IMG/VR virus record: IMGVR_UViG_3300026094_000002
DNA: 64,000 bases
Reading direction: 5' to 3' (one strand)
DNA from: a virus
Taxonomy: Duplodnaviria > Caudoviricetes
Part shown: positions 1 to 64,000 of the stretch, in pieces
How positions within the stretch are numbered: the stretch's first letter is position 1
How the letters are laid out: each line of letters begins with the position of its first letter
Notes under the pieces: model-generated
Databases searched by the model: none
What the model saw: the letters and a program-made list of their open reading frames with translations, nothing else
Told to the model about the DNA's origin: nothing
Program-made: the position numbers and the translations under genes

Positions 1-1
1 A

Positions 2-1021
2 GAGTTTCTTGACGGCAAACGGCCTAATACTTGTCAAAAATGCTGGAATGAAGAAGATGCTGGAAGAACCAGTAAAAGAATGCACACGCTGGATCGCTTA
101 AAACACATTATACCAGATAATATACAGTGGAGCGAAGAGGCAGAGCCACTAATGTTTCTAGATTTAAAACTGGGGAACATATGCAACTTAAAGTGCAGAA
201 TATGTGGCTCATGGTCTTCGAGTGCATTTGCAACAGAAGAACTTCAAAGTATGCCACGTGAGCAAAAAAAGTCCAGTTTTCAATACATGATGCTAAAAAA
301 AGGTGCATGGCCAAGAGAGAAAACAGAATTCTGGGATGAATTAGAAAACATATTAGACCAAATACGCTACATTGAATTTACTGGCGGTGAGCCTTTTATG
401 ATAGGCGAGCATTTTGAATTGCTCCAAAATTTAGTAGATAAAGGAATCGCCCCACAAGTTGAAATACACTATAATACAAATGGGACACATTTCCCAGAAC
501 ATGCAATCGATACTTGGAAGCATTTTAAACATGTAGAGGTTGCTTTTAGTATTGATGATGTTGGAGAAAGGTTTGAGTACCAGCGGACCAATGCTATATG
601 GAATGAGGTTGAAGATAATATTGCTAGATTTAAGAAATTAAGAAAAGAGTTGAATAACATGTCTTTGCAGGTATGTTCAACAGTAAACGCTTACAATGTT
701 TACTATCTTTCAGATTTGGCACACTGGATTGATCAGCAAAACTTTGATTTTATCTATTGGAATATGTTACACGAACCTCATTATCTTAGTGTCAGTCGCT
801 TACCAAAAAAAGCAAAAGCGTTTGCGATTGAATCGTTAGAGCAGAGTGATGTTTCTACGCGGCATCGTTTAGAGTTTAACCATATCATTGATTTTATCAC
901 TAATGGTGAAACAACAGACGGTTCTGAACTGCTAGATAATATAAAATTGCTTGACGATAGGAGAAATGTCAACCTCGCCGATTCTCACGAAAAGTGGGCA
1001 GAGGTTCTAGGATATGGATAA
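2..1021 (+). CDS. Radical SAM protein with N-terminal twitch/SPASM-like Cys cluster (5'-truncated by window edge)
   Basis: CNLKCRIC (CxxxCxxC), FTGGEP and YNTNGT motifs. The frame is open from base 2 (EFLDGKRPNTCQKCWNEE...), so the true start lies upstream of the window. Confidence 0.9.
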   Translation, partial: EFLDGKRPNTCQKCWNEEDAGRTSKRMHTLDRLKHIIPDNIQWSEEAEPLMFLDLKLGNICNLKCRICGSWSSSAFATEELQSMPREQKKSSFQYMMLKKGAWPREKTEFWDELENILDQIRYIEFTGGEPFMIGEHFELLQNLVDKGIAPQVEIHYNTNGTHFPEHAIDTWKHFKHVEVAFSIDDVGERFEYQRTNAIWNEVEDNIARFKKLRKELNNMSLQVCSTVNAYNVYYLSDLAHWIDQQNFDFIYWNMLHEPHYLSVSRLPKKAKAFAIESLEQSDVSTRHRLEFNHIIDFITNGETTDGSELLDNIKLLDDRRNVNLADSHEKWAEVLGYG

Positions 1022-2324
1022 GCCAGAAAAAAAGCCTGAAACGCTTTGTATGGCTCCATGGGTACACACATATCTAAGCCCTCAAACAGAGAGAAGAATG
1101 TGTTGTGCAAGCAGAGAACCAGCACAAAATTTTGAACAGTATATAGATACAGAATCTGGAACGGGAGAGTATAATCCTCAGGCTTTAGATGAACACTGGA
1201 ACAGTGACCACATGCGATCTGTTAGACGACGCATGATGGCTGGCGAAACGCTTCCTGAATGTGAGGTTTGTAATAATAAACTCTTGAATACTGATGTGTA
1301 TCGTGATTATTTTTGGCACTTATTTCGTCGTCGGTATGATGAAATATGGGAATCGACTGACTCAGATGGTTACACACATATGAAGCCTATTTCTTGGGAT
1401 TATAGGTTTTCTAACTTATGCAATTTTAAATGCCGTATGTGTGGGGATATGCTTAGTTCTGCATGGGAGTCAGAGCAAAGACAACAAAATATGATCAATT
1501 GGCACGATCCAAAAAATAATTGGATGAAGCCAGAAATAAGAAAGCAAATATCAAAATTTCAAGATACACAAATTGAAAAAGAATTTTCTGATGCTGTAGA
1601 AGAGCACCGTGTTGAAGAAATATATTGGGTAGGTGGTGAGCCTCTTATGTATGAACAACATTGGCGATATATGAAGCGTATTGTTGATTTGGGCGATGGC
1701 CCGGGACTTTATGCCAGATATAATACAAATCTAAGTCGTGTGAAGTATAAAGGCATTGATTTATTTGACGACATACTCTCTAACATTAGAGATTGGCAAA
1801 TATGTGCAAGTTTAGATGGTACTGGACCTATTGGTGAATACATTCGTACTGGGCTGAATTATGAACAATGGTTAGAAAATTTTAAAAGAGCAATCACTTA
1901 TGCAAAGAATCGTCGTCAAGTAAGATTAGACTTTACTCTTACTCTGCCCGGGCTATTTGAAGTTCAAAATATTCAAGACTTATCACAAAATCTTGGTGTT
2001 GATATCCTAGCAAAAGTAATATTCAGTTTTGGACCAGATATATTTTTGAGTCCATTAGCACTTCCAAGAACAGTACTAGACCGTAAGGTTGATGAAGTCA
2101 GCGATGGGTTGCCAAATGGTGCACTTAAAGATGTTCTACTACAACTTAAAACTAGACCCACATTTGAAGAACAATGGCCAGATACGTTTGTAGATGGGTT
2201 AGCAGCAGGAAAGTCCAGAATACTTCAATTAGAGAAAATTAGAACACAGCCAACAACAATGGCATATATATTAGAAAAGGACCCAGAAATTTATGAGTGG
2301 TGGAAAAACATTAGATCAGATTGA
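1014..2324 (+). CDS. Radical SAM protein with N-terminal twitch-like domain
   Basis: CNFKCRMC, WVGGEP and YNTN motifs, plus N-terminal CMAPW...CC...CEVC. Confidence 0.9.
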   Translation: MDKPEKKPETLCMAPWVHTYLSPQTERRMCCASREPAQNFEQYIDTESGTGEYNPQALDEHWNSDHMRSVRRRMMAGETLPECEVCNNKLLNTDVYRDYFWHLFRRRYDEIWESTDSDGYTHMKPISWDYRFSNLCNFKCRMCGDMLSSAWESEQRQQNMINWHDPKNNWMKPEIRKQISKFQDTQIEKEFSDAVEEHRVEEIYWVGGEPLMYEQHWRYMKRIVDLGDGPGLYARYNTNLSRVKYKGIDLFDDILSNIRDWQICASLDGTGPIGEYIRTGLNYEQWLENFKRAITYAKNRRQVRLDFTLTLPGLFEVQNIQDLSQNLGVDILAKVIFSFGPDIFLSPLALPRTVLDRKVDEVSDGLPNGALKDVLLQLKTRPTFEEQWPDTFVDGLAAGKSRILQLEKIRTQPTTMAYILEKDPEIYEWWKNIRSD

Positions 2325-3378
2325 AATTGATTTACGAAATTATGAAACGGGAGATTTACATACCCTTTATATAGACGTCCACGATAACAGTCTTAGCTAT
2401 AAGTGGTTAAAAGAATTAAATCATTTAATAAAAAATGAATATCATTTAGAAAAAAACTATTGTTTTGTAGGATTTTCTGATTCAGAACGCAATGGTTGGT
2501 ATATTTGTGACCGAATCAATGAAACTATTGCAGCAATAAACAAGTCAACTACTGATTATTTTATAGATGATTATTTTAGCATAGAAAATGCTCTGGATAA
2601 TACTGAATATTATGCAGGTGATCCGGGAAGACATATAAACCATGATAAGTTTAATTGGCTACACCGTTATTTTGAAGATTTACAAGGTGTCAGCGGCAAT
2701 ATGTCATCACACTATATTAATGCTGACTCAACAACTCGTTGGCATATTAGGCAGTTAAACTTGTTATGTCACGAGTTTGAATCATGGGCTTTGAGTTACC
2801 GAAAAAAGGCACAAGCACCCGAGTGGCAAAGGCCAAGCCAACTAATGTGTTGGTTGAATGCCCCAAGATTTATATTATCGGAAGAAGACTATGAGTGTTT
2901 TGGAATTGAGACCTTAAATCGTGATCAAGGTGGCGTGTTTGTCGGAGTTAATAAAGCAGTAGGAAAAGACCACTGGGAAGTTTTTAATGATGAAGATGGA
3001 GCAGACATTGATGACTTGGTAACTGTAGCATTAAAACCACAAACAGAAGCTGCTGGTGATTTTGATATAGAATGGGGGCAGAATCCATCTGGAAAAGATT
3101 GGCAAATTATGAAACTAAATGAATTCAGACAATGGCTCATAAGAAATAATTTTGATCCAGAAGACAAATCTCTGACAATTGGACACCCACAAGTTGGCCA
3201 GATTGATTTAGAAAAGTCCTTCCCTAATCCCAGTAGGGAAGGCATTTGGGATCTACTCAACAATTTCCTTGATGTTTATAGTATAAGAACTTCTGATGCC
3301 TCCGTAGTCTATGATTATCATTGGTCTGATAAGAATTATGCTGAGCAGCAAATAGAAATATCAAGGAATAATCAGTAA
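2293..3378 (+). CDS. Hypothetical protein in the radical SAM/carbamoyltransferase operon
   Basis: 361-aa ORF overlapping both neighbours; no family motif recognised; exact start uncertain. Confidence 0.75.
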   Translation: MSGGKTLDQIEIDLRNYETGDLHTLYIDVHDNSLSYKWLKELNHLIKNEYHLEKNYCFVGFSDSERNGWYICDRINETIAAINKSTTDYFIDDYFSIENALDNTEYYAGDPGRHINHDKFNWLHRYFEDLQGVSGNMSSHYINADSTTRWHIRQLNLLCHEFESWALSYRKKAQAPEWQRPSQLMCWLNAPRFILSEEDYECFGIETLNRDQGGVFVGVNKAVGKDHWEVFNDEDGADIDDLVTVALKPQTEAAGDFDIEWGQNPSGKDWQIMKLNEFRQWLIRNNFDPEDKSLTIGHPQVGQIDLEKSFPNPSREGIWDLLNNFLDVYSIRTSDASVVYDYHWSDKNYAEQQIEISRNNQ

Positions 3379-3494
3379 TGTTTAAAAAAATAAAGAAATT
3401 TATCACACGCATTTATAACAAAATCAAATTAGAAATACGGTATAGAAAAAAATTACGCAAATTGCGTAAACGTGACCCATTCATATATAAATGA
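3378..3494 (+). CDS. 38-aa basic peptide MFKKIKKFITRIYNKIKLEIRYRKKLRKLRKRDPFIYK (not in ORF track)
   Basis: Read by hand. The start overlaps the upstream stop (TAATG) and the stop overlaps the carbamoyltransferase start (ATGA), consistent with translational coupling on both sides. Confidence 0.75.
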   Translation: MFKKIKKFITRIYNKIKLEIRYRKKLRKLRKRDPFIYK

Positions 3495-4996
3495 GCTACA
3501 TCTTAGGAATCAGTTCTGGATTTCATGATGCTGCAGCAAGTGTCGTTTCCCAAGACGGAGAAATAGTTTTTGCCGGTCATAGTGAAAGATATAGTAAAAA
3601 GAAAAACGACCCTAATTTACATCCTGCACTTATAAAAGATGCAATGCAATGGGATGTATCTTCTATTGCATATTATGAAAGGCCGTGGATGCACAATGTG
3701 CAAAAAATACGAAGTGGTCAGTATGGGTTGACGCCGTGGTCAACACGAGGTGTTTTAAAACAACAGTTAAATTCATATGCAAAACCTCTGTTAAAAAAAT
3801 GTAGTATTTCACGATTTTCACACCATCTCAGCCATGCAGCAGCAGGATTTCAAACATCTCCGTATGAAGAAGCTGCTGTTGTTGTTATTGACGCAATTGG
3901 GGAATTGGACACAATATCCATATATCATGCGTCATATGATGCTAATGGTATCGCACAATATAAAAAAATGTGGGGGCAAAAGTACCCTCATAGCATAGGT
4001 CTATTTTACTCTGCTATCACACAGGCGATTGGATTAAAACCAATGGAAGATGAATATGTCACAATGGGTATGGCAGGTTGGGGGTCCGACTTTGGTGCTG
4101 TGATGATGAAAAGTGACTTCTTTATTGACATATCAACGGGTGAATTAAATCAAAATCTTCATATGGGCATTGACAATAGTCATTTTAAGAAAAATCAATA
4201 TATTCGTGCCAATAAAGAGAATATCGCTGCAAGTGCTCAGAGAGTAGTAGAAGAGGCAATATTAGAAATAATGCGACGGGCTAAAAATCTTACCAAATCT
4301 GAAAATTTGGTTTTTATGGGTGGAGTTGCTTTAAACTGTGTTGCTAATAGTCGTTTGGGTGTTATATTTCCAAATATGTGGATAATGCCTAATCCGAGTG
4401 ATGCAGGGTCAAGTTTGGGTGCAGCAGCACTACAGTATAAAAAGCCATTGAAATGGAAAGATGCATATCTTGGTCACGAAATTCCCGGCGAATATCCAGT
4501 CAATGATATTGTTGATAGACTGGTAACTGATAAGATAGTTGGTGTAGCATCAGGCAGAGCAGAGTTTGGTCCAAGGGCACTTGGAAACAGAAGTCTCTTA
4601 GCAGACCCGCGTGGCAAAGATATAAAAGATAGAGTAAATGAAATAAAGAAAAGACAGAAGTTTAGGCCATTTGCCCCAGCAATATTAGAAGAGCATGTAG
4701 ATGATTATTTTGAAATGCCGGGCAATGTTTCTACAAGTCCTTATATGCAGACAGTTGCCAGAGTTAAACATCCGGAAGACTTCCCAGCAATAACGCATGT
4801 AGATGGTACTGCACGAGTTCAAACAGTTCCAGATGATGGGTCAGGATTTAGAAAGTTGCTGGAACTATGGTATGTCTGGTCAGGATGTCCAATGCTGTTA
4901 AATACCAGTCTTAATATACGCGGTGAGCCGATGGTTAACGACAGACAGGATGCTGACAGATTCCAGAAGAAATACGGCGTTACTGTTTGTAGTTAA
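3491..4996 (+). CDS. Carbamoyltransferase, NodU/CmcH family
   Basis: HHLSHAA, VIDAIGE, GGVALNC, EFGPRALGNRS, KKRQKFRPFAP, HVDGTARVQTV and LLNTSLN motifs. Confidence 0.93.
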   Translation: MSYILGISSGFHDAAASVVSQDGEIVFAGHSERYSKKKNDPNLHPALIKDAMQWDVSSIAYYERPWMHNVQKIRSGQYGLTPWSTRGVLKQQLNSYAKPLLKKCSISRFSHHLSHAAAGFQTSPYEEAAVVVIDAIGELDTISIYHASYDANGIAQYKKMWGQKYPHSIGLFYSAITQAIGLKPMEDEYVTMGMAGWGSDFGAVMMKSDFFIDISTGELNQNLHMGIDNSHFKKNQYIRANKENIAASAQRVVEEAILEIMRRAKNLTKSENLVFMGGVALNCVANSRLGVIFPNMWIMPNPSDAGSSLGAAALQYKKPLKWKDAYLGHEIPGEYPVNDIVDRLVTDKIVGVASGRAEFGPRALGNRSLLADPRGKDIKDRVNEIKKRQKFRPFAPAILEEHVDDYFEMPGNVSTSPYMQTVARVKHPEDFPAITHVDGTARVQTVPDDGSGFRKLLELWYVWSGCPMLLNTSLNIRGEPMVNDRQDADRFQKKYGVTVCS

Positions 4997-6158
4997 GTTG
5001 GTCAACGATATGTTGAATATTCTCGCGGATTCTGGAAGAGAACGCATACTGGTTATAGATTATATCTGGGTAGCACTCGTAAAATAATTCCTTTAATCCG
5101 TGATTTTTTATTCTTTTTATTTCTGCTGATAGTGCTTTCCAGCGTTCAGTGTTGTCTTCTATTTCATCATAATCATTATTCAAAACATAATCAAATGTTT
5201 TGTAACCCAAACTTCTTAAAAGTTTTAAACTATGTGCAGTACCAGCAATTAAGAAAGGTTGTCCAAACTTTATAGGCTTGAGTGTTTTTTCTGTTAGAAA
5301 TGTCCCACCGCTTCCATCAGCATCAAAGTGTGTTTCTAATACAATATTAAAATACGATTTTCTATATAAATCTTCATTGACCCAGCGATGATTGTTGTGT
5401 GTTTTTTCATCATCATATAGATATGGACCACCGGCAACAAATTCTTTTACTCTGTCTCCTTTTAATTTTAATACCGATAAATCAATGGGGTTTTGATCAA
5501 ATGGATCACCGATATCATAATTTGTATTATAACTCCATATGCTGTTATCTAATGCTCCTTTACGTATCAGATCTGCATAACATGTGGCCCTCCACCATTT
5601 ATGCGTTCTTGATAACATAGAAAAATCAAATTCTTTTTCTCTTCTCGTACTTAAAAAAGAACTTTGACTTCGGTTGATGTTAGCAAAAAACGATTCATGA
5701 TCATTATAATAGATAAAATTTTCTATATTATTTGCGGCAGTATTTGCACTAACAAAAACATAACAATCATTTGGTAATTGATGTTTTTCTATTAAAAAAT
5801 CAATTCTTTCTTTTATATGATATGGATTGTCTGCTTCATGATAATAAAATAGTATTTTAATTTCACTGTTTTTAATTCGCTTAATACTATTATTTGGAAT
5901 CAAATCAATATAGTCACAATCAAAATCAAACCAAGAAAATGCTATTGGATACCAAGAGCCATTAGGTGCAGAATCAACAGAGGTTTCTTTGAATAAAAAT
6001 CCATTATCATTAAAAAATTTTATTATTCTCAACTTGACAGTGTTCGGCCAGATATGGTCCCATTTTCTCCAAGAGTGTCCAAATTTGGCAAGGTTGGGGT
6101 ATCCAACTCCATTGTCATATACTCTATCGTAACAAAAAACTAAATCGGTTTCTTTCAT
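4980..6158 (-). CDS. Putative glycosyltransferase (GT10-like E..TEK..P motif), paralog 1
   Basis: YFNIVLET...FLTEKTLKPIKFGQPFLIAG...GYKTF...DYD; motif shared with four other ORFs in the window. Confidence 0.6.
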   Translation of the reverse strand: MKETDLVFCYDRVYDNGVGYPNLAKFGHSWRKWDHIWPNTVKLRIIKFFNDNGFLFKETSVDSAPNGSWYPIAFSWFDFDCDYIDLIPNNSIKRIKNSEIKILFYYHEADNPYHIKERIDFLIEKHQLPNDCYVFVSANTAANNIENFIYYNDHESFFANINRSQSSFLSTRREKEFDFSMLSRTHKWWRATCYADLIRKGALDNSIWSYNTNYDIGDPFDQNPIDLSVLKLKGDRVKEFVAGGPYLYDDEKTHNNHRWVNEDLYRKSYFNIVLETHFDADGSGGTFLTEKTLKPIKFGQPFLIAGTAHSLKLLRSLGYKTFDYVLNNDYDEIEDNTERWKALSAEIKRIKNHGLKELFYECYPDIIYNQYAFSSRIRENIQHIVDQLNYKQ

Positions 6159-7528
6159 TGTTGTAACTTACTTATTAAGTCAGTGAGTCTTTCTTTTTTG
6201 GATTCTAAAAATAGTTTGCTGTTGTGTGTAATTTCTGGTTTTAAATCAAGGTATAATTTGTGCAATCGGTGATCTGGCATAGAAGCAATTTCAGAACACA
6301 ATTCAATTACTGCCTCCATTCTTTTTTGGTCATTTTCTATGTCATCGTATGATTCATCAATAACACGATCAAATGTTTTATATCCAAATTTTTTTAATTC
6401 TTTGAGCGTATGCGGCGGTCCTACAACAATAAAAAATTGATTGTGGCATATGGGTTTTATAATTTTTTCTGTTAAACAAGTTCCAATATTGTCTTGCATA
6501 TTAAAATATGTTTCTACAACAAAATTGCAGTAACTTTTTTCAAAATGTTCCTTATTCAAACTTTCAAAAGAATTATGGTCAATATCATTCAATGAGTCTG
6601 CTTTAAATGGTCCATCTGCTAAAAAGTTTTGAATGAGTCTATATTTTGATTCAATGAATTCTCTGTCAAAGGGTTGGCAACTTACTTCATCACTTTCTTT
6701 TCCCTGAGATATTTGGTTGTAACTAAAAAACCCTTGGTCATGTACTCCTGCCCTCCACAATTCTCCCATAAAGATTGCTCGCCAGAGTTTGTGAATTCTT
6801 ACTAATGCAGTAAATTTTTTCTCTCTCTTTTCTTCATGATATGGAACAATATTTTCTTTTTGTTGAGATCTACGATATAATAATTCATCATCAAAAAAGT
6901 AATAAAAATTTTCTATTTTGTCCGCGTATGTATTACCAGAAACGAAATGAATTCTTTCTATATCTATATCATGTTTTTGACACAAGGTTGATAGCGATTT
7001 TTTTATTTCTATAGGGTTATCTGCCTCATCATAAAAAAACAAAACATTTATTTCATTTCTTTTTAATCGGGCATATGCTTCGTTTGAAATCTCAGAAAAA
7101 TAATCAAAATCTGGGTGAAATATATTTAATCCTATAATATAAAAACTATCTATTGGTGCTTCACTTATCTTCCATAATTTGTATGGGACACCTTCATCAT
7201 ACAAATAATCTATTAGTCTAACGTGCTCAGTATTTGGATATGTAGTACTAAACTCTCCCCAACTGTCATACCCATAAACTCCATTATGGCGTGTGCATGT
7301 AGGATATGGAATTTCTCTAAAACCGTGTCTTTCTTTTTGTGACTTTGGATCAAGTTTTACTTTGCGACATATCGTTTTAAAATCATCAGATAAATTTTCA
7401 AACTCTGAAAATGATTTTAATTCTGGCCAATGGGGTTTTTTGTTTGTGTTGTAAATATCTACCCAGTTGTCTTCTAACCATTGTATGTCTAAATTATATA
7501 ATGTAAAATCGCAACACAGATTAATCAT
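6155..7528 (-). CDS. Putative glycosyltransferase (GT10-like motif), paralog 2
   Basis: YCNFVVET...LTEKIIKPICHNQFFIVVG...GYKTF...ESYD. Confidence 0.6.
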   Translation of the reverse strand: MINLCCDFTLYNLDIQWLEDNWVDIYNTNKKPHWPELKSFSEFENLSDDFKTICRKVKLDPKSQKERHGFREIPYPTCTRHNGVYGYDSWGEFSTTYPNTEHVRLIDYLYDEGVPYKLWKISEAPIDSFYIIGLNIFHPDFDYFSEISNEAYARLKRNEINVLFFYDEADNPIEIKKSLSTLCQKHDIDIERIHFVSGNTYADKIENFYYFFDDELLYRRSQQKENIVPYHEEKREKKFTALVRIHKLWRAIFMGELWRAGVHDQGFFSYNQISQGKESDEVSCQPFDREFIESKYRLIQNFLADGPFKADSLNDIDHNSFESLNKEHFEKSYCNFVVETYFNMQDNIGTCLTEKIIKPICHNQFFIVVGPPHTLKELKKFGYKTFDRVIDESYDDIENDQKRMEAVIELCSEIASMPDHRLHKLYLDLKPEITHNSKLFLESKKERLTDLISKLQQ

Positions 7529-8637
7529 GAATTAATGTCCTTTTTTATATTGTTTAGCATAGATGTTAATTCTTTCCATAAGATATTCTTAAAAACTCCG
7601 TTATAAAAATGATTATAATTAAATTTTAATGTTGGAATCATATGTTTATACATTTGATTTAATTCTTTAGGAGTAAGATCGTCTAAATTTTTGGTTAATT
7701 TTGCTATTTTTTCAATTCTCAAAATATCATCTTCTTCGGTATCGTAATCTTCAGACCAGAATTCTGAGAATGTTTTAAATCCATATGATTTCAAATATTC
7801 TAAACTATATGCAGTAGAAACAAGAATAAATGGCATATACATACAAATTGGCTTGAATATTTTCTCTGTAAGATGATTTCTTTTTCCAGAAAAAACAGTT
7901 TCTGTAACAATGTATGCGAGGGATTCAAAAGACTGATCAAATAATCCAAGCGTATAACTTTCCATTGGATGATTTTCTTCACCTGAAAAGTTCCATGGTA
8001 AATTAACAGAGCCTAAAACTTTTTCAATATCTGGATATGTATTTCTATATCTTCTTCCAATTTTTGATGCGAACTCATTTTCATATGGGCAAACTTGTGG
8101 CATACTAATTTTTGCATTGGTAATATTGTTTTTTACCATATTGTAGAACAGTAGTACTCTGTGGTTTCTCTTGCCGCCTATAATCCTATTAGGACTTATA
8201 AAACTTGATTTTATTTTTCTTGACTCTGGGGGTTCAATAGTGAAATCATAGTTAAAACCTCTAAACCATTCTAATGCCGCCCATCCATGAAAAAAATAGT
8301 AATAATCATCCCAACCATATATGTTGCAGACCTCATTAACTTCATCGCTATTTTTTTCACTGTGAATTAATATTTTTTTGTTTGAATTAAAATTATCAGT
8401 TATATCTTTATTTCTTTTTTCAACATCATCAAAAAGCGGTTTATGCACATCTAAAAATATTGGCTCTTGGTCGTGAAGGAATATATAATTATATTCAGTT
8501 ATATCATGACCATAATTCATTAAGTTTTCGGGGTCAGTTGTCCCCGGCGGATCACAAAAAAATAACCGAGTTTTAGGGATATTCTTATCAATATAATTTT
8601 TGAAAATATTAACGTAAATTTCTTCTATTCTTATCAT
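7525..8637 (-). CDS. Putative glycosyltransferase (GT10-like motif), paralog 3
   Basis: IVTET...LTEKIFKPICMYMPFILVS...GFKTF...EDYD. Confidence 0.6.
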   Translation of the reverse strand: MIRIEEIYVNIFKNYIDKNIPKTRLFFCDPPGTTDPENLMNYGHDITEYNYIFLHDQEPIFLDVHKPLFDDVEKRNKDITDNFNSNKKILIHSEKNSDEVNEVCNIYGWDDYYYFFHGWAALEWFRGFNYDFTIEPPESRKIKSSFISPNRIIGGKRNHRVLLFYNMVKNNITNAKISMPQVCPYENEFASKIGRRYRNTYPDIEKVLGSVNLPWNFSGEENHPMESYTLGLFDQSFESLAYIVTETVFSGKRNHLTEKIFKPICMYMPFILVSTAYSLEYLKSYGFKTFSEFWSEDYDTEEDDILRIEKIAKLTKNLDDLTPKELNQMYKHMIPTLKFNYNHFYNGVFKNILWKELTSMLNNIKKDINS

Positions 8638-11053
8638 GTTTGATGTATTTTACTTTGATAAAAAGCCAAACGTGTTTTCTCATGAAATCCACGTGAAAAG
8701 TATAGATGAGGCTAGAGAAAAATCTAAAACCAGATACTTTTGGATTTTGAATTACTTATCAGACTATTCTTGCTTTGATTTTATTTGGGAACCCGTTCCG
8801 TGGGAAAGTGAGTTTATTCACGCTTGGCCAAGCCAGTGGCAAAAAGATGGTCAAACATATCTAGTACCAAAAGAAAAATCTGTTGGCACAAAATACCACA
8901 AAAATATTATCCCTAGAATACTATCAGAAAAAAATTGGGAAATACCAAAAGATTGTATTGATGATAATTTTGATTTTACTTGGCATCCAGACCCAACTGA
9001 ACCACCATACATATATCAATTCGGTACTCAACACCAAAAGACAGGTGGCCCTAGATATGTCGTTCCCAATGCAACAGAAGTAAAATATGAAAGAAGCACA
9101 ATAGTTAAAAAAACTTCCATTGATAATAACTGGGAAATCCCCTCTGATATTGATGTAAATAATTTTGACTTCACATGGCACCCAGACGAAACAGAATCAC
9201 CATACATATATCAATTCGGTACTCAACACCAAAAGACAGGTGGCCCTAGATATGTCATGGAAGGTGCGACTGAAACAAAATTTATACGTGGCATAAAAGC
9301 CAAAAAAACCTCTATAGATGATAATTGGGAAATTCCTACAGGTGTCACATTTGAAGAGTTTGATTATACTTGGCACCCAGACGAAACAGAATCACCATAT
9401 ATCTATCAATTCGGCACTCAACACCAAAAGACAGGTGGTCCTCGGTATAGAATGTCTGGTGCCACAGAAACAAAATTTATACGCGGGATAAAAGCCAAAA
9501 AAACTTCTATTGATGATAACTGGGAAGTATCACCAGACATTGATGTGGAAAACTTTGATTACACTTGGCACCCGGATGAAACGGAATCACCATATATCTA
9601 TCAATTCGGCACTCAGCACCAAAAAACTGGCGGACCTAGATATATCACAAAGGGTTCTACAGAAACAAAATTTGTTCGGAATATATACGCTAATGTTAAA
9701 AGCAGTCCGGCAAAAAAAGTTTTTTTCATTGATCATTATGACGGGAACATTGACAAATCAATAGAATCTGTCAATTCTACAGACCTAGAAATATTAAAGA
9801 CACGGTATTCGTCAAATTATTTGAGTACAATAAGAAGAATAGCAAAGAAAGTTGGCGATGATTCTGAATACATTTGGATTTGTTCTTCGGTTTGTGATTA
9901 TACTGATTTTAATTTTTCTTGGCACCCAGAGCAGTGGCAGAGCAACATGGTCCATGTATTTCCAAGTAATGAGCAAAAATTCGGAGATACTTTTTTTATT
10001 CATGTGCCTTCAATCTTGGATCAATTAGATGTAGAATTATTAGAATGGCATAATATAAATTTTCTATCTGACATCTCAGTACCTAGATGGAATTGTCCAG
10101 AAGTAAAACACGATGATGATAGCCATATTGATGTGATAAAAAATCAAAATTTGCTGGCACCATTAACAATATTCTCTTGCGATAATGTCAATACTGATGA
10201 TATTAAAAATACCCCAACTGTTCCACTATGGGAAGAAAAAACAAAAACAATAGTACCACTATCAGATGGGGGATCTTCAGTTATAGTTCCCAGAGAAAGT
10301 ATTGCTTTTATTAATGATCAATTATATGATTATCCTTATATAGATAAAACTTTTTCTGGGATATGCGATGATAAACCATTAGACATTGTTTTTATATCTA
10401 ATGGTGAAACTAATGCAGAAGAAAACTGGGAACATTTACTCAGTGTTACTGCTGATAAATCAAATAGGGTTGCGAGAGTAGATGGTATAAATGGGCGTGT
10501 AGCGGCTTATCAGGCTGCTCTTGAGGAAAGTAATACCGACTGGGCATTTTGTGTGTTTGCTAAATTAAAAGTCAATCCAGAGTTTGATTGGTCGTGGCAA
10601 CCTGATAGAATGCAACAAAGAAAGCATTATATATTTCATGCAAAAAATCCAGTCAATTTTCTGGAATATGGTCATATGGCAATGATCGCATATAACAAAA
10701 AATTAACACTTCAAAACACAGGGGGTGGATTAGATTTTACACTTGACCAAGAACATGATGTAGTGCCACTACTAAGTGGAACAGCGGAATTCAATAATGA
10801 TCCGTGGATGACATGGAGAACGGCATTTAGAGAGTGTTTAAAGTTGCGTGATAGTTTGCCAAATATTGAAAACGAATATCGCTTAGAAACATGGCTTTCT
10901 GTCGGTGATGGCAATAATGGAGATTGGAGTGTCCGTGGTGCAGAGGATGCAGTGAGATATTACGAATCAGTGAATGGTGACTTTGAAAAACTCAAGTTAA
11001 GTTATGAATGGAAGTGGTTACAAGAGTTTTTTAATCGCGAGTACTCTCAATAA
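8636..11053 (+). CDS. Large protein with four 65-aa tandem repeats and a C-terminal GT-A-like domain
   Basis: Repeats NWEIP...FDFTWHPD.TE.PYIYQFGTQHQKTGGPRY; the C-terminal region DIVFISNGE...RVDGINGRVAAYQAA resembles a GT2-type fold. Confidence 0.7.
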   Translation: MFDVFYFDKKPNVFSHEIHVKSIDEAREKSKTRYFWILNYLSDYSCFDFIWEPVPWESEFIHAWPSQWQKDGQTYLVPKEKSVGTKYHKNIIPRILSEKNWEIPKDCIDDNFDFTWHPDPTEPPYIYQFGTQHQKTGGPRYVVPNATEVKYERSTIVKKTSIDNNWEIPSDIDVNNFDFTWHPDETESPYIYQFGTQHQKTGGPRYVMEGATETKFIRGIKAKKTSIDDNWEIPTGVTFEEFDYTWHPDETESPYIYQFGTQHQKTGGPRYRMSGATETKFIRGIKAKKTSIDDNWEVSPDIDVENFDYTWHPDETESPYIYQFGTQHQKTGGPRYITKGSTETKFVRNIYANVKSSPAKKVFFIDHYDGNIDKSIESVNSTDLEILKTRYSSNYLSTIRRIAKKVGDDSEYIWICSSVCDYTDFNFSWHPEQWQSNMVHVFPSNEQKFGDTFFIHVPSILDQLDVELLEWHNINFLSDISVPRWNCPEVKHDDDSHIDVIKNQNLLAPLTIFSCDNVNTDDIKNTPTVPLWEEKTKTIVPLSDGGSSVIVPRESIAFINDQLYDYPYIDKTFSGICDDKPLDIVFISNGETNAEENWEHLLSVTADKSNRVARVDGINGRVAAYQAALEESNTDWAFCVFAKLKVNPEFDWSWQPDRMQQRKHYIFHAKNPVNFLEYGHMAMIAYNKKLTLQNTGGGLDFTLDQEHDVVPLLSGTAEFNNDPWMTWRTAFRECLKLRDSLPNIENEYRLETWLSVGDGNNGDWSVRGAEDAVRYYESVNGDFEKLKLSYEWKWLQEFFNREYSQ
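8933..9700 (+). repeat. Intragenic tandem repeat, 4 x 195 bp (65 aa)
   Basis: The TGG CAY CCN (WHP) anchor occurs at 8981, 9176, 9371 and 9566, an exact 195-bp period; the core ...TATCAATTCGGYACTCARCACCAAAARACWGGYGG... is near-identical. Confidence 0.95.
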
Positions 11054-12110
11054 CAGATTCACCAATATACTCTACTTCACTGTCTGATAACTCTGGATAG
11101 CAAGGCAAACTTAGCACACTTCTAGATAACATACTAGCAGTGCTAATCATCCCCGGATTTGGATACTTTTTAAATGCAGGTAACTCAAATAGTGGCTTGT
11201 CATAATGTATCTTTGTTTCAATGTCTTTATCAGCGAGTTTTTGTTTGATTTTGTTTCTCTCGCTATGTGATATAACAAACTTATGAAACCCATGATCACT
11301 GATAGAGTTGACAAGAACATTAATACCATTTTTTTCAAATATGCGGTACCAATATGAAAAAATCTCCCGACGACGATCCTGCCATTCATCAATATATTTT
11401 GACTTTACCATGAGTTGAGCACAATCTACCTCACTCATTCTCAAGTTACTGCCTGTTTGATAATTATTTGGTTTGCCATTATTACGATATTGTTTTGCAA
11501 AAAGTGCAAAACTTTCATCATTAGTAACTACTGCCCCACCGTTAGCATAATTGCCAAAATTTTTAGTAGGATCAAAACTTAAGGCTGCAGCAATTCCGCA
11601 TCGTTGAGAATTGTTTGCCAGCCAGTGCTGTGCTGCATCTTCTATCTCAACAGCAGTTTTATGTTTTGCCAATGCATTACGAACATCGCCGCCATACAGT
11701 CCGACTAATACTATTAAATGTGGGTCAATATCACTCTGAATAGAATCTGGTTTTATTATTCCATACTTGTCTACATCTGCAAAACAAATTTTCCAACCAG
11801 AATTAGCAAATGCATTTGCTGTAGCAGAATATGTCAATGACGGTAGTACTACTATTGGTGTTGTAGAATCATCATATTTAAGCATGTTATACATGGCGTA
11901 CTTTGCTATTAATTCTAACGCAACAGTACCGCTTGTGCATGTCACTGCATAACGATTACTATTTTTATTTGCTAACCATGTCTCAAACCGCTCAGTGAAG
12001 GGGCCATCCATAAGAATGCCACTGGAGAGAACTTTATCAGTAGCGTCTAGTATTTCTTCTCGCAGATTTTTATACTGACGTTCTATGTTTGAGAATGGTA
12101 TGAAACTCAT
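11031..12110 (-). CDS. DegT/DnrJ/EryC1/StrS PLP-dependent sugar aminotransferase
   Basis: SGTVAL, IEDAAQ, LSFDPTKNFG (PLP lysine), GGAVVT and LSLPCYPEL motifs. Confidence 0.92.
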   Translation of the reverse strand: MSFIPFSNIERQYKNLREEILDATDKVLSSGILMDGPFTERFETWLANKNSNRYAVTCTSGTVALELIAKYAMYNMLKYDDSTTPIVVLPSLTYSATANAFANSGWKICFADVDKYGIIKPDSIQSDIDPHLIVLVGLYGGDVRNALAKHKTAVEIEDAAQHWLANNSQRCGIAAALSFDPTKNFGNYANGGAVVTNDESFALFAKQYRNNGKPNNYQTGSNLRMSEVDCAQLMVKSKYIDEWQDRRREIFSYWYRIFEKNGINVLVNSISDHGFHKFVISHSERNKIKQKLADKDIETKIHYDKPLFELPAFKKYPNPGMISTASMLSRSVLSLPCYPELSDSEVEYIGESVIESTRD

Positions 12111-12119
12111 TTAAAATAA

Positions 12120-13061
12120 TTATTGATTGATTAAATAGTCATAAGTTTTTTCTAACCCAATTTCTATATCAACTGTTGGATTATAACCAAGTAAAGACTT
12201 GGCTTTGTTAATATCTAACGTTCCGCGACTTGGATAAGAGTTATCTGGGTTGTTCATTTTGATTTCACCACCACCAGCGATAGCAGTGGCAATTTGTGCA
12301 GCATCATATATAGTCCGTGCAGAACCACGGGTCATGTTGAAAGTTTGATTCTCTGATTCTTTCTTTTCTGTTGTTAGTGCAATTCCAGACACTAAATCAC
12401 TTATGTATGTAAAGTCTATAGATTCATCTTTGCCATTTACAGTAAGTGTTTTGTTATCGTTTGCCGCAGACAAAAACTTTGGAACTATCCGGTCGCTAAT
12501 ATCATTTGACCCATATACAGCACTTGGGCGAATTATCGTGTATGGCACTGACATCTTAGATGACCAATCTTTAACTAAATTTTCACCTGCAAGTTTAAGT
12601 ATGCCATATTGACCTTTTGGATTGCACGGAGAATCCTCGGTAACTGAACCAGAAAAATCGCCATACACCATACTAGAACTAACAAATATAAATTTGCCAA
12701 CGTTGCTACATGCTTGTAATAAGTTTATATTACCTTCAATCATGGTTCTTGCAGCAAGTGCTGGGTTTTTGGAAACAGTTTTTTGACGTGGAAAACTGGC
12801 TAGATGTATAACCACATCATAGGAGTTGACATTAAAGATAGATTGGAAGTCGGCATAATCATTTATATCGGCTCGGTAAATAATTACGCTTTTTGGGATT
12901 GTTTTTAGCCTACTAGAAACTAATCGCCCAACTTCTGCAGAGTTGACCGAACCATAATCAGTGACATTGTCAATTATTGATACTTGATGGCCTAGGTGGC
13001 ACAAGTGTTGAACAAGATGGTGGCCTATAAAACCTAGGCCACCAGTTACCATTATTTTCAT
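12120..13061 (-). CDS. NAD-dependent epimerase/dehydratase (extended SDR)
   Basis: TGGLGFIG, SSSMVYG, YGILK (YxxxK) and DFTYISD motifs. Confidence 0.92.
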   Translation of the reverse strand: MKIMVTGGLGFIGHHLVQHLCHLGHQVSIIDNVTDYGSVNSAEVGRLVSSRLKTIPKSVIIYRADINDYADFQSIFNVNSYDVVIHLASFPRQKTVSKNPALAARTMIEGNINLLQACSNVGKFIFVSSSMVYGDFSGSVTEDSPCNPKGQYGILKLAGENLVKDWSSKMSVPYTIIRPSAVYGSNDISDRIVPKFLSAANDNKTLTVNGKDESIDFTYISDLVSGIALTTEKKESENQTFNMTRGSARTIYDAAQIATAIAGGGEIKMNNPDNSYPSRGTLDINKAKSLLGYNPTVDIEIGLEKTYDYLINQ

Positions 13062-13064
13062 TTT

Positions 13065-13745
13065 TTATTCAGAAACATACTCTTCACTCAGAGGAAAAAT
13101 CTTTGCGATTACTTCTGCACAGATTTTTGCAATCTCAGCGTGTTCTTTTTGCGTACCATTGCCAGATCTTAATTGTATGTAGTGGATCCAAGAACGAATA
13201 GTGCCATTCATGTACATTCTTGACATAATGTTTCCTTCTGGTAGAACTGCCCGTGCTTGTTCTTTAGCAATACCGTTTTCAATTGCCCATTCATATGCTT
13301 CCCTAGCAGTCTGGATGACATTTGCCTGTTTTTCATTCCACATTTCTTGAAGCACTTTATTGGAAGTAGTGTCATCAAGTTCTATTGAGTTTTGACGATT
13401 CTTATTATCTTGCAGACGTGCCTCTCTAATAACAAATTCTAAATCTTTGGTAGGATTTGCATACCTTTGGGACCATTCCTGAAAAGAAAAACTACGATGA
13501 CGCAAAATTTGACGAGCAATATCACGAGTTGTTTCAATCTCTAAACATGCAGAAACCATTTCAAAAGGACTCCAATGAGCATGTTTAGCCAAGAAGTTTA
13601 GCAGTTTTGTTGATGTTTCTGTATTATATTGATTATTTGGGTTACTTACCCGTGCACAGTATGCAATAAGGTCTTGCACATCATCAAGATCTTGATCAAT
13701 TAATTCTTGTGACGGTTGTGAATATGATATTAATTTTACGTTCAT
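13065..13745 (-). CDS. thyX: FAD-dependent thymidylate synthase
   Basis: HWSPFE, RHRSFSFQEWSQRY (RHRx7S), KEQARAVLP and TQKEH motifs. Confidence 0.95.
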   Translation of the reverse strand: MNVKLISYSQPSQELIDQDLDDVQDLIAYCARVSNPNNQYNTETSTKLLNFLAKHAHWSPFEMVSACLEIETTRDIARQILRHRSFSFQEWSQRYANPTKDLEFVIREARLQDNKNRQNSIELDDTTSNKVLQEMWNEKQANVIQTAREAYEWAIENGIAKEQARAVLPEGNIMSRMYMNGTIRSWIHYIQLRSGNGTQKEHAEIAKICAEVIAKIFPLSEEYVSE

Positions 13746-13990
13746 AGAGGATCTATCTCTTGATCATTTTCCATTTCCCAAGAATTAAGGATATTTCCTA
13801 AAGCAAGACCAACAATTGGATCACAATCATCACTTTCTTTATATTCAAAAATTTCTAAAATTTGTTCTTTTGACAATTCATCAGTGTCTTCAACTGAATA
13901 AAATTCTGTAACTTGATTTTCCATCCACTCCGTCGCAGTTCCTTCAATCATATCTAGCAGTTTAGATGTTTTCCCGGGATCATAACTCAT
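13742..13990 (-). CDS. Hypothetical acidic protein
   Basis: 82-aa ORF with upstream AGGAG ribosome-binding site; stop overlaps the thyX start. Confidence 0.7.
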   Translation of the reverse strand: MSYDPGKTSKLLDMIEGTATEWMENQVTEFYSVEDTDELSKEQILEIFEYKESDDCDPIVGLALGNILNSWEMENDQEIDPL

Positions 13991-14023
13991 GATGATTTGT
14001 TTCTCCTATAGTCATTGAGTTTA

Positions 14024-14329
14024 TTAGTCTAGTTTTAAAAGTTTGTTGGTCTCTGCTTGAACAATTCGGGCAACAGCATCAATATCAACATAGAAATCCA
14101 TGTCATCAGCACTGCCCCCGATTGTTGCTACAGTTTCATAGAAGATTGACTCAATAGTATCTGAAGACAATCCTTGTTTCTTCATTTTATCAATATCAAT
14201 TGTTTTGTGGTTTTCGTCGTCAACATTAACTGTGACACGTTTCACATATTCAATTGGTATCATTGTCTTATCTACCGAATTTATTATATCAGACCAACGT
14301 TCTACAAAGCCCTTTTCGGTTGGATTCAT
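14024..14329 (-). CDS. Hypothetical protein
   Basis: 101-aa ORF packed between co-oriented genes. Confidence 0.7.
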   Translation of the reverse strand: MNPTEKGFVERWSDIINSVDKTMIPIEYVKRVTVNVDDENHKTIDIDKMKKQGLSSDTIESIFYETVATIGGSADDMDFYVDIDAVARIVQAETNKLLKLD

Positions 14330-14332
14330 AAT

Positions 14333-14989
14333 TTATGAAGAAGTTGTTTTTGTGGTTTGTGTCTTGGTTTCTGACTTTGGCTTACGACCACGCTTAGCAG
14401 GTTTCTTTGGCTCTGGCTCACCCTTGAGTTCTGCAGCCTCTTTAAGAAGTCGCTCACTCTCTGCCATTAGAGACTCTGCTTCTGACTTCATTCGTGCAGC
14501 CTGTTGCTCAAAATCTTGTGCTAGTTTTGTATCATCAAGAACATTCTGTGCACCTTGTGCTGCTTCTTGTACTTGTGATGCACGAGGATCAACCATCCCA
14601 GCATTTTCGTCAAGATCAGAAAGCCTCTTAACCGCGTCTTCACCCTGCTTCATTTCGTTCAGAATAGTGTTTAACTCATCAAGACGAATAGTAGAACCCG
14701 GCTTTGGTGTCATTATAATCTGACTGGTTTGTACCTTTTTAATCATGCCTTCTTTGTGCAAAGATTCTAGGATAGGATTACCGTTTGGGAGAAGGTTCCT
14801 ATGCAACACATCCCCAAGATCGTCTGCTGCTTGTCCTTCGGGGCTTTCAATTGCTTTCATAATAGCAGAATCCCACTCACCCGGCAAAAGGTCAGGGAAA
14901 ACTACCAGTGCCATATGTTCCTCATCAGGAACCTGTTTGAATACAACAGCAACCTTGCGGTCGCCGTTTTTGCCTACGTGCTTAATCAT
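14333..14989 (-). CDS. Hypothetical protein with coiled-coil and basic tail (start revised to MIKHVG)
   Basis: ATG at 14989 overlaps the stop of the upstream gene; the longer ORF-track start runs into that gene. Confidence 0.7.
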   Translation of the reverse strand: MIKHVGKNGDRKVAVVFKQVPDEEHMALVVFPDLLPGEWDSAIMKAIESPEGQAADDLGDVLHRNLLPNGNPILESLHKEGMIKKVQTSQIIMTPKPGSTIRLDELNTILNEMKQGEDAVKRLSDLDENAGMVDPRASQVQEAAQGAQNVLDDTKLAQDFEQQAARMKSEAESLMAESERLLKEAAELKGEPEPKKPAKRGRKPKSETKTQTTKTTSS

Positions 14990-15191
14990 TTTGAGAATTC
15001 TCCTCGGTTGGTTCAGAATCAGTTGTTGTATTATCTGTAGCATCTAAAGAATTTAAGAAAGCGGCGATCTTTTCGTAGGTTTCTCCTACAATACGGCTTT
15101 CGTCGGCTTTAAATGCCCCACGTTGTACAGCAACATCTATGATTTTCTGTATTTGTAACAAATCGTTAATTGTTAATGTTTCTTCATTCAT
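14982..15191 (-). CDS. Hypothetical protein
   Basis: 69-aa ORF preceded by TAAATA 7 nt upstream. Confidence 0.7.
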   Translation of the reverse strand: MNEETLTINDLLQIQKIIDVAVQRGAFKADESRIVGETYEKIAAFLNSLDATDNTTTDSEPTEENSQND

Positions 15192-15232
15192 GGTCTATTA
15201 TTTACCAACATTATATCCGTATATAATAAAAA

Positions 15233-16468
15233 TTATGAATTATCTTTTGGTGTATATTTTACAGCAGTTCCATATGGAGTTTCGGCTCTGTCTACAGAAC
15301 TATGTAGTATAAAAAGTGTATCACAATAATCAGGGTCACCCCAATCATGAACAAACCCGTCAGTGAATACCACAAGTTGCTCTGGTTCAATTTGTTCATC
15401 TTTAAGAAAGTTAAAGATGCAACTAAATGCAGTACCCCCACCACCAATACATTCGTATTCAGCGATTGAATCTAAGTTTTCAGAATTGAAAACGTGATAA
15501 TTATATACTTCTGTATCAAAACTAAAAACGTGAAGATTAAAGGACACAAAGGTCTCAGTAATACCTTGAACCTCGCTTAGGAAATCACGAATCTGAGATT
15601 CACGAATAGAACCTGACAAATCAAGTGCAATTGCGATATCTACTGTTTCTGCATCATTATGACCGGGAAGGACTGCCTCAATATGCCATGAACGTCGACT
15701 CGGACGGTTCCAAGTGTAATCATCTTTAATTTTAGACTGCATAGTAACCTGCAGTAGTTCTCGCCAATCAAGTTGAGGCTCAATAAGATCTTGAACCATA
15801 CGACGCACACCCTTCGGAAGTGATCCCGGGTCAGATCCCTGTGCTGCAGCCAATGTTGCTTCTTTAATCTCATCTCTGATTTGCTTTTTTTCTTCCTCAC
15901 TCAGAGTTGGTCGACCATCAGAAGAAGAATTATCGGCATCGCCAGAGCCAGAACCATCTAGGTGTTCATCTAGAATCTTCTCAAGTAACTTATCAACCTC
16001 AATCTTTTCGGCATTATCAAACAAGTCATCATATACCTGCTCAGAACTCCAACCAATATATTTTGTGTCATAAAGACAATCTACCGTGGTAATAAATTCT
16101 CCCACGCCATGTTTTTTAAGATCGGCATTGACGCAATAATCATTGGCAATGTTCCAAAGTTGTGGATCACGGTCTCCACGCCGACCAAAGTGATCATAAA
16201 CACAATGTAGAACTTCGTGGCCAAACAAAAACTCTCGTTCAGCAGGACGCAAACTCTTAATAAATTCAGAATTGTAATAAAAGTTACGACCGTCAGTGGC
16301 TGCAGTTGGACACCAACTATCGGCGTTGACCAACTTTAGCCTAGTGGCTAGATTACCGAAAAAGTTAGCCTTGAGAAGAAGACCAACTCGGGCAGTCACC
16401 AACATTTCCCTAACTTCTCTATCAAGAACGGGATCAAATTCTGTCTTTTCAGTAACTTCTTCAGTCAT
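15233..16468 (-). CDS. Metallopeptidase-like (HExxH) plus vWA domain protein (DUF2201-type), MoxR partner
   Basis: TAATDG, HEVLH zincin motif, DLSGS MIDAS, GGGT and VFTDG motifs. Confidence 0.88.
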   Translation of the reverse strand: MTEEVTEKTEFDPVLDREVREMLVTARVGLLLKANFFGNLATRLKLVNADSWCPTAATDGRNFYYNSEFIKSLRPAEREFLFGHEVLHCVYDHFGRRGDRDPQLWNIANDYCVNADLKKHGVGEFITTVDCLYDTKYIGWSSEQVYDDLFDNAEKIEVDKLLEKILDEHLDGSGSGDADNSSSDGRPTLSEEEKKQIRDEIKEATLAAAQGSDPGSLPKGVRRMVQDLIEPQLDWRELLQVTMQSKIKDDYTWNRPSRRSWHIEAVLPGHNDAETVDIAIALDLSGSIRESQIRDFLSEVQGITETFVSFNLHVFSFDTEVYNYHVFNSENLDSIAEYECIGGGGTAFSCIFNFLKDEQIEPEQLVVFTDGFVHDWGDPDYCDTLFILHSSVDRAETPYGTAVKYTPKDNS

Positions 16469-16497
16469 TGTGATGTCCTTTGCGAATGAATGATACT

Positions 16498-16527
16498 ATT
16501 ATAGCAAACTTAGTACTTGTTAATCAA
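16498..16527 (-). promoter_or_regulatory. sigma70-like promoter for the vWA gene
   Basis: TTGATT-18 nt-TATAAT on the minus strand, followed by AAGGA and the start at 16468. Confidence 0.7.
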
Positions 16528-16533
16528 GAGATA

Positions 16534-16890
16534 TTATGAAAAAGATAAGTGAAAAAATGATAATTCTTTGTTACTACAAATATATATTCTCAAATCTTCA
16601 GTGCCATTCGACCATGACCAGTGAGGATTAACGTATTTGTTAATCTCGTTTGAGTCTTTTTCGCTAATAGGAGGCCAATTTACCCGCTTGGTAATAAACT
16701 TCCAGTCTCTCATTTCTTGCCATTGGCGAACTTCAGATGATGTTCCGTATTTCTCGGTAAACCAGTCTATCGCCTGACAAAAGTTAAGAGGACCAACATC
16801 TTGTCCCATATATTTTGAGAAACTGATATAACAAAAGAACCATTTATGATATCGGTGTCTGCGGTCAGTGTAATGCAGTTTGTACTTCAT
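16534..16890 (-). CDS. Hypothetical aromatic-rich protein
   Basis: 118-aa ORF between the MoxR and vWA genes. Confidence 0.7.
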   Translation of the reverse strand: MKYKLHYTDRRHRYHKWFFCYISFSKYMGQDVGPLNFCQAIDWFTEKYGTSSEVRQWQEMRDWKFITKRVNWPPISEKDSNEINKYVNPHWSWSNGTEDLRIYICSNKELSFFHLSFS

Positions 16891-16928
16891 TGAACCCTAT
16901 TTACAGTGGGGGTGTTTATTAAAATAAT

Positions 16929-16951
16929 AAAGGCGACCGCAGCCGCCTTTA
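16929..16951 (-). terminator. Intrinsic terminator downstream of the AAA ATPase gene
   Basis: AAAGGCG-N8-CGCCTTT hairpin followed by a T-rich run on the minus strand. Confidence 0.75.
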
Positions 16952-16973
16952 TATTGGGTTTTACTACCACCAA

Positions 16974-18065
16974 TTACGAATTGGCTTGAACAATATAATT
17001 TCCATAGCGTGAATGGAACTCTTCAAAGTTCTTCAACTTAGTTGGTTGTAGTGGAAGGTTATAAGTAGTAAGTGCTACCCTTGCTCCCATAACAACCAGT
17101 TCTGGCTCAAAGTTATCCATCATATAGCGGAAAAAGTAATCCGCCATCTTATGGAAATCCTTTTCATCAATCTCATTTTCAAGATTCTGCTTTAGTTCAT
17201 AGCAAAGGTTAATAACCAAACTATACATAGCAGAGATTTCGTTTACTTCTAGGTCAGTCACCTTGCCAGAAAGAATATCTTCAGCCAGCGGCATCTTGTT
17301 AGAAATCTTTCTATGTGCCATAAACTTGATAGCCAGACCTTCGCCAATCGTGCCGGAGACAAGATCAGTCAGCGTGTCGTGATCAAGATCATCATCTTCA
17401 AGAAGTTCTGACACAAATGACCACGAACGTGGAGTCGCGAACGCACGACTTGCACTCTTGGCATCAAAGTCATACAGATCTTGCTTAGCAAATGATAGAT
17501 ACCCAACAACATCACTATGGATTCCATTATTCACCGCCCAATCTTGCCAGTCAGCAAAATCTACACGCATTTCCTGATGAACAAACCGGTTCGCCAGAGG
17601 CGTGGGCATACGATAGGTAACACCCTTGTCACTCTCGCGGTTACCAGCAGCAACCAGAACAACATTATCAGGAAGCACATACTTTCCTACGCGACGATTA
17701 AGAATCAACTGATATGCTGCCGCCTGAACACTTGGTGGGGCAGAGTTCATTTCATCAAGAAATAGCACAACAACAGGGTACTGTGCCGCTGTCTTTTCAT
17801 CGGGAAGATCAATAGGTGGAGCCCAATCCATGATACCCTCTTCCTTGTTGTAGTAGGGAATACCACGAATATCAGTTGGATCCATTTGTCCTAGACGAAG
17901 ATCAATCATAAGACCGCTCATCTCTTTTGCAACATCTGCAACAATTTCAGACTTGCCAATGCCGGGAGGCCCCCACAGGAACAGTGGACGCTGGATGTTG
18001 AAACACTTTGTTAGTGCCTTGCGAATACCAGAAGGCGTTACTGTTCGAGTATCAGAATCAGACAT
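16974..18065 (-). CDS. MoxR-like AAA+ ATPase
   Basis: Walker A GPPGIGKS, Walker B LFLDE, AAGNR and LANRF motifs. Confidence 0.9.
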   Translation of the reverse strand: MSDSDTRTVTPSGIRKALTKCFNIQRPLFLWGPPGIGKSEIVADVAKEMSGLMIDLRLGQMDPTDIRGIPYYNKEEGIMDWAPPIDLPDEKTAAQYPVVVLFLDEMNSAPPSVQAAAYQLILNRRVGKYVLPDNVVLVAAGNRESDKGVTYRMPTPLANRFVHQEMRVDFADWQDWAVNNGIHSDVVGYLSFAKQDLYDFDAKSASRAFATPRSWSFVSELLEDDDLDHDTLTDLVSGTIGEGLAIKFMAHRKISNKMPLAEDILSGKVTDLEVNEISAMYSLVINLCYELKQNLENEIDEKDFHKMADYFFRYMMDNFEPELVVMGARVALTTYNLPLQPTKLKNFEEFHSRYGNYIVQANS

Positions 18066-18095
18066 TTTGTTTTCCTTTGCTTGAATTCAGGAAGA

Positions 18096-18124
18096 AGTAT
18101 ATTCTAATTTAGATAGCGTGTCAA
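18096..18124 (-). promoter_or_regulatory. Near-consensus sigma70 promoter (early) for the AAA ATPase
   Basis: TTGACA-17 nt-TATACT, then AAGGA and the ATG at 18065. Confidence 0.85.
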
Positions 18125-18131
18125 TAGTAAA

Positions 18132-18458
18132 TTATACACCAAAACTAGAACCACAGCCACAAGTAGTTTCAGCATTCGGATTATCAATGACGAATTGCTC
18201 GCCCATTAATCCTTCAGTATAATCTATTCTTGCACCTTCGAGATATTGCATGCTGAAGAAATCAACAACAACTTTGTATTCTTCGTTAAGATCAAATTCC
18301 CAATCGCCTTCATCTTGGTCTTCTACAAGTGCAAAGCCATACTGGAATCCAGAACACCCACCACCCTCAATAAATGTTCTTAACTTGAGATTAGGGTTGT
18401 CTTCTTCTTTGAGAATTTCAACTATTTTGGAACGAGCATTGTCGGTAATTTCAATCAT
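18132..18458 (-). CDS. erpA: A-type Fe-S cluster carrier (ErpA/IscA/HesB family)
   Basis: GGGCSGFQY and C-terminal CGCGSSF motifs. Confidence 0.93.
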   Translation of the reverse strand: MIEITDNARSKIVEILKEEDNPNLKLRTFIEGGGCSGFQYGFALVEDQDEGDWEFDLNEEYKVVVDFFSMQYLEGARIDYTEGLMGEQFVIDNPNAETTCGCGSSFGV

Positions 18459-18463
18459 AACAA

Positions 18464-18471
18464 TATTTATA
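18464..18471 (-). promoter_or_regulatory. T4-late-like promoter TATAAATA
   Basis: Exact T4 gp55 consensus, 5 nt upstream of the erpA ATG, with no Shine-Dalgarno in between. Confidence 0.65.
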
Positions 18472-18494
18472 AGGATATAGGAACGAAGTGTAAA

Positions 18495-18760
18495 ATCAGC
18501 CCGTTCTGTTTACAGGTGGGCCAGACCCAGAGCGACTAAGCAGCTAGTGCGAAATCCTCAGAATAAAAATCGTCATTTGCGACTATTTTAGTTTGCTTCT
18601 ACGATCGGGTAACCCCAATCCTAACGGCTTCAGCATTGCCGATTCTCCACGATGCTTCGTTCTGCTCCGTCGAAACTGTTTCATCCCCATAGTTGGTGGA
18701 GATGCCCGGTACTGCCCCGGGGTCCGCAACAGCGTCCCATCGCTTCATCAAATTCTTAAT
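18495..18760 (-). ncRNA. ssrA: Circularly permuted (two-piece) tmRNA, alphaproteobacterial type
   Basis: The acceptor piece has T-arm CCCGG-GGCAGTA-CCGGG and ends CATCTCCACCA (3' end 18694). A 5-nt spacer ACTAT follows, then the coding piece starts GGGGATG (18688), giving a 7-bp acceptor stem with G3:U70. The tag ORF 18580-18536 reads ANDDFYSEDFALAA*, preceded by AAAATAGTC. Outer boundaries are approximate. Confidence 0.95.
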
Positions 18761-19953
18761 TAAATATATTTATGTTGTTTATTGCCATCATTATGAAGTA
18801 TTTTGTTTGCAATGTCAATAGCAGTGTATGCACTTAGAGTCCAGCCTAAATGCCCGTGGCCTGTATTATACCATATATTGGAATTCTTCTTGCTCTGCTT
18901 GACAATAGGCATCATGTTCGGTGTCATTGGCCGAAGACCTGCCCACGGAACAACACTTTCTGTATTCATTTGTGGAAATAACTCTTCTGTCCAATCAACC
19001 AATGGCTGGACACGATGTTGGAGAATATCGCGGTTATATCCATTAAATTCTGCTGTACCAGCGGCACGGAAGCGAGACTCGCCCAGTCGGGAACTAACAA
19101 TTTTTGTTTCATCATCAAGCAAACTAGTCCATGGACTATTTCCCGGTTCATTAACAGTAATAGAATATCCTTTTACAGGATAGATTGGCAAGTTATCACC
19201 AATAAGTTTAGCAATGTCACGACTTCCAGTGCCAGCACAAATGACTACTGGTCCTTGCTTTTGGAATAGTTCTAATGAATCCTTGTCAACTGTTTCCTGA
19301 ACAAATTGAACGGCATAATGTCTTTCTAAGCAACGTGCAAGGTTTGTACAAAACTTGTGAATATCACCTGTAAAATCTTCTTCTGTGTAAAATCCACCGA
19401 CAATAGAGCGTCTAGAATTTTGTAGTTCCGGCTCAATAGAAAATACTTCTTCTGAGGTAATTTCATTACGAGCAAGCCCAGCCGACCGATAAATTTTGTT
19501 AGTCAGTCTTGCACTCTGTAAATCTTTCTCATTAGAATAGATGTGCATTATGCCTTGTTTTACACAGTCAAAATCAATTCCCTCACGCTCGGCAATATTT
19601 TTGTAAAGATCGTGTGCTTCAATTGCCATCTCGCAAGTATGGTGTGTATTTTCTTTTCTGTTTGGAATGTGACTTAAAAATTTTGCAAACCAAGAATACT
19701 TGTGAAGTGACGGTGCGGGATTGATTTTTAGCGGTGCATCTTTTCGAAACATCCACTTAGCACCTTTTGCTACATTGTGCCAACTATTCCATACTTCTGA
19801 GTTTGATGCACTTAACTGCCCACCATTTGCATATGATGTTCCCATTCCCGAATATCTTTCTTGATCAACCACAAGAACATCGTAACCTGAACGTGCAAGA
19901 TAATATGCTGTAGTAATACCAGTTATTCCAGCACCGATGACCGTAACTGTCAC
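18760..19953 (-). CDS. dadA: D-amino acid dehydrogenase (FAD-dependent, DAO family)
   Basis: GAGITG, TSYANGGQLS, IYPVKGYS, WAGLRPMTP and NTGHGHLGWT motifs. Confidence 0.88.
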   Translation of the reverse strand: MTVTVIGAGITGITTAYYLARSGYDVLVVDQERYSGMGTSYANGGQLSASNSEVWNSWHNVAKGAKWMFRKDAPLKINPAPSLHKYSWFAKFLSHIPNRKENTHHTCEMAIEAHDLYKNIAEREGIDFDCVKQGIMHIYSNEKDLQSARLTNKIYRSAGLARNEITSEEVFSIEPELQNSRRSIVGGFYTEEDFTGDIHKFCTNLARCLERHYAVQFVQETVDKDSLELFQKQGPVVICAGTGSRDIAKLIGDNLPIYPVKGYSITVNEPGNSPWTSLLDDETKIVSSRLGESRFRAAGTAEFNGYNRDILQHRVQPLVDWTEELFPQMNTESVVPWAGLRPMTPNMMPIVKQSKKNSNIWYNTGHGHLGWTLSAYTAIDIANKILHNDGNKQHKYI

Positions 19954-20072
19954 TTTTGTGTGTTCTCCTTTATGTTTTCTTGATCAACTTTTCTTTTTGT
20001 GGGGACAGAACCATAACCCACTGTACGTTCCCATTCAAGATTGGTGAAGATGAACGAATCTTCTTTGTTCAT
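19950..20072 (-). CDS. 40-aa small protein MNKEDSFIFTNLEWERTVGYGSVPTKRKVDQENIKENTQK (not in ORF track)
   Basis: AAGGAG ribosome-binding site upstream; the stop overlaps the dadA GTG start (GTGA). Confidence 0.6.
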   Translation of the reverse strand: MNKEDSFIFTNLEWERTVGYGSVPTKRKVDQENIKENTQK

Positions 20073-20087
20073 GAAGTAACTCCTTAA

Positions 20088-20465
20088 TCACAAATGTTCA
20101 ACGACTTGGTCGCCTTTGCGATTGTGGAAGACGATTTCTTGAACGTTTGTATCAAGTATATATCCCATACAAATTTTGCACGGAAAAGATGCTTTTGGAA
20201 CACCTGCCCGACTGGTACGGACAACTTGTATAGTATGAACATCTTCTCTTGCCCGAATTAAAGCAAGAACTTCTGCATGAAGATTGATTCTTTTTGCCAT
20301 ACCAGCCAGTTCTGCATACTTTGCCTGAATGGGATGGCTTTTTTGTGGCATATTCCATGCGGTAGAGATAAGCCGCCCCCGCTTATCATAACAGGCACAC
20401 GATACCTTGTGCTGATGTGCAGGAGAGTTAAATGCAATATCAAGCATACTTTCAGTTTTAAGCAT
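20088..20465 (-). CDS. Zinc-dependent cytidine/dCMP deaminase-family protein (start revised to MLKTES)
   Basis: HAE...PCKIC zinc-binding motif; GGAAG-type RBS and a TTGACT-18-TATTAT promoter upstream. Confidence 0.8.
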   Translation of the reverse strand: MLKTESMLDIAFNSPAHQHKVSCACYDKRGRLISTAWNMPQKSHPIQAKYAELAGMAKRINLHAEVLALIRAREDVHTIQVVRTSRAGVPKASFPCKICMGYILDTNVQEIVFHNRKGDQVVEHL

Positions 20466-20479
20466 TTTTGCTTCCCAAT
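20426..20479. repeat. 54-bp direct repeat, copy 1 (RBS plus first 13 codons of the deaminase)
   Basis: 52/54 identical to 22244-22297. Confidence 0.95.
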
Positions 20480-20496
20480 TACTAATGGATATTAAT

Positions 20497-20526
20497 ATAA
20501 TAGGCACAACAGTTGCGAAAAGTCAA
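20497..20526 (-). promoter_or_regulatory. sigma70-like promoter for the deaminase
   Basis: TTGACT-18 nt-TATTAT on the minus strand. Confidence 0.65.
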
Positions 20527-20581
20527 GGCACAAAAAATGTATAATATACAAGGGTGCAGTTTGAATTTGTAAAAAAATAAT

Positions 20582-22129
20582 TTAGTATTTTGATTTAGGT
20601 ATTTTAAATAATCTTTCTTTATATTTTCTGGATATATCTTCTCTTTTTGATACAAGGGAATGCCAATCAAAAGTTTTTATTGTCTTGTTAAAGGTGTGTT
20701 CTAGATCAACGCCAGTTATACATGCGTAAAATGCGGATAAACTGCTGATTTTTTTCTCAGCGACATTATTTCCTTTAACGATATAATGGTCAGCTAGATG
20801 GATACATTCAGTTAAGCATGTGTGTTGATTCTCCCATCTATAAGATTTTAAACTTTGATCCCATTCTAATAACGTGTACCCATATTGTGAGTAATTTAAC
20901 TCTATTTTACTTAAAAATTTTTTTTGTAGAGGCCCTATCATTAGTGGAAATATGAGCCAGCTATCCAATCCGCTTTCTCCAGCAACTAACATATCCCCAG
21001 TTTTTTTCATGCTCTCTACTGGTTCTTCTGGGAGTCCAAAGATAAATGTACCATGGAGGGAGACACTGTTTCCATATTTGTTTTTAATATATTTTACGGT
21101 GTCAAACATTTTATCTCTATCACCCCCCTTGCCGATTAACGAAGAAGTTTTTTTGTTTAGTGTTTCGATTCCAAAGTGACAGGCACGGAGTCCGCTATCG
21201 AACAATTTGTCAATGTATTCTTTATGTGCTGTTAATAAATCTAAGCGTATATATGCCCAATATTCAAGTTTAAACGGAAGTTCTTTAGAAATCTGATATA
21301 TTAACTCGATTTTTTCAATGCTGTCGTTAAAAGTATCATCACTAAAGATGTACCTAGTAATGCCAAAATTTTCATAATGGTAAATGAATTCTTTTAATAG
21401 TATATTTTTTAATTTAATGAAATCATTTTTTTTCTTTCCATTTAACGGATATGAACAAAACGCACAATTAAAAATACATCCTCTAGAAATTTCAGTTACT
21501 AATGACTCGTTATCTAATAATAAATCATTTTCATGAAAAAGCATTGGGGTTTCAGAAAAATTATATCCCTCGGCTTTGGCATCATCTATTACTATAGATT
21601 TGTACAAACTCTTCTTGGCGTTTTTTAATGGTTCGTTTTTTGACAAATGATTGGCTAGATTGACAGCAGAGTTGTCTGCGTATCCTATTATAGTGTAGTC
21701 AAAATATTTAATATAAGGCAACACTTGTGCATCAGGTCCACCTAATACTAGTTTACAGTTTTTGTTAAGTGTTTTAATTAAATTAATAATTCTGCTATTA
21801 AATTCTATACCATGTGGCAATAGTGCACCGGGCACTTTTTCGCCAAAACGAATCCCACCGCTCTCCCATTGATTGTCATTATCAATAGTGTTTTGTTGTG
21901 AAATATCTTTATAAAAAAAGGTATTAAATCCAACAAATAATGTATCAGCATCGATAAAGTATTTTAGTGCTTCTTCTATTTCATCAAGTGAAAAAGTATG
22001 TAGAAAATCAATAACTTGTACTTTATAGCCACTATTTCTTAATGCTGCCGCTACTTTATATGGGCCCAATGTTCTAGACAAAAAGACTTCATCAACATTA
22101 TCATTGAGCAATAGAATATTTTTAGTCAT
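20582..22129 (-). CDS. B12-binding-domain radical SAM protein (class B methyltransferase-like)
   Basis: N-terminal cobalamin-binding-like region (LVLGGP), EISRGCIFNCAFC, DDTFN and FGIET motifs; TAAATA lies 5 nt upstream of the ATG. Confidence 0.88.
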   Translation of the reverse strand: MTKNILLLNDNVDEVFLSRTLGPYKVAAALRNSGYKVQVIDFLHTFSLDEIEEALKYFIDADTLFVGFNTFFYKDISQQNTIDNDNQWESGGIRFGEKVPGALLPHGIEFNSRIINLIKTLNKNCKLVLGGPDAQVLPYIKYFDYTIIGYADNSAVNLANHLSKNEPLKNAKKSLYKSIVIDDAKAEGYNFSETPMLFHENDLLLDNESLVTEISRGCIFNCAFCSYPLNGKKKNDFIKLKNILLKEFIYHYENFGITRYIFSDDTFNDSIEKIELIYQISKELPFKLEYWAYIRLDLLTAHKEYIDKLFDSGLRACHFGIETLNKKTSSLIGKGGDRDKMFDTVKYIKNKYGNSVSLHGTFIFGLPEEPVESMKKTGDMLVAGESGLDSWLIFPLMIGPLQKKFLSKIELNYSQYGYTLLEWDQSLKSYRWENQHTCLTECIHLADHYIVKGNNVAEKKISSLSAFYACITGVDLEHTFNKTIKTFDWHSLVSKREDISRKYKERLFKIPKSKY

Positions 22130-22241
22130 CTAATTATTTAACATTAATATTTTTTAGTAATTTTTAAACCTGATAATATTAAACACGCTGACTTTAGATT
22201 ATATTTTTCTCAAAAATATGCCATCTCATGTCTTTTGATGG

Positions 22242-22283
22242 TCAGTTAAATGCAATATCAAACATACTTTCAGTTTTAAGCAT
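22242..22283 (-). pseudogene. 5' remnant of the deaminase gene (MLKTESMFDIAFN*)
   Basis: Lies within the duplicated 54 bp; keeps the AGGAAG RBS and a TATAAT at 22315-22320 but stops after 13 codons. Confidence 0.8.
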
Positions 22284-22297
22284 TTTTGCTTCCTAAT
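22244..22297. repeat. 54-bp direct repeat, copy 2
   Basis: 52/54 identical to 20426-20479. Confidence 0.95.
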
Positions 22298-22342
22298 ATC
22301 TAACAATACTTAGTATTATACGTATGCTGAGTAGAAAGTTAA

Positions 22343-22897
22343 TTATTTGCGACAGGTATCTGCTAAACCTTTTAATAGTGCAGAAGATGGTATTTGTCCC
22401 GGGTGGTTTTTCTCTCGTTGCCATTTCCCCTGTATGCCATATGCAAGAGCCTCTAACGTCCCTTTACAATATTTGCTATTATAGAATCCATTTACTTTTT
22501 GCATAAAGTGAACTAACTCATGAACAAGTATGTGACGGGTATCCCAATCTCTTACACTAAAATTCGTATCAAAATACATTGTGTTCTTACCAGCATGATA
22601 AAGGGCAGCAATATTACTGTTGTTTATTTTCTGTAAATCTTTTTTGGTTTGGTTTTTTGGATCTGGGTCAATACCATAGAATCGTATTGCCATTTCTTCT
22701 CGTGATATTTTTTTAATATTTGGTAATTCTTCTCCATTGTAGTCTAAAAATGTTTCAGAACTAATCCATTCAACATGCTTTAGTACAATTTCTTGGCGTT
22801 GTTGTGTATCAACTTGATGAATTAAAAGTGAAAATATTATTACTATTATAGTAAGTGAAATGTATTTTAAAACAATGGAAAACGTATTATTATGCAC
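22343..22897 (-). CDS. Membrane-anchored/secreted HExxH protein (DUF6647-like)
   Basis: N-terminal hydrophobic helix, LVHELVHFMQ and C...E..AY..Q..W motifs; GTG start. Confidence 0.65.
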   Translation of the reverse strand: MHNNTFSIVLKYISLTIIVIIFSLLIHQVDTQQRQEIVLKHVEWISSETFLDYNGEELPNIKKISREEMAIRFYGIDPDPKNQTKKDLQKINNSNIAALYHAGKNTMYFDTNFSVRDWDTRHILVHELVHFMQKVNGFYNSKYCKGTLEALAYGIQGKWQREKNHPGQIPSSALLKGLADTCRK

Positions 22898-22962
22898 CGA
22901 TCCGCTCTCATTTTGAGTATTTAGTGCGTATAAAAAAATTGAACTGAATGCGTAAATAAAAT

Positions 22963-23062
22963 GAGGACATCACATGGGAGCGGACATGTGATGTCCTCGG
23001 GAAAACAACTGCAATCAGGAGCGGTAATTGCAGTTGGCGTTGACTACCGGCTCGGTAATCAG
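22963..23062. ncRNA. Putative structured small RNA: three hairpins, two with GGAGCGG loops
   Basis: Perfect 14-bp stem (22963-22976/22985-22998) and 10-bp stem (23006-23015/23027-23036), plus a third imperfect stem at 23041-23061. Plus-strand TAAATA at 22953-22958. Strand not established. Confidence 0.55.
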
Positions 23063-23077
23063 ATGCTCGTTTTTATT

Positions 23078-23290
23078 TTAACTAAAATATTTGTTTAACA
23101 TCTCTAGTTTGTCATCGTAATCGGCAATTTCAGCCAATTCTTTTTCAATCTCTTCTAAGATATCACCAGAACCCTCGCCAGTACCAACTGGATTTTCTAA
23201 CAGAACTTCTACATTAGCACGGTGCTTTTCAATGTGTCCGACAAAGTGGGCTTCAGCAGATTTGAAAATTGTATCTCTGAGATTTTTCAT
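23078..23290 (-). CDS. Hypothetical phage protein
   Basis: 70-aa helical ORF (HIEKHRANVEVLLENPVG); TAAATA upstream. Confidence 0.75.
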   Translation of the reverse strand: MKNLRDTIFKSAEAHFVGHIEKHRANVEVLLENPVGTGEGSGDILEEIEKELAEIADYDDKLEMLNKYFS

Positions 23291-23339
23291 TAATAATAAC
23301 CTATGTTTTCTAAGAGGTATTTAGATAATATAAACCTAA

Positions 23340-24050
23340 TTATAATAATTTTATGAGTGAATTTACTGTTTTGTCTAAATTGCCAAAATTAAAAACGTGT
23401 ATATCAAATTGATTATCCAACTTCTTAACGAATTTGGCTGTATTGAAACCAGAACAAGAAAGATATTTGACTCCAACAACATTAGGAATTATTTCTCGGG
23501 TAGTACGAGCAATACCACAGAGTTTAATGAATTTCAACAATTCTTTTGCAGTACAATTGCTTGGGACACCAACGATTGTTTTTTGATCAAATTGTTTTAA
23601 CAGAGAAAGATTCAAACAAATCTGTGTAATGCCACGGGCAAACTTGGTATATTTGGTTTCGGTTACAGAATCATGCGTTTCGTGTTGAGGATACACTCCA
23701 CATAAAAAATTAAAACCATATTCTTTATCTTTGAGGTCTTTAAGCAAATCAAAGGCATTTCCATAACAGTTTCCATATTTTCTACTGCCCCCAATGATTA
23801 AAACATCTTTAACCCCAAGGTCAACAAATCGATCACAGTTGTCATATAATTCTTTTTTGTTTTTTAGATTGCGAGCGGCAATATGTGGGATAATTTTTAT
23901 TCTTGAATTCTGTCGGCGAAGATTAGAAATAGCGGTTACTGTCTCAGAGAGTCGTGTTCCCGGAAGGTGAGTAACACTTACAGAGTCAACATTTGAGAGG
24001 ACATTTTGGGATAGTTTTTGTTTTGGCGTTTGTTCAACACTTATTTTCAC
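23340..24050 (-). CDS. Short methylenetetrahydrofolate reductase-like (MetF-like) TIM-barrel protein
   Basis: SVTHLPG, IPHIAARNL, DVLIIGG, CGVYP and ITQ motifs align with the MTHFR FAD-binding barrel. Confidence 0.65.
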   Translation of the reverse strand: MKISVEQTPKQKLSQNVLSNVDSVSVTHLPGTRLSETVTAISNLRRQNSRIKIIPHIAARNLKNKKELYDNCDRFVDLGVKDVLIIGGSRKYGNCYGNAFDLLKDLKDKEYGFNFLCGVYPQHETHDSVTETKYTKFARGITQICLNLSLLKQFDQKTIVGVPSNCTAKELLKFIKLCGIARTTREIIPNVVGVKYLSCSGFNTAKFVKKLDNQFDIHVFNFGNLDKTVNSLIKLL

Positions 24051-24122
24051 TGTATTTTACTTTCTTGTTGATAGAAAATATTTATGAATTAGACGGAGAA
24101 ATAGGGAGATATCGCACAAAAA

Positions 24123-24506
24123 TTAAGTAATTTTAGAAAGCCACTCATGGACGTCGCCATACAAAGTTGCTAATGTTGCCTCTTTACTGGAGAAAAAATG
24201 AATCTTGTTGTTCTTTCTGTCAACATAGTATGGCCAATCTAAATTCCTGTCAAGATCTAACAGTATCTTTTGATTTATTTTTTTATCCGATGATATATCA
24301 ACTGACCAAGTATCTAACTCAAGTGTGTCTTTGAAAATTTCATACCCTTTGTTTGTCAACCGAAATCCACCAGTTTTTCTAATATTGTACCACCAAGTAT
24401 TCATTGCTTGGTTGTGGCTATCTTTGTCTTCTTCTGGTATTAAATCAAGTATCTGTTGTGTTAGATTACTTTTTAGATTTCGGGCGTTCAGGGTATACTT
24501 GCTCAC
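24123..24506 (-). CDS. Hypothetical phage protein
   Basis: 127-aa ORF (WWYNIRKTGGFRLT) in an operon. Confidence 0.7.
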   Translation of the reverse strand: MSKYTLNARNLKSNLTQQILDLIPEEDKDSHNQAMNTWWYNIRKTGGFRLTNKGYEIFKDTLELDTWSVDISSDKKINQKILLDLDRNLDWPYYVDRKNNKIHFFSSKEATLATLYGDVHEWLSKIT

Positions 24507-24774
24507 CTTGGTTTAAAAATACCACTGTAAACTTGTCAGTTTTGTATTTTGAATTTAACTTTTTTGCCAAGTTGACGGCGTGTCCTTGGTTTGAAAATGA
24601 GACCTTGACGTATTTTGGCCCGGGATATTGTATCAACTGGTTTGCAGTTTTAAGATTTATTGGACGGCCATCATAAAACACTGCCCAAATTCCGTCAGCA
24701 GCGAGAACCTGTTCAGTTTTATATGTTGCTTTGTCTATTTTTTCTAATAGTATTTCAGGCTTTGGACGCGACAC
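24466..24774 (-). CDS. Hypothetical phage protein
   Basis: 102-aa ORF with AAGGA RBS and TAAATA at 24806-24811. Confidence 0.75.
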   Translation of the reverse strand: MSRPKPEILLEKIDKATYKTEQVLAADGIWAVFYDGRPINLKTANQLIQYPGPKYVKVSFSNQGHAVNLAKKLNSKYKTDKFTVVFLNQGEQVYPERPKSKK

Positions 24775-24837
24775 TTCTGATAAAATCCTTTATGTTTGGT
24801 GTTATTATTTATCAAAAGTGTTTACTACAGTAACGTC

Positions 24838-25044
24838 TTAGAATTTGCCACCATTCAATTCTATTTTTTCAATAGTAGGTTCTGTTTTATTTTGGGATTC
24901 TTTGAGAGTATCTAATGATAACAAAAGTTTAGTAATTTCAGAGTGTAATGCCTTTGCTTCAGCCACGGACATCGTAAAATCACGTGAGTTAGAAGATACT
25001 CCCCTAACTCTATCAACAAAGCGATATATTGCTGGATAACTCAT
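24838..25044 (-). CDS. Hypothetical protein
   Basis: 68-aa ORF coupled to the upstream gene (ATGA overlap). Confidence 0.7.
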   Translation of the reverse strand: MSYPAIYRFVDRVRGVSSNSRDFTMSVAEAKALHSEITKLLLSLDTLKESQNKTEPTIEKIELNGGKF

Positions 25045-25496
25045 TTGAACACAAAATCCTCTGGATCTTTTGCCGGTCCAAAATAATCGTAACGCTCAAG
25101 TAGTATAAGTTTTGGACAGAAAACCAATTCCCAATCACGATGCTGTTTTAATTGAAAATACCCAGCGGCATACCATGACTTGCTTTCAGGAGATTTAGTA
25201 AATAATGCCATACGATTTTTCACATCGTATACAGGATTATAAACTGTTGCATCTGCTGGAAACCCATATACAGAATTTTTAGAATGTGTTGGGATAACCT
25301 GTGTGTTAAGTTCATCAAACTCAAGCCCATCTACTTTCTTTATTTCTTCAAGGTTTGTACCTAAAGAATGAACTTGTCCATTAATTCTTAGTGAATAACT
25401 GCCATCTTCGTCAGCAGTTAGTTCGCCTACTTTTTGATTTTGCTCCTTTAGAATCCAAAATTCATCGGATATGACTGGTGTTGCTTTTATCATCAA
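25041..25496 (-). CDS. Hypothetical protein
   Basis: 151-aa ORF in an operon. Confidence 0.7.
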   Translation of the reverse strand: MMIKATPVISDEFWILKEQNQKVGELTADEDGSYSLRINGQVHSLGTNLEEIKKVDGLEFDELNTQVIPTHSKNSVYGFPADATVYNPVYDVKNRMALFTKSPESKSWYAAGYFQLKQHRDWELVFCPKLILLERYDYFGPAKDPEDFVFK

Positions 25497-26487
25497 TTGC
25501 TCCTTGATATGTTTTATTTAACCATTCTGAAAGTTGTGTAGCCATTTCTGATAATCTAATAAGTTCATGGCGACCACAAAACTTCATAAACCTTATGCCA
25601 ACCTGTGTTACATCTTTCTTGGATACTTGTTCGCTGATTGCACTGTCAACCGCTTGTTTAATTTCATCAGGTTGTGCCCGTAAATCAATTAAAGTACGGT
25701 TTCTCTCGTAATCATCTAACACCCTGTGTTCCACGCCTTCGTGGTCAGTCCAGCGTTGTAACATCAAGTTGTTCCAAGAAAACCCTTTCGCCAGCCTGTC
25801 ATCAAATGCTTCAATTAAACCGGTTTTGTTTTTAGTTCCTTTTTTGCGGACTCCGGGATATGCAGAGAATACATTATCTGTTGCATCACCCCGCACACAC
25901 TTCTCAAACAGCAACCATTCTGGGTCAGGGACTTCCTTCGGCTCGCCGGTCTTCTTTTCTTTGACAGGATTATCCTTATCGTCAAGAATACCCTTGGTAG
26001 TAATTAGGTGTCCCATAACTCCATTATATTGCTGTACATTATTAGCAAGGAGTTGAACAAAGTCAGTATCGCTCGATATGATTATGTGTTGGTCATCGGG
26101 ATGTAAATCCACCCAACGTGCTATAATATCGTCGGCTTCAGCACGTTCATGCTTTATTACCGAACAGTTGGTCTGCTCCTTAAGGTACTTAGTGAGTTCT
26201 TCAAAGGTTTCCCAAAAAACTTTTTCTTCCTCTTGTTCTCGCTCACTCAATGCTGCTCGTGCATCAGTACGATTTCTCTTGTATCGTGGATAAACATCTT
26301 TACGCCAACTGCGTCCTTCTAAACAAAATACTACATGGTCTGCACCAAACTTTTTGTACATTCTGTTTATAGAACTAAGAGTGACGTGCATTGCATATCC
26401 AACTTTTTCATGTGTATCTGCCGCCCGAAATGCAGCGTGTCGTGCACGGAAAAATGTATTAGCCGTGTCTACCAATAGATAACGCAT
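25462..26487 (-). CDS. rnh: 5'-3' exonuclease / T4 RNase H-like (FEN/PIN fold)
   Basis: LLVDTANTFFR, YKRNR, EADDII, SSDTDFVQL and GDATDNV motifs. Confidence 0.9.
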   Translation of the reverse strand: MRYLLVDTANTFFRARHAAFRAADTHEKVGYAMHVTLSSINRMYKKFGADHVVFCLEGRSWRKDVYPRYKRNRTDARAALSEREQEEEKVFWETFEELTKYLKEQTNCSVIKHERAEADDIIARWVDLHPDDQHIIISSDTDFVQLLANNVQQYNGVMGHLITTKGILDDKDNPVKEKKTGEPKEVPDPEWLLFEKCVRGDATDNVFSAYPGVRKKGTKNKTGLIEAFDDRLAKGFSWNNLMLQRWTDHEGVEHRVLDDYERNRTLIDLRAQPDEIKQAVDSAISEQVSKKDVTQVGIRFMKFCGRHELIRLSEMATQLSEWLNKTYQGAIDDKSNTSHIR

Positions 26488-26494
26488 AGATTGC

Positions 26495-27202
26495 CTATAA
26501 TATGCCGTTGTTTAAAATATATTGTAACATATAACGAGACCAAAAACTATGGGCATCTCTACCAAAATGCCAAGAATCTGGGGATACTGTTTTGAACCCA
26601 GATTCTTTTAGTATTGCGTGAAATGTTTTATCAGAATCATAGGGACCAATATAATTAACGCCCCAATCTTGAATATTATTAATTGTTCTAAAGCATATAT
26701 TTCCATTGAAAAATATATGTTTTATATTTTTCTCTAATAACTCACGATGAAAATCCCAAATATCTTTATGTACATGCATGGTCTTTCGTGGCAAATTCAA
26801 TGTAGATATAAATTCTTTATATTTTTCTTGGTGTGATTCTGGGAGGTTGTCTTTGCCAGATGCGTTAATTTGATAATATTCGTCGTCTATTACCCATTCT
26901 TCTCTTTCCCAAGTGGACCACTGAATAATGACTAATAGTTCGTCATTGAATTTTGGATATGTTTCTTCAATCCACTTTCTTGATGTTCGCAGTATTCTTT
27001 CATTAGAACTTGCACTCTCAGCACCACAATGAAACCCTGCATGGAGAGAATCTGCTAATAGTTTCCCCCAACTAACTTTTAAATTATCAGGGTGTGGTGC
27101 TCTGCCTTTGTAGAAGTATTTCCCATCGTCTTCGGCAAACGCATGTGGATTAACGGCTTCTGCTGCAGCAGTGTGGCTATCACCATTTACATAAAGTATC
27201 AC
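26495..27202 (-). CDS. SGNH/GDSL-like hydrolase or acyltransferase
   Basis: N-terminal NGDSH and C-terminal HFG..AH motifs; paralogous to 28560-29339. Confidence 0.55.
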   Translation of the reverse strand: MILYVNGDSHTAAAEAVNPHAFAEDDGKYFYKGRAPHPDNLKVSWGKLLADSLHAGFHCGAESASSNERILRTSRKWIEETYPKFNDELLVIIQWSTWEREEWVIDDEYYQINASGKDNLPESHQEKYKEFISTLNLPRKTMHVHKDIWDFHRELLEKNIKHIFFNGNICFRTINNIQDWGVNYIGPYDSDKTFHAILKESGFKTVSPDSWHFGRDAHSFWSRYMLQYILNNGIL

Positions 27203-27570
27203 GAAATTTCTTTCCTGCCATTCCCTAAATCGCGGGTATGTACATAGGTTTCATGGTTCATAGCATCATATTGATCATATGTTTCCATAACAACATGGCG
27301 ACACACGGTTTGAAACCATTGATCTACTACATCTGCATCAGTTTCACCTTGATAGCCAGCCCTAATTAAATTAGATACGAACTTTTCGTTCCAATCAAGT
27401 TCAAAAGAGCCTTGGTGTAGATTCTCTGGGTCTACTTCCATTCCCAAGATTGCGACATAAGGTTCACCCTTTTTCTCTGCAATTTCTTTTTCACTCTTTT
27501 TTGGTTTAGAAGGCGTAGGAGATGGTTGTGTTTTTGGTTTCTGGAATCGTTTTTTAATATTTTCAAACAT
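27199..27570 (-). CDS. Hypothetical phage protein
   Basis: 123-aa ORF; TTGATT...TGTTATAAT promoter-like sequence upstream. Confidence 0.7.
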   Translation of the reverse strand: MFENIKKRFQKPKTQPSPTPSKPKKSEKEIAEKKGEPYVAILGMEVDPENLHQGSFELDWNEKFVSNLIRAGYQGETDADVVDQWFQTVCRHVVMETYDQYDAMNHETYVHTRDLGNGRKEIS

Positions 27571-27617
27571 ATTTGACCTTGGAATTCATACTAGTATTAT
27601 AACACACTATTCTACTT

Positions 27618-27986
27618 TTAATCAAGAAAAAAATTATCTAAACGTGGTGGCTTGAATGTATCTGGCTTAATTACTTTGCCATCCGCTCTTTTTAAAACCT
27701 TTCCTGTTTCTGCGTCAATTTTACTCATGTTAGAAGAAATAACTTCCTTCCATGCATTTTCATCATCTACTCCAAGAGAATGTAATGCACCAAGAGTGAC
27801 GACCATAATGTCAAGTAATGCATCAAGTTTTTCTACTCTGTCATCGGCATCAATTGCTTCGTCAAGTTCTGCTACTTCTTCCTTAATTAGGTTTCTGTAT
27901 AAATCAAATTGTTCTGGATTGTGTGTGCCAACTGTTTGGTCACATGCTTCCATGAATATTTTCTGATCTTTAAATGGGTTTGTCAT
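27618..27986 (-). CDS. MazG-like / PRA-PH all-alpha NTP pyrophosphohydrolase
   Basis: LIKEEVAEL...DALLDIMVV...SNMSK...DGKVIKP motifs. Confidence 0.85.
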   Translation of the reverse strand: MTNPFKDQKIFMEACDQTVGTHNPEQFDLYRNLIKEEVAELDEAIDADDRVEKLDALLDIMVVTLGALHSLGVDDENAWKEVISSNMSKIDAETGKVLKRADGKVIKPDTFKPPRLDNFFLD

Positions 27987-28017
27987 ATTTTATTTCCTCT
28001 CTTTAATAAATATCACT

Positions 28018-28563
28018 ATGATTGATGATATTAAAAATTTCTTAAACATTGTTGAAGCGGCTGGTGTTCCCGGCGTTAAACAATATGATCGTGATGAAAC
28101 AAAGATCACTGCTCAAATTGACAGCAAACTTGGACCAAAGTTTGACCGACTTGTAGATGATCTGCAAAAAGTTGATAATTTAAAAGCCCAACTAAAACAG
28201 ATGCAAGATACCACAAAAACACAGACACGGCAAGATGTTGCATTTTTATTTGATGTTGAAGATGCAGTATTCACTCGCGTCATTGAAACAAAGAATGTTA
28301 TTTTAGAAATATCTAAAGATCCCAAGCCAACAGAATCACCACAATATAAAAAGATTCTTGAAGCATTAGAAAAACATTTAACACCTGATCTCGTTGAAGT
28401 TCTTGAAAAATTAAAAGAAGAACATAAAACCGTTACTCAAAAAGATCCAGCAGTCAAATATAAATTTAAAGAAGATGCGTCAGATGAATTAGATTTAGAT
28501 CCAGTCAAACAGTGGCTTGACACATACGACCGCAAACTTGATTTAGTTAAACAATATCTTTAA
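28018..28563 (+). CDS. Hypothetical late protein (possible internal head protein)
   Basis: TAAATA 5 nt upstream; N-terminus MIDDIKNFLNIVEAA with an I-x-E site. Confidence 0.65.
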   Translation: MIDDIKNFLNIVEAAGVPGVKQYDRDETKITAQIDSKLGPKFDRLVDDLQKVDNLKAQLKQMQDTTKTQTRQDVAFLFDVEDAVFTRVIETKNVILEISKDPKPTESPQYKKILEALEKHLTPDLVEVLEKLKEEHKTVTQKDPAVKYKFKEDASDELDLDPVKQWLDTYDRKLDLVKQYL

Positions 28564-29339
28564 TCCAACCCTAATAGTTCTTTATATGTAGGCAACCAAT
28601 ATTCTGCCGCCGCTTCGTGTGCATCGTCAAGCGGATGCCATCCCGGTTCTGTAACTTTAAAGTTGTTCTTTCTGCTCCAATCTAAAAAATTTAAATCATT
28701 AAATGAACTCATATGTGGTAGTATAAATTTTTGTAGTTCTTGGATATACCCATCACAAAACCATTTAGTCTCAAATATTTCATTATCCATGTTGGTTTGA
28801 ACAAATTTTATACCTTTATTCAATAAAAATGTTGTAGCACAGTATATTGATTGTAAAGAATTAAACTTATTCATCATTTCATTATCACTAATATATTCAA
28901 TATACATGCTTTCTAATTGTTTTTGGTAGTCTATACTAATTTTTGATTTTTTATTCAATGTTTCTTTAAGTTGTCTTGAAAAATCATTGTTTTTAAGATC
29001 AATATTTTCTATTTCCTGTAAATCTCCAAACGGAGAGTTTTTAACTGATGGACCAAAATTAATCCATGTGTTCCAATTGCTTTGATTGACAAAATAACTC
29101 CATCTATGAGACCATGTCCAGTTTATTATTGCTAAATCATTTGAGTTGTTATTGTCTGAATAATAATCCAAAATTCTTCTACAAATAGATGAATTGCTTG
29201 CTCCCGGTGAGGCTTTACATTCAAAATCTACATTTAGTTTTTTGGCTGCTACACTTGGCCAACCCGCAGAGCCGTCATAATTTTCTGGAATTTCATATCC
29301 AAATATAAAACTATCACCGAAACTTACTATTTTAGACAT
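28560..29339 (-). CDS. SGNH/GDSL-like hydrolase or acyltransferase
   Basis: SFGDSF, ASNSSI and C-terminal WHPLDDAH motifs. Confidence 0.55.
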   Translation of the reverse strand: MSKIVSFGDSFIFGYEIPENYDGSAGWPSVAAKKLNVDFECKASPGASNSSICRRILDYYSDNNNSNDLAIINWTWSHRWSYFVNQSNWNTWINFGPSVKNSPFGDLQEIENIDLKNNDFSRQLKETLNKKSKISIDYQKQLESMYIEYISDNEMMNKFNSLQSIYCATTFLLNKGIKFVQTNMDNEIFETKWFCDGYIQELQKFILPHMSSFNDLNFLDWSRKNNFKVTEPGWHPLDDAHEAAAEYWLPTYKELLGLD

Positions 29340-29345
29340 ACAAAC

Positions 29346-30194
29346 TTATTTCTTTTGGTCGTGCTTTTTTAAATCAACCAAATGCATTTGATTGTTTATA
29401 TCAGCCGCCATTATATCTTTCCACGGATCTCTTTCACCAGTCAAATAATCTATCCATGGTTTAACAGATTCGCCTTGTATTTTTAAAAACCATGCGATCC
29501 GATCTGCCATTTGGTATCGTTTTGCTCTTGCATCTTTATGTGCAATATCACCGGGTTGCGTAGGATTGCCTTCTAACAATCGCCTTGACTCAAATGTTTC
29601 GTCATGGTTATTACCAGTTAAATCAAATCTATCGTGTTCGACCCACACATCAATTCTTTCAAATATTCCCAATAGATACGCAATTTGTGATATCTCTGCA
29701 TCATTTAGGGGATGACTGCTCAAATATCCCAATAATTTAAACCACTCAACTGGAACGATTGGAAAAATACTGTATGGGTGTTCATTGTGAGTATGAACTG
29801 CTAATACGCGAAAATGCCCATCCCATTTAGAAAACTCTATATCCCAATCTTGTGTTTGCATTTCAGCGTCGTCATTCCAAAAGAACAACCATCGACCTCG
29901 GGCATGTCCTGCTAAGTGATTCACATACTGATTTAATCTTGAGTATCCCAGTGGGGGGAACTTTAATGCCTTGTAAGAAACCCTGTGTCCATCTAATTTA
30001 GGGATAATATTCTCGGCAAAGTATTCATAACTTTCAGTATCATCATTATCAAATGCAAGGAGTATTTCTATTTCAGAAGTGTCAGATACAGTTGTTATGA
30101 GACTATTAAGACTTTTTAGTAGTTGTTCAGTTCTACCACGCGTGGGCAACAAGACTGAAATTTTTAGTATTGAGTCAGATGATATTAGTTGCAT
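29346..30194 (-). CDS. GT2-like glycosyltransferase
   Basis: ISVLLPTRGR, LAFDNDD and FFWNDDA (DxD-like) motifs. Confidence 0.8.
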   Translation of the reverse strand: MQLISSDSILKISVLLPTRGRTEQLLKSLNSLITTVSDTSEIEILLAFDNDDTESYEYFAENIIPKLDGHRVSYKALKFPPLGYSRLNQYVNHLAGHARGRWLFFWNDDAEMQTQDWDIEFSKWDGHFRVLAVHTHNEHPYSIFPIVPVEWFKLLGYLSSHPLNDAEISQIAYLLGIFERIDVWVEHDRFDLTGNNHDETFESRRLLEGNPTQPGDIAHKDARAKRYQMADRIAWFLKIQGESVKPWIDYLTGERDPWKDIMAADINNQMHLVDLKKHDQKK

Positions 30195-30203
30195 AAAACA
30201 TAC

Positions 30204-31286
30204 TTACCAAGATCCGTTATGGTTTCTGAAATAATTTAAAATGCTACCAGTGCGTGATCGAAAAAGATTTTCTGCTTTTTCAGAATTTAAGTTTTTTCTG
30301 GATAGAGTTCTTATTGATTCTGTATCAAATAGGTGTTCTCTATTTTTCAATAATCTACGCTGAATTTCTGGAGTTTGAATTAAATTTGTAGCAGCAGAAA
30401 ATACTTCTTTATTAAACTCCATCATATCAATAACACGCTTTGTCGGATCTTTTTCATACTGATATTCTGTGTTAATAAAGTCCTCAAATGTATCAAAGCC
30501 TATTGCGTTTAATTTATCATAAATCTTGTATCCAGTAACAATTGGTATTGTTAATCCGATTACCGCGTTAATATACTTTTCTGTGATAGCACACGCATTA
30601 ATCCAAAAATCTGGTTCTGTAACAATGCTGATAGCAGTCTTTGAGAATACTTCTGGATATAAACTTTCGTTGAATATCTCTACATTATCTTTGTACTGAT
30701 ATTTTGATGCGTCTTCATTTCTAAAAGAAAACCAATTTGGTGATAGTTGATTAAAAACTTTATTGGGATCTGAAGAATAATGTTTATGAAATAGTTGTTC
30801 TGCATACCGTTGTCTTCTTGTGTTACTTTTGTTCCATGATTGACTATAAATTAAATCTTTCTGCCAATCGTAGTTTTTAAAAATCCAGTTGCTAACTAAT
30901 ACTCTATGAATTCTCTCTTTGTTTAAAAGACAATTTAATGGAACGGTTTTTCTTTCCCAGTTGGGTTCAAATGCGGTTGGATCAATTCTATCTCTATATT
31001 GACTAATACAACCAATAAAGAACCCCGGATAAAAAAATCCATTGTCTTCGTAATCTTCAAACCCCAAATAATAGTCAAATACAAATAATTTTTCTTGAGT
31101 ATTATAATCCAAAAAATATTTGATAGTGTCTCCACTGCCGATATTAGTAAAAGAAACATAATCCTCAATATCTGGAATATGATCTTTGACCAAATAAACA
31201 GTATCTTCTTTGGATAACTCTTCTTTCTTTGTATTAGATAAAATTACCGAGGGATTAAACATATCGTTATTAAAAATCCCAATCAA
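30204..31286 (-). CDS. Putative glycosyltransferase (GT10-like motif), paralog 4
   Basis: ISIVTE...ITEKY...IPIVTG...GFDTF motif. Confidence 0.55.
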   Translation of the reverse strand: MIGIFNNDMFNPSVILSNTKKEELSKEDTVYLVKDHIPDIEDYVSFTNIGSGDTIKYFLDYNTQEKLFVFDYYLGFEDYEDNGFFYPGFFIGCISQYRDRIDPTAFEPNWERKTVPLNCLLNKERIHRVLVSNWIFKNYDWQKDLIYSQSWNKSNTRRQRYAEQLFHKHYSSDPNKVFNQLSPNWFSFRNEDASKYQYKDNVEIFNESLYPEVFSKTAISIVTEPDFWINACAITEKYINAVIGLTIPIVTGYKIYDKLNAIGFDTFEDFINTEYQYEKDPTKRVIDMMEFNKEVFSAATNLIQTPEIQRRLLKNREHLFDTESIRTLSRKNLNSEKAENLFRSRTGSILNYFRNHNGSW

Positions 31287-33606
31287 TATTCACAGAAACA
31301 CTGTTTTTGTTATTTTGTCTAATAATTCCACTGGTTGAAACATTTAGATTTTCTGTCAAGTCATTTTCTAAATGCAACCTCACATAAACATTTTCTTCAT
31401 TAATTAAAGAAACTTCGTCGTCAATAAATTTTAAATCACCATTTTCATTCACTGAACCCGGCATTGAAATAGTGGCAGACCCGGAGATAACATATGGATC
31501 AACCCCACCATATACTCCAAAGTTGTTGCTCTTATCTTGCCATCCAATATCGCCCCATACTGAATAAATGTCGCTGACCCCATTGATCAAACCGGGAGTT
31601 ATTTCAGTTTGTGTGTGCATTAGTCCAGTATTCACTACCCACTGATCTTTTTTAAAAGTCACAATTCCTTCTATTATTTCTGAACTTTCAACCTCCCCCC
31701 ACATACCAGACATCCCAACCCAAGGGCTAAAGTCAATATCAGAAAATGTAGCACTAAGGTAAAGGTTCTCTCTAATCTTTACATGAGGCAGAGAAAGGCT
31801 GTAATTACTCAAATCTGAATCAGAGTGATACAGTGTTGTTCCTTTAAAAGAAAAGGTATCACCATCCACTAAATTAGCAGACCGATTGCTATAATTAAAT
31901 GTAGAAGGATCTGTAATATCAGCATATGAATGCCATCCTGTTACTGTATCCCCAACAGACTCACTTAAATCAACCGAAAATGTCCGATTAAAATCATCAG
32001 TTGCAAGGACTGATTTATTAGAATTTAAATCCAATCCAGTCACATGACCCAAGAGTTGTTCAATTCTTTGACCATTTTTTAGGTTTAATGACAACTCCCC
32101 AATCGGTGCCATCGCTCGGGTGTAGTCAATAACAGGCACACCATCCACAGATCCGGAGGCGGTGAGTGAAAGAATCTCACTTGCCTGTTCGTCCGTCATC
32201 CAAGTCCATTGATTCTTCAATGCTTCAACGGTTGTAGCAACAGTGATGGTCCCATTGCCACCTATCTCGGAGAGGAAAATCTTATTTTCTTCAAAGCCGC
32301 CAAAATCGTCTATCTCATTGACTTTGCTGACCAAAAACTTAGCACCATCAGGACCAGTAACAATGGCGTTCTCTGGCTCTGCTCCATCTGCCTGACCAGC
32401 AATTTGTTCTCTTATCGTCTGATTGTAAGCATCAAAGTCTTCCTTGAATCGCTCTACAAAACTACCGTCGTTCTGCTGCAGCAGAACGGATGTAGTAACT
32501 TCGGACATCATAATGTCTAAAAGGCCGTCGCCATTTACATCAACAAGCCTTGGGTTATAAGAAACATGCTGTTCTGTATCAAATTCCTTGAGAACTTCAT
32601 CAGTGACATCGGCAAAATTGCCTGATCCATCATTTTCTATAAACTGGACTTCTGTATAACCGTGAAATTCACCGTTCTTCCCCAACGTGCTAAAGGATAC
32701 AACATCATCGATTCCGTCATTATTGAAATCAAATGCCAGCACCCTGACGGTATCTTTGTACCTTGTATTTGCACGCTCATCGTCCCATTTAGATAACTCA
32801 AATCTATTTTTGGGTAGATTCGCTAAATGGTTTATTTCAAGTTCCTCCCCACTTAAATCCAAACCCCACAAATTTTGATTAACTCTATCGGTGGCGACAA
32901 ACGTGACAGTACCGTCATTTAGAAAATCACCAGTAGCAATTCCAGATCCATAAGGATTCGGGTTGGTAGATTGAAGTGTTTTAAAGGTGCCGTCGGCAGA
33001 GCCAAGTGATATTGACATACCGTCACCACCAAGCAGTAAATCGTCAAACCCATCATTATTAAAATCGCCAACGGAAGAATCGTGGGCGTTAGTTTCGTGT
33101 GTTATGCCGACCCTTCTGTCAAATCTGTTACCGTCGTTGAAATAGACATAACTCGGACCATACGCAGCCATATCCATACTATGAGCAACAGACATATCTG
33201 TGTGCCCATCGCCGTCAAAATCGCCAAAGTGCACACTGGGCTCTGTGCCTAGAATCTGATTAGTGGCGTTGTTGAACCACGTTTTTGTCTCGCTTTTGAA
33301 AGAGCCACTGTTCCAACCATATATTTGCATATCATATTCTTGCCAGTCTTCTATGGTTGAAGGCTGCGTCAGCCTTCCTGCAATTACTACCTCTTCTACG
33401 CCATCACGAGTTAGGTCTTGGACATAGATGTCGTCAATTGGACCACGGTCGTCTCCAGATAGAGGCTCATAACTATCTATGAGGACTGGCTTCATACTAT
33501 GTCCATTAGGGCTGGAGGAGGTGGAACCACCAGTCCCCCCACCGCTGCCACCACAAGCAGCAAGAACGGGAAGTGCTAAGAAAAGAACAACATTGTATTT
33601 TTTCAT
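31270..33606 (-). CDS. Lipoprotein with FG-GAP/VCBS repeats and a C-terminal beta-rich domain
   Basis: Signal peptide with lipobox LAAC (Cys18); repeats GDFDGDGHTD, GDFNNDGFDD, DFNNDGIDD and DVNGDGLLD; ends ...NIDWDF. Confidence 0.8.
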   Translation of the reverse strand: MKKYNVVLFLALPVLAACGGSGGGTGGSTSSSPNGHSMKPVLIDSYEPLSGDDRGPIDDIYVQDLTRDGVEEVVIAGRLTQPSTIEDWQEYDMQIYGWNSGSFKSETKTWFNNATNQILGTEPSVHFGDFDGDGHTDMSVAHSMDMAAYGPSYVYFNDGNRFDRRVGITHETNAHDSSVGDFNNDGFDDLLLGGDGMSISLGSADGTFKTLQSTNPNPYGSGIATGDFLNDGTVTFVATDRVNQNLWGLDLSGEELEINHLANLPKNRFELSKWDDERANTRYKDTVRVLAFDFNNDGIDDVVSFSTLGKNGEFHGYTEVQFIENDGSGNFADVTDEVLKEFDTEQHVSYNPRLVDVNGDGLLDIMMSEVTTSVLLQQNDGSFVERFKEDFDAYNQTIREQIAGQADGAEPENAIVTGPDGAKFLVSKVNEIDDFGGFEENKIFLSEIGGNGTITVATTVEALKNQWTWMTDEQASEILSLTASGSVDGVPVIDYTRAMAPIGELSLNLKNGQRIEQLLGHVTGLDLNSNKSVLATDDFNRTFSVDLSESVGDTVTGWHSYADITDPSTFNYSNRSANLVDGDTFSFKGTTLYHSDSDLSNYSLSLPHVKIRENLYLSATFSDIDFSPWVGMSGMWGEVESSEIIEGIVTFKKDQWVVNTGLMHTQTEITPGLINGVSDIYSVWGDIGWQDKSNNFGVYGGVDPYVISGSATISMPGSVNENGDLKFIDDEVSLINEENVYVRLHLENDLTENLNVSTSGIIRQNNKNSVSVNIDWDF

Positions 33607-33637
33607 TTTTGATTTAACTTTTTCTAAAGACTTGGAC

Positions 33638-33666
33638 AGTCTATATTATTAGAAAAATATTGTCAA
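33638..33666 (-). promoter_or_regulatory. sigma70-like promoter for the FG-GAP lipoprotein
   Basis: TTGACA-17 nt-TAGACT on the minus strand. Confidence 0.65.
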
Positions 33667-33676
33667 ATTTAAAATG

Positions 33677-34297
33677 CTAAAATAAACTGAGTTGCATAGA
33701 CTGAGAATAATTTGTTCGTTCTGTAAAAAAGCATTCTCTACAGTCAGGATAGTTACTCATTTGGCACTGTGGTGCTACTTTATCCAGTTTTTCTATGCCT
33801 AATTGACACGTTTCTAATGTTGGACAATAATGAAATCCACTATAGAAACGTTTTTGAGATGACCACGTAGAATATTCAAGTGCTCGCCCATCTGCCCTCA
33901 TTTCACTAAGAGCATGATATGCTGCTTCATCATCTAATAAAATAGCACCACACCTTCCAAGATGCATTGGTTTTGAATAGCCAAAACTCAGGCACTGCAT
34001 TTGTCCCTCACGATACATCCCCGGCTCTAATCTTCTTGCTGAATCCCATATACGCGTTTGTAAAAATTTATATTCACCTGTCCATATATGGTCAAACATA
34101 TCAAATTTTATACCCAAACGATATAGAGTCATTGGAACAGAAAGATAGGTTCGCGAGGTAAATTGTGTGGTTTTTACCTCATCATAAATCATACATAGTT
34201 CAATTGCGTGTGTGCAACAATCTGTAGCAACTGCGTATGGAGCACCGGTATATTCTGCTAATTTTTTTTCAAATTTAAAAAGGGTTTCGTAACTCAT
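33677..34297 (-). CDS. Short DegT/DnrJ-family aminotransferase
   Basis: YAVATDCCTHAIEL, DSA, LSFGYSK (PLP lysine) and GAIL motifs; 206 aa versus 359 aa for the paralog. Confidence 0.75.
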   Translation of the reverse strand: MSYETLFKFEKKLAEYTGAPYAVATDCCTHAIELCMIYDEVKTTQFTSRTYLSVPMTLYRLGIKFDMFDHIWTGEYKFLQTRIWDSARRLEPGMYREGQMQCLSFGYSKPMHLGRCGAILLDDEAAYHALSEMRADGRALEYSTWSSQKRFYSGFHYCPTLETCQLGIEKLDKVAPQCQMSNYPDCRECFFTERTNYSQSMQLSLF

Positions 34298-34300
34298 TAA

Positions 34301-34561
34301 TTAATACTTATGTTTGGATTTTATTGGTCCGTGTTTTAATAACCACTCTGTTAGTGCAGCACCTTCAAGTTCGGCTTTTACGATATACTTCCAACCAAAT
34401 GGATTACCAAAGTGACATTTATGCCACGAAGGTGTTATTTTGGAATGTTTGATGACCCACTGTCCTTCTTGACTTTTCTCCCAATTATACAAGGGTTCAG
34501 CAGCATAAAGATCAGGGTCATCAACGCCAGCCATATCAAATTCATGCACTATGACTTCCAT
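34301..34561 (-). CDS. Hypothetical phage protein
   Basis: 86-aa ORF (DDPDLYAAEPLYNWEKS). Confidence 0.7.
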   Translation of the reverse strand: MEVIVHEFDMAGVDDPDLYAAEPLYNWEKSQEGQWVIKHSKITPSWHKCHFGNPFGWKYIVKAELEGAALTEWLLKHGPIKSKHKY

Positions 34562-34562
34562 A

Positions 34563-34799
34563 CTAAGCCCATTTTAGTCTAAAAATTGTTCTTTCTTGTG
34601 GATCGTTAATTTTCCATAGAGAACATTGGTTTGTCCCATCGGCTACCATCCACATACCGATGAATTCAGAATTGATATTTTGTTCTATGCACCAATTGGC
34701 TATCCGAGTATGATGATCATTAACATCTTCATTTGCCCATATAGCAACAAATTCTGTTTTATCAGACCCGGGTAAAAAGTCAGGCAACTCTATCGGCAT
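34563..34799 (-). CDS. Hypothetical protein
   Basis: 78-aa ORF ending FRLKWA, in an operon. Confidence 0.65.
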   Translation of the reverse strand: MPIELPDFLPGSDKTEFVAIWANEDVNDHHTRIANWCIEQNINSEFIGMWMVADGTNQCSLWKINDPQERTIFRLKWA

Positions 34800-35766
34800 A
34801 GTTATTTCGCCAATTCCACACGTGTTCTATTATATCTTCAAGTTTCCATCTTGGTTGCCACCCCGAAGCATTTTTAAACGTTTGATAATCTGTCAAAAGA
34901 GTTGCTGGGTCTCCTTCACGTTCTTTGCCATATTTCCATACTAATTTTTTATTAATAACGCGTTGTGCAGTTTTCACAATGTCAATATTGCTTTTGCCTA
35001 CGTTGTTCCCAAGATTATATGGTTGACAGTCAATATCTTTTTCAACTGCAAGTCTATGAGCATATGCAATATCAGAAACATGAATGTAATCTCTAATACA
35101 TGTTCCATCCGGCGTATCGTAATTTTTTCCATTAACAACGAATTGTTTATCGTTTTTTAAACTTTCAACAACTTTGGCGATAATGTGTGTTGCATCTCCA
35201 TCTTGTCCGTGTCTACCATTAACATCAGCACCACACGCATTAAAATATCTAAAAGCAACATAATCCAATCCATACGCTCTATGATATGCTGACAACAGCA
35301 TTTCTATCATTAGTTTGCTTTTCCCATATGGAGAAATAGGTGAACAACAATCAGATTCAGAAATTGGCGTTTGAGAGGGGTTTCCATATACCGCTGCACT
35401 TGAACTAAAAATAAATTTTGTTTTAAATTGTATTTCTAATAGATTATCTAATAGTTTTTTTGTTTTAACAAAGTTATTTCTGAAATATGATTCAGGATCT
35501 TTTATGCTTGGCTCTACTAAACTTGATCCAGCACAATGTATAATAGCATCTGGGGAAAACGCTATCATTTCTTCTACCGCACGGTCTGTTGAAAAATCGG
35601 CTGGTATAAATTTAGTTAGATGAGTCAAGATATTCTGGCTGGGATCTTTAGTATCAATACCAAGAACAGAATATCCAGCATCTGAAAATTCAAGTACAGT
35701 TTGGCCGCCGATGTAACCGGCGGCTCCTGTAACTACAACTGATGGGGTATCAGTTGCACGACTCAT
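34780..35766 (-). CDS. galE: UDP-glucose 4-epimerase
   Basis: TGAAGYIG, FSSSAAVYG, YGKSK, RYFNACGA and DGTCIRDYIHVSDIA motifs. Confidence 0.9.
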   Translation of the reverse strand: MSRATDTPSVVVTGAAGYIGGQTVLEFSDAGYSVLGIDTKDPSQNILTHLTKFIPADFSTDRAVEEMIAFSPDAIIHCAGSSLVEPSIKDPESYFRNNFVKTKKLLDNLLEIQFKTKFIFSSSAAVYGNPSQTPISESDCCSPISPYGKSKLMIEMLLSAYHRAYGLDYVAFRYFNACGADVNGRHGQDGDATHIIAKVVESLKNDKQFVVNGKNYDTPDGTCIRDYIHVSDIAYAHRLAVEKDIDCQPYNLGNNVGKSNIDIVKTAQRVINKKLVWKYGKEREGDPATLLTDYQTFKNASGWQPRWKLEDIIEHVWNWRNNYADRVA

Positions 35767-35792
35767 ATGTAATTCCTTTTATTATTTTTTGA

Positions 35793-35984
35793 TTACGCAA
35801 ATCTTTTGCGATCTTGTTCCCACATGTCTTTGACGTTCTTTCCACTAAGGAGTTTGTTATACTGTTGCCATGCATAACTCTTCCAATTATAAAGATCTTT
35901 TTCGTTGTACCGATAGCCATAATCTCGGCAAAAGTCTTTAAAATTATCTAAATCGTCAAAGATTTTATCTACTGCTTCACTCAT
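35793..35984 (-). CDS. Hypothetical phage protein
   Basis: 63-aa ORF with AGAGGA RBS. Confidence 0.7.
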   Translation of the reverse strand: MSEAVDKIFDDLDNFKDFCRDYGYRYNEKDLYNWKSYAWQQYNKLLSGKNVKDMWEQDRKRFA

Positions 35985-36012
35985 TTTTTCCTCTTTTAAG
36001 TTATTGGTGAGT

Positions 36013-36660
36013 TTAACGGACTAAGCAATTATTTTTTATAATTTCATAGTCTCGCTTGTATGTATTCTGTATTGCATTACGAAGATTATTATCTTTTTGA
36101 ACACGTTCAGTAAAAAACTGTTTTAGTTCTTTTTGTTGTTGGTCATCTTCGCTTTTGTTAAAATCAACGTCAGGTGGGATGGGATATACTAAATTTAACT
36201 CTTGTTTCAAATATTGTTCAAAATTATTTCCAATATACATATATTTTCTTTTAGCATCGGGTAAAATGTTTTCAAAAAAACAGTGCTGGGGCCATACGTG
36301 ATCATCAAATATATCTAAATTATCTTTTATAATTTTTTCTGTTAAATCTGTATATTTTATTTTAAATTCTCCAAAACCTTCTGGATCATCAGATTCTAAA
36401 ATATTTCCTTTTATATATTGTGAAATACCTGAAATCCATCTATCAAGTGGGTCTCGCATTACAATTATAATTTCATTAACATTATTCCAATCAATTACAC
36501 ATCTTCCTACTGTTGTTGATGTCCACCCAGACAAGAACATCCAAGAAGTAATAAAACTACTAGCACTTTTTGGAATGTTAATATAAAATTGTGTCGCATC
36601 TGGAGATATGAATCCACTGCCATACCCAAAATCTCTACGCTCAATATAAAAATCTAACAT
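36013..36660 (-). CDS. Sulfotransferase (Sulfotransfer_2-like)
   Basis: 5'-PSB motif INIPKSASS, 3'-PB motif RDPLDRWIS, H..PQ and Y..D. Confidence 0.8.
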   Translation of the reverse strand: MLDFYIERRDFGYGSGFISPDATQFYINIPKSASSFITSWMFLSGWTSTTVGRCVIDWNNVNEIIIVMRDPLDRWISGISQYIKGNILESDDPEGFGEFKIKYTDLTEKIIKDNLDIFDDHVWPQHCFFENILPDAKRKYMYIGNNFEQYLKQELNLVYPIPPDVDFNKSEDDQQQKELKQFFTERVQKDNNLRNAIQNTYKRDYEIIKNNCLVR

Positions 36661-37391
36661 TATTGTGTATATGCTGGCAGAATATAGTTGTATTCTGCAA
36701 TACCAGAATTTACAGTGATTTGTGCAACTCCACTATCACTAATACGCATAGTCTTGTCGCCAACCAAATCTAATATACTAATTACTTGTTTTACTTTATA
36801 AAGCCAGCGTCCTTTAAGATTGCCAGTGACCCCGGGATGAAAAACAAATTCACCTGCGTGAGTACTACGGTCACCAAACAGAAACTTTAAATTTCCAGAG
36901 TCTGTAGCGACTTGAAAATTTGGTTCTTCCGAGTTGGCTTGTGCTTGCATTTTGAGACGCTGAATACCAGCCATCGTTGGTTCAAATTCCACGTCCCAAT
37001 TTGCACCTTTGAACTTAGGCGTTTTTAGTTTCTCTGCAATAACCTCTTGTGCCATGAAACGATAATCGTTTTTAAAGTCACCAATCGCATTTTCAAAGTG
37101 AATTCCGACTGGAACGCTCTCGCCATTGCGATTCTGATGACTAACCTCTATATTAGCGTTGTCACGATACTCAGATAGGTTAAGCAAAATCTTTAGTTTT
37201 GCGAGGTTTGGCATACCAAATGTTCCCTGAAACTCGCTCATAGGCTGTGAATATTTTGCATCCACAACAACAGACCTATCTTCAGCAACTGCACTAATAG
37301 TGGTATCACTTGCTGAGCCTGTGATTTTAACAAGGTCAATGCAGCCAAGGTCGTATGTATGTTGTACTAGATCTAATAATTGATCTCTCAT
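36660..37391 (-). CDS. Putative DNA sliding clamp (gp45-like processivity factor)
   Basis: 243 aa with a repeated beta-alpha pattern, ends YILPA; adjacent to the polymerase genes. Inferred from size, pattern and context. Confidence 0.55.
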   Translation of the reverse strand: MRDQLLDLVQHTYDLGCIDLVKITGSASDTTISAVAEDRSVVVDAKYSQPMSEFQGTFGMPNLAKLKILLNLSEYRDNANIEVSHQNRNGESVPVGIHFENAIGDFKNDYRFMAQEVIAEKLKTPKFKGANWDVEFEPTMAGIQRLKMQAQANSEEPNFQVATDSGNLKFLFGDRSTHAGEFVFHPGVTGNLKGRWLYKVKQVISILDLVGDKTMRISDSGVAQITVNSGIAEYNYILPAYTQ

Positions 37392-37405
37392 TTTTTCTCC
37401 AAATA

Positions 37406-38365
37406 TTAATTGTTTTTGTGGTTTTGTTTAATCCGAGCCAGTGGTTGACCGCCTCTTAGTGAATTTAGTACCCCCGGTCGACGCACCTCAATCCATGACA
37501 GCGTTCCGTTAGAAGTGACATTGTCAATAATTTCAAATCCAATGGTTTTTGCGATTTCTTTTACTTCATTTCCCGGCGTATAACAGTCATAGTTATGCTC
37601 ACTGTTCCTAGCCCCTTCAGGAAAGTCGCAGTTGTTAAATGTAAATATAAACATTCCGCCATCTTTGAGTAATGAAAAAACTTCGTTAAGGTATCGTTTA
37701 ATTGTTCCTAATGATTTTTGATTAAAAAATTCTGTTGCGACTATCAACCCAAATTGATTATCAGGAAACTGTTCAAATATGGGTTTATCTATATCTGATA
37801 TTGTTTTAAATCTCAACCGTGAACGGTAGTGTTCATTAAAAGTCTTTTTAATAGGTTCAAGCAACTCTTGGTGTATATCTACCAAATATAGTGGGTCTAA
37901 GTCAACTATATTTCTTGTCCATGTTCCGTTGCCCGGTCTTATGTGCATACCGGGATATTCCCAGTTACTATATATTTTACATCTTTCAATGAATAAAGAT
38001 TTTGTAAATTCGTGGTGTGTTTTTTCTCTGTCAGAAATCTTCTTTAATATTTGTTCTGGTGAATCTGTATTAGATGCTTGGTCTAATTTAACGCTCATTT
38101 CCCTAAGTTCGCCATCACAGTCTCGTATAAGAGAGTCAATATTTTTGATATATTCATCAAGTGCATCTACTGAGTCGCTTGATTTACTTTGTATATCAGT
38201 GAGTGTTGCATTTAAATTAGAGTTATCAATTTTGGTTTTTGATTTAACAAAATCTATATATGATTTAAATTTTTCAATGCTGTCGGAAAACTCTCTGACA
38301 GAAATTTGCCATTTAGTGTCAAGCAATAAGTTTTTTAAATTGATTAATTCACTGACTTTTTCCAT
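37406..38365 (-). CDS. Class I SAM-dependent methyltransferase with N-terminal coiled coil
   Basis: PGMHIRPG, LYLVD, FPDNQFG and LLKDGGMFIF motifs. Confidence 0.7.
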   Translation of the reverse strand: MEKVSELINLKNLLLDTKWQISVREFSDSIEKFKSYIDFVKSKTKIDNSNLNATLTDIQSKSSDSVDALDEYIKNIDSLIRDCDGELREMSVKLDQASNTDSPEQILKKISDREKTHHEFTKSLFIERCKIYSNWEYPGMHIRPGNGTWTRNIVDLDPLYLVDIHQELLEPIKKTFNEHYRSRLRFKTISDIDKPIFEQFPDNQFGLIVATEFFNQKSLGTIKRYLNEVFSLLKDGGMFIFTFNNCDFPEGARNSEHNYDCYTPGNEVKEIAKTIGFEIIDNVTSNGTLSWIEVRRPGVLNSLRGGQPLARIKQNHKNN

Positions 38366-39351
38366 TAGAATTCAAACATATCCTGAAATGTATTTTCTGT
38401 GTTTGTGGTACTAGACAAATCCCACTCTAGAACACCCAGTAAGTTGTCTAGTTTTTTATCAATAACTGTTGCTTCCATATCAGCATCATCAAACGGCAAT
38501 TCTTTGAACCAGTCAGGCAACCTTGACTCATCTGTTGGATATGCAATAGAAGTCCATCCAAGTGCGTTGGTCTTTAATTTACAAACAATAACCTTCATAC
38601 CGTCCATGATACTCATACTGTAATTGTCTGAATTCATCTTTTTCATATCGTTCCAGTTCATTGCAGCACGAACATGACCCGGCATATTTGTCTTTCCATT
38701 ACGCTTCTCACGCTGACTGTACATAGTCAGGTTATTAACACGCTTGGGTGAACCTTTTTCCCAGCCCGGTCGCTGTGTAAACTCTTTCTTGAAATCACGA
38801 ATTCTCTCAATGACTTCTTCTGTTGTTGCTGCATCTAGAACTGTAGCAAGTACTTCACTTAAAAAGTCTTGTATCACCTTGGGCGTGTCTGACCTTTTAA
38901 GATCCAAACCCATTGGTTTTACCTTGCCCGGCTTACCATTTTTATCAAGTCGCTTGCCTTCATTGTCTACCACCATGACTGCATACCGTTTCTTTTTAAT
39001 AAACAATCCACGAGAAGCGACAATTTCACGAGCACACTTTATAAGTTGCCCCATATGGCGAGGACTGTGGAATGCTTGTTCCATAAATGCAGGGAAACTG
39101 CTGCTTACTTGATCAGCAATGCCATCATAAAGTTGGATAACAGTTTCTTTATCCCAAGACATCTCGCCAGATTCAACTTCGTTTTTAACCATCGGCCATG
39201 CTGTAAAATAACAACTATCAGTATTATGTAAAAGTACGTCATTGCCGAAGAAAAATGGATCACCATTCGCAATGCTTATATCATAAACATATTCTTCGTC
39301 GTTACTTTTAATCTCTTCAATGGATTTTATTTTTTCTCGTACTATATTCAT
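38365..39351 (-). CDS. DNA polymerase B, C-terminal part, fused to split-intein C fragment
   Basis: 43-aa IntC ending LLHN, then TDSCYF, KKKRYA and KPMGLDLKRSDTP (PolB palm/thumb). Confidence 0.93.
   Translation of the reverse strand: MNIVREKIKSIEEIKSNDEEYVYDISIANGDPFFFGNDVLLHNTDSCYFTAWPMVKNEVESGEMSWDKETVIQLYDGIADQVSSSFPAFMEQAFHSPRHMGQLIKCAREIVASRGLFIKKKRYAVMVVDNEGKRLDKNGKPGKVKPMGLDLKRSDTPKVIQDFLSEVLATVLDAATTEEVIERIRDFKKEFTQRPGWEKGSPKRVNNLTMYSQREKRNGKTNMPGHVRAAMNWNDMKKMNSDNYSMSIMDGMKVIVCKLKTNALGWTSIAYPTDESRLPDWFKELPFDDADMEATVIDKKLDNLLGVLEWDLSSTTNTENTFQDMFEF
39223..39351 (-). mobile_element. Split intein C fragment (IntC, 43 aa)
   Basis: Block F YVYDISI and block G FFGNDVLLHN, followed by Thr+1. 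Confidence 0.92.
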
Positions 39352-39361
39352 GTGTACTAGC

Positions 39362-40465
39362 CTAATTACCAGTTATTTTATTTAAATATTGTGTGTTTTT
39401 TGCTTTTCTGGTGCGTATATCTGAGTTACAAGAGCATATGCTATGAGGACAGGTGATCGTTTTATCAGGCCATCTTATATCGAAGTCAGATATGCGTCCA
39501 ATAGGACCACCAGCATAACAGAATCCTCTGTATATAAATCCATCATAATTTATATAAATACAATCAATACCAATGTAACAATGCCACCCCATAAAATTTG
39601 CCAAACCATTGCTCAATAATACAAGAGAATTTTTTTCTTCTGTGTGTGATTTGTAATGTACCCGTGTATCTTGCCATTCCTTCAAACTTTGATATTTTTC
39701 TATTATTTTTAATTCTTCTTTTGTATAATATTCTTTTATTTTTTTATTTGACGATTTTAATCTATGTAAATTTTTGTAAACGTTAGTTTTTATATCAAAA
39801 TATTTCTTTTTTTCTTTATATTGTTTTCTAGATATTTTTTTCTCACGGTCAGGGTCAATTTCAGGCAGATTGATTTTGTTGATAGTAAAATTTATTTGTT
39901 TTTCATTGAAAAATTTAACAATATCAGGAATATTTTTAACTTTTCCTGCTGCAGCCATTACATTGACATTTATAAACATAGATGTATTATTGTTAATATA
40001 AACTATTTTTTCTATAGTTTTTTCTATAATTTCTTCAGATTCTTCTATGTGTAAGCTAATTGTCATATTGGATAAATATCTACTAGCCTCTAAGTATGTG
40101 CCCAACTCTGCACTTCCATTAGTGACTACTCCAATTGAATATGTATTATTTTTGCTATCAATATATTTTAGTACATCTAAAAAGTCAGGATGAATGAATG
40201 GTTCACCGCCCGTAAAATCTATTTTAAATTTTTTGTCATTTAATATCGTCCAATGACTTATACTATCTATGGTTTTTTTAATATCTTCTATTGGTAAGTG
40301 TGGGCTAAATGAATCATGGGACCATGAAGGACAATATGAGCAATCATAATTACATCGTTTCCCAATCATCCAACTGACTGTTAAAACTTTTGGATCTTTA
40401 TTTTTGGCATGTTCTGGGCTTTCAAGAGAACTTATAGAAACAATATTATTAAGTTGAACTGACAT
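39362..40465 (-). CDS. Radical SAM protein with C-terminal twitch/SPASM-like Cys cluster, located between the polymerase halves
   Basis: CNYDCSYC, FTGGEPF, VVTNGS and C-terminal CYIG...C...CPHSICSC; TAAGTA motif 6 nt upstream. Confidence 0.9.
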   Translation of the reverse strand: MSVQLNNIVSISSLESPEHAKNKDPKVLTVSWMIGKRCNYDCSYCPSWSHDSFSPHLPIEDIKKTIDSISHWTILNDKKFKIDFTGGEPFIHPDFLDVLKYIDSKNNTYSIGVVTNGSAELGTYLEASRYLSNMTISLHIEESEEIIEKTIEKIVYINNNTSMFINVNVMAAAGKVKNIPDIVKFFNEKQINFTINKINLPEIDPDREKKISRKQYKEKKKYFDIKTNVYKNLHRLKSSNKKIKEYYTKEELKIIEKYQSLKEWQDTRVHYKSHTEEKNSLVLLSNGLANFMGWHCYIGIDCIYINYDGFIYRGFCYAGGPIGRISDFDIRWPDKTITCPHSICSCNSDIRTRKAKNTQYLNKITGN

Positions 40466-40507
40466 ACAAAATACTTAGTTTTTTAAAAAATAGAATTTTT
40501 ATTCTTT

Positions 40508-42685
40508 TTAATTTTTTTCATCTGTGTATGTTATAAGATAGTCATCAGTTTTCAATTCTAAGGGAGAAACTTCTAGTGTAAATCCATCTCGATCAATTAT
40601 TAAACTATGGTCTTCAGTAACAATTATTTCTTTTCCAGTTTCACTAGTCACTTTATATTTTTTCTTTTTTGTTTCATGCCTCATGACATAAGATATTTTA
40701 CGCCATACCGCCTGATCATCGTGACTATTGTAACCCAAGACTTCATAAGAATCATAATCAGAAGTGGGGATAGCATATTCCTTATTTCCATCTTGAATTA
40801 CTTTATATGAAATTTGATTAAATAATTTCTCTATAGGAATAGAGCTACCATCGGAAATTTTAATTAGTGTATCGCCAGTGACACTATCTCCGTATATTAT
40901 TGCATCACCAATATGGTCATATTCTCCAGTAATACACTCATTGGTATAGGCATCCATATGCTTGGCAATTGATCTTCCTGTCAGTGTCGTAGATTGTCCA
41001 ATACGCTTATCAAAAAATCTACATCCCGGGTTTAGAATGGCACCATAGAGAGAGTTAAGATTAATCTTCTTAACCAACTGTCGCTTATCCCAATATTCAG
41101 TATCAGCTTCTGTGTTGGCCTCACCTAATTTTTTCTGTAACTCTTTTCTTTCTGCATACCATCTCTGCAAAAGACCGGGTATAACGCCATCAAACTCATA
41201 TGTAAAAATGGTTCCATTGGCACTTAATGCCCATGGTTTGTTTGAATCAAAAATTAACTTCCAAATTTCTGCAGCACTATATGTTTCTGATTCACCTGAC
41301 TCCCAGTCAATAGTAATTTCGGTTCCTATTTCTTGATCCATAACTGCAGTATATTCTAAGGTAGCAAAAAGTCCCTCCCATGCAGCAGCAAATCCCATTC
41401 CTTTTTCCATGCGACTTTTTATTAATTGGTCAGTCATAATAGGACGAAGTTGACCTGCGATTGTTTCTGGACCCATGTTCAACGCCCGAATGACTGATGG
41501 GTACAGACTGTTAATATCAACAGAACCAATCCAATCATGCATTCCACGCTTCGGGTGTGCCACATATGCACCAGCGGCTTGCATTTCTTCAGTAGATAAA
41601 TCTTTTTTACGGTTGGGAACTACTAGTCCCCTTTCATGTGCTTCGTTAATAATTGCCTGTTCTGTAACGGCAACAGCACCCATTGTAGTAGGTAGAAGAA
41701 CAGTGTTTTCGTGTGCTAGTTTGTTTGCAAGATCTAAGAATCTTAACTTTTTGTCAATCTGTGCAAGGCCACGAACATCCTGTCTATTATATTCAATGAA
41801 TGTTTCAAAGTTTTGATTATATAGTTGATCAAGAGTCCCTTCATATACAGTTTTGGAGCCAAGATCTTCGTAATCCAATATGGCATCAAGACTGTAACTA
41901 TGCCTTTCTTCGTATGTGTATTTCCGATACAACTGCATATAGTCCATATGCACCCGACCAACAAGGTCAAATGTAACTTGTTCAGCACCGAACCTTTCAA
42001 ACTCTCTTTGCTTTGGCAATTGATCCCATAGACATAGTTTTCGCGTATCATCTTTGCTTAGGACTTTTGTTATACGAAGGACAGTGTATGGAATATCATA
42101 TCCCTCTGAGTTCCACCCAGAGAGAACATCGGCATCTTGAATAACTTCTAAAAACGCCTCAAGTAAATCTTCTTCACGCTCAAACATAAACGTGTCGTCA
42201 AACTTATCACCGATTTCTGTTGCAGTCTCCATACTCATATGCTTTGGTGGCATAGCAAACGTTACCAATCTGTCTAGCCAGTCTAGGTAAACGGTAATGG
42301 CAGTGATAGGCGTGAATGGATCGTCTGGACGCGAGTAACCCCGCTCGGGATCAAAATCAACCTCAATGTCAAAAAATGCAGTATGAAGAGTTGGTGCTTC
42401 AGCGTTTAAATAATTATCTGCTAAACACCGAAACACAGGGTTAATATCAGCCTCATACAACTGTTTTCCAGCGTGTGAGTTTTGCTCTCTTCTAAATTCT
42501 TTATTGCTTTTTGTGCTGAATCGGCTTACAGGAGTGCCGTAAATGCTACGGAACTTTCCTTTTGGGTCATCATAGTAAAACACATAAGAGGCTGGATATT
42601 CTGTATAATATCTTTCATTACCTTCTCTGCCGACTACGTGAATGCGATCTCGTTTACGATCAAATAAACAATCAATATAAGACAT
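40508..42685 (-). CDS. DNA polymerase B, N-terminal part (3'-5' exonuclease plus palm/fingers), fused to split-intein N fragment
   Basis: FFDIEVD, GWNSEGYD, YSLD, YNRQD, SVDINSLYPS and KINLNSLYG motifs; ...IIYGD is followed by the intein. Confidence 0.95.
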   Translation of the reverse strand: MSYIDCLFDRKRDRIHVVGREGNERYYTEYPASYVFYYDDPKGKFRSIYGTPVSRFSTKSNKEFRREQNSHAGKQLYEADINPVFRCLADNYLNAEAPTLHTAFFDIEVDFDPERGYSRPDDPFTPITAITVYLDWLDRLVTFAMPPKHMSMETATEIGDKFDDTFMFEREEDLLEAFLEVIQDADVLSGWNSEGYDIPYTVLRITKVLSKDDTRKLCLWDQLPKQREFERFGAEQVTFDLVGRVHMDYMQLYRKYTYEERHSYSLDAILDYEDLGSKTVYEGTLDQLYNQNFETFIEYNRQDVRGLAQIDKKLRFLDLANKLAHENTVLLPTTMGAVAVTEQAIINEAHERGLVVPNRKKDLSTEEMQAAGAYVAHPKRGMHDWIGSVDINSLYPSVIRALNMGPETIAGQLRPIMTDQLIKSRMEKGMGFAAAWEGLFATLEYTAVMDQEIGTEITIDWESGESETYSAAEIWKLIFDSNKPWALSANGTIFTYEFDGVIPGLLQRWYAERKELQKKLGEANTEADTEYWDKRQLVKKINLNSLYGAILNPGCRFFDKRIGQSTTLTGRSIAKHMDAYTNECITGEYDHIGDAIIYGDSVTGDTLIKISDGSSIPIEKLFNQISYKVIQDGNKEYAIPTSDYDSYEVLGYNSHDDQAVWRKISYVMRHETKKKKYKVTSETGKEIIVTEDHSLIIDRDGFTLEVSPLELKTDDYLITYTDEKN
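40511..40885 (-). mobile_element. Split intein N fragment (IntN, 125 aa)
   Basis: Block A SVTGDT directly after YGD; block B IVTEDHS (TxxH); ends at the stop codon; no endonuclease domain. Confidence 0.92.
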
Positions 42686-42690
42686 TCTTA

Positions 42691-42747
42691 TCCTTTTGTC
42701 GCTTATGGCCGACTAATACCATGATTCATATTCGTAATGTGAGCGAC
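42691..42747 (-). promoter_or_regulatory. Structured 5' leader of the polymerase gene (candidate translational operator)
   Basis: GTCGCT/AGCGAC outer stem closes 2 nt before the AAGGA RBS; inner ATGGT/GCCAT stem. Confidence 0.4.
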
Positions 42748-42767
42748 CCAATATAATGCGTGTTAAT

Positions 42768-43025
42768 TTAAAGAGTTTTGCCAGCAGTAGTTAGGATTGT
42801 TTCAACAAGTTCATGATCTTCTTGTTCTTGTGTGAAACTTGCTTTATGTGCAAGGCGAATGGCCTTCTTGAGAACAGACGGCTTAATATCAAGTTCTTCT
42901 GCAACTGCTTTAACAGTATCAGTAAGGCCAGAGTTAAGGGATTCAACTTCGTGCATGACTTGCATGCCTTCATTGATAATTTGAACAATCTTGGTTTTTT
43001 GCTCTTGGTCGAAGTGGTGTGACAT
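42768..43025 (-). CDS. Small dsDNA-binding protein (T4 DsbA/GapR-like), putative
   Basis: 85-aa helical protein with VAEELDIKPSVLKKAIRLAH; strong early promoter. Confidence 0.55.
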   Translation of the reverse strand: MSHHFDQEQKTKIVQIINEGMQVMHEVESLNSGLTDTVKAVAEELDIKPSVLKKAIRLAHKASFTQEQEDHELVETILTTAGKTL

Positions 43026-43057
43026 ATTTTTCCTCTTATCAGTAATATAATTGCAAG

Positions 43058-43086
43058 AGTATATAGTATTGTGTTAATAATGTCAA
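43058..43086 (-). promoter_or_regulatory. Near-consensus sigma70 promoter (early) heading the dsbA-like/polymerase/clamp operon
   Basis: TTGACA-17 nt-TATACT, then AGAGGA RBS. Confidence 0.85.
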
Positions 43087-43103
43087 TTGATTTTTTAGTG
43101 AAT

Positions 43104-43190
43104 AAAGTGCTCACTTTGTAAAACAGGGTAGCAGTCTATTTTACTGGCAGCAGCCGCCTTTTCACAACCCAAACGGTCCTAAGGGTTGAA
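43104..43190 (-). ncRNA. Putative multi-hairpin structured element
   Basis: CAACCC/GGGTTG, GTAAAATAG/CTGTTTTAC (with a G:U pair on the minus strand) and AAAGT/ACTTT stems in an intergenic gap. Confidence 0.4.
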
Positions 43191-43191
43191 A

Positions 43192-43437
43192 CTATGAATA
43201 TCTTAAAAGCCAATATGTGTGTAACTGATCAAGTATGTTTTGCATTGCAGGATCTGTTTTTGCCAATTCAGAAATTTTTAGAAATGTTTCGTAATCTATT
43301 TTTTGTTCGTTTGTGGTGACAGATATTTTTTTGCGTAAACTACTTCCCGGTTCCCGACGATAAACAGTTCGCCCACCATCTGTACTTTCATAGATGTAAC
43401 GGATTTTTTCTGATGTTGGAGTGCCAACCTGTGCCAT
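43192..43437 (-). CDS. Hypothetical phage protein
   Basis: 81-aa ORF (YIYESTDGGRTVYRRE). Confidence 0.7.
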   Translation of the reverse strand: MAQVGTPTSEKIRYIYESTDGGRTVYRREPGSSLRKKISVTTNEQKIDYETFLKISELAKTDPAMQNILDQLHTYWLLRYS

Positions 43438-43443
43438 AATAAA

Positions 43444-43929
43444 TTAATCTGTTGCTTTACTGGTGGTCAAATAGACTTTTATTTTGGGTTCTGGCTTAGA
43501 TTTTTCTTTTGCATTTTGTTTAATTTTGGTTGCCATTTTTTCTGCACGATTCATTGCAATAGGTGAAAAATCTGATTCACCGGGAATAACTTTCCACACT
43601 TTGCCATTTATTTCTATAGCAACATTTTTTGGTTTGCCACGCATTTGGGAAGCCTCGTTCATCCCACGCTGGGATTTAAGTTGGTCTAACTCTTGTTGAA
43701 TGCGATCAATTGTTTGCTCAGCAGTTTCATTTTCTTGACTTAATCGTGATATGTCACGGCGATCCATTTTCTGACTTCTGTCAAAGTCATATAATAAGGC
43801 TTCAAGATCATTTTGAGCACCGGGATTTCTAACCCGCAATTGGCGAAGAATACGCTCCATACGATCAGATGTTGCTACACCAGTCGCTGGACTTTTTTCT
43901 TCGTCTTCAAAAAGGTCTTGTATATTCAT
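43444..43929 (-). CDS. Hypothetical protein, possible internal head protein
   Basis: N-terminus MNIQDLFE; internal MNE|A site; charged coiled coil. Confidence 0.6.
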   Translation of the reverse strand: MNIQDLFEDEEKSPATGVATSDRMERILRQLRVRNPGAQNDLEALLYDFDRSQKMDRRDISRLSQENETAEQTIDRIQQELDQLKSQRGMNEASQMRGKPKNVAIEINGKVWKVIPGESDFSPIAMNRAEKMATKIKQNAKEKSKPEPKIKVYLTTSKATD

Positions 43930-45106
43930 ACTTGTGTTCTTTGATTGTGGTATTTAGTTTTCTTTTTCTTCCAAATGTACTCTTTTTTGAAGACGAGTAA
44001 ATTTTTTTGTATTCGTAATTTTGAGGACAAAATTTACATTGTGGAATGTGATTTTTTAAATTGCCAACAAACTCTGATAGTTGTTCATCTGTCATATCAA
44101 TGTGTCCCACTGGGGCTGTATAAATTAATTCTCTATCTTTTTCTGACAAATCTAAATTAAATTGTTTATCAAATTCACTAAAAATTACTGAGGTTCCACA
44201 CTTGTTTAGTTTTCCATTTATGAAGTGATGAGAATGTTTGGTGTGGCAAATTTCATGTGCTTTTACTGGATCGCTGTCATGTAGTGTAAAACTATTTGTT
44301 TCCGGCTTAATTTTTAATGCTCCTTGATGAAAAAAATCTTCTAAGCAAATTTTTACTTTGACGTGGTTTTTATCAATTATTAAATATTCAGTCTGGTGAT
44401 GCTTTTCTTCATCTACATTAAAATCATATCGCTCTGTTGCTTCTTTTTTAAATCTTTCTTCAAGATTGTTCCATTCATTCATTGATGTGATTTTTGATAC
44501 CCATTCTTTACTTGGCTTTATTTGTTGGTAACGATCATTAATGCTTTTCCAAAAATAAAATGTTTTTACTAAAAACTCTAATTCATGATGAAACATTTTA
44601 TTTAATTCAGGCAATCCAGAGCAAATATCATTTGTATGAGTTAATTTTGGGAGAAAATCATATGCGGGTGTTTGAAAGATTTTAACTGGATGATGCAAAA
44701 ATGAAAGAACTGTTTCTAATATGTGATCACGACGATCTACATTATGCAGTCCAATGCTAACATTTGTTTTGTTTTCTAATAAAGTTTTATACAGTTCTTG
44801 GTTAAATTTTTTTTCATAGCTTCCATTAGTCACCAGCGTTGCATTATTAGTTTCTCCCCATAGATGTCTAATTCCCGAAATCCATTCAAGTAGGTCTGGG
44901 TTGCTCATTGGCTCACCACCTAAAATATAATAATCATTAAATTTTAGTCTTTTTGACCACTTTTCGTAAATGTCTTTATAATCACTCCATCGTTGATGAC
45001 CAGTAAATGCATAATTGTTGAACCTATTACAGCCTTCACAATTAAAATTACAGGTATGCGTTATATAAAACTCTACATAGTCAATGAATTCTCTATTATC
45101 AGACAT
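43907..45106 (-). CDS. Radical SAM protein
   Basis: ITHTCNFNCEGC, LGGEP, LVTNG and C-terminal CH...KC...CKFC motifs. Confidence 0.88.
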   Translation of the reverse strand: MSDNREFIDYVEFYITHTCNFNCEGCNRFNNYAFTGHQRWSDYKDIYEKWSKRLKFNDYYILGGEPMSNPDLLEWISGIRHLWGETNNATLVTNGSYEKKFNQELYKTLLENKTNVSIGLHNVDRRDHILETVLSFLHHPVKIFQTPAYDFLPKLTHTNDICSGLPELNKMFHHELEFLVKTFYFWKSINDRYQQIKPSKEWVSKITSMNEWNNLEERFKKEATERYDFNVDEEKHHQTEYLIIDKNHVKVKICLEDFFHQGALKIKPETNSFTLHDSDPVKAHEICHTKHSHHFINGKLNKCGTSVIFSEFDKQFNLDLSEKDRELIYTAPVGHIDMTDEQLSEFVGNLKNHIPQCKFCPQNYEYKKIYSSSKKSTFGRKRKLNTTIKEHKYEYTRPF

Positions 45107-45115
45107 TTATGACAT

Positions 45116-45937
45116 TTACATGTTGTTTGTAGATTTGCGAGAAACATATGCCTCACAAGCCTTTGCCGCCTCGTCTAATTCAGAAAACGTGCTTTTGGCT
45201 GGTTTTCCTTTAATAGAAATACGAAAACCATCATCTTCATTGCCATGAATCTTAATTTCCTGACCATCATCTGTAGTGTAAGTTTTAACAGATGGTCCGA
45301 TGCTGCCGGGGTCTGTTCTTGATACTTCGGCACTTTTTAGCTCAGCATCTTTATTAATAGTACTTGCCAAACTGTCAAGATAATCGCCTAACTGCATGGG
45401 TTGATCAGAAACAACATCTTCTTGCGTCTGCATATTTTCAGATCTTTCTAAATTTTTCTCAATGCTGCTAACCCATCCTGAAACATCAGAGGAACCGATT
45501 TCATCCAAATCATTCATCATTTCTGCTATGGAATCAACTTCACTCATTACTGCTTCTGGTCCATACTTACTTAAAAGATCAACATGTTTCATGGCTATTC
45601 TGCGTATGATTGCATTTTTAACTGCTTCGGTTGTATCATTGCTACTATCGTGTTCGCTTTCGCCACCAACAAAGTACCCTTTAGTAGGATGGTCTTTCTC
45701 TGGCTCACCAATTACTGGAGAAATGTTTTCAGGCTCAAAATCGCCCGGCAGTTGGTTTGCCTCCGGTACTTGTCTTGCCTCTTGGGTTGCCCTACCTTCA
45801 GTAAGTGTATCAAAACGATTCAAGATATTAGTAATATCTTTTGTACCATCTTCGCTCATAGATTTATTATTATCTACTTTTTTGCCATTAGAAATATCAT
45901 CTAGGGCATTAATTGCATTATAAATTGGATCAGTCAT
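45116..45937 (-). CDS. Hypothetical acidic late protein, possible internal head protein
   Basis: TAAATA-ATACT-ATG; modules separated by LTE|G, MSE|D and TQE|D. Confidence 0.6.
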   Translation of the reverse strand: MTDPIYNAINALDDISNGKKVDNNKSMSEDGTKDITNILNRFDTLTEGRATQEARQVPEANQLPGDFEPENISPVIGEPEKDHPTKGYFVGGESEHDSSNDTTEAVKNAIIRRIAMKHVDLLSKYGPEAVMSEVDSIAEMMNDLDEIGSSDVSGWVSSIEKNLERSENMQTQEDVVSDQPMQLGDYLDSLASTINKDAELKSAEVSRTDPGSIGPSVKTYTTDDGQEIKIHGNEDDGFRISIKGKPAKSTFSELDEAAKACEAYVSRKSTNNM

Positions 45938-46097
45938 AGTATTATTTATGTTATATTTTAAAAAGTTCTTGTGAATTCCTTATCACTTATTAATATAACT
46001 TTAACTTTCCCTAACATTCGACTCGCCAAGCCAAATTCTTTTCTATATGGACTTCGTATATATTTGCAAAATTCATTTTTTCTTTACTTTATATTGC

Positions 46098-47333
46098 CTA
46101 TAATTCCTGAAACAGTTTTCGGAGAGTTTTTTTATTTTTATTATTTTCGTTTAAAAATGTTTCTCTGTTATGAATTAGTTTTTTTCTAACAGATCTTAAT
46201 TTATGATCTTTTTCTTTTGGTAATAAATTTGAAAACTGACGCATGTTTTCTAAAATTATTTCAATTCTCTTTTCTACATCTGTTTCATAATCATAATCTT
46301 CATCAAATAATTCTGGGAATGTATAATATCCTTGTTTTCTCAAATACTCTAACAATCTAGGGCACCCTAGAACCATAAAAGGATGAAGATTTACGATTGG
46401 CTTAAATGTTTTTTCAGTTACAAAAATACCGTCTTGCACACAAGTTTCAGTAACCATACTATAATAGCTATTACAGTAAAGATTTTTGTCTTTTTTTCTA
46501 TCATCTTCAATTAAAGTATCTGTAGATACATCCAAAACACATGGTTCCCAATTTTTAAAATAAGTCTCAAGATAATGAGATTTTTCTGGATTGTTTTTGA
46601 TATAATCATGTGCTTCATCAAAATAATTTTTATTAAAATTACGTTCTAAAGCACTAATATATCCTATTTTATCTAATTTGTTTCTTTTCAATTCCGAGTG
46701 AAAAAGAATTCTGGGTGGTCGCATACTACCATTGAAACAAAGATAATCTTTGTGTTTAATTTTAAAAATGTCTTCAATTTTTATTTCTTCTTCACATTTA
46801 TCTGAGTGTGTTCGTATTTTGTAATCATCTGCATAACTGTACTGCCAATAATCAATACCTATCGTTTTATCCCAAAAATTTTTAGATTTTGATTGGTTGT
46901 ATAAAGATTCAATTTCTAAGTTGCCGAAAATTAATATTTTATTGGCATTTTCTAAATCATTATTTCTAAATGACAATTCCAAATTGTCTGACCAATCATT
47001 CAACATTAAATCAAATCCTTCATAAGGAAAAAATATTAATATATCAATTTTTTTATCTCGTAAGAGAACTTTGGTTTGTTCTGGTATGACATCAAATAAT
47101 GATCTTAATCCGTCTTTACCGCCTTTTGGCAAAAAATTTTCTACGGGATATATATTTTTCTCTCCTTCAACTGGAAAATCAACTCCTATTTGATTAATAG
47201 AGTATGGTATATCTAATGCTTTTAACTCTCTATGAATTTCACTGTTAGGGAGATTCATAACAGAATGATCAGAAAGATTTTTGATTATATTATCGGAATT
47301 ATGAACTTCGTTATCAAAAAATAAATTAATCAT
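46098..47333 (-). CDS. Putative glycosyltransferase (GT10-like motif), paralog 5 (start revised to MINLFF)
   Basis: YYSMVTET...FVTEKTFKPIVNLHPFMVLG...GYYTF...EDYD; ATG 1 nt after the upstream stop. Confidence 0.6.
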   Translation of the reverse strand: MINLFFDNEVHNSDNIIKNLSDHSVMNLPNSEIHRELKALDIPYSINQIGVDFPVEGEKNIYPVENFLPKGGKDGLRSLFDVIPEQTKVLLRDKKIDILIFFPYEGFDLMLNDWSDNLELSFRNNDLENANKILIFGNLEIESLYNQSKSKNFWDKTIGIDYWQYSYADDYKIRTHSDKCEEEIKIEDIFKIKHKDYLCFNGSMRPPRILFHSELKRNKLDKIGYISALERNFNKNYFDEAHDYIKNNPEKSHYLETYFKNWEPCVLDVSTDTLIEDDRKKDKNLYCNSYYSMVTETCVQDGIFVTEKTFKPIVNLHPFMVLGCPRLLEYLRKQGYYTFPELFDEDYDYETDVEKRIEIILENMRQFSNLLPKEKDHKLRSVRKKLIHNRETFLNENNKNKKTLRKLFQEL

Positions 47334-47334
47334 A

Positions 47335-47796
47335 TTATAGCGATATTTTTTCAACTCTAGTTCGAGTATTTCTTGTAATAGGATCACCATAAAAATCAGG
47401 AAGTGCTCTAGTAAGGAATGGAGAGATGCTTATTCTTGTTAAAAATTCCCAGTCTGTGATATTATAACTTGATAATTCTCTAGCAAAATGTGTACATACT
47501 CCATAATGAAATCCTGTATAATTAAGATGGTTTATCTTTTCTTCTTTTAAATACTTTTCAAGGTCATCTTTATTGGTTGTAATGAAATCAAAATTAACAT
47601 CTAGATAAGGATGGGTATGTTTCAAATAATTTATTTCAATTATTTTAGAACCCTTGCTTTGTAAGTCTTTTAACCTGCTATTAAGATAAAGCACAAAATA
47701 ATTATTAGTTTTTTCTTCGTCAAAATAAGCATAAGATGCTTTAGGATCGCAAACGTCCATCACAACAATAGCGAGTTTTTGATAATCAATATCCAT
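47335..47796 (-). CDS. Isochorismatase/cysteine hydrolase-like protein, putative
   Basis: IVVMDV and YTGFHYGVC resemble the family's Asp and Cys-containing motifs. Confidence 0.4.
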   Translation of the reverse strand: MDIDYQKLAIVVMDVCDPKASYAYFDEEKTNNYFVLYLNSRLKDLQSKGSKIIEINYLKHTHPYLDVNFDFITTNKDDLEKYLKEEKINHLNYTGFHYGVCTHFARELSSYNITDWEFLTRISISPFLTRALPDFYGDPITRNTRTRVEKISL

Positions 47797-48208
47797 GTGT
47801 ACGTGCGTTATTCAGTACTCTTTTTATTGCAGCAACATGGCTTTGGATATAATCGTGCTCGCTTTCAAGGTTCATCATCTTAGCCATTGCCATTATTTGT
47901 TCTGCTAAATTTTCAGCCATCATCACATCTTCTTGAGTGGCTGATTTCATTTCTTTAACGGTGTGTTTTTCCAGATAAAAAAGAACATCTTGCATTTTTG
48001 CTGTTCTTCTTGCTAAATCCATATCATCTACACGATCTTCAATGTCATTATATAGTTTAGTTGCACTGGGACACATATCATAATGGCGTGTTTGATAGTC
48101 ATCTACAACAATTTCGCCTGAATCTGAAGTTTCATCATTCTGCGAATCATCGTTTTCGCATATTATGTTTAATTTTTCGTCTAAATTTCTGAAAAAATCA
48201 CTACTCAT
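47786..48208 (-). CDS. Hypothetical protein, possible internal head protein
   Basis: LNIICE|N site; YQTRHYDMCPSA motif. Confidence 0.6.
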   Translation of the reverse strand: MSSDFFRNLDEKLNIICENDDSQNDETSDSGEIVVDDYQTRHYDMCPSATKLYNDIEDRVDDMDLARRTAKMQDVLFYLEKHTVKEMKSATQEDVMMAENLAEQIMAMAKMMNLESEHDYIQSHVAAIKRVLNNARTHGY

Positions 48209-48219
48209 CGTTGTCGTTC

Positions 48220-49266
48220 CTATGACTTGTTTTTAACATTTTTGGCTTTGCCTTCACGATCTGGATTGGGGTCTTTTCTTCTTTTTCTTTTAACCGCTCT
48301 TGCAATACCGGCTTTGCCATCTTTTTTACCATCATCGTTGGCATCAGAATTTCTCAAACTTGCGGCTTTGCTTTTACTTAAACACTTGGGTTTGGCTCTG
48401 CCATCGGTTTCACCACATTTGCCGATACGCTCACCTTTGCTATTATAAGCATCCCAGCCGCCACCACCGGCACCACCTTTTTTACCATCACCAAACCATT
48501 TTTTTAGATCTTCTGTTAGTTCATCCATAGATATTAATTCGTTATCATATTTAAAGTAGAGAATTTCACCAAACTCATCAATATCATCATAAAAATCTGC
48601 TTGTAAATAATATTTACCGGGTTCACCGTGCGTTGTATTGTTATCTAAGACATCCATGCCAATACCGAACCTATCTGCTAAGTTAGATACTTTGTCCCAA
48701 TCAAACTTTTTCTTAAAGTTTACTATAGCAATCGCACCTTCATCGTCTACCTCAATGCCTTCTTTTTTGACACAATTAGGAACACGCTTTCCATAATGGG
48801 TCTTCATACCTTTTTTTTCATAGCCTTTCTGGCAGCGAGTACCTTCAGTGATTTCTATGCCCTTCTCATCTTTTGCAATGTCAATAAGACGTAACTTTGT
48901 TAAAATGTCTTTATTTTCTTGTTTTAATTCGTCTGAGAGGCCGTGCTTTTGGGGATCAAAATCTAAAGAAACGCCTCTTTTTTTCTGGGCTATGTCTGCT
49001 ATCTCTTTTCTTCGGGACAAGAGTTCTTTTTCAAGATTAAGCAATTCTTTTTCATCCATACTTCTGTATGGTGCCAATTCGGCGTCTCTTTGTTGCCCTC
49101 TTTTTTCTCTTTCTTCTTCGCCCTTTCTTAAGCCAGCACTGTATCCTTTGACATACTCACTGGCTTCGGGTCCATATTTGGCAGATGCTCTGGGATCTCG
49201 CTGTCCTCGCATCCCGTCCGAGACACCTGCACTATATGCACTTTCAAAAAGTTCGTTAATTTTCAC
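48220..49266 (-). CDS. Modular basic protein, possible internal head polyprotein (start revised to GTG, MKINELFE)
   Basis: GTG directly after the upstream stop; modules ITE|GTRCQKGY...PNCVKKE and LTE|DLKKWF...CG...PKC...RKR. Confidence 0.65.
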   Translation of the reverse strand: MKINELFESAYSAGVSDGMRGQRDPRASAKYGPEASEYVKGYSAGLRKGEEEREKRGQQRDAELAPYRSMDEKELLNLEKELLSRRKEIADIAQKKRGVSLDFDPQKHGLSDELKQENKDILTKLRLIDIAKDEKGIEITEGTRCQKGYEKKGMKTHYGKRVPNCVKKEGIEVDDEGAIAIVNFKKKFDWDKVSNLADRFGIGMDVLDNNTTHGEPGKYYLQADFYDDIDEFGEILYFKYDNELISMDELTEDLKKWFGDGKKGGAGGGGWDAYNSKGERIGKCGETDGRAKPKCLSKSKAASLRNSDANDDGKKDGKAGIARAVKRKRRKDPNPDREGKAKNVKNKS

Positions 49267-49267
49267 G

Positions 49268-49528
49268 TTAGTCGTCCTTGTTGCCCCAATTCTCAGCACC
49301 AACTTTTCTGCATTGTACTAACGCACCCGATGCATAAGCACTTGGCCAAACTTTGTAGCGTGATTTTACTTTGTGATAGCAAGCGTCTTTTTCACCAGCA
49401 GCCTCATCAAACTCTTCTTCTGTTAGAAGTGCGTCTTCATATAAAACTTGACCACTCTCGGTTATGTTTTCGCCCTCTGTGAGATTGTCTAATTTATCCA
49501 TTAAATTTTTAATGTCATTGCTACTCAT
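49268..49528 (-). CDS. Small protein with DACYHKVKSRYKVWPSAYASG module
   Basis: 86 aa; LTE|G, ITE|S and LTE|E sites precede the module. Confidence 0.7.
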   Translation of the reverse strand: MSSNDIKNLMDKLDNLTEGENITESGQVLYEDALLTEEEFDEAAGEKDACYHKVKSRYKVWPSAYASGALVQCRKVGAENWGNKDD

Positions 49529-49537
49529 AATTTTTCC

Positions 49538-49984
49538 TTAAGTTCTATTCTCTTTGAGCATACTCTGAATCATCCAGCGATATTTCATCATGACGTGAAT
49601 GCGTTCAGATACAAACCCTGACGATGGATCAGAATTTTCTTGTTCGGGTGCAAATGCAACTATTTCGTTAGCCAACTCTAACAGAATATCAATATCATTT
49701 TTTATTTCTGAGAGCATTATTCTGGCTCGTGGTATTTTTGTCTGACCATTAATGCGACTTAACTCTAAAAATCTCTCAAAACTTCCCGGAGCATATCCTC
49801 CTAACATTCTGATATGTTCTGCAGTCTGGTCAACGGCATTATTAAAGATATCTTCATAAAGTTCCTGAAAAAAATCATGTAATTGTTTGAATTCAGGTCC
49901 TTCTACATTCCAGTGAAAAAAGTGACACTTTGCCATAAAAGCATATTGTGAAGACAGAAATTGTTTTAGTTTATCTATGTACAT
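49538..49984 (-). CDS. dps: Dps / ferritin-like DNA protection protein
   Basis: HFFHWNVEGPEFKQLHDFFQELYE...DQTAEHIR...KYRWM motifs. Confidence 0.88.
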   Translation of the reverse strand: MYIDKLKQFLSSQYAFMAKCHFFHWNVEGPEFKQLHDFFQELYEDIFNNAVDQTAEHIRMLGGYAPGSFERFLELSRINGQTKIPRARIMLSEIKNDIDILLELANEIVAFAPEQENSDPSSGFVSERIHVMMKYRWMIQSMLKENRT

Positions 49985-50044
49985 TTTTGCTGCAATTTGC
50001 GTATGGGGTATTTATGATAAAACTACACATTTTAATTGTAGTTC

Positions 50045-50344
50045 TTATCTTATTTCAAACTCGCGGTCACCAATTCGTTTAGCCTTTCCTTTTTCAATTT
50101 GAAGATTATTTGCCTCAAATTTCAATAATTTTTCTGTTAGTGGCTCAACGGTTATTGTATATTTTCCGGGGGGAGCATGTAATTGAACTACTTCTTGTAA
50201 ATATTTTTCTTTATTCCAACGAAATGTTCTGTCTGCAAACAACTCATCATTGACATACAAACGATATTCAGGGGCTTCGCTCAACCACTCGCAATAAATA
50301 TCAATTGTTACTGTTACGAATTTTTTATTATCTACCTCAGTCAT
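50045..50344 (-). CDS. Hypothetical beta-rich protein (start revised to MTEVDN)
   Basis: YRLYVNDELFADRTFRW; TATAAATA at 50367-50374. Confidence 0.7.
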   Translation of the reverse strand: MTEVDNKKFVTVTIDIYCEWLSEAPEYRLYVNDELFADRTFRWNKEKYLQEVVQLHAPPGKYTITVEPLTEKLLKFEANNLQIEKGKAKRIGDREFEIR

Positions 50345-50383
50345 ATTAAATACTACCAATATCAAATATTTATAGGGATTAAC

Positions 50384-51190
50384 ATGAAGTATTTTGAAAA
50401 TGTACTCTCCAACGAAGATTTAATTCAACTCAATGAATACGAAATTGTCCATGATGACAGAACAGATGCACGTCCTGATGTTGTTAGCAAACATCCACGA
50501 TGGGACACTGACGAGTGGCCACAACACATAGTCAAAAAAGCATTAGATAGTTGTTTAGACTATGAGTATGAAGTGGAAGAGGTTATTTTCAATAGAAGCA
50601 AAATTAGTTTTCGCTTACATGCTGATTCCGGAAAAGACGAGAGAGCACGGCGAGGACATGCAGTCTTAATTCCTCTATACACTGATGGCCCATCACATAC
50701 GGTCTTCTTTGACAACTATTGGTATGGAGATAGTACAAAATTCAGCAAAGAAGAAATACTCCCATTTGAGTATCGCCTTCCTAACAAAGATGGTGAGTGG
50801 CAATATGTACCAGATATAAGAGAACTTCTTAACACTTGTGTTAATAATCCCGATAGCGTTGTTGATTTTGATGTTGATGCAGATTTTATTAAAGAATTAG
50901 AAAATCTTGTTGAGGCAAGGTCTAATCAAAAACTTAGCAAAGTAGATGGCAGAACATACGACTACAGTGATGTAGAAAATTATGATCCAGAGGCCACTTT
51001 TGATCCAGAACTACACGAAAAGTATCTTTCACATATAGGAATAGAAAGCCTTCATGGTCTTACTATTGAAAGTGCAGCACAATGGAACCCGGGTGATTGT
51101 ATTCGTTTTAGTCGCCGCCAACTACACGCAGCCGGGAGCGGCCACTCTGAGAAGGTTGGTGTGACTGTATTTGTTCAGCCGGTTGAATAG
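50384..51190 (+). CDS. 2OG-Fe(II) oxygenase-like protein with a large insertion
   Basis: HxD (LHADSG), VLIPL and distal WNPGD...F...QLH motifs. Confidence 0.55.
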   Translation: MKYFENVLSNEDLIQLNEYEIVHDDRTDARPDVVSKHPRWDTDEWPQHIVKKALDSCLDYEYEVEEVIFNRSKISFRLHADSGKDERARRGHAVLIPLYTDGPSHTVFFDNYWYGDSTKFSKEEILPFEYRLPNKDGEWQYVPDIRELLNTCVNNPDSVVDFDVDADFIKELENLVEARSNQKLSKVDGRTYDYSDVENYDPEATFDPELHEKYLSHIGIESLHGLTIESAAQWNPGDCIRFSRRQLHAAGSGHSEKVGVTVFVQPVE

Positions 51191-53051
51191 AACACCGCCA
51201 GTAACGATTCTTTCTCTGGAAATGATATGCTACACGGACAAACTCTGATTCGCTCTGTATAGTATTACAATCTAAATGTGATATTTCTATATTATCAGCA
51301 TCAACTTCAAATAATGTCTGGCACAAATCAGGCTCAATCTCTATAGTAAATGGATATGTTTCACGCCAATCGGCACATATTCTACTATTAATTTCATAGA
51401 CTTTATCAGGAACCTCTGCAAAGTTATCAACAATTTGTTTCATTTCTTCAAGTAACTGTTGCCTATTTCTATGAAAATTAACACTGGTTGCACTTTTATA
51501 CTCCCAGAATATGTTGTCAATCTTCCGCCCCCACAATTCTTTGTGTTCAAACACATCTCTGATTGATTGGTCAGTCTCAATATGCTCTTTATAAATTAGT
51601 GTGTCTGGGTATTCAAGTAAACTTTCAATAAACATTTTGATGAACTGTGTATGACTTATATCGTGCTTTTTGTTTATGTAATCCATCAGTACATGTCCCC
51701 AGCCATAGTAGTATAGCGTTATCAACCAGTGAGCATGCAAATGTCCTGAAAGCATCTCTTCGTAATCAGCAGTATTTGTTCCCCATACTGCATCAACATA
51801 TTCGGGAACACGACCATTGTCTTCGTCATTCAACCAAAAAGTATCCAGCGGAACTGTTTCATATTTCAAACCATTCATCCTGATATAGTTACTTTGTCCC
51901 ATCAATGCGTTTGGCGTTAGGACAAGTGGATGCACCATTAAGAAATCTTTCTGGCCCATATCAATTAACTTTTGCATACCCTCTAAAAGACTATTAACAG
52001 TTTCGTTGGGCATAGGCCATATCATTTCGGAGTATGTGGGAATGTCGTTTTGGCGATAAAACTCCATTGCACCTTCTATGACATTTTCTTTTAGATTAAA
52101 TCTTTTTGTAGCATCTAAAGTTGGCTTATTCATGCTCTGAACAGCAAATGTTATGCCTTTAAACAAATTGGTACCTGCTTCTTTATCAGCAATAGCCATT
52201 TGTTTTATGCGTTCTGTGTTGTTCTTTGCCCATGTAACATCCCAAAATTTTGGATATCCGTTTTTAACTTTTTTGTCAATAACATATTTTGTTATGTCAA
52301 GGTCACGCTCCCATATGCCCCAATTAGAATCGCAAACACTGACATACTCAATTTGTCTATCACTCATCCAATCTATTTCTTCATGCACGCGGTCTATATC
52401 AAATGAAATTGTTTTATTCCAATACTTGTCACCAATATCACAAAAACCACATTGATACGGACATCCTCGCATTGTTTCATAGGTCACCTGCCACATAATG
52501 TCAGGGTCGTCATAGCGAGACATTATCCAGTCATAAAATCCAGAAAGGATAGGGCTTGGCAATTCATTCAAGTCTTTGGTTCTGACAGGCTGGTTAGTAA
52601 TCAATCCGGGAATTGATATGCCGGGGATATGGTCAAATTCACCAGTGTCTAAGTTTTTGACTACTTCGTTAAATCCAATCTCGTTTTCACCGAGTATAGC
52701 AACATCAAAGTAGTCGTGTGTGTATAGAAGATTTTCATCAGTCTTGCTTACTTGTGGTCCACCAATTATAATTTTACATTCTGGCCATCTTTCTTTTATT
52801 TTTTTCGCTAAACGACAATTGTACTCCCAGTTCCAAACATAACAACTCATTGCCATCATATCTGGCTCGTGTTGTATAGAATCTACATATTCATCTATAT
52901 TGACTTTTTCTATTAGAACATCTTGTAATTGCCATTGATTGGCTATATGGGGGTCTTTTAAAGCATTAAGCCACTGATATGCAATCGCTAAGGGAAGAAA
53001 TTTGTTTGGTCCGTATGAATCTACTACTTGGACAAGTATGGCATTTTTCAT
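51108..53051 (-). CDS. B12-binding-domain radical SAM protein
   Basis: LPLAIAY, SCYVWN, IIIGGP, ETMRGCPYQCGFC and CDSNWG motifs. Confidence 0.9.
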   Translation of the reverse strand: MKNAILVQVVDSYGPNKFLPLAIAYQWLNALKDPHIANQWQLQDVLIEKVNIDEYVDSIQHEPDMMAMSCYVWNWEYNCRLAKKIKERWPECKIIIGGPQVSKTDENLLYTHDYFDVAILGENEIGFNEVVKNLDTGEFDHIPGISIPGLITNQPVRTKDLNELPSPILSGFYDWIMSRYDDPDIMWQVTYETMRGCPYQCGFCDIGDKYWNKTISFDIDRVHEEIDWMSDRQIEYVSVCDSNWGIWERDLDITKYVIDKKVKNGYPKFWDVTWAKNNTERIKQMAIADKEAGTNLFKGITFAVQSMNKPTLDATKRFNLKENVIEGAMEFYRQNDIPTYSEMIWPMPNETVNSLLEGMQKLIDMGQKDFLMVHPLVLTPNALMGQSNYIRMNGLKYETVPLDTFWLNDEDNGRVPEYVDAVWGTNTADYEEMLSGHLHAHWLITLYYYGWGHVLMDYINKKHDISHTQFIKMFIESLLEYPDTLIYKEHIETDQSIRDVFEHKELWGRKIDNIFWEYKSATSVNFHRNRQQLLEEMKQIVDNFAEVPDKVYEINSRICADWRETYPFTIEIEPDLCQTLFEVDADNIEISHLDCNTIQSESEFVRVAYHFQRKNRYWRCSIQPAEQIQSHQPSQSGRSRLRVVGGD

Positions 53052-53059
53052 AGTTTAAA

Positions 53060-54811
53060 TTACTTCACACCATCTACAAGGTTTTCATTCAAACCTAGTT
53101 TTTGTGGATACAATACTCCACTTTCAACACGCTCGCCGCCATCATAATATCGCAATTCTACAGGAAGGTATTCCCACCCTAATGCATCAGCAGCCATGAT
53201 TCGGTGGTTTCCTTCATTCACCCAAGCCTCACCATTCCATGCAACTTGTACAAACGGGGCATATTCCCTACCAAAAGCCGTTAGGGGCAATTTTCCAGTG
53301 TCTTTCATGACCTGCATAATTTTTTCTAAATCTTCTCGGCGAACATTTTTTTGTTCTCCTCGCATACCCGGCAATCGTTTTAGTAAATCAACAGGCAGTT
53401 TTACTGTGCCTGGGAAATATGCAGTTATTGTTCCTGTATAAGGAGCACCAAAATTGTCTCTGCCTTCCTCTTTTGCCTTGCGAATTTTCTTGTTTAACCA
53501 TTCATCATTTGGTACATCTACTCGCAAATTTTCTTTAAGGTTTGACTTTCTTTTATTTTTCTTTTTGCCCAGCAGAGGTGGAACTCCTGCAGAATCTGTT
53601 GTTAAGCCTAATTTTGCTGCTTGGCGTTGTATCTCACCCGGCTTTATATCAACAGTTAATCCATGACTGAACCGAGGGTCGCTTGCTTCTTTGTTATTCT
53701 TAGGAATATACCCAGATGCTTCGGTTAGATTATCTGAAAATGCATTGGGATTGACATCAACATAGTCTCGCATAATTTGCCCAGCGGTTGCGTTTGCATC
53801 ATTTTCCCAACGACTGCCTGTTTCACCTGCCCCGGGCGGTAAAGATTGTTGTTCGTTCTGTGCATAATGTACCAACTCGTGTGCTATTGTTCTCATAGCA
53901 TCAACAGGGTGTCTGCCACCTATGCTTACCGTTATCTGGCCATCACGAGAATTAAATTGTCCAAATGTCCCTTTATCCGCAGACCACTTTGCATCATGAA
54001 CCGTATCAATTTTTGGGGTATTGTCCAAGTTCAACCATCTAATGCAAAAGTCAATAAAGTCTCTTATATTCTCTTCAACGTGCTTTTTATTGGCTTCTTC
54101 TTGAATGCTTAGTTTTCTGTCTTTAGCATCATTTCGTGCGTCTTTTAGTTTTTCTAACCAACCAGTATTTCGTAGGATTTTGAATGACAAATTTTCAGGG
54201 CCAAACTCTCCAGTTTTTGACAATCCTGAACGCCGCATCTCACCAATCTTTTTTGCAATGCGATTCATGTGTTCTAAGTCACCAGAATCAATTGCTGTTT
54301 TAATTCTGTTTTTAACATCCTCAAACTTACTGGATACTGACATATCATCAATTTCTATTTGGCGGCGGGTTGGAACAGATACCCACTCATCATTTAAAAT
54401 AGAATATATTCCTTGACTAATATGCTCTTGGTCTGCGTCTTGTACATAAACCTCTACCTCATGAGAACCTATTTTATAATCATGTAAATCATTATACTGA
54501 TATTTTTTTGCATCAAATAACTCTCGGTATATTTCTGATTTTTTAGACTTTGACATATCAGCAACTAAGTGTAAATCAATATCAGAGTTTTCTGTATATG
54601 TGTATGCCGCATTTGAACCAGAGATAGTAATGTCATCAAGTTCATAACCATTTACACCAAGAAATTCTTGAAAATCTTCTGCTATTTGTAGTAATGTATC
54701 ACGAACTTTGGGGCGAAGCGTTTCGTTCTTTTCCCATAATGCTGGATTGAGTTCTTGATTGAATTTGACAACATCACCAAGATGATATTCTTTGAGGCTT
54801 TTTAACTTCAT
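53060..54811 (-). CDS. Multidomain protein: Pol-beta-type nucleotidyltransferase + HExxH zincin + ParB/Srx-like domain (start revised to MKLKSLKE)
   Basis: ISGSNAAY...SDIDLH (GS..DxD), AHELVH and WVNEGNHRIMAA motifs; TAAATA upstream of 54811. Confidence 0.75.
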   Translation of the reverse strand: MKLKSLKEYHLGDVVKFNQELNPALWEKNETLRPKVRDTLLQIAEDFQEFLGVNGYELDDITISGSNAAYTYTENSDIDLHLVADMSKSKKSEIYRELFDAKKYQYNDLHDYKIGSHEVEVYVQDADQEHISQGIYSILNDEWVSVPTRRQIEIDDMSVSSKFEDVKNRIKTAIDSGDLEHMNRIAKKIGEMRRSGLSKTGEFGPENLSFKILRNTGWLEKLKDARNDAKDRKLSIQEEANKKHVEENIRDFIDFCIRWLNLDNTPKIDTVHDAKWSADKGTFGQFNSRDGQITVSIGGRHPVDAMRTIAHELVHYAQNEQQSLPPGAGETGSRWENDANATAGQIMRDYVDVNPNAFSDNLTEASGYIPKNNKEASDPRFSHGLTVDIKPGEIQRQAAKLGLTTDSAGVPPLLGKKKNKRKSNLKENLRVDVPNDEWLNKKIRKAKEEGRDNFGAPYTGTITAYFPGTVKLPVDLLKRLPGMRGEQKNVRREDLEKIMQVMKDTGKLPLTAFGREYAPFVQVAWNGEAWVNEGNHRIMAADALGWEYLPVELRYYDGGERVESGVLYPQKLGLNENLVDGVK

Positions 54812-54831
54812 AATTTGAAGGTATTTATTAA

Positions 54832-54860
54832 AAAAGCCCACGCTGAATGGGCTTTTCTTT
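54832..54860 (-). terminator. Intrinsic terminator
   Basis: AAAAGCCCA-7 nt-TGGGCTTTT hairpin with T-runs on both strands, downstream of the 54892-55782 gene. Confidence 0.85.
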
Positions 54861-54891
54861 TAATGATGAATAATTTATAGTTAATCGTAAG

Positions 54892-55782
54892 TTATTTTGT
54901 CGTTGATTTTTTCTTTGTTGTGGTTTTCTTTTTGCTGCTATTAGCCTTGGGCGTTTCTGTTTTTTCTGTGCTGTCATCCACATCACTGGACTCACTAGAT
55001 GCTACTATTTCTGGGTTAGCGACAACCTTTTCCTGTGCTTCTGACAGAATTTGTTGTTTATAACCGTTGTATAATTCATTTTGGGCATTCTGATCAAATA
55101 CATATGAACCCGTATGTCTCAACATAACTCTTTTATCAACCCAGATTTTGCCACCTAAATCTCTCCAGTTTTCACAGAATGTCCAGTCTTCAGAATAATA
55201 TCTGTTGTCCCGGACAGCAGTATCAAAATATGTTCTCATATGCTTATCAAGTTCTGGATCAAGACCAATATCAGACTTAAAGGGCTTGACGGCAGGGTGT
55301 GCTTTCATTTCTTCAAATACATGACGCTTGATTAGCATAAAACCAGTTCCGGTTTTGGATACTTCTTGTAATCCATCTTCGCCTTGTTCGGCACCATCAA
55401 AGCCATTAACAACCCATTTGATAGGCATAGTCTTCATCGGATAAAGCCCACCAATTACATCAACATCTCTGTCAAGCATTGCCAATACATGCCAAGGTTC
55501 CCAGCCAATATCAGAGTCTATAAACATTAAGTGAGTGCTTTCTGTATTGTTCAAAAACTTTGCAGTAAGTGTATTACGACCACGACTAATAAGACTCTCA
55601 TTGGTCATTGTCTCAATTGCCCACTCAATTCCCAATTGTTTTGCAGTATTGCTCCACTTAATAAAACTCATAAAAGTTTGTTCAGTGAGCATTCCTCCAT
55701 AACAAGGCAGACAAAAATGAACACGAGAGTTTTTTAATCGTTCAGTATTAACTTGAATTTGATATTGCTGTTGTTCAGCCAT
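54892..55782 (-). CDS. GT-A fold glycosyltransferase-like protein with basic tail
   Basis: FCLPCYGG, SLISRGRN, LMFIDSD (DxD), GTGFMLIKR and SEDWTFC motifs. Confidence 0.75.
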   Translation of the reverse strand: MAEQQQYQIQVNTERLKNSRVHFCLPCYGGMLTEQTFMSFIKWSNTAKQLGIEWAIETMTNESLISRGRNTLTAKFLNNTESTHLMFIDSDIGWEPWHVLAMLDRDVDVIGGLYPMKTMPIKWVVNGFDGAEQGEDGLQEVSKTGTGFMLIKRHVFEEMKAHPAVKPFKSDIGLDPELDKHMRTYFDTAVRDNRYYSEDWTFCENWRDLGGKIWVDKRVMLRHTGSYVFDQNAQNELYNGYKQQILSEAQEKVVANPEIVASSESSDVDDSTEKTETPKANSSKKKTTTKKKSTTK

Positions 55783-55835
55783 CTATTTCCTCTTTTGTTT
55801 TGACTATTTAAACCCGGGTGGGAATCACAAATATT

Positions 55836-57458
55836 TTATTCGGCGGGTTTTCCAGTGTTATGAAGAACTGTATCTGCTCTTTTCAAAACAAAAACTGAAT
55901 CATTTGGTTTATCTATAACTTGATCCACATACCCATATTTGTTTGCAAATCTGTCAATCATTCTTTTATAAAGATTTGCTCTATTTGTCGCTTGCCCGAA
56001 TTCTTCTTTTACTGCAGTGAAGACCAGTGTTGCTGGGTTACGCTCTTCTACAAATTGTTTGATAGCAGAGAATACAGTTGAGAATATAGAGATTTCATCA
56101 CCTGATTTATCCCCTCTGGCATCTTGTCTGCCGCCAACTCTAAACTCTATTCTCCAAAGATTGTCTGCAAATTCTAATTCTTTCATAAAAACAACAATTT
56201 GTTCGCCAGAAACAAAGCCATCATACCTAACAAAACTTTCTTCGTCGTTTGTTTTTTCAATTTCTGCTGGCTTGTCAAATATTTCTTGAATTACTTCAGA
56301 ATCACTTGATTTCTCGCTAATGTAATCAGGGTAAGATCCTGATTCATCCTCTGAGAATTTTGTTGTTTTTCTTAACTCACTAACGATGGCATTCATTTTA
56401 TCCCAATCAGAAAAAAATTCTCCAAGATTTTCTGTATTACCATTTTTGAATTCAGTTACTGCATCCTTTAACACAGGCTTGAGTGCTTCCATGACAGAAC
56501 TTTTGTTTTGTTTCTTTTTTTTAATTTTAAAACTATGGGTTAAGTTTTCTGATATATTCTTCCAATAAAAATGGTGTATATCTTGATCTTCATCATATTT
56601 TACAACTAAATCTTTAATTTCAAATTCATCGCCGTATTCATCCACTAAACGAGCAAATTCATTCACATCTCCAAATATTTCATCAATACATTCATCTTCT
56701 GTGCAATTACCAATATACTCTAAATTATCATTAGGAAAATGTTCTACATCTTCATTTTGTTTTTTCTTTTTGCCCTGACAATGTGCTCGTTGTGAAAATC
56801 CTTTGGGATTAGAGCAATCAATACTATCTTTGTATTTTTTACTCCACTTCTCTGACAATTGTTCTGAACCAAGGACTTGATCAAATAACTGTATGACTTT
56901 CTTCTCTAAGCGATCATCTCTTGTAGTAACTGGGTACAGTGTCTGAATTAATTCGGATTTTTGTTCGTCACTGTATTCTGGCCACTTATTCCGAATCTCT
57001 GTACTGGATGTCATATCCGCCGATCCAAATGTTATAGTAGGCAGATATGCCATATAGCCGTGTGTGCTTAGTGGTTGTAACTCACTTTTTTTTAGACCGT
57101 GTATTGATTGTAGATACGACGGTTCGCCATCTTTTTTTGTTTGGTCAGGCTGTGGGCTTGTATCCCGATCTTTTTCACTACGCACATAGATTAGTGCAGT
57201 GTTTTGTGGATCGTAATGCTTTGTGATTTCTTGTGGCCTGAACGGAGATTTAACTTCAACAAATCTCTCTTTTGGAATACCTCCCAATTGTGCTAACTTT
57301 TTCTTTAATTCAAACGGAAACGGACGAGTTGATGTATCTGCAGTAGCAGCAATGTAAATATCAGCTTGTGGAAATGCTTTTAGTGCTGCATCGTAAAGAC
57401 TTTTGTGGCCTTTATGAAATGGATGAAATCCACCGGGAATGATAACAAGCTGTTTCAT
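55836..57458 (-). CDS. HIGH-motif cytidylyl/nucleotidyltransferase fused to additional modules
   Basis: PGGFHPFHKGH, RPFPF and SSTEIR motifs; then LSE|KWSKKYKDSIDCSNPKGFSQRAHC and further domains; TATAAATA 6 nt upstream. Confidence 0.75.
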   Translation of the reverse strand: MKQLVIIPGGFHPFHKGHKSLYDAALKAFPQADIYIAATADTSTRPFPFELKKKLAQLGGIPKERFVEVKSPFRPQEITKHYDPQNTALIYVRSEKDRDTSPQPDQTKKDGEPSYLQSIHGLKKSELQPLSTHGYMAYLPTITFGSADMTSSTEIRNKWPEYSDEQKSELIQTLYPVTTRDDRLEKKVIQLFDQVLGSEQLSEKWSKKYKDSIDCSNPKGFSQRAHCQGKKKKQNEDVEHFPNDNLEYIGNCTEDECIDEIFGDVNEFARLVDEYGDEFEIKDLVVKYDEDQDIHHFYWKNISENLTHSFKIKKKKQNKSSVMEALKPVLKDAVTEFKNGNTENLGEFFSDWDKMNAIVSELRKTTKFSEDESGSYPDYISEKSSDSEVIQEIFDKPAEIEKTNDEESFVRYDGFVSGEQIVVFMKELEFADNLWRIEFRVGGRQDARGDKSGDEISIFSTVFSAIKQFVEERNPATLVFTAVKEEFGQATNRANLYKRMIDRFANKYGYVDQVIDKPNDSVFVLKRADTVLHNTGKPAE

Positions 57459-57504
57459 GTATAATATTTATACTATCACAATATTATGGCTGGCAATGTA
57501 TTAT

Positions 57505-58131
57505 TCAAAATTTATATAATTCAAAATTGTTTTTTTGATTAACCAAGATTTCATTAATTATATTTCTCAATGCAGTTTCAGAGTTTTCAATGCTAAAATC
57601 TGGTTGAATTCCAAAAGTCTTGAAATTATTTTTTTCTCCAAAACATTTCATTGACAAATAGTTGAAATATTTAAACGAACTATAATCAGGATGATTTTCA
57701 GTTCCTACTTTATTATAATCTATATAACTGCTAACCATGCATCCGACAGTTGAATCTTTTGATAAGTTTTTTTCTAGGTTATGAATAGTAATATATGGAA
57801 GTTGACAACTAAGCCAAAGACTGTTGGACCAATCTTTAATTCTTTTCCAGTGAGTTAATTTTCTGTAGTTGTTAGTGGCAAAATCGTCTATAGAAAGGCT
57901 ACTACTATTCTGATTGAAAAATAGAAAATGAATCGGGTCATCGATTAAACAAATATCATGTATTTTTTTAATATTCAAATCTTTCCATGAAATATTAATA
58001 TTTTTTACATGTGAAGATGTATGTGGATTCTGTCCAATATTGGTAACATTAAAGTTGTTTTCAAGCAATACATCAATTATAGATTTTCCATTTTTGTTTC
58101 CGCAACCAAATACTAATGCATTTTTTCTCAT
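57505..58131 (-). CDS. Short-chain dehydrogenase/reductase-like protein (start revised to MRKNAL)
   Basis: LVFGCGNKNG Rossmann start and YxxxK (YSSFK); ATGA coupling to the upstream radical SAM gene. Confidence 0.6.
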   Translation of the reverse strand: MRKNALVFGCGNKNGKSIIDVLLENNFNVTNIGQNPHTSSHVKNINISWKDLNIKKIHDICLIDDPIHFLFFNQNSSSLSIDDFATNNYRKLTHWKRIKDWSNSLWLSCQLPYITIHNLEKNLSKDSTVGCMVSSYIDYNKVGTENHPDYSSFKYFNYLSMKCFGEKNNFKTFGIQPDFSIENSETALRNIINEILVNQKNNFELYKF

Positions 58132-59303
58132 AGAGATAGATCCCAGAACACATTTTTCCAATTAGACCCAGCTATGTTATCAATATGATTTAAATAATTG
58201 TTATAATTTTCAGATTTGTCGTTTTCTAACTCATTTAAGCAATTAGTAAATTGCCCTACCAAATTCAAATCATGTGAATATTTTTCTTTTGCCGCTAAAA
58301 GATTTTCTTTAGCCTTTTTTTTGCTTTCATCTGGTAAATTTCTACATCTCAAGTAAGTATGACCCATCTGACACTGATTAATTGTAAAATCTCTTACGCC
58401 TATATTGTCATGGAAAAAATCTATTATATCAGTAATAGAAGTTCCGTTCAAGACAAAAAATACTAAATTTATTCTTACTTTTACATTTTTTTGTGATTGC
58501 AAAAAATTTATGTTATCAACAAATTTATCCCATTTGGCCCCACGTCTTATGTACTCAAATTTTTTATCTATTGAATCTGCACTACACGTGAATAATACAT
58601 TTGGGAACTTTAATATTTCTGATAAAATTTTATTATTTTTTTCCCACATCATATTAGAATTTACTCTAATAAGCAAGTCTGGACGTTTTTCCAATTTCTT
58701 TAGAAGATCTAAGTTATAATTAATATATGTGGGTTCGCCACCACTCAAATATACTTCTCTTAAATTATCTTGATTATTTTCAACCCAGTCAATTAATTTT
58801 GCAGCGGCTTCTGGTGGAGTATGTTGAACTGGAAGCCCTTGCTCTTTTGCTATAAGGCTACTTTGTCCAGCCCAGCAAGTAACACATTTTAAATTACATA
58901 CACTGCTCCAGTGTAAATCTAATCCACCCAAAGTGAAAGAGTTTGTATCATCATAGTCTATATCATTTTTTTTAAAGAGATTGTTATACATTCCCCGCAA
59001 ATGATTGTATTTTTTACTTTCTTGAAGATTTTCTAATTTTAAACAATTCTTACAATTTTTCGTCTTTTTGTCTTTAATGATGTATTCTTTGATTTTTTTT
59101 CTTTCTGCATTGCCGATAATTTCTTCCATAGAATTTGTTTTCAAATCACCTAGTTGGTAATTGCCGTTTGTACACGAGTATATTTCCCCTGTCATGTTAA
59201 CATAGAGTAAATTCCATGGAACACTACAAAAATGATTTGTTTGTTTAAAAAGTTCAAACCTTCTTTTATATTTTTGTTTTAAAGTAGAAAACATAGGCAT
59301 CAA
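58128..59303 (-). CDS. Radical SAM protein with N-terminal twitch-like domain
   Basis: FCSVPW...C...CKNC, CNLKCVTC, YLSGGEP and NSN motifs. Confidence 0.9.
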   Translation of the reverse strand: MMPMFSTLKQKYKRRFELFKQTNHFCSVPWNLLYVNMTGEIYSCTNGNYQLGDLKTNSMEEIIGNAERKKIKEYIIKDKKTKNCKNCLKLENLQESKKYNHLRGMYNNLFKKNDIDYDDTNSFTLGGLDLHWSSVCNLKCVTCWAGQSSLIAKEQGLPVQHTPPEAAAKLIDWVENNQDNLREVYLSGGEPTYINYNLDLLKKLEKRPDLLIRVNSNMMWEKNNKILSEILKFPNVLFTCSADSIDKKFEYIRRGAKWDKFVDNINFLQSQKNVKVRINLVFFVLNGTSITDIIDFFHDNIGVRDFTINQCQMGHTYLRCRNLPDESKKKAKENLLAAKEKYSHDLNLVGQFTNCLNELENDKSENYNNYLNHIDNIAGSNWKNVFWDLSL

Positions 59304-59326
59304 TCAATTAAACTGCATCTATTGTT

Positions 59327-59761
59327 TTAAAGATTCTCAAGCAACCACAAATAGATGGGTGTAGTGATATCAATCTTGATTGTTCCGTTGCAACCCATTG
59401 AACCATAAAAATTTTCAACCGTCAATTCACCGGTGCCATTAAAATCATGAGAATATTCTGCTTGAAACCAAAATAATTCTTCAATGTTTATTCCATCAAC
59501 CTCAATATCAGAAAATACTAATTCGGAATCTTCCAAAATATTTCCATCATCATCTACAGTTGTGTGATCAATAGTTTTGCCTTTCATTATGAATTCTAAT
59601 GTGTGAGAACCTTCTACTTCATCATCAATACTGATTTTTACTGGATGACCAGTGTTATCAATACTTTGATTAAATACCCCCTCAGAATCAAATTTTACTT
59701 CTAATTCAAGTGGTTTGTTGGTGGATTTTGCCGTGAATGTTATATCGGTAAGTTCAGTCAT
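59327..59761 (-). CDS. Hypothetical beta-rich protein
   Basis: 144-aa ORF (GSMGCNG...P.YLWLLEN). Confidence 0.7.
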   Translation of the reverse strand: MTELTDITFTAKSTNKPLELEVKFDSEGVFNQSIDNTGHPVKISIDDEVEGSHTLEFIMKGKTIDHTTVDDDGNILEDSELVFSDIEVDGINIEELFWFQAEYSHDFNGTGELTVENFYGSMGCNGTIKIDITTPIYLWLLENL

Positions 59762-59765
59762 AATA

Positions 59766-60131
59766 TTAGTAAGTTAAGTCAATAGAGAGGATTGACCCAC
59801 CAGTAAAGCCAGATACTGTTGCCCGTAACCAGACAAAATTTCCTACTATAGTACTGCTTGTGTTATTTACAGGCGTGCTATCAGTTTCCCCAATAGTTCT
59901 TAAATCAACCCAATTGTCAGTTTCTGGATAATCTTCAAGAGTGCCTTGTATGATTACTTGTCCCGTGAAGTTGTCAAAAGAAGCAGATACAGTTTGCAGT
60001 GCTTTCCGACCGTGGTAATAACCGGCTGCTTTTTGTGGAACACCATTAAACTGATTAGACACGCCATCATAATTTTCAACAGCGGTACCATAAACAGTTT
60101 CTGATATCAACTTAAAATTATTGATACTCAT
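59766..60131 (-). CDS. Hypothetical beta-rich protein, possibly structural
   Basis: 121-aa ORF (AAGYY...LQT...FTG...QGTL...GNFVWLRA). Confidence 0.7.
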   Translation of the reverse strand: MSINNFKLISETVYGTAVENYDGVSNQFNGVPQKAAGYYHGRKALQTVSASFDNFTGQVIIQGTLEDYPETDNWVDLRTIGETDSTPVNNTSSTIVGNFVWLRATVSGFTGGSILSIDLTY

Positions 60132-60301
60132 TCTTGATCTTTTTCAATTTCAATTAAAACGCCTTGTTCAGTTAATTCACGAATAACAGCCTCAAGACTT
60201 TGGATATCTTCGCTACCAAGTAGTTCAGAGTTTTCAGGATCAGTATCCTTGATTAACTTGCTTATTTTAATTGTTAATTTCTGTTCTTGTATTTTAGCCA
60301 T
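60128..60301 (-). CDS. 57-aa protein MAKIQEQKLTIKISKL...GVLIEIEKDQE (not in ORF track)
   Basis: Read by hand; TAAATA-ATACT-ATG upstream; ATGA overlap with the next gene. Confidence 0.75.
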   Translation of the reverse strand: MAKIQEQKLTIKISKLIKDTDPENSELLGSEDIQSLEAVIRELTEQGVLIEIEKDQE

Positions 60302-60305
60302 AGTA

Positions 60306-61073
60306 TTATTTATCTACTATTATATCTACTGTCTTACGAATTGTGCCGGGGCGAATTAAATTCATCATACTAATTATTGATTTATTGTTGTGGTCTAAAA
60401 ACATTTGATCCTCAATAATTGACGGTCTGGGATAGAATATTCTACTAAAAATCATAACCTGTTGTTGCTGAGTGTTATCTGACAACTTTTTATTATTAAT
60501 CCATTTTTTTAATAATGGACTAGGCTTAAAATCTTCAGGCGGTTGTGTCTCTAAAAATGCTCTTATGTTACTTTCTAAAGTGTAATCAAAAGATTTTGTT
60601 TGCGACAAATAGCTTCTAAATTTAAAATCAGAATTTTTTAATACAATAGAATTAACAGGATGGTCAATGATTCTTTCAGTTAAATTTGAAAGGTGTAGAT
60701 TGTTAATCTTTTTTAACTTATCAACTATTGAAATATCATTAAAATATAATCTTGCTATGAGCCAACCAGCGTGTACAAGGCGTGTATCTGGTTCTTCTGT
60801 AATAAAATCTAATATCTCGTGCAGTGTTTTTGTTTCAGTTACTGCAAAACTATCAAAAATAGTACTAATACCTCCTATAGGACGAATCCCTCCTGTGTAG
60901 GTACTTGTTTCCTCTGCATTTTTAATACATTTATTATTTTTTTCAATAATCCGGTCTATGGTTTCATGACTCCGGTGACGAAGCAATCCAATACCGGCAG
61001 TGCTTAGAGTGACACTGAACCGGTATTGGTTAAAGAAAAGACGATTAGTTGATTTCTGTTGTATCTTCATCAT
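60306..61073 (-). CDS. Hypothetical protein
   Basis: 255-aa ORF overlapping the clpA end. Confidence 0.7.
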   Translation of the reverse strand: MMKIQQKSTNRLFFNQYRFSVTLSTAGIGLLRHRSHETIDRIIEKNNKCIKNAEETSTYTGGIRPIGGISTIFDSFAVTETKTLHEILDFITEEPDTRLVHAGWLIARLYFNDISIVDKLKKINNLHLSNLTERIIDHPVNSIVLKNSDFKFRSYLSQTKSFDYTLESNIRAFLETQPPEDFKPSPLLKKWINNKKLSDNTQQQQVMIFSRIFYPRPSIIEDQMFLDHNNKSIISMMNLIRPGTIRKTVDIIVDK

Positions 61074-63330
61074 CTAACACAACATGACCAGACTCACTAA
61101 TTCTAGGATTGGCAATATTTTCAATGTCAAATTTTACTTCATCATCAACAAGGTCAGCACGAACAATGCAATCAGAAAGATTATCAAATAATATACGGCG
61201 ACCTAGCGGAACTGAAATCATTTCGTCAATTTTTCTAGACAATGGTCGTGCACCCATCTTAGGATCATAGCCATCTTCAGCAAGGCGATCTATTACCGCT
61301 TCTGATAAATTAAACTTAATATTTTTATCTTCAAGTGATGCTTTTAATTCATCAATAAATTTGACAACAATCTTCTTGATTGAAAGTGTATCAAGTTTGG
61401 CAAACTTACAGGTAGCATCAATGCGGTTTCTCAACTCTGGCTTAAAGAATTCTCGCATTGCCTTGTCTTCTTCGCCACTACGCTCTAGACTCTTGCCAAA
61501 GCCAATGTTGTTCTTCTCGTTTTCTGTTGAGCCAAGATTGGATGTCATAATAACAATGCAATTTCTAACATCAACTTGCTTTCCATTTGACCCAGTTATT
61601 TTCCCTTCATCAAGCATCTGTAAGAAAATGTTGGTAACATCAGGGTGTGCTTTTTCAACCTCATCAAAAAGTAATACCGAATAAGGATTTTTGCTTACAT
61701 CAGAAATTAAACGACCACCGCCTAGATTACTATCTTCAAATCCAACATATCCCGGAGGTGCACCAATCAAGCCAGAAACAGTATGTTTTTCTTGGTACTC
61801 ACTCATATCATATTTCATAAGTGGCATATCAAGATTTTCTGACAACAATCGTGCCAACTCTGTCTTGCCGGTTCCCGTTGGACCTAAGAAAACAAAACTT
61901 GCAATTGGACGTGTCGGAGAACCCAATCCAGCAAAATTCACATAAATTCTTTCTAGAACGGTATCAACTGCTTCATCTTGCCCGTATAGTTTTGTTTTAA
62001 TTGTACTTTCAAGGTTTCTAATCTTCTCATTGTGTTTTTCTTGAAGATGATCAACCGGAATTCCTGCCGCCTTGGATAATTGATTTTCAATATCTTGTTG
62101 AGATACTTTATACGCTTTGTTGTCTTTAGCACGTTCTCTTGCACACGCACCATCAATTAAATCAATGCTCTTGTCAGGATTCTTACGATCATGAATATAT
62201 CTTGCACTTAGACGAACTGCAGACTCAATTGCATCAGTTTCTATTTCAACATCATGGAAATATTCTAATCTTGGGCTTAATCCTACTAGTATCTTTTTAG
62301 TAGTCTCGTCACTTGGTTCATCTATTGATACGCGGTGGAACCGACGCATAAGTGCTCTGTCCTTTTCAAAACTCTCATAAAATTCCTCCCACGTTGTAGA
62401 AGCAATAACCTTAAAAGATCCGCGTGTAATAGCTGGCTTAAGCATATTTGCAAAGTCTAGACTACTAGAACTTCCTGCACCTGCTCCTTTCATTGTGTGT
62501 GCCTCGTCAATAAAAAGAATTGCAGTTTTTCTTGCTTCAAGAGCAGAAATAATATTCTTTAACTTTTCTTCAAATTCTCCACGATGCTTACAACCAGCAA
62601 GTAAGCTTCCTATCTCAAGACTCCACACAGTATGGTCTTTAAGGAATCTAGGCACTTCTTCGTCAATTATACGCTGTGCTAGTCCATCAACAATTGCGGT
62701 CTTTCCAACACCAGCATCACCTACCATTAGAACATTACTTTTAAACTTACGAGCCAGAACTTCAACCATTTCTTCAAGTTCTTCACTTCTGCCGATCATT
62801 GGTTCAATTTGGTCATTAGCAGCCATCTCAGTTAAGTTGGTGCAATGTTCAGCAAGGATTTCTTCTGCTTGTTCTTCATTAAGTTTGAAGTCTGCTTTAC
62901 GATAATGTGTCTGCCAAAACTCAACAAATTCTTCTTTGGCAATTCCATATTTTAGTAGAAAGTATTGTGCATGACTGTTTGTTTCAGACATTATTGCTAG
63001 ATAAAGATCACCAGTTGTGACCTTGCGACGCCCAGTAAAAAGAACTTGCGTCAGTGCCCGGTTAAAAACTCTTTCTAACGCATGGGTTTTGACAGGCTCA
63101 ACCGTTTTTTGACTTGTTATTGTTATCCCAATTTGACTATCAACATATGCCTCAACCTCAGCATCCATTGCTGCAGAATCCACGCCAAATTTGTCAATGA
63201 CATTTCTAAATGGTGTGTGTCTCATTAATGCCAGAAGCAAATGTTCAAGCAGCACATACTCATGACTTTTCTCTTTTGCGATTCGGGTAGCCTGTTCAAT
63301 TATCTGTTCTATTTCTTGGTTATTTTGCAT
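61045..63330 (-). CDS. clpA: ATP-dependent Clp protease ATP-binding subunit ClpA
   Basis: N-domain HEY...EHLL, GDAGVGKT / FIDEAH, GPTGTGKT / LFDEVEK, FKPELRNR and GARPL motifs; no ClpB M-domain. Confidence 0.92.
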   Translation of the reverse strand: MQNNQEIEQIIEQATRIAKEKSHEYVLLEHLLLALMRHTPFRNVIDKFGVDSAAMDAEVEAYVDSQIGITITSQKTVEPVKTHALERVFNRALTQVLFTGRRKVTTGDLYLAIMSETNSHAQYFLLKYGIAKEEFVEFWQTHYRKADFKLNEEQAEEILAEHCTNLTEMAANDQIEPMIGRSEELEEMVEVLARKFKSNVLMVGDAGVGKTAIVDGLAQRIIDEEVPRFLKDHTVWSLEIGSLLAGCKHRGEFEEKLKNIISALEARKTAILFIDEAHTMKGAGAGSSSSLDFANMLKPAITRGSFKVIASTTWEEFYESFEKDRALMRRFHRVSIDEPSDETTKKILVGLSPRLEYFHDVEIETDAIESAVRLSARYIHDRKNPDKSIDLIDGACARERAKDNKAYKVSQQDIENQLSKAAGIPVDHLQEKHNEKIRNLESTIKTKLYGQDEAVDTVLERIYVNFAGLGSPTRPIASFVFLGPTGTGKTELARLLSENLDMPLMKYDMSEYQEKHTVSGLIGAPPGYVGFEDSNLGGGRLISDVSKNPYSVLLFDEVEKAHPDVTNIFLQMLDEGKITGSNGKQVDVRNCIVIMTSNLGSTENEKNNIGFGKSLERSGEEDKAMREFFKPELRNRIDATCKFAKLDTLSIKKIVVKFIDELKASLEDKNIKFNLSEAVIDRLAEDGYDPKMGARPLSRKIDEMISVPLGRRILFDNLSDCIVRADLVDDEVKFDIENIANPRISESGHVVLDDEDTTEIN

Positions 63331-63403
63331 AATATCTCTACTTTGTTGTTTAAAATTGTATGATGTCGGCTGACATTTCGCGATTCTGGATAACTAAAAA
63401 TAT

Positions 63404-64000
63404 TTAGTTTTCTTTGCCTCGGTAATCTTCAATTGTTTGTTTTAAAGAATCAGGAATGTTTTTTGGAATATAAGCATTTATCCGAACAAACATATCACCT
63501 GTTTTTTCATTACGGTCTTTTAATCCGTGTTTATTAATTCTCATCATTGTGTTTGGTTGTGTCTCAGCAGGTATTGTGAGTTTTATCTGTGAATTAAGTA
63601 TGGTTTCAACCGTAATTGATGTGCCTAATATTAAATCCCAAACATTAACTGATTTTTCGGTTAATAAATCGAGTCCGTGCCTCTCCCATTTTTTGTCTGG
63701 CATGATTTTAAAATTAACAATTAAATCTCTTTCGCCTTTGATTAATTTTGGGTATCTTACTGATGAACCATCATCTATTGCTGGGGGGATGTCAATTTCA
63801 ACGTGCTCGTTATGTCTGCCATTATTTACAGAAAGTATTTTTCTATCAGCCCGTGCAACATCTTCTAAAGTTATCCAGAGTGACATTGTTACAGCGGATT
63901 GTCTTCTTGCGTTCCCACGTCTATGAACATGAACACCAAACATATCAAAAATGTCTTGTGGATCTATGTCGCTAAAATCACCAAAGTCACCATAATGAAC
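63404..64000 (-). CDS. DnaJ/CbpA-type chaperone, C-terminal part (5'-truncated by window edge)
   Basis: G/F-like region, TLED, IDIPPAIDDG, DLLTEKSV, LTIPAETQPN and GDMFV; the frame is open to base 64000. Confidence 0.85.
   Translation of the reverse strand, partial: VHYGDFGDFSDIDPQDIFDMFGVHVHRRGNARRQSAVTMSLWITLEDVARADRKILSVNNGRHNEHVEIDIPPAIDDGSSVRYPKLIKGERDLIVNFKIMPDKKWERHGLDLLTEKSVNVWDLILGTSITVETILNSQIKLTIPAETQPNTMMRINKHGLKDRNEKTGDMFVRINAYIPKNIPDSLKQTIEDYRGKEN

What the first reader, a model, noticed from the sequence alone, without database searches (positions are those of the whole stretch)
18495..18772. Phage-encoded circularly permuted two-piece tmRNA with a 5-nt spacer
Seen: the acceptor piece comes before the coding piece, with a GGCAGTA T-loop, a G3:U70 acceptor stem, an encoded CCA, only ACTAT between CCA and G1, the tag ANDDFYSEDFALAA, and a TAAATA motif at 18767-18772 just upstream. 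Established: permuted tmRNA with a GGCRGUA T-loop is characteristic of Alphaproteobacteria, and LAA ends are ClpXP degrons. Inference: the host is alphaproteobacterial, and the phage supplements or replaces ribosome rescue late in infection, perhaps to counter host defences that cleave tmRNA or mRNA. No smpB is visible in this window.
Basis: partly seen in the sequence, partly recalled or inferred. Interest (0 to 1): 0.82.

Follow-up and report, generated by a model that had tools for sequence, protein, structure and literature searches.

The report
Jumbo-phage two-piece tmRNA, mosaic tRNA-like core
This is a real ribosome-rescue RNA gene (two-piece tmRNA) carried by a roughly 350-kb T4-related jumbo phage; such phage genes are already known, and the new details are that its tRNA-like core has been exchanged relative to its closest relative and that the phage clade also carries ClpX, ClpP and a ClpA-like protein but no SmpB.

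Summary

It is phage-borne. The contig is a 194.5-kb viral record with a baseplate gene. Four 100%-complete relatives of 352-358 kb have a T4-type capsid protein and terminase.

Phage two-piece tmRNAs are already published (Buchholz 2022), and this scan has about 300 earlier notes on them, so the kind is known. The 5-nt spacer is not special: spacers of 2-10 nt are common in Alphaproteobacteria and in other viral tmRNAs.

What I add:
- Every genome of this clade that I searched has a two-piece tmRNA, ClpP and a ClpA-like protein; ClpX was confirmed only on the window's contig. None has SmpB.
- The T-arm/acceptor core is alpha-type here and in four independent assemblies, but standard-type in the closest relative, while the rest of the gene is about 91% identical. 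The core has therefore been exchanged.
- The gene has both a sigma70-like promoter and the phage's late-type ATAAATA box.

The alphaproteobacterial-host inference rests only on that core and is weak.

The parts
18790..18818 (-). Sigma70-like promoter TTGACA-17-CATAAT inside the 3' end of the dadA-like gene; candidate early or host-RNAP promoter for ssrA
   Evidence: 11 of 12 consensus matches. Near-consensus TTGACA-17-TATAAT/TATAAA boxes precede ssrA in relatives L111, L128, L136, L143, L187, L222, L284 and L285, and TTTACA-17-TATAAT does so in L441 and L445.
18767..18774 (-). cATAAATA box: the phage's late-type, -10-only promoter element, about 6 nt before the predicted 5' end of the precursor
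   Evidence: Sequence. ATAAATA is about 5-fold enriched in intergenic DNA of the contig and lies 5-7 nt before many ATG codons without a -35 box, including a baseplate wedge gene. TATAAATA sits 5 nt before the first tmRNA helix in L441, L445, L111, L128, L136 and L143.
18694..18765 (-). Acceptor piece: 3' strands of helix P2, GGAC, T-arm (CCCGG-GGCAGTA-CCGGG), acceptor 3' strand CATCTCC, discriminator A, encoded CCA (18696-18694)
   Evidence: T-stem and acceptor stem pair in 14 of 14 clade sequences, with compensatory changes. The 5' end is inferred from the promoter position.
18689..18693 (-). 5-nt spacer ACTAT between CCA and G1, removed at maturation (inferred); the 'empty-site' state of the spacer
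   Evidence: Clade spacers range from 4 to 255 nt. L122's 69-nt spacer is a stem-closed insert followed by CTGAT.
18494..18688 (-). Coding piece: 5' acceptor strand GGGGATG (G3:U70), P2 5' strands, PK1-region hairpin, extra hairpin 18607-18624, tag ORF, 3' hairpin
   Evidence: 91.4% identical to the closest relative over 18676-18491.
18536..18580 (-). Tag reading frame: GCA resume codon to TAG stop, encoding ANDDFYSEDFALAA
   Evidence: Relatives encode ANDNFYSEDFALAA (L122) and ANDDFYSENLALAA (L442/L443).
18491..18516 (-). Terminator-like hairpin followed by CTGATTTT
   Evidence: Conserved in L122, L442 and L443.
18655..18743 (-). Tract that differs from the closest relative L122. The part exchanged among subclade members is the T-arm, both acceptor strands and the spacer, bounded by the conserved GGAC and GTTTCGAC.
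   Evidence: 28 of 83 mismatches here against 11 of 180 elsewhere, Fisher p = 2e-8. The same alpha-type core occurs in independent contigs L441/L444, L442, L443 and L445.
18760..19953 (-). Upstream neighbour: D-amino-acid dehydrogenase-like FAD oxidoreductase (auxiliary metabolic gene)
   Evidence: NF009074 528 bits against a cut-off of 494. Homologues are widespread in related jumbo-phage contigs.
18132..18458 (-). Downstream neighbour: ErpA-type Fe-S cluster insertion protein, with TATAAATA (18471-18464) 5 nt before its ATG
   Evidence: NF010147 146.5 bits against a cut-off of 117; motif.
61045..63330 (-). ClpA-like two-ring AAA+ unfoldase (Clp_N, two Walker A motifs, GYVG pore loop, IGF ClpP-docking tripeptide); possible downstream handler of tagged proteins (inferred link)
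   Evidence: TIGR02639 817.9 bits, top hit but below the cut-off of 993; domains; motifs; present in all four complete relatives searched.

Best explanation
This is a genuine ssrA gene of the two-piece (circularly permuted) type, maintained under selection and carried by an uncultured T4-related jumbo phage. Inferred mechanism: the gene is transcribed from a sigma70-like promoter, the phage's late-type ATAAATA promoter, or both, as one precursor of about 270 nt that ends at a hairpin plus U-tract. Host RNase P cuts before G1 (18688). That single cut also frees the acceptor piece with a 5-nt trailer, which host 3' exonucleases trim back to the encoded CCA. The two pieces stay together through the acceptor stem and helix P2. 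Host AlaRS charges the RNA through G3:U70. Host SmpB (the phage has none) and EF-Tu deliver it to stalled ribosomes. Translation resumes at GCA and appends ANDDFYSEDFALAA. The ALAA end then directs the product to ClpXP or ClpAP, whose subunits the phage itself also encodes. The likely benefit is to keep ribosomes free and recycle amino acids while host mRNA decays during infection. Shown here: gene identity, phage location, conservation and covariation in the clade, absence of SmpB, presence of Clp genes, and the mosaic core. Inferred: processing, charging, tagging, timing and benefit.
For: Identity: ARAGORN and Rfam, 99.3 and 74.4 bits. Phage location: the contig is a viral record of 194,522 bp with no 16S rRNA, six tRNAs and a baseplate wedge gene at 957 bits. 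Its DNA polymerase is nearest to the jumbo phages PA5oct, Phosso and Atu_ph07. Complete relatives have gp23 and TerL, and one has direct terminal repeats. Conservation: 20 of 160 related loci hold a permuted tmRNA within 6 kb, and all four complete relatives searched have one. T-stem and acceptor stem pair in 14 of 14 sequences with compensatory changes, and G3:U70 is invariant. The tag is conserved with 1-2 substitutions. Partners: no SmpB in the own contig or in five near-complete relatives. ClpP occurs in 5 of 5 genomes and the ClpA-like protein in 5 of 5. ClpX scores 507 bits against a cut-off of 359, and ClpP 305 against 249. Docking and pore motifs are intact. Transcription signals. Short spacers are normal in bacteria with working two-piece tmRNAs. 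Precedent: Buchholz 2022 (PMC9004378) and Al-Shayeb 2020 (PMC7162821).
Against: The host is unknown, so compatibility with its SmpB, RNase P and AlaRS cannot be checked. The alpha model score (74 bits) is far below that of a bona fide alphaproteobacterial tmRNA (253 bits), so the RNA is atypical. The coding piece has only a short 3' region after the tag, so pseudoknots 2-4 appear reduced. The MFE fold pairs the acceptor piece's 5' region with the tag's 3' end instead of forming the canonical P2. The link between the tmRNA and the phage Clp genes is co-occurrence only: Atu_ph07 has Clp genes but no tmRNA (PMC11242549).
Confidence: 0.72

Rival explanations
1. The RNA acts mainly as a competitor or reprogrammer of host trans-translation rather than as extra rescue capacity. 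Either it titrates host SmpB, or it replaces the host tag with the phage's own acidic tag, so that rescued products are routed preferentially to the phage-encoded ClpXP/ClpAP or escape a host adaptor.
For: The phage lacks SmpB and must draw on the host pool. A TLD-only tmRNA exists in mycobacteriophage DS6A, and such molecules inhibit tmRNA (PMC4131195). The phage encodes its own ClpX, ClpP and ClpA-like proteins. The tag is conserved within the subclade but differs from those of the nearest bacterial tmRNAs.
Against: The full mRNA-like domain, resume codon and canonical ALAA end are conserved, as expected for ordinary tagging. Nothing shows that the phage Clp proteins discriminate between tags. 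ClpX lacks an RKH motif, but the significance of that is unknown.
Confidence: 0.15
2. The gene is a passenger: a recently captured or recombining ssrA copy, or an attachment-site mimic, with little or no function for the phage.
For: ssrA genes are frequent integration sites, and fragments are picked up by imprecise excision (PMC9004378). The tRNA-like core shows recombination. The region upstream of ssrA is variable: L122 has a 1.3-kb insert there, and several contigs break there.
Against: The gene is complete and has its own promoter and terminator. It is present in all four complete relatives searched and in many partial ones, with compensatory substitutions in its stems. Its coding piece is more conserved (91%) than the flanking protein genes (81-84%).
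Confidence: 0.07
3. The stretch is host chromosome or an assembly chimera, not phage DNA.
For: The immediate neighbours (DadA-like, ErpA) look like cellular metabolic genes. The exact junction sequence was not found in other assemblies.
Against: Both flanks are collinear with related phage contigs. The same outer-motif plus alpha-core arrangement occurs in four independent assemblies. The contig has a baseplate gene, phage DNA polymerase and tRNAs but no rRNA. Complete relatives with capsid and terminase carry dadA, ssrA and the AAA gene too.
Confidence: 0.02

Closest known systems
Phage-encoded two-piece tmRNAs of marine T4-like myophages (Methylophilales phage Melnitz, Pelagibacter phages Mosig and HTVC008M-like; Buchholz et al. 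2022, PMC9004378)
   Same: Permuted ssrA on a lytic-type myovirus. The tRNA-like domain is of alpha type. There is no phage SmpB. A sigma70-type promoter lies upstream. A CsgG-like curli gene is also present on the contig.
   Different: The phage here is a roughly 350-kb jumbo phage of the PA5oct/Atu_ph07 DNA-polymerase neighbourhood. No glutamine riboswitch reached the Rfam threshold in the window. The spacer is minimal. ClpX, ClpP and a ClpA-like gene are co-encoded. The tRNA-like core is mosaic relative to the nearest relative.
Alphaproteobacterial two-piece tmRNA (Rfam RF01849; Caulobacter model, Keiler et al. 2000, as cited in PMC9004378)
   Same: Gene order, GGCRGUA T-loop, G3:U70, encoded CCA, ANDN/D...ALAA-type tag, and short spacers of 2-10 nt.
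   Different: Only the roughly 57-nt core matches Alphaproteobacteria by BLAST. The whole gene scores 74 bits against 253 bits for a real alphaproteobacterial tmRNA. The outer P2 and coding piece belong to a phage lineage.
Betaproteobacterial-type two-piece tmRNA (Rfam RF01850), as carried by most phages of this clade
   Same: The same phage clade and a related genomic neighbourhood (dadA or AAA-ATPase gene within 6 kb). Permuted order. YTGAT just before G1. The outer motif GATGAAGC or TATGAAGC.
   Different: Those have the standard T-loop TTCGAYT or TGCRAAT and spacers of 27-255 nt, often stem-closed inserts. The window has GGCAGTA and a 5-nt spacer.
tmRNAs of huge and jumbo phages (Al-Shayeb et al. 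2020, PMC7162821; Bacillus phage G, PMC12484599; Sinorhizobium phage AP-J-162, PMC11242549)
   Same: A large phage genome with tRNAs, a tmRNA and chaperone/Clp genes.
   Different: Al-Shayeb et al. list SmpB as well as tmRNAs among huge-phage genes; this clade has no SmpB. Those papers do not analyse the tmRNA architecture or link it to the Clp genes.

Membership tests
Two-piece (circularly permuted) tmRNA | Acceptor (3') part of the tRNA-like domain encoded upstream of the 5' acceptor strand and the mRNA-like domain | tested here: met
   ARAGORN tmRNA*. RF04321 full-length match at 99.3 bits against a gathering score of 47.
Two-piece (circularly permuted) tmRNA | 7-bp acceptor stem with G3:U70, discriminator A and 3' CCA (alanine identity) | tested here: met
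   GGGGATG pairs with CATCTCC, followed by A and CCA. G3:U70 is invariant in 14 of 14 clade sequences.
Two-piece (circularly permuted) tmRNA | T-arm with a 5-bp stem and 7-nt loop | tested here: met
   CCCGG-GGCAGTA-CCGGG. The stem pairs in 14 of 14 sequences, with compensatory changes at 4 of 5 pairs.
Two-piece (circularly permuted) tmRNA | Helix P2 joining the two pieces, and a PK1 region before the resume codon | tested here: inconclusive
   The covariance-model alignment forms the P2 helices with three non-canonical pairs. P2 pairs are 74-88% canonical across the clade with compensatory changes. The MFE fold prefers an alternative pairing. Only the PK1 hairpin was tested, not the pseudoknot.
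Two-piece (circularly permuted) tmRNA | Tag reading frame starting at an Ala resume codon and ending in a hydrophobic ALAA-type degron plus a stop | tested here: met
   GCA...GCT GCT TAG encodes ANDDFYSEDFALAA.
Two-piece (circularly permuted) tmRNA | Precursor processed into two RNAs that work in trans-translation with SmpB | not testable with these tools
SmpB is absent from the phage, so the host protein is required.
Alphaproteobacterial tmRNA (RF01849) | Score at or above the Rfam gathering threshold | tested here: met
   74.4 bits against 50. A genuine alphaproteobacterial tmRNA scores 252.7, and the coding piece alone scores 19.5 bits.
Alphaproteobacterial tmRNA (RF01849) | GGCRGUA T-loop | tested here: met
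   GGCAGTA at 18716-18710. The loop is not exclusive to Alphaproteobacteria: it also occurs in phage tmRNAs that score best as beta-type (L111, L143) and in a MAG labelled Sinobacteraceae.
Alphaproteobacterial tmRNA (RF01849) | Whole-gene descent from an alphaproteobacterial ssrA | tested here: not met
   In 401 alphaproteobacterial genomes, all 183 matches cover only query positions about 33-109, i.e. the tRNA-like core. The outer P2 and coding piece are shared with phage relatives whose core is of standard type.
Melnitz-type phage tmRNA | Glutamine (glnA) riboswitch in the 3' domain (common, not defining, per PMC9004378) | tested here: not met
   Only the two tmRNA families reached the gathering score in the 64-kb window.

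The most novel reading that the evidence does not exclude
In a permuted ssrA gene the whole tRNA-like core (T-arm, both acceptor strands and the spacer) is one contiguous stretch of about 45 nt, bounded by the universally conserved GGAC and GUUUCGAC. Phages that lack SmpB may therefore exchange this core as a cassette, with host or co-infecting-phage ssrA genes, to stay compatible with the SmpB, RNase P and AlaRS of a new host. If so, the core type would record host class independently of the rest of the gene. Together with the phage's own ClpX, ClpP and ClpA-like genes, this would make a portable tag-and-degrade module.
Probability: 0.25. Interest if true: 0.62.

Novelty: new member of a known kind. 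Interest (0 to 1): 0.38.

Why it matters
Phage tmRNAs are known, but their role is unproven. This clade offers a clean setting for testing it. The genomes are complete, and all those searched carry ssrA, ClpP and a ClpA-like gene (ClpX was confirmed on the window's contig) but never SmpB, so function must pass through the host SmpB. Natural variants with the same mRNA-like body but two different tRNA-like cores (window, L442 and L443 against L122) amount to a ready-made swap experiment. It can ask which part of tmRNA sets host compatibility, and whether tmRNA type can be used to predict phage hosts. The result also warns against calling a host from a T-loop signature alone.

Tried and rejected
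- blastn of the tmRNA against 50,697 phage records found no match.
- Exact-junction scans of viral and metagenome contigs found nothing. A relaxed signature then found five loci from four independent assemblies.
- BLAST of the tmRNA against 300 genomes of the class of a Sinobacteraceae-labelled MAG matched only that genome itself, so the coding piece's origin stays unresolved.
- Calling the body 'beta-type' was rejected. The coding piece alone scores weakly, and as alpha (19.5 bits). L122 as a whole scores 77.8 bits as beta (below the gathering score) and 65.3 as alpha.
- My first reading, that the alpha core was gained on the window's own terminal branch, was revised. Contigs L441-L445 show that the core is shared by a sub-lineage, so L122 is more likely the one that changed.
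- My interim view that ssrA is only sigma70-driven was revised after the contig-wide ATAAATA analysis.
- TATAAATA is not found within 120 nt upstream of the capsid genes of relatives.
- No single bacterial donor was found: best cassette identity is 80%, and best core identity is 91% over 57 nt.
- The count of structure pairs was not called, to avoid sending a long dot-bracket string. The same counts were computed in Python.
- Complex prediction and structure prediction were not used, because no claim here depends on them.
Full report
**1. Observation**

ARAGORN finds exactly one RNA gene in the window: a permuted tmRNA (tmRNA*) at 18445-18786 on the minus strand, with the tag ANDDFYSEDFALAA. 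Rfam gives two significant matches. RF04321 tmRNA_permuted scores 99.3 bits against a gathering score of 47 and covers the full model. RF01849 alpha_tmRNA scores 74.4 bits against 50.

- GGAC at 18725-18722
- T-arm CCCGG-GGCAGTA-CCGGG
- acceptor 3' strand CATCTCC, discriminator A, and CCA at 18696-18694
- spacer ACTAT at 18693-18689
- G1 at 18688, with GGGGATG giving G3:U70
- resume codon GCA at 18580 and stop TAG at 18538-18536
- cATAAATA at 18774-18767

The precursor's folding energy is only modestly better than shuffles (z = -2.2). The evidence is therefore the model scores plus covariation, not thermodynamics.

**2. Phage or host?**

The two neighbours look cellular: a D-amino-acid dehydrogenase-like gene and ErpA. 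The context, however, is viral.
- The window lies in a 194,522-bp virus record that CheckV estimates to be 56% complete. It has no 16S rRNA and no SmpB, and it has six tRNAs.
- The window holds a phage DNA polymerase closest to the jumbo phages PA5oct, Phosso and Atu_ph07. It also holds thyX and an AAA-ATPase/DUF2201 pair typical of large phages.
- The contig itself encodes a baseplate wedge subunit (phrog_10646, 957 bits).
- Homologues of the two flanking genes occur on hundreds of viral contigs. Four of these are records of 352-358 kb rated 100% complete, one with direct terminal repeats. A fifth, of 340 kb, is rated 98% complete.
- The four 100%-complete records encode a T4-type major capsid protein (269-337 bits) and a large terminase.

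This is a T4-related jumbo phage.

**3. Is it known?**

Yes, in kind.
- Buchholz et al. 2022 (PMC9004378) describe the two-piece tmRNA of phage Melnitz. They count 53 unique two-piece tmRNAs among isolate phages, 50 of them aquatic.
- Hudson et al. 2014 list phage ssrA genes (PMC4131195).
- Al-Shayeb et al. 2020 report tmRNAs and SmpB in huge phages (PMC7162821).
- The Sinorhizobium jumbo phage AP-J-162 has a tmRNA and six Clp ORFs (PMC11242549).
- This scan already holds about 300 notes on phage two-piece tmRNAs in at least 265 genomes.

**4. The 5-nt spacer**

The spacer is not unusual.
- Among 120 viral contigs with the alpha-type T-arm signature, spacers run from 4 to 140 nt and about ten are 4-9 nt. 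One (L024) has the identical ACTAT.
Of these, 98 have a pairing-verified spacer of 2-10 nt and 16 have exactly 5. They span Pelagibacteraceae, SAR116, Rickettsiales, Holosporales, Xanthobacteraceae and others.
- Within the phage clade, the window's spacer is at the short extreme; others are 4 and 27-255 nt.
- The closest relative's 69-nt spacer is a stem-closed insert followed by CTGAT. Without the insert it would also be 5 nt. The short spacer is therefore the empty-site state, and long spacers are insertions. Some of those carry small ORFs (L128; compare earlier notes).

**5. Conservation and partners in the clade**

- Twenty of 160 related loci hold a permuted tmRNA within 6 kb of the dadA or AAA homologue.
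- All four complete relatives searched have a tmRNA. None of the five near-complete relatives has SmpB.
- In a 14-sequence alignment, the T-stem and acceptor stem pair in every sequence, with double-sided compensatory changes at 4 of 5 and 3 of 7 pairs. G1:C72, G2:C71 and G3:U70 are invariant. P2 helices are 74-88% paired. One caveat: the sequences were found by tools that favour pairing.
- All five genomes searched (the own contig plus the four complete relatives) also encode a full-length ClpP and a ClpA-like two-ring unfoldase of 776-889 bits, below the curated cut-off of 993.
- The own contig has an equivalog-level ClpX (507 bits against a cut-off of 359) and a ClpP (305 against 249). Comparable ORFs of about 400-420 aa occur in three relatives, but I did not classify them.
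- The motifs needed for function are present: zinc-finger cysteines, a GYVG pore loop and an IGL docking tripeptide in ClpX; GYVG and IGF in the ClpA-like protein; and the catalytic Ser and His motifs of ClpP.
- The link between tagging and these proteases is an inference from co-occurrence. Atu_ph07 has Clp genes without a tmRNA.

**6. A mosaic gene**

Against the closest relative (contig of L122/L201; AAA ATPase 96% amino-acid identity), nucleotide identity varies sharply by region.

| Region | Identity to L122 |
|---|---|
| dadA | 81.6% |
| tmRNA coding piece (18676-18491) | 91.4% |
| erpA | 83.6% |
| AAA gene | 81% |
| outer 5' end of the acceptor piece | nearly identical |

The tract holding the inner P2, T-arm, acceptor strands and spacer is different. 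It has 28 mismatches in 83 aligned positions, against 11 in 180 for the rest of the gene (Fisher p = 2e-8). L122 has T-loop TTCGACT, acceptor strand GGGGGCG and a 69-nt spacer.

Most clade tmRNAs score as beta-type (RF01850, 87-154 bits, standard T-loop). L122 as a whole scores 77.8 bits as beta and 65.3 as alpha.

The mosaic is not an assembly artefact. Five loci from four independent assemblies (L441/L444, L442, L443, L445) combine the clade-specific outer motif with an alpha-type core and a 4-nt spacer, CTAT. L442 and L443 are 88-89% identical to the window across the whole gene.

Comparing L442/L443 with L122 narrows the exchanged tract to the T-arm, both acceptor strands and the spacer. 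It is bounded by the conserved GGAC and GTTTCGAC.

Direction of the exchange:
- On the AAA tree, the window and L201 are sisters, and they sit inside a group whose linked tmRNAs all have standard T-loops.
- L442, at 93% AAA identity, has the alpha core.
- The simplest history is therefore a gain of the alpha core at the base of the subclade, followed by a later replacement in the L122 lineage. That makes at least two exchanges. The order is an inference.

In a permuted gene this core is contiguous, so one short recombination tract can swap the entire tRNA-like domain.

**7. Host**

- BLAST of the tmRNA against 401 evenly sampled alphaproteobacterial genomes gave 183 matches. All are confined to the tRNA-like core. 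The best is 91% over 57 nt and runs straight across a 5-nt spacer (ATTAT) in a genome locus with 37% GC.
- That bacterium's own tmRNA scores 252.7 bits on the alpha model, against 74.4 for the window. The window's coding piece alone scores 19.5 bits.
- The GGCRGUA loop also occurs in phage tmRNAs that score best as beta-type (L111, L143) and in a MAG labelled Sinobacteraceae.

The alphaproteobacterial-host inference is therefore possible, and I put it near 50%. It rests on about 57 nt that demonstrably move between genes.

**8. Expression signals**

- A sigma70-like promoter (TTGACA-17-CATAAT, 11 of 12 matches) lies at 18818-18790. A hairpin plus U-tract lies at 18516-18491.
- Near-consensus sigma70 promoters precede ssrA in many relatives.
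- Separately, ATAAATA is about 5-fold enriched in the contig's intergenic DNA. It lies 5-7 nt before many start codons, with no -35 box and no room for a ribosome-binding site. These include a baseplate gene and erpA just downstream of ssrA.
- That pattern fits a T4-late-type promoter producing leaderless mRNAs. Earlier first-reader notes on this genome say the same. I verified the pattern, and for one structural gene.
It would start the precursor a few nucleotides before helix P2.

Dual early and late transcription is likely.

**9. Verdict**

This is a real, conserved, phage-borne two-piece tmRNA, and so a new member of a known kind. The headline feature, the 5-nt spacer, is ordinary.

The points worth keeping are:
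- the SmpB-less clade that also carries ClpP and a ClpA-like protein (with ClpX confirmed on the window's contig)
- the exchangeable tRNA-like core
- the caution this gives for host prediction from tmRNA type

Noticed in passing
Whole contig G000; in the window, for example 18464-18471 (before erpA), about 57464-57470 (before ORF 55836-57458), about 45943-45949 (before ORF 45116-45937), and upstream of ORF 28018-28563 (+): ATAAATA boxes lie 5-7 nt before ATG codons with no -35 box and no Shine-Dalgarno sequence. 32 of 41 sites are intergenic, and 20 ORFs of at least 120 aa have TAAATA-N5-7-ATG. This fits T4-late-type promoters that give leaderless mRNAs. One such gene is a baseplate wedge subunit.
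   Followed up: partly
G000:C1 about 5020-6225 (L296:1327-2532), 21537-22121 (L289:1462-2046), 22673-23509 (L289:2598-3434); window 61045-63330 and 63404-63943: The phage encodes ClpX, ClpP, a CsgG-like curli secretion protein (189 bits, as in pelagimyophages and Melnitz), a ClpA-like unfoldase and a DnaJ C-terminal-domain protein. Together these form a sizeable proteostasis gene set.
   Followed up: partly
L128 (IMGVR_UViG_3300020419_001595), tmRNA spacer; L122:8562-8625: Long tmRNA spacers in relatives are stem-closed inserts. L128's 156-nt spacer holds a small ORF flanked by an inverted repeat. L122's is a 64-nt hairpin element. The window shows the empty site.
   Followed up: partly
L122:7189-8490, compared with window 18760-18766: The closest relative has about 1.3 kb of small ORFs inserted between dadA and ssrA. 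Four of the five sub-lineage loci (L441/L444, L443, L445) start within about 650 nt upstream of ssrA, and in L442 ssrA lies about 140 nt from the contig end. This suggests a hypervariable site just upstream of the gene.
   Followed up: no
L430/L351 (MAG labelled Sinobacteraceae, 61% GC): This bacterial two-piece tmRNA combines the outer motif ATTGCTGTATGAAGC, typical of the phage clade's beta-type genes, with a GGCAGTA T-loop and a 5-nt spacer. It scores only 70 bits on the alpha model. Mixed-type tmRNAs therefore also exist in a bacterial assembly, or in a prophage within it.
   Followed up: partly
Window 38365-42685: The DNA polymerase matches relatives in two pieces by tblastn. Earlier notes describe a split intein with a radical SAM gene in the gap. 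I did not examine this.
   Followed up: no
Window 1-13061, 20582-22129, 39362-40465, 43907-45106, 51108-53051, 58128-59303: The window has an unusually high density of radical SAM and B12-binding radical SAM genes, next to sugar-modifying enzymes. Earlier reports cover this.
   Followed up: no

What the first reader, a model, noticed from the sequence alone, without database searches (positions are those of the whole stretch)
22897..23079. Candidate sponge-like small RNA with GGAGCGG loops that mirror the leader of the divergent gene
Seen: back-to-back TAAATA motifs (minus 22918-22923, plus 22953-22958). The plus one sits just before a perfect 14-bp hairpin (loop GGAGCGGA), a 10-bp hairpin (loop CAGGAGCGGTA), a third hairpin and a T-run. 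The divergent mRNA has GAGCGGA 3 nt before its GTG start. Established: GGA motifs in hairpin loops are how CsrB/RsmZ RNAs titrate CsrA/RsmA, and anti-SD loop sRNAs occur in Alphaproteobacteria. Inference: either a plus-strand decoy RNA that titrates an RNA-binding repressor, or a minus-strand RNA whose UCCGCUC loops pair with the neighbouring initiation region. The first hairpin could also act as a minus-strand terminator.
Basis: partly seen in the sequence, partly recalled or inferred. Interest (0 to 1): 0.62.

Follow-up and report, generated by a model that had tools for sequence, protein, structure and literature searches.

The report
Phage small RNA matching host tRNA-Asp
A giant salt-pond phage carries a conserved, uncatalogued three-hairpin RNA of about 115 bases, on the strand opposite to the CsrA-sponge reading proposed first; its exposed loops and one stem arm are complementary to the first 20 bases of the likely host's only aspartate tRNA, so it may bind that tRNA, or else block ribosome-binding sites, but neither is tested.

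Summary
The hairpins are real and conserved. Fifteen homologous sequences come from a narrow clade of jumbo phages, probably of Spiribacter (CoxA 87%). Compensatory changes occur in 21 of 34 pairs, and Rfam 15 has no match.

The RNA lies on the MINUS strand (about 23068 to 22953). G-U wobbles favour minus in 14 columns against 3. The only terminator at the element is on minus. The plus TAAATA is the complement of that terminator's U-tail and is mostly not conserved. The CsrA sponge is therefore unlikely. The neighbour's GAGCGGA leader is not conserved, and that gene is often absent.

The loops read YYGCUCC. The middle loop plus its 5' arm pairs with nt 1-20 of host tRNA-Asp(GUC) at 18-20 of 20 positions in eight variants. 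It is the best of 45 tRNAs, but I saw the match before testing it (shuffle p 0.0005-0.04). Net binding energy is weak, and the most diverged homolog has lost this loop.

Best reading: an anti-tRNA-Asp sRNA (0.4). Close rival: an anti-Shine-Dalgarno sRNA (0.33). Expression is untested. The scan has noted similar phage anti-SD and anti-tRNA RNAs on other DNA.

The parts
22953..23068 (-). Three-hairpin small RNA, about 115 nt, from the conserved 5' GAGCA motif to the U-tail (the 5' end is inferred, not mapped)
   Evidence: Alignment and covariation; covariance-model hit at 22949-23075 minus; strand test
23064..23068 (-). Conserved 5' motif GAGCA; can close hairpin A through GC(A)/(Y)GC, or pair with a GCUC loop as a possible pseudoknot
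   Evidence: Present in all homologs including L714, with one G-to-A change in L415; its pairing is inference
23041..23061 (-). Hairpin A (5'); stem UGAUURCC/GGYAAUCA, variable loop
   Evidence: 96% of cells paired, 3 of 9 pairs with two-sided change
23006..23036 (-). Hairpin B; 12-bp stem, 7-nt loop YYGCUCC at 23018-23024
   Evidence: 99% of cells paired, 6 of 12 pairs with two-sided change; loop predicted about 100% unpaired; loop lost in L714
23018..23038 (-). Stretch antisense to nt 1-20 of host tRNA-Asp(GUC), with one bulged base (loop plus 5' arm of hairpin B); in this phage broken pairing extends to about tRNA nt 31
22999..23005 (-). Single-stranded pyrimidine linker (UUUUCCC here; always C-rich)
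22963..22998 (-). Hairpin C, an intrinsic terminator stem with loop NYYGCUCC at 22977-22984
   Evidence: 12 of 13 pairs with two-sided change while the loop stays; terminator scan; loop kept in L714
22953..22962 (-).
   Evidence: U5-U7 in homologs
23078..23290 (-). 70-aa two-helix protein of unknown function (PHROG 1811); the RNA begins about 10 nt after its stop codon in every homolog
   Evidence: distant relatives (44-68% identity) lack the RNA there
23318..23323 (-). TAAATA late promoter that most likely drives the 70-aa ORF plus the RNA
   Evidence: Conserved upstream of the ORF in the homologs (TAAGTA in L409); motif statistics
22918..22923 (-). Separate TAAATA late promoter of the downstream DUF6647 gene (22343-22897); not part of the RNA

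Best explanation
The element is a trans-acting, base-pairing small RNA on the minus strand. It is most likely made as the 3' part of a late transcript (TAAATA 23318, then the 70-aa ORF, then the RNA), ends at its own intrinsic terminator (hairpin C plus U-tail), and is probably released or stabilised by processing. It holds out two 7-nt loops, YYGCUCC, whose variants all pair with one sequence, GGAGCGG. That sequence is exactly nt 1-7, the acceptor 5' strand, of the likely host's single tRNA-Asp(GUC). Proposed mechanism: a loop seeds on the free 5' end of tRNA-Asp. The likely substrate is a nascent precursor or a 5' fragment rather than the folded tRNA. Hairpin B then unzips and its 5' arm pairs on through the D arm to nt 20, possibly helped by host Hfq. 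The result is sequestration of tRNA-Asp precursor or fragments late in infection. Shown by computation: structure, conservation, strand, terminator and complementarity. Inferred: transcription, 5' end, host, binding and benefit to the phage.
For: Structure and strand: 98% of cells paired and 21 of 34 pairs with two-sided change; G-U on minus in 14 columns against 3 favouring plus, p=0.006; terminator at the element only on minus. Host: nearest cellular CoxA is Spiribacter at 87%; Spiribacter has hfq and as a rule one tRNA-Asp starting GGAGCGGUAGUUCAG, the same across the order. Pairing: 18-20 of 20 positions in one register in eight variants, 19-20 if tRNA nt 16 is U. Seven of the eight variable columns change only in wobble-compatible ways, and all five positions where a transition would break pairing are invariant (p=0.05). 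tRNA-Asp is the best of 45 tRNAs; column shuffles reach the score 1/2000 with register fixed at nt 1, and 5/150 or 24-42/1000 in any register. The hairpin B arm is much more conserved than the hairpin C stem. No comparable partner was found in the 194-kb phage record.
Against: The match was found by eye and tested afterwards, and the homologs share ancestry, so it counts as one coincidence. Genome-wide, tRNA-Asp ranks 24th-35th of 154,130 windows, and 3rd only with a CAGUUGG D-loop, which the Spiribacter genomes searched do not have. Net binding after unfolding is weak: about -1 to -6 kcal/mol with full tRNA. It is not in the top four tRNA 5' fragments unless the D-loop is CAGUUGG. The most diverged homolog, L714, fetched afterwards as a test, has lost loop B and keeps only an 8-bp match through loop C. 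No tRNA-Asp was found in the phage record, which is 56% complete. Asp is about 7% of phage residues, so plain destruction of host tRNA-Asp would hurt the phage. There are no expression data.
Confidence: 0.4

Rival explanations
1. The same minus-strand RNA works as a multi-target anti-Shine-Dalgarno sRNA, like cuckoo/NfeR1 or AbcR. The GCUCC(U) loops and the C-rich linker pair with GGAG(C) ribosome-binding sites and dampen translation, mostly of host messages, while many phage late messages are leaderless. The tRNA match is then an accident, or a trace of origin from an inverted tRNA gene.
For: CUCC in exposed loops on freely varying stems, plus a UUCCC linker, is the design of ar14 and AbcR RNAs (PMC4615179; PMC8844928). 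GGAGC lies in the SD zone of 107 of 1767 host genes but 2 of 216 phage genes. 28 phage genes have TAAATA 5-8 nt before the start. The loop C motif survives in L714 without the long arm.
Against: The loop is not the anti-SD CCUCC: an invariant G replaces a C, and GGAGC is a minority SD. The host-phage difference is explained by base composition, since GGAGC makes up 33% of GGAG in the control zone and 22% in the SD zone. It does not explain the sequence constraint on the 5' arm of hairpin B. No conserved mRNA target was found.
Confidence: 0.33
2. The RNA binds a protein rather than an RNA. The loops (identical to the tRNA-Asp 3' acceptor strand, CCGCUCC) or the conserved 5' domain act as a decoy or scaffold, for example for a host nuclease or toxin, or for the 70-aa protein.
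For: GAGCA, hairpin A and loop C are what every homolog keeps, L714 included. The 9 nt GUCCGCUCC of hairpin C equal the tRNA-Asp 3' strand. The RNA always follows the 70-aa ORF.
Against: C/U interchange at two loop positions fits pairing with G better than protein read-out. The 70-aa protein is a plain helical hairpin with no significant structural match and occurs widely without the RNA.
Confidence: 0.1
3. No separate RNA exists. The hairpins are a terminator plus a stabilising 3' UTR of the 70-aa ORF mRNA.
For: Hairpin C with its U-tail is a textbook terminator. No conserved dedicated promoter was found (one weak sigma-70 match at 23115-23086).
Against: Terminators do not keep a 7-nt loop while 12 of 13 stem pairs turn over, nor repeat it in a second hairpin. 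A 3' UTR could still pair in trans without being released.
Confidence: 0.07
4. One reading: a plus-strand late RNA whose GGA loops titrate host CsrA/RsmA.
For: Spiribacter has csrA. GGA is present on plus in both loops and the linker, often as CAGGA. TAAATA plus 5 nt would start at the hairpin base in this phage and about there in L409.
Against: On plus, 14 stem columns would carry C-A mismatches. There is no conserved plus terminator, and the promoter is not kept in most lineages. Only 2-3 GGA sites are present, there is no Rfam CsrB/Rsm match, and CsrA does not need the invariant GC after GGA (established knowledge).
Confidence: 0.05
5. A dedicated switch: the loops pair with the GAGCGGA leader of the neighbouring DUF6647 gene.
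For: 7 bp with loop C in this phage, the second-best of 252 phage start regions; 5-6 bp in L140 and L409.
Against: The leader differs in L121 and L410, and the gene is absent behind the RNA in three lineages. It may be one incidental target here.
Confidence: 0.05

Closest known systems
Cuckoo / ar14 / CcsR1-4 / NfeR1 sRNAs of Alphaproteobacteria (PMC4615179)
   Same: Adjacent hairpins with variable stems and a repeated C-rich loop; CcsR RNAs are co-transcribed behind a small ORF and followed by a terminator.
   Different: The loop is YYGCUCC, not CCUCCUCCC. The first hairpin has no motif. The ORF is PHROG 1811, not DUF1127. It sits in a phage of a probable gammaproteobacterium, and there is no Rfam match.
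AbcR1/AbcR2 (ar15) of rhizobia and Brucella (PMC8844928)
   Same: About 110-120 nt with three stem-loops, a CUCC loop motif plus a UUCCC single-stranded motif between hairpins.
   Different: Different motifs and order, a seed also on the terminator loop, no detectable sequence match, and not found in the host genomes searched.
PAK_P3 sRNA2 of a Pseudomonas phage (PMC4933390)
   Same: A late, about 100-nt RNA of a virulent phage with a stretch that matches host tRNAs; proposed to act on translation, untested.
   Different: An 11-nt match to the T-loop of eight tRNA sites, against 20 nt antisense to the acceptor and D arm of one tRNA here; unrelated sequence.
C4 antisense RNA of phages P1/P7, and ColE1 RNAI (from my own knowledge)
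   Same: Three-stem RNAs that seed pairing through loops and then extend it.
   Different: Their targets are the phage's or plasmid's own RNAs; no Rfam C4 or RNAI match; no such partner found in this phage record.
CsrB/CsrC, RsmY/RsmZ
   Same: GGA in loops, but only when the opposite strand is read.
   Different: Wrong strand by covariation and terminator; few sites; long stable stems.

Membership tests
CsrB/RsmZ-type CsrA sponges | GGA motifs on the transcribed strand | tested here: not met
   The strand under structural selection is minus, 14:3; there the loops read GCUCC
CsrB/RsmZ-type CsrA sponges | Own promoter and terminator on that strand, conserved | tested here: not met
   Plus TAAATA in place only in the window phage and L409; no plus terminator at hairpin A
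CsrB/RsmZ-type CsrA sponges | CsrA present in host or phage | tested here: met
   5 of 5 Spiribacter genomes; not found in the phage record
CsrB/RsmZ-type CsrA sponges | Match to an Rfam Csr/Rsm model | tested here: not met
Cuckoo/ar14 | CCUCCUCCC in each hairpin loop | tested here: not met
   Loops are YYGCUCC, and hairpin A has none
Cuckoo/ar14 | 2-4 adjacent hairpins with variable stems | tested here: met
AbcR/ar15 | aSD1 CUCCUCCC in the 5' hairpin loop and aSD2 UUCCCCUC between stem-loops; Rfam match | tested here: not met
   Only a UUCCC-like linker; no Rfam hit
Trans-acting base-pairing sRNA (general class) | Conserved exposed seed and 3' intrinsic terminator with U-tail | tested here: met
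Trans-acting base-pairing sRNA (general class) | Discrete transcript, Hfq binding and target regulation | not testable with these tools
RNA antisense to a host tRNA (no established family) | Conserved complementarity to one host tRNA beyond chance | tested here: inconclusive
   p 0.0005-0.04 by shuffle and best of 45 tRNAs, but post hoc, weak in net energy and partly lost in L714
tRNA gene remnant or attachment site | Cloverleaf, or exact DNA identity to a host tRNA | tested here: not met
   No ARAGORN or RF00005 hit here; the match always carries a bulged base and wobble-type changes

The most novel reading that the evidence does not exclude
A lytic jumbo phage makes a dedicated anti-tRNA RNA. 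Its loops copy the 3' acceptor strand of host tRNA-Asp and capture the tRNA's 5' strand and D arm, to block maturation of tRNA-Asp or to soak up 5' tRNA-Asp fragments. Those fragments themselves begin with an SD-like GGAG and could be products of a host defence nuclease.
Probability: 0.36. Interest if true: 0.85.

Novelty: new variant of a known kind. Interest (0 to 1): 0.6.

Why it matters
Few small RNAs of lytic phages have a known target, and the review I searched lists mainly mRNA or sRNA targets (PMC12197685). I found no tested case of a phage RNA that base-pairs with a host tRNA. tRNAs are a main battleground of phage defence, fought so far with nucleases, ligases and spare tRNA genes, so an antisense RNA would be a different weapon. 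The Spiribacter tRNA-Asp 5' end matches the E. coli one as I recall it, so the idea could be tested at once in vitro or in a laboratory strain. If the RNA is only an anti-SD regulator, it is still a new, well-supported RNA family, but of a kind this scan has already seen several times.

Tried and rejected
Rfam at gathering score and at E up to 10: no relevant family.

Loose GGAGCGG pattern scans of viral and metagenome contigs gave only chance hits besides the known homologs. GTDB pattern scan: none. Cultured phages match only the 70-aa ORF, not the RNA.

The covariance model found nothing in distant phage relatives, in 15 marine alpha/SAR86 genomes (the weak L519 hit is coding DNA) or in 26 Spiribacter-order genomes (only part of the candidates were scored).

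I first assumed an alphaproteobacterial host from the two-piece tmRNA and DadA hits; those genomes showed no csrA or hfq.

Whole-RNA duplex energies and my first scoring were too lax to discriminate. The top genome-wide host hit lies antisense to a coding sequence. The best phage start-region hit is a curlin-like gene and not obviously meaningful. Two tRNA patterns were mistyped and show nothing.

The fold search of the 70-aa protein had no significant match. The supplement of the 2023 catalogue of candidate viral RNAs (PMC10690425) is not held, so I could not check whether the motif is listed there.

Full report
CONTEXT. The window is part of a 194.5-kb virus record judged 56% complete. It is a jumbo phage with a two-piece tmRNA, six canonical tRNAs, a bS21-like protein, curli-like genes and CoxA. 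TAAATA is its late promoter motif: it is depleted overall, sits before many genes, and has ATG exactly 5 nt downstream 18 times against 1-7 at other spacings, so many late mRNAs are probably leaderless. The nearest cellular CoxA proteins are from Spiribacter at 87%, so a halophilic gammaproteobacterial host is likely but not proven; DadA and the tmRNA type point elsewhere.

OBSERVATION. Folding is well beyond shuffles on both strands. Rfam has no match.

CONSERVATION. Following the upstream 70-aa ORF (23078-23290, minus) gave homologs in phages whose ORF is about 80-90% identical. In the 14-sequence alignment, 98% of cells pair and 21 of 34 pairs show two-sided changes; sliding the partners destroys this (that alignment was fitted to the model, but RNAalifold on the plain MAFFT alignment also gave 21 of 34). 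The terminator stem changes at 12 of 13 pairs while its loop keeps GCUCC. More distant phages with the same ORF lack the RNA there, and host genomes gave no hit. It is a real, clade-restricted RNA family.

STRAND. Single-sided stem changes give G-U on the minus strand in 14 columns; three columns favour plus (p=0.006). A U-tail follows the last hairpin on minus in every homolog, and the only terminator called at the element is on minus. The plus T-run is not conserved. The plus TAAATA is the complement of the U-tail and is exactly in place only here and in L409. So the RNA reads 5' GAGCA, hairpin A, hairpin B (loop YYGCUCC), pyrimidine linker, hairpin C (loop NYYGCUCC), U-tail. It starts about 10 nt behind the ORF stop, and the ORF's late promoter at 23318 is conserved. 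A 3'-UTR origin is inferred. This removes the CsrA sponge as main reading, although the host has csrA and hfq.

THE NEIGHBOUR'S LEADER. GAGCGGA gives a 7-bp match in this phage, the second-best among phage starts. It is not conserved, and the DUF6647 gene is absent behind the RNA in three lineages. It is at most an incidental target.

WHAT THE LOOPS MATCH. The two variable loop positions are always C or U, so every variant pairs with GGAGCGG. Spiribacter's single tRNA-Asp(GUC) begins with exactly these seven bases, and its acceptor 3' strand is CCGCUCC, the loop itself. The 5' arm of hairpin B continues the match: with one bulged base, 18-20 of 20 positions pair with tRNA nt 1-20 in eight variants. 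Seven of the eight variable columns change only in wobble-compatible ways, one variant has a U-U mismatch, and the five positions intolerant of a transition are invariant (p=0.05). tRNA-Asp is the best of 45 host tRNAs. Shuffles match it 1 in 2000 times with the register fixed at nt 1, and 2-4 in 100 in any register.

WEAKNESSES OF THE tRNA MATCH. I saw the match before testing it, and related sequences count once. Genome-wide it ranks 24th-35th of 154,130 windows, and 3rd with a CAGUUGG D-loop found in other members of the order but not in the Spiribacter genomes searched. Net binding is weak. The most diverged homolog, L714 (43 bits), has lost loop B and keeps only an 8-bp match through loop C. 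No phage tRNA-Asp was seen in the partial record, and Asp is about 7% of phage residues, so simple shut-off of this tRNA would be costly. A nascent precursor or a 5' fragment is the more plausible substrate (inference).

ANTI-SD RIVAL. The layout recalls cuckoo/ar14 and AbcR RNAs (PMC4615179; PMC8844928). GGAGC occurs in the SD zone of 107 of 1767 host genes and 2 of 216 phage genes, which would spare the phage. Base composition explains that contrast, the invariant G departs from the anti-SD, and the arm constraint stays unexplained. The two readings are not exclusive.

COMPARISON AND NOVELTY. It works like a loop-seeded antisense sRNA but fails membership of CsrB/RsmZ, ar14 and AbcR. The nearest precedent for a tRNA-directed phage RNA is PAK_P3 sRNA2, which is untested (PMC4933390). 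Annealing of folded tRNAs to complementary RNA has been reported in E. coli (10.64898/2026.09.02.748885). Earlier unchecked notes of this scan describe several phage anti-SD RNAs and one anti-tRNA-Val RNA on other DNA; they are leads, not support.

VERDICT. A real, uncatalogued minus-strand RNA (about 0.9), probably acting by base pairing (about 0.75). Target tRNA-Asp 0.4, ribosome-binding sites 0.33, plus-strand CsrA sponge 0.05. New variant of a known kind; interest 0.6.

Noticed in passing
window 22867-22911 (-): An ATG 6 nt after the 22918 TAAATA opens a 14-codon out-of-frame ORF that overlaps the GTG start of the DUF6647 gene; the GAGCGGA lies inside it. It is a possible leaderless uORF. 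Not seen in diverged relatives.
   Followed up: partly
window 25515-25520 (-) and start of ORF 25041-25496: A late promoter inside the 5'-3' exonuclease gene with the leader AAGGAGCAAUUGAUG; L121 keeps the same overlapping peptide. It is one of only 2-3 phage GGAGC ribosome-binding sites and would give about 9 bp with loop B variants that read AUUGCUCCU.
   Followed up: partly
G000:C1 about 6540-6570 (L533): The late leader of an Hsp20-like gene, right behind a bS21-like gene, starts with a hairpin that shares 11 nt (CAACGCCAACU) with the RNA; probably chance.
   Followed up: no
G000:C1 about 91960-91974: A PhoH-like coding sequence has 14 nt complementary to the A-B junction of the RNA; near chance level and not loop-based.
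   Followed up: partly
L530 (G000:C1:22000-27000): A curli-like operon (CsgF/CsgG-like, curlin repeat and FecR-like genes, judged from the translations) under a TAAATA promoter.
   Followed up: no
window 23340-24050 (-): A short MTHFR-like protein (weak PF02219) with a phage-type family of 35-57% relatives; next to or one gene before the 70-aa ORF in the homologs.
   Followed up: partly
window 18494-18801 (-): Permuted two-piece tmRNA (tag ANDDFYSEDFALAA) although the likely host has a one-piece tmRNA.
   Followed up: no
L412-L416, downstream of the RNA: Where DUF6647 is missing, a sigma-70-like TTGACA-17-TACAGT element precedes the dCMP deaminase gene.
   Followed up: no

Follow-up and report, generated by a model that had tools for sequence, protein, structure and literature searches.

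A polymerase gene broken at its active site

The family B DNA polymerase (PolB) gene of the uncultured jumbo phage represented by IMG/VR record IMGVR_UViG_3300026094_000002 (Duplodnaviria; Caudoviricetes) is broken within its catalytic motif C and its two parts are separated by a radical SAM enzyme gene, which raises the question of how such a phage could obtain an intact polymerase. Translation of the open reading frames in the 64,000-nucleotide stretch of DNA analysed here (the window) placed PolB-N, the radical SAM gene and PolB-C, all co-oriented, on the minus strand, with the following features:

40508..42685, minus strand: PolB-N, 725 aa, ending ...GDAIIYGD then SVTGDTLIK...TYTDEKN and the stop
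40886..42685, minus strand: PolB N-extein, 600 aa (PF03104, 1.3e-15; PF00136, 1.4e-25)
40511..40885 (40508..40885 with the stop), minus strand: IntN, 125 aa (PF14890, 34.7 bits)
40466..40507, minus strand: spacer from the IntN stop to the radical SAM start, 42 nt, A/T-rich
39362..40465, minus strand: radical SAM gene, 367 aa (PF04055, 42.5 bits)
39352..39361, minus strand: spacer from the radical SAM stop (TAG) to the PolB-C ATG, 10 nt
38365..39351, minus strand: PolB-C, 328 aa, starting MNIVREK...GNDVLLHN then TDSCYF...
39223..39351, minus strand: IntC, 43 aa (block F YVYDIS; block G GNDVLLHN)
38365..39222, minus strand: PolB C-extein, 285 aa plus stop, with Thr+1 of TDSCYF first, then the thumb domain

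These translations agree exactly with the anatomy given in an earlier sequence-only reading (IIYGD followed by a 125-aa IntN, and a 43-aa IntC followed by TDSCYF) and sum, as that reading had it, to about 885 aa (600 + 285) with YGDTDS restored on joining. The 1.1 kb separating the PolB halves, which was missing from its finding, is a complete radical SAM gene. The 42-nt spacer holds no more than a weak hairpin (AGAAT/ATTCT) with a T-run after it, and no clear Shine-Dalgarno sequence was found in it before the radical SAM start.

In the PolB-N translation, FDIE can be read as the exonuclease motif, DINSLYPS as motif A and KINLNSLYG as motif B. Motif C is divided: PolB-N contributes its first half (..IIYGD) and the C-extein opens with the second (TDSCYF), such that motif C is complete only once the halves are joined. 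The exonuclease domain (PF03104), PF00136 and motifs A, B and C together identify a T4 gp43-like family B DNA polymerase, and Pfam found DNA_pol_B and Intein_splicing in both PolB halves. The Intein_splicing scores of the separate halves (34.7 and 22.3) lie just below the gathering cut-off of 35.8, as is expected for separate halves.

Since the source is a metagenome-assembled viral contig with an estimated completeness of 56%, we considered whether the break is an assembly artefact or the locus a decaying pseudogene, the polymerase being in reality contiguous or dead. Contigs 100% identical over the N-rSAM-C arrangement were recovered from two separate runs, contigs about 98-99% identical bridging the radical SAM gene and IntC-PolC came from two further studies, and a diverged lineage shows the same architecture; moreover the ORFs are all intact, with the polymerase and intein motifs conserved. 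Misassembly, singled out beforehand as fatal to a trans-splicing proposal, is thus excluded by contigs of several studies that keep the break, and artefact or decay together are extremely improbable.

The break lies exactly at an intein insertion site

The sequence-only reading had suggested comparing related phage genomes for an unsplit allele, and such alleles were found. By tblastn, the polymerase gene is uninterrupted in 14 IMG/VR relatives, in which the match to the N-extein (58-79% identical) stops exactly at residue 600 and the match to the C-extein begins exactly at residue 1, the two abutting to the base. Contigs from a lake metagenome also carry the empty site, in which positions 39222 and 40887 are contiguous; relative to the window they lack a net 1663 nt, the summed length of IntN, spacer, radical SAM gene, spacer and IntC. 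Relative to these intein-less alleles (14 loci and the lake contigs) the insertion is precise and in frame. Compared with the characterised Ser+1 site, the junction here (YGD^TDS, Ser1/Thr+1) is shifted upstream by two residues.

The two intein halves have the full set of class-1 splicing residues, namely Ser1, the NX Arg-His, TEDH, the terminal His-Asn and Thr+1, and cysteine is absent from both. IntN, which ends at the canonical homing-endonuclease split site, opens with Ser1 in block A (IIYGD|SVTGDT), and contains block B, or N3 (IVTEDHS, matching TxxH), and the NX motif (YVMRHE), whose Arg/Lys-His signature is confined to Ser1 oxyester inteins (PMC10189870). In an alignment of nine IntN homologues, Ser1, the T, D, H and S of block B and the Arg-His of the NX motif are invariant. 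Block G (VLLHN|TDS) supplies the penultimate His, the terminal Asn and the +1 nucleophile; His-Asn occurs in 50/50 metagenomic split C-halves (327-330 aa), with Thr at +1 in 45 and Ser in 5. IntN matched the structure of the Aes123 PolB1 intein (9HTH; E 2.8e-13, about 32-38% identity) and PI-PkoII (E 1.4e-5), whilst the similarity of IntC to the IntC of Nanoarchaeum equitans Neq Pol was not significant (E 0.55).

A model of the complex between IntN (+10 aa) and IntC (+12 aa) scored 0.76, against 0.07 for the best of three controls, above a mark reached by 51/78 solved complexes and 2/108 mismatched pairs; at least 89% of contacts agreed between runs, with partner pLDDT of at least 69. IntN and IntC are thus predicted to pack together, although like complexes have been solved and the pass may reflect this likeness rather than binding.

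Probable reconstruction of the polymerase by protein trans-splicing

The exact junctions against intein-less alleles, the splicing residues kept in ~60 homologues, the homology to the Aes123 intein and the predicted complex together bear out the proposal that this fractured PolB is rebuilt by protein trans-splicing restoring YGDTDS, which we regard as well supported, whilst splicing itself at this locus is predicted from sequence. Both polymerase genes and the intervening radical SAM gene are probably carried on one transcript, as their spacing and the absence of a terminator call suggest. Once both halves are translated, their IntN (125 aa) and IntC (43 aa) parts would associate into a single HINT fold, followed by an N-O acyl shift at Ser1 and passage of the ester to Thr+1; cyclisation of the terminal Asn and an O-N shift would then leave a peptide bond, giving an 885-aa polymerase (about 100 kDa) with the YGDTDS site intact. 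As the active site is incomplete in each half on its own, replication would be expected to require splicing. Among split inteins, Thr+1 with Ser1 is less well characterised than Ser+1. Efficiency varies widely between natural split inteins, the wild-type Aes123 intein reaching only about 30% in vitro (PMC11923092).

An alternative is that the intein halves serve solely as a non-covalent dimerisation module and that the polymerase works as two chains without splicing. Intein-less split family B polymerases do exist, gp43A/gp43B in Aes123 and some Aeromonas T4-like phages as well as the first split in the PTm1 polymerase, and split polymerases are also discussed in PMC2677866. Here, however, the break falls inside motif C (YGD|TDS), leaving an unspliced 168-aa HINT domain in the catalytic centre, and the conservation in the ~60 homologues extends to residues needed only for splicing (Ser1, the NX His, TxxH, terminal His-Asn and Thr+1), which would be unexpected if binding alone mattered. 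The homologous PolB inteins of Aes123, CP21 and LCGC14 do splice, trans-splicing activity having been shown for these three homologues and for GOM-OPS-1. We therefore regard two-chain function as very unlikely, and it is highly probable that the locus encodes a naturally split, cysteine-less class-1 intein (Ser1/Thr+1) in motif C of a T4 gp43-like PolB, with the mechanism given above and the history proposed below.

A proposed regulatory role for the split

The sequence-only reading had gone further and suggested that a post-translational switch could be set by the amounts of the halves relative to one another, or by when each is made; more broadly, the split might be a regulatory device, polymerase maturation being gated by differential expression or timing, whether of the halves or of the intervening radical SAM gene. 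The ribosome-binding context of PolB-C is weak and, in both lineages that bear the radical SAM gene (the second being represented by L039), only 10 nt separate the stop of that gene from the PolB-C start, such that PolB-C translation could be coupled to the inserted gene; IntN itself contains, at 40582-40555, a sigma-70-like match (10/12). However, the three genes are co-oriented with spacers of 42 and 10 nt, promoter-like matches were not enriched (43 found versus 38.7 expected from shuffles), the minus strand of the scanned region yielded nothing resembling a terminator, and a search of the gene strand of the locus for T4-type late boxes was negative. In close relatives the halves abut (1 nt, 36 nt) or flank an endonuclease gene, and many relatives are without the intein; given these abutting, endonuclease-split and intein-less alleles, the split is dispensable and variable, as for a selfish element. 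The switch is thus not upheld and gating of this kind is very improbable; the locus has the look of what is left of a selfish element that combined a split intein with a homing endonuclease, not of a regulatory device.

Comparison with known split PolB inteins

Split PolB inteins are already annotated or published from Aeromonas (Aes123), Campylobacter (CP21), Tenacibaculum (PTm1) and Pseudomonas (PA5oct/MIJ3) phages. The high novelty first implied for this locus does not hold, since GenBank entries of Aeromonas and Tenacibaculum phages already show the arrangement and it has been published for MIJ3 (Imam et al. 2019; PMC6892783). The intein family is present in 49 phage records. In several of these the PolB halves, labelled 'intein-containing split DNA polymerase precursor', flank a 'VSR endonuclease'; what is unusual in the present locus is solely its radical SAM enzyme gene, in the place normally taken by a homing endonuclease gene.

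The Aes123 PolB1 intein of Aeromonas salmonicida T4-like phages (gp43B1 / VSR endonuclease / gp43B2), naturally split and able to trans-splice in vitro (PMC11923092), is likewise a cysteine-less split Ser1 intein in motif C of a gp43-type PolB, with the NX His and a split at the homing-endonuclease position (120 + 39 aa versus 125 + 43 aa here). It differs in its insertion point (YIDTD^S with Ser+1, two residues downstream of YGD^TDS with Thr+1), in its gap, which holds a Vsr-like homing endonuclease gene instead of a radical SAM gene, and in its host, a Tequatrovirus of about 160 kb rather than a jumbo phage. The closest cultured extein relatives (about 52% identity) are the Pseudomonas jumbo phages MIJ3 and PA5oct (PMC6892783), whose PolB also has IntN and IntC of the same intein family on adjacent same-strand genes; unlike the present locus they have the junction YGDTD^S (Ser+1), an IntC with an 85-aa N-terminal extension and a gap containing a 560-aa HNH-type homing endonuclease gene (phrog_559, E 1e-117). 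The identical YGD^TDS junction with Ser1/Thr+1 and the SVTGD... start are found in Klebsiella phage KP13-7, which is split, but by a 325-aa Vsr-like endonuclease ORF (phrog_22677), and in Salicola phage SCTP-2, which has a contiguous mini-intein ending Lys-Asn instead of His-Asn. Cysteine-less Ser1 inteins in family B polymerases also include PI-PkoII, among other archaeal PolB inteins, and Neq Pol, which was the earliest natural split intein without cysteine (PMC10189870); these are archaeal and thermophilic, and the Neq halves are unlinked in the genome.

The locus also resembles the 'fractured genes' of Dassa et al. (2009; PMC2677866), in which a replication gene is broken inside an intein and the intein-bearing halves are adjacent on one strand, as here. 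Unlike those, it has no free-standing homing endonuclease gene, their defining feature, between the halves, an unrelated enzyme gene taking its place. Family B polymerase is not among the eight fractured enzyme types of that study, the model of which predicts later loss of the endonuclease gene.

For phage biology, the locus would add a further well-documented natural case in which an essential replication enzyme can depend on trans-splicing. Naturally split cysteine-free inteins are rare and sought after for protein engineering (PMC10189870, PMC12707363), and the characterised mesophilic PolB examples compared (Aes123, PolB16, CP21, LCGC14 and GOM-OPS-1) are all Ser+1, whilst this clade supplies dozens of natural Ser1/Thr+1 variants, the window's copy being entirely cysteine-free. 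Current understanding of inteins is unchanged, and we consider the importance of the locus moderate.

Origin of the gap gene

In relatives, the gap between the halves is filled by an intact Vsr-like endonuclease gene (L027 and L032/33; 33% identity to the Aes123 VSR endonuclease, E 1e-40), holds an 83-aa endonuclease remnant, or is reduced to the 36-nt or 1-nt spacer. A radical SAM gene also occupies the gap of a second lineage (L039-L041), its product only 67% identical to the one here. Empty-site, endonuclease-bearing, gapless and radical-SAM-bearing alleles were thus all observed, and the locus would derive from a fractured gene of the kind that close relatives retain, in which a free-standing gene for a Vsr-like homing endonuclease accompanies the split intein. 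The endonuclease gene would have gone from this lineage and its gap been filled by a radical SAM accessory gene; the order could be endonuclease loss followed by gain, or direct replacement. Related alleles lay out the whole life cycle proposed by the fractured gene model, running from empty site and contiguous mini-intein through a split intein with a Vsr-like or HNH endonuclease gene, an endonuclease remnant and abutting halves to a gap taken over by an enzyme gene of no relation to the endonuclease.

That the gap gene encodes a radical SAM superfamily protein is indicated by PF04055 (42.5 bits versus a cut-off of 29.5) and by the cluster motif CNYDCSYC (CX3CX2C), with C38, C42 and C45 invariant across 43 homologues; conserved cysteines also lie towards the C-terminus (C296, C316, C339 and C344). 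Its fold (model pLDDT 87) matches radical SAM enzymes at probability 1.0, the best being BlsE, anSME, MoaA and viperin, with no nuclease among them, and at least 249 full-length homologues were found. NCBIfam gave only sub-threshold matches (viperin, MoaA, twitch), and assignment to the viperin equivalog (viperin_w_prok, 54 bits versus a cut-off of 180) or the MoaA equivalog (50 bits versus 284) was rejected. A homing endonuclease in the gap was likewise rejected, as Pfam, NCBIfam, PHROGs and the fold all place the ORF among radical SAM proteins; the Vsr-like endonuclease of relatives gave no tblastn match to the gap sequence (E above 7).

The most likely status of the radical SAM gene is that of a passenger, which shares the expression of an essential gene and is sheltered by it. 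A bolder reading, which we hold to be rather doubtful, is that the split-intein gap acts as a protected cargo slot in which the radical SAM gene replaced the lost endonuclease and hitch-hikes on intein homing in trans. Essential coding sequence on both sides would mean that simple deletion cannot purge the gene, and it would be copied into intein-less alleles when the Vsr-like endonuclease of a co-infecting relative cuts them; in a stronger version, the conserved 10-nt spacing would couple PolB-C translation to the radical SAM ORF and so tie polymerase maturation to cargo expression. The four closest radical SAM alleles are equidistant (64-67%) whatever their position.

Organization of the split polymerase locus

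All genes of the polymerase region lie on the minus strand of the window, with the two halves of the family B DNA polymerase gene, PolB-N and PolB-C, separated by a radical SAM gene:

43907-45106, minus strand: second radical SAM gene, 399 aa (PF04055, 33.4 bits)
40508..42685, minus strand: PolB-N, 725 aa, exonuclease and polymerase domains (PF03104, 1.3e-15; PF00136, 1.4e-25)
Between PolB-N and the radical SAM ORF, minus strand: 42-nt spacer
39362..40465, minus strand: radical SAM ORF, 367 aa, with CNYDCSYC (PF04055, 42.5 bits against a cut-off of 29.5)
Between the radical SAM ORF and PolB-C, minus strand: 10-nt spacer
38365..39351, minus strand: PolB-C, 328 aa, starting MNIVREK...YVYDISIANGDPFFFGNDVLLHN, followed by TDSCYF
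37406-38365, minus strand: class I methyltransferase-like gene, 319 aa
36660-37391, minus strand: 243-aa protein downstream of the polymerase cluster, matching only phrog_12062 (unknown function), E 7.5e-30
36013-36660, minus strand: sulfotransferase-like gene, 215 aa (PF03567)

On translation, PolB-N runs through ...GDAIIYGD into the intein sequence SVTGDTLIK...TYTDEKN and a stop, and joining the two exteins forms IIYGDTDSCYF, i.e. motif C. The sizes put forward in a sequence-only reading of this DNA proved exact: 600 aa of extein plus 125 aa of IntN, 43 aa of IntC plus 285 aa of extein, and a product of 885 aa. The polymerases of Pseudomonas phage PA5oct and Sinorhizobium phage Phosso share ~50% identity with this one. 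Since the IMG/VR record containing the window is 194.5 kb long and only 56% complete by estimate, a jumbo phage is implied; no intein besides the PolB one was found in the 194-kb record.

Misassembly, which the same reading had named as one finding that would overturn it, is excluded by contigs from multiple runs and studies. Logan contigs from two runs (L022, L023) are 100% identical over PolB-N, the radical SAM gene and PolB-C, two more studies yield contigs that run across the radical SAM gene and IntC-PolC with ~1-2% differences, and a diverged lineage (L039-L041) has the same architecture, comprising the IntN tail, a radical SAM gene 67% identical to that of the window, a 10-nt spacer and IntC-TDSCYF.

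Splicing competence of the intein

In an intein alignment of the window, KP13-7, PA5oct, SCTP-2 and five metagenomic loci, Ser1-Val2, the block B T-x-D-H-S and the NX-motif Arg-His, the last being specific to Ser1 oxyester inteins according to Mootz and co-workers (PMC10189870), are all invariant. The YVYD, His-Asn and hydroxyl +1 residue are likewise kept in each of 50 metagenomic C-halves, proteins of 327-330 aa spanning all of PolB-C including IntC, and cysteine is absent from both IntN and IntC of the window. The best match of IntN amongst PDB sequences (phmmer) was 9HTH, the Aes123 PolB1 intein (E 2.8e-13), followed by the archaeal PolB intein PI-PkoII (E 1.4e-5). Aes123 PolB1 is a naturally split intein (120 + 39 aa) from the PolB genes of Aeromonas T4-like phages, which trans-splices in vitro (PMC11923092).

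The predicted complex of IntN (with 10 extein aa) and IntC (with 12 aa) scored 0.76, against 0.07 for the best of three controls. The mark it passed had been cleared by 51 of 78 solved complexes and by 2 of 108 mismatched pairs; contacts agreed by at least 89% between runs and partner pLDDT was at least 69. Because split-intein complexes have already been solved, this modelled pass shows likeness rather than binding. Trans-splicing of the window's PolB, as originally proposed, is strongly supported by its sequence homology to experimentally studied homologues.

From established class-1 intein chemistry and these homologues, the IntN and IntC fragments would associate, Ser1 would form a linear ester, the N-extein would be transferred onto Thr+1 and the terminal Asn would cyclise, an O-N shift then producing the 885-aa polymerase. 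Polymerase activity should require splicing, since YGD and TDS lie on separate chains and a 168-aa HINT domain would otherwise occupy the catalytic centre.

Uninterrupted and empty-site alleles

Unsplit alleles, whose presence in related phages had been suggested as a check, were found both in IMG/VR and in lake water. Fourteen IMG/VR relatives (extein-N identity 58-79%) have an uninterrupted pol gene, in which the match to extein-N ends at residue 600 and that to extein-C begins at residue 1 with no base between them, and motif C of intein-less cultured relatives reads IVYADTDSSYF (Phosso) or IAYNDTDSAYF (Atu_ph07). When contigs of public runs were mapped on the locus, those of a lake-water metagenome from another study jumped from 39222 to 40887, a net loss of 1663 nt corresponding exactly to IntN, stop, spacer, radical SAM gene, spacer and IntC. 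Hence, an empty-site allele is present in relatives at least 90% identical to the window.

In two lake or aquatic metagenomes the summed contig depth of the pol exteins was tens to hundreds of times that of the radical SAM gene, and empty-site contigs had depths of 22-32 against ~6 for the radical-SAM-bearing contig, contig depths being a poor measure. Given this low relative depth, the allele with intein and radical SAM gene seems to be carried by a minority of the close relatives in these two metagenomes.

Relationship to known split polymerases

The arrangement itself is known and has been experimentally shown in homologues, belonging to the general class of ‘fractured genes’ defined by Dassa et al. 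2009 (PMC2677866). Members of the IntN family were found in 49 phage records (tblastn). In Aeromonas phages Aes123, Aes508 and AS-gz the gene is annotated as an ‘intein-containing split DNA polymerase precursor’, its halves enclosing a ‘putative VSR endonuclease’, and Tenacibaculum phages PTm1/PTm5 have the same annotation. The same intein family occurs in Campylobacter CP21-like phages, for which the CP21 PolB1 split intein has been characterised (PMC12707363), in Lak megaphages, in Klebsiella phage KP13-7 and, as a contiguous mini-intein, in Salicola phage SCTP-2.

The window's locus differs in two respects, its Thr+1 insertion site and the non-nuclease gene in its gap. Insertion at YGD^TDS with Thr+1 is shared with KP13-7, SCTP-2 and 45 of the 50 metagenomic C-halves, whilst Aes123, PTm1, PA5oct and the other five C-halves have Y-x-DTD^S with Ser+1; Ser+1 is also found in the CP21, LCGC14 and GOM-OPS-1 inteins and in PolB16, whose N-extein construct ends SGDTD. 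The metagenomic proteins P0132, P0177, P0197, P0212 and P0237 and the loci L001, L037 (Aes123) and L038 (PTm1) form an intein subfamily separate from, and homologous to, that of the other 45 C-halves. Members of both subfamilies, inserted two residues apart, occur within a single metagenomic clade of polymerases, and the two insertion points may reflect either intein ‘sliding’ or independent invasion.

Content of the gap among relatives

Among the relatives compared, a radical SAM gene lies in the gap only in the window and in L039-41. The gap of L027 and L032/33 holds an ORF of 318-319 aa (phrog_22677), sharing 33% identity with the VSR endonuclease of Aes123 (E 1e-40), that of one group holds an 83-aa C-terminal endonuclease remnant alone, and the halves are separated by a spacer of just 36 nt in L007 and 1 nt in L030/31. 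In the remnant-bearing contigs (L028:4634-5000, L029 and an ERZ1426580 contig) the gap keeps only the last ~77-83 residues of a Vsr-like homing endonuclease, with 36% identity to L032 (E 3e-14); this stretch appears to be a decaying remnant, the truncation resting mainly on the ERZ1426580 gene map since L028 and L029 have an N-run at this point. No homing endonuclease remnant was found in the window's gap. The intein closest to that of the window is from L032, with its endonuclease gene (IntN 68%, IntC 67%; other metagenomic split alleles, 48-53% and 55-60%), whereas the L032 exteins are not the closest.

The radical SAM protein has at least 249 full-length homologues (~365 aa, 33-68% identity) in a large protein search, located on phage contigs including T4-like ones, and a pattern search of IMG/VR returned no relative. 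Neither the CX3CX2C cysteines nor four C-terminal cysteines vary among the homologues aligned. Its AlphaFold model is confident (pLDDT 87), with BlsE, anSME, MoaA, viperin and SkfB as the closest solved folds (Foldseek, TM 0.4-0.5). As these neighbours are generic and NCBIfam equivalog models for viperin, MoaA and twitch identities scored far under their cut-offs, the protein is assigned, from sequence and model, as a predicted SPASM/twitch-type radical SAM enzyme lacking nuclease features. Recent duplication from the phage's other radical SAM genes was rejected, the similarity being confined to core motifs (28% over 128 aa with the 399-aa neighbour; E 3e-8 and 2e-4 with others elsewhere in the record).

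In the loci nearest by PolB-C (L024/25 and L042, 90% aa identity) the radical SAM homologue lies directly downstream of pol, not inside it. In L024 a 51-nt direct repeat (642-692 and 1859-1909, 94% identical) lies on either side of it, consisting of the final 31 nt of pol, the TAATG overlap and the opening codons of the gene that follows, and the radical SAM ORF carries start codons (MKKVSD) borrowed from the methyltransferase-like gene. This repeat looks like a cassette-insertion scar; no convincing direct repeats flank the gene in the window. From its differing positions amongst relatives and this flanking repeat, the radical SAM gene behaves as a movable accessory cassette. A more speculative and less probable reading makes the intein gap a slot that protects such cargo and possibly lets it hitch-hike. 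All four of the closest alleles lie at a similar distance (64-67%) regardless of position and, therefore, do not reveal the order of events. No literature pairing ‘split intein’ with ‘radical SAM’ was found in the library searched, though it may be published elsewhere.

Expression of the two halves

PolB-N, the radical SAM gene and PolB-C are probably co-transcribed, given their short spacers and the lack of a terminator-like site on the minus strand in a terminator scan, the single site detected being on the opposite strand. Promoter-like sites were not in excess (43 found, 38.7 expected from shuffles), and the T4 late-promoter box TATAAATA had four occurrences in the window where 7.5 would be expected, with none on the gene strand within the locus. 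The suggestion that the levels or timing of the halves act as a post-translational switch is thus unsupported.

Neighbouring genes and other polymerase breaks

Accessory genes around the polymerase vary among relatives, the methyltransferase being 52% identical where PolB-C is 90%. The position of the 243-aa phrog_12062 protein is kept in relatives and, as Phosso has an annotated sliding clamp at an approximately equivalent place, it may by analogy be a clamp.

An extra PolB break upstream of motif C, with no intein annotated there, was observed in Atu_ph07 (L005), Aes123 (L037) and PTm1 (L038). PolB of the Agrobacterium phage Atu_ph07 is encoded by two CDSs (565 + 417 aa) 18 nt apart, the upstream break of Aes123 is that between gp43A and gp43B1, and the first break of PTm1 contains two unrelated ORFs.
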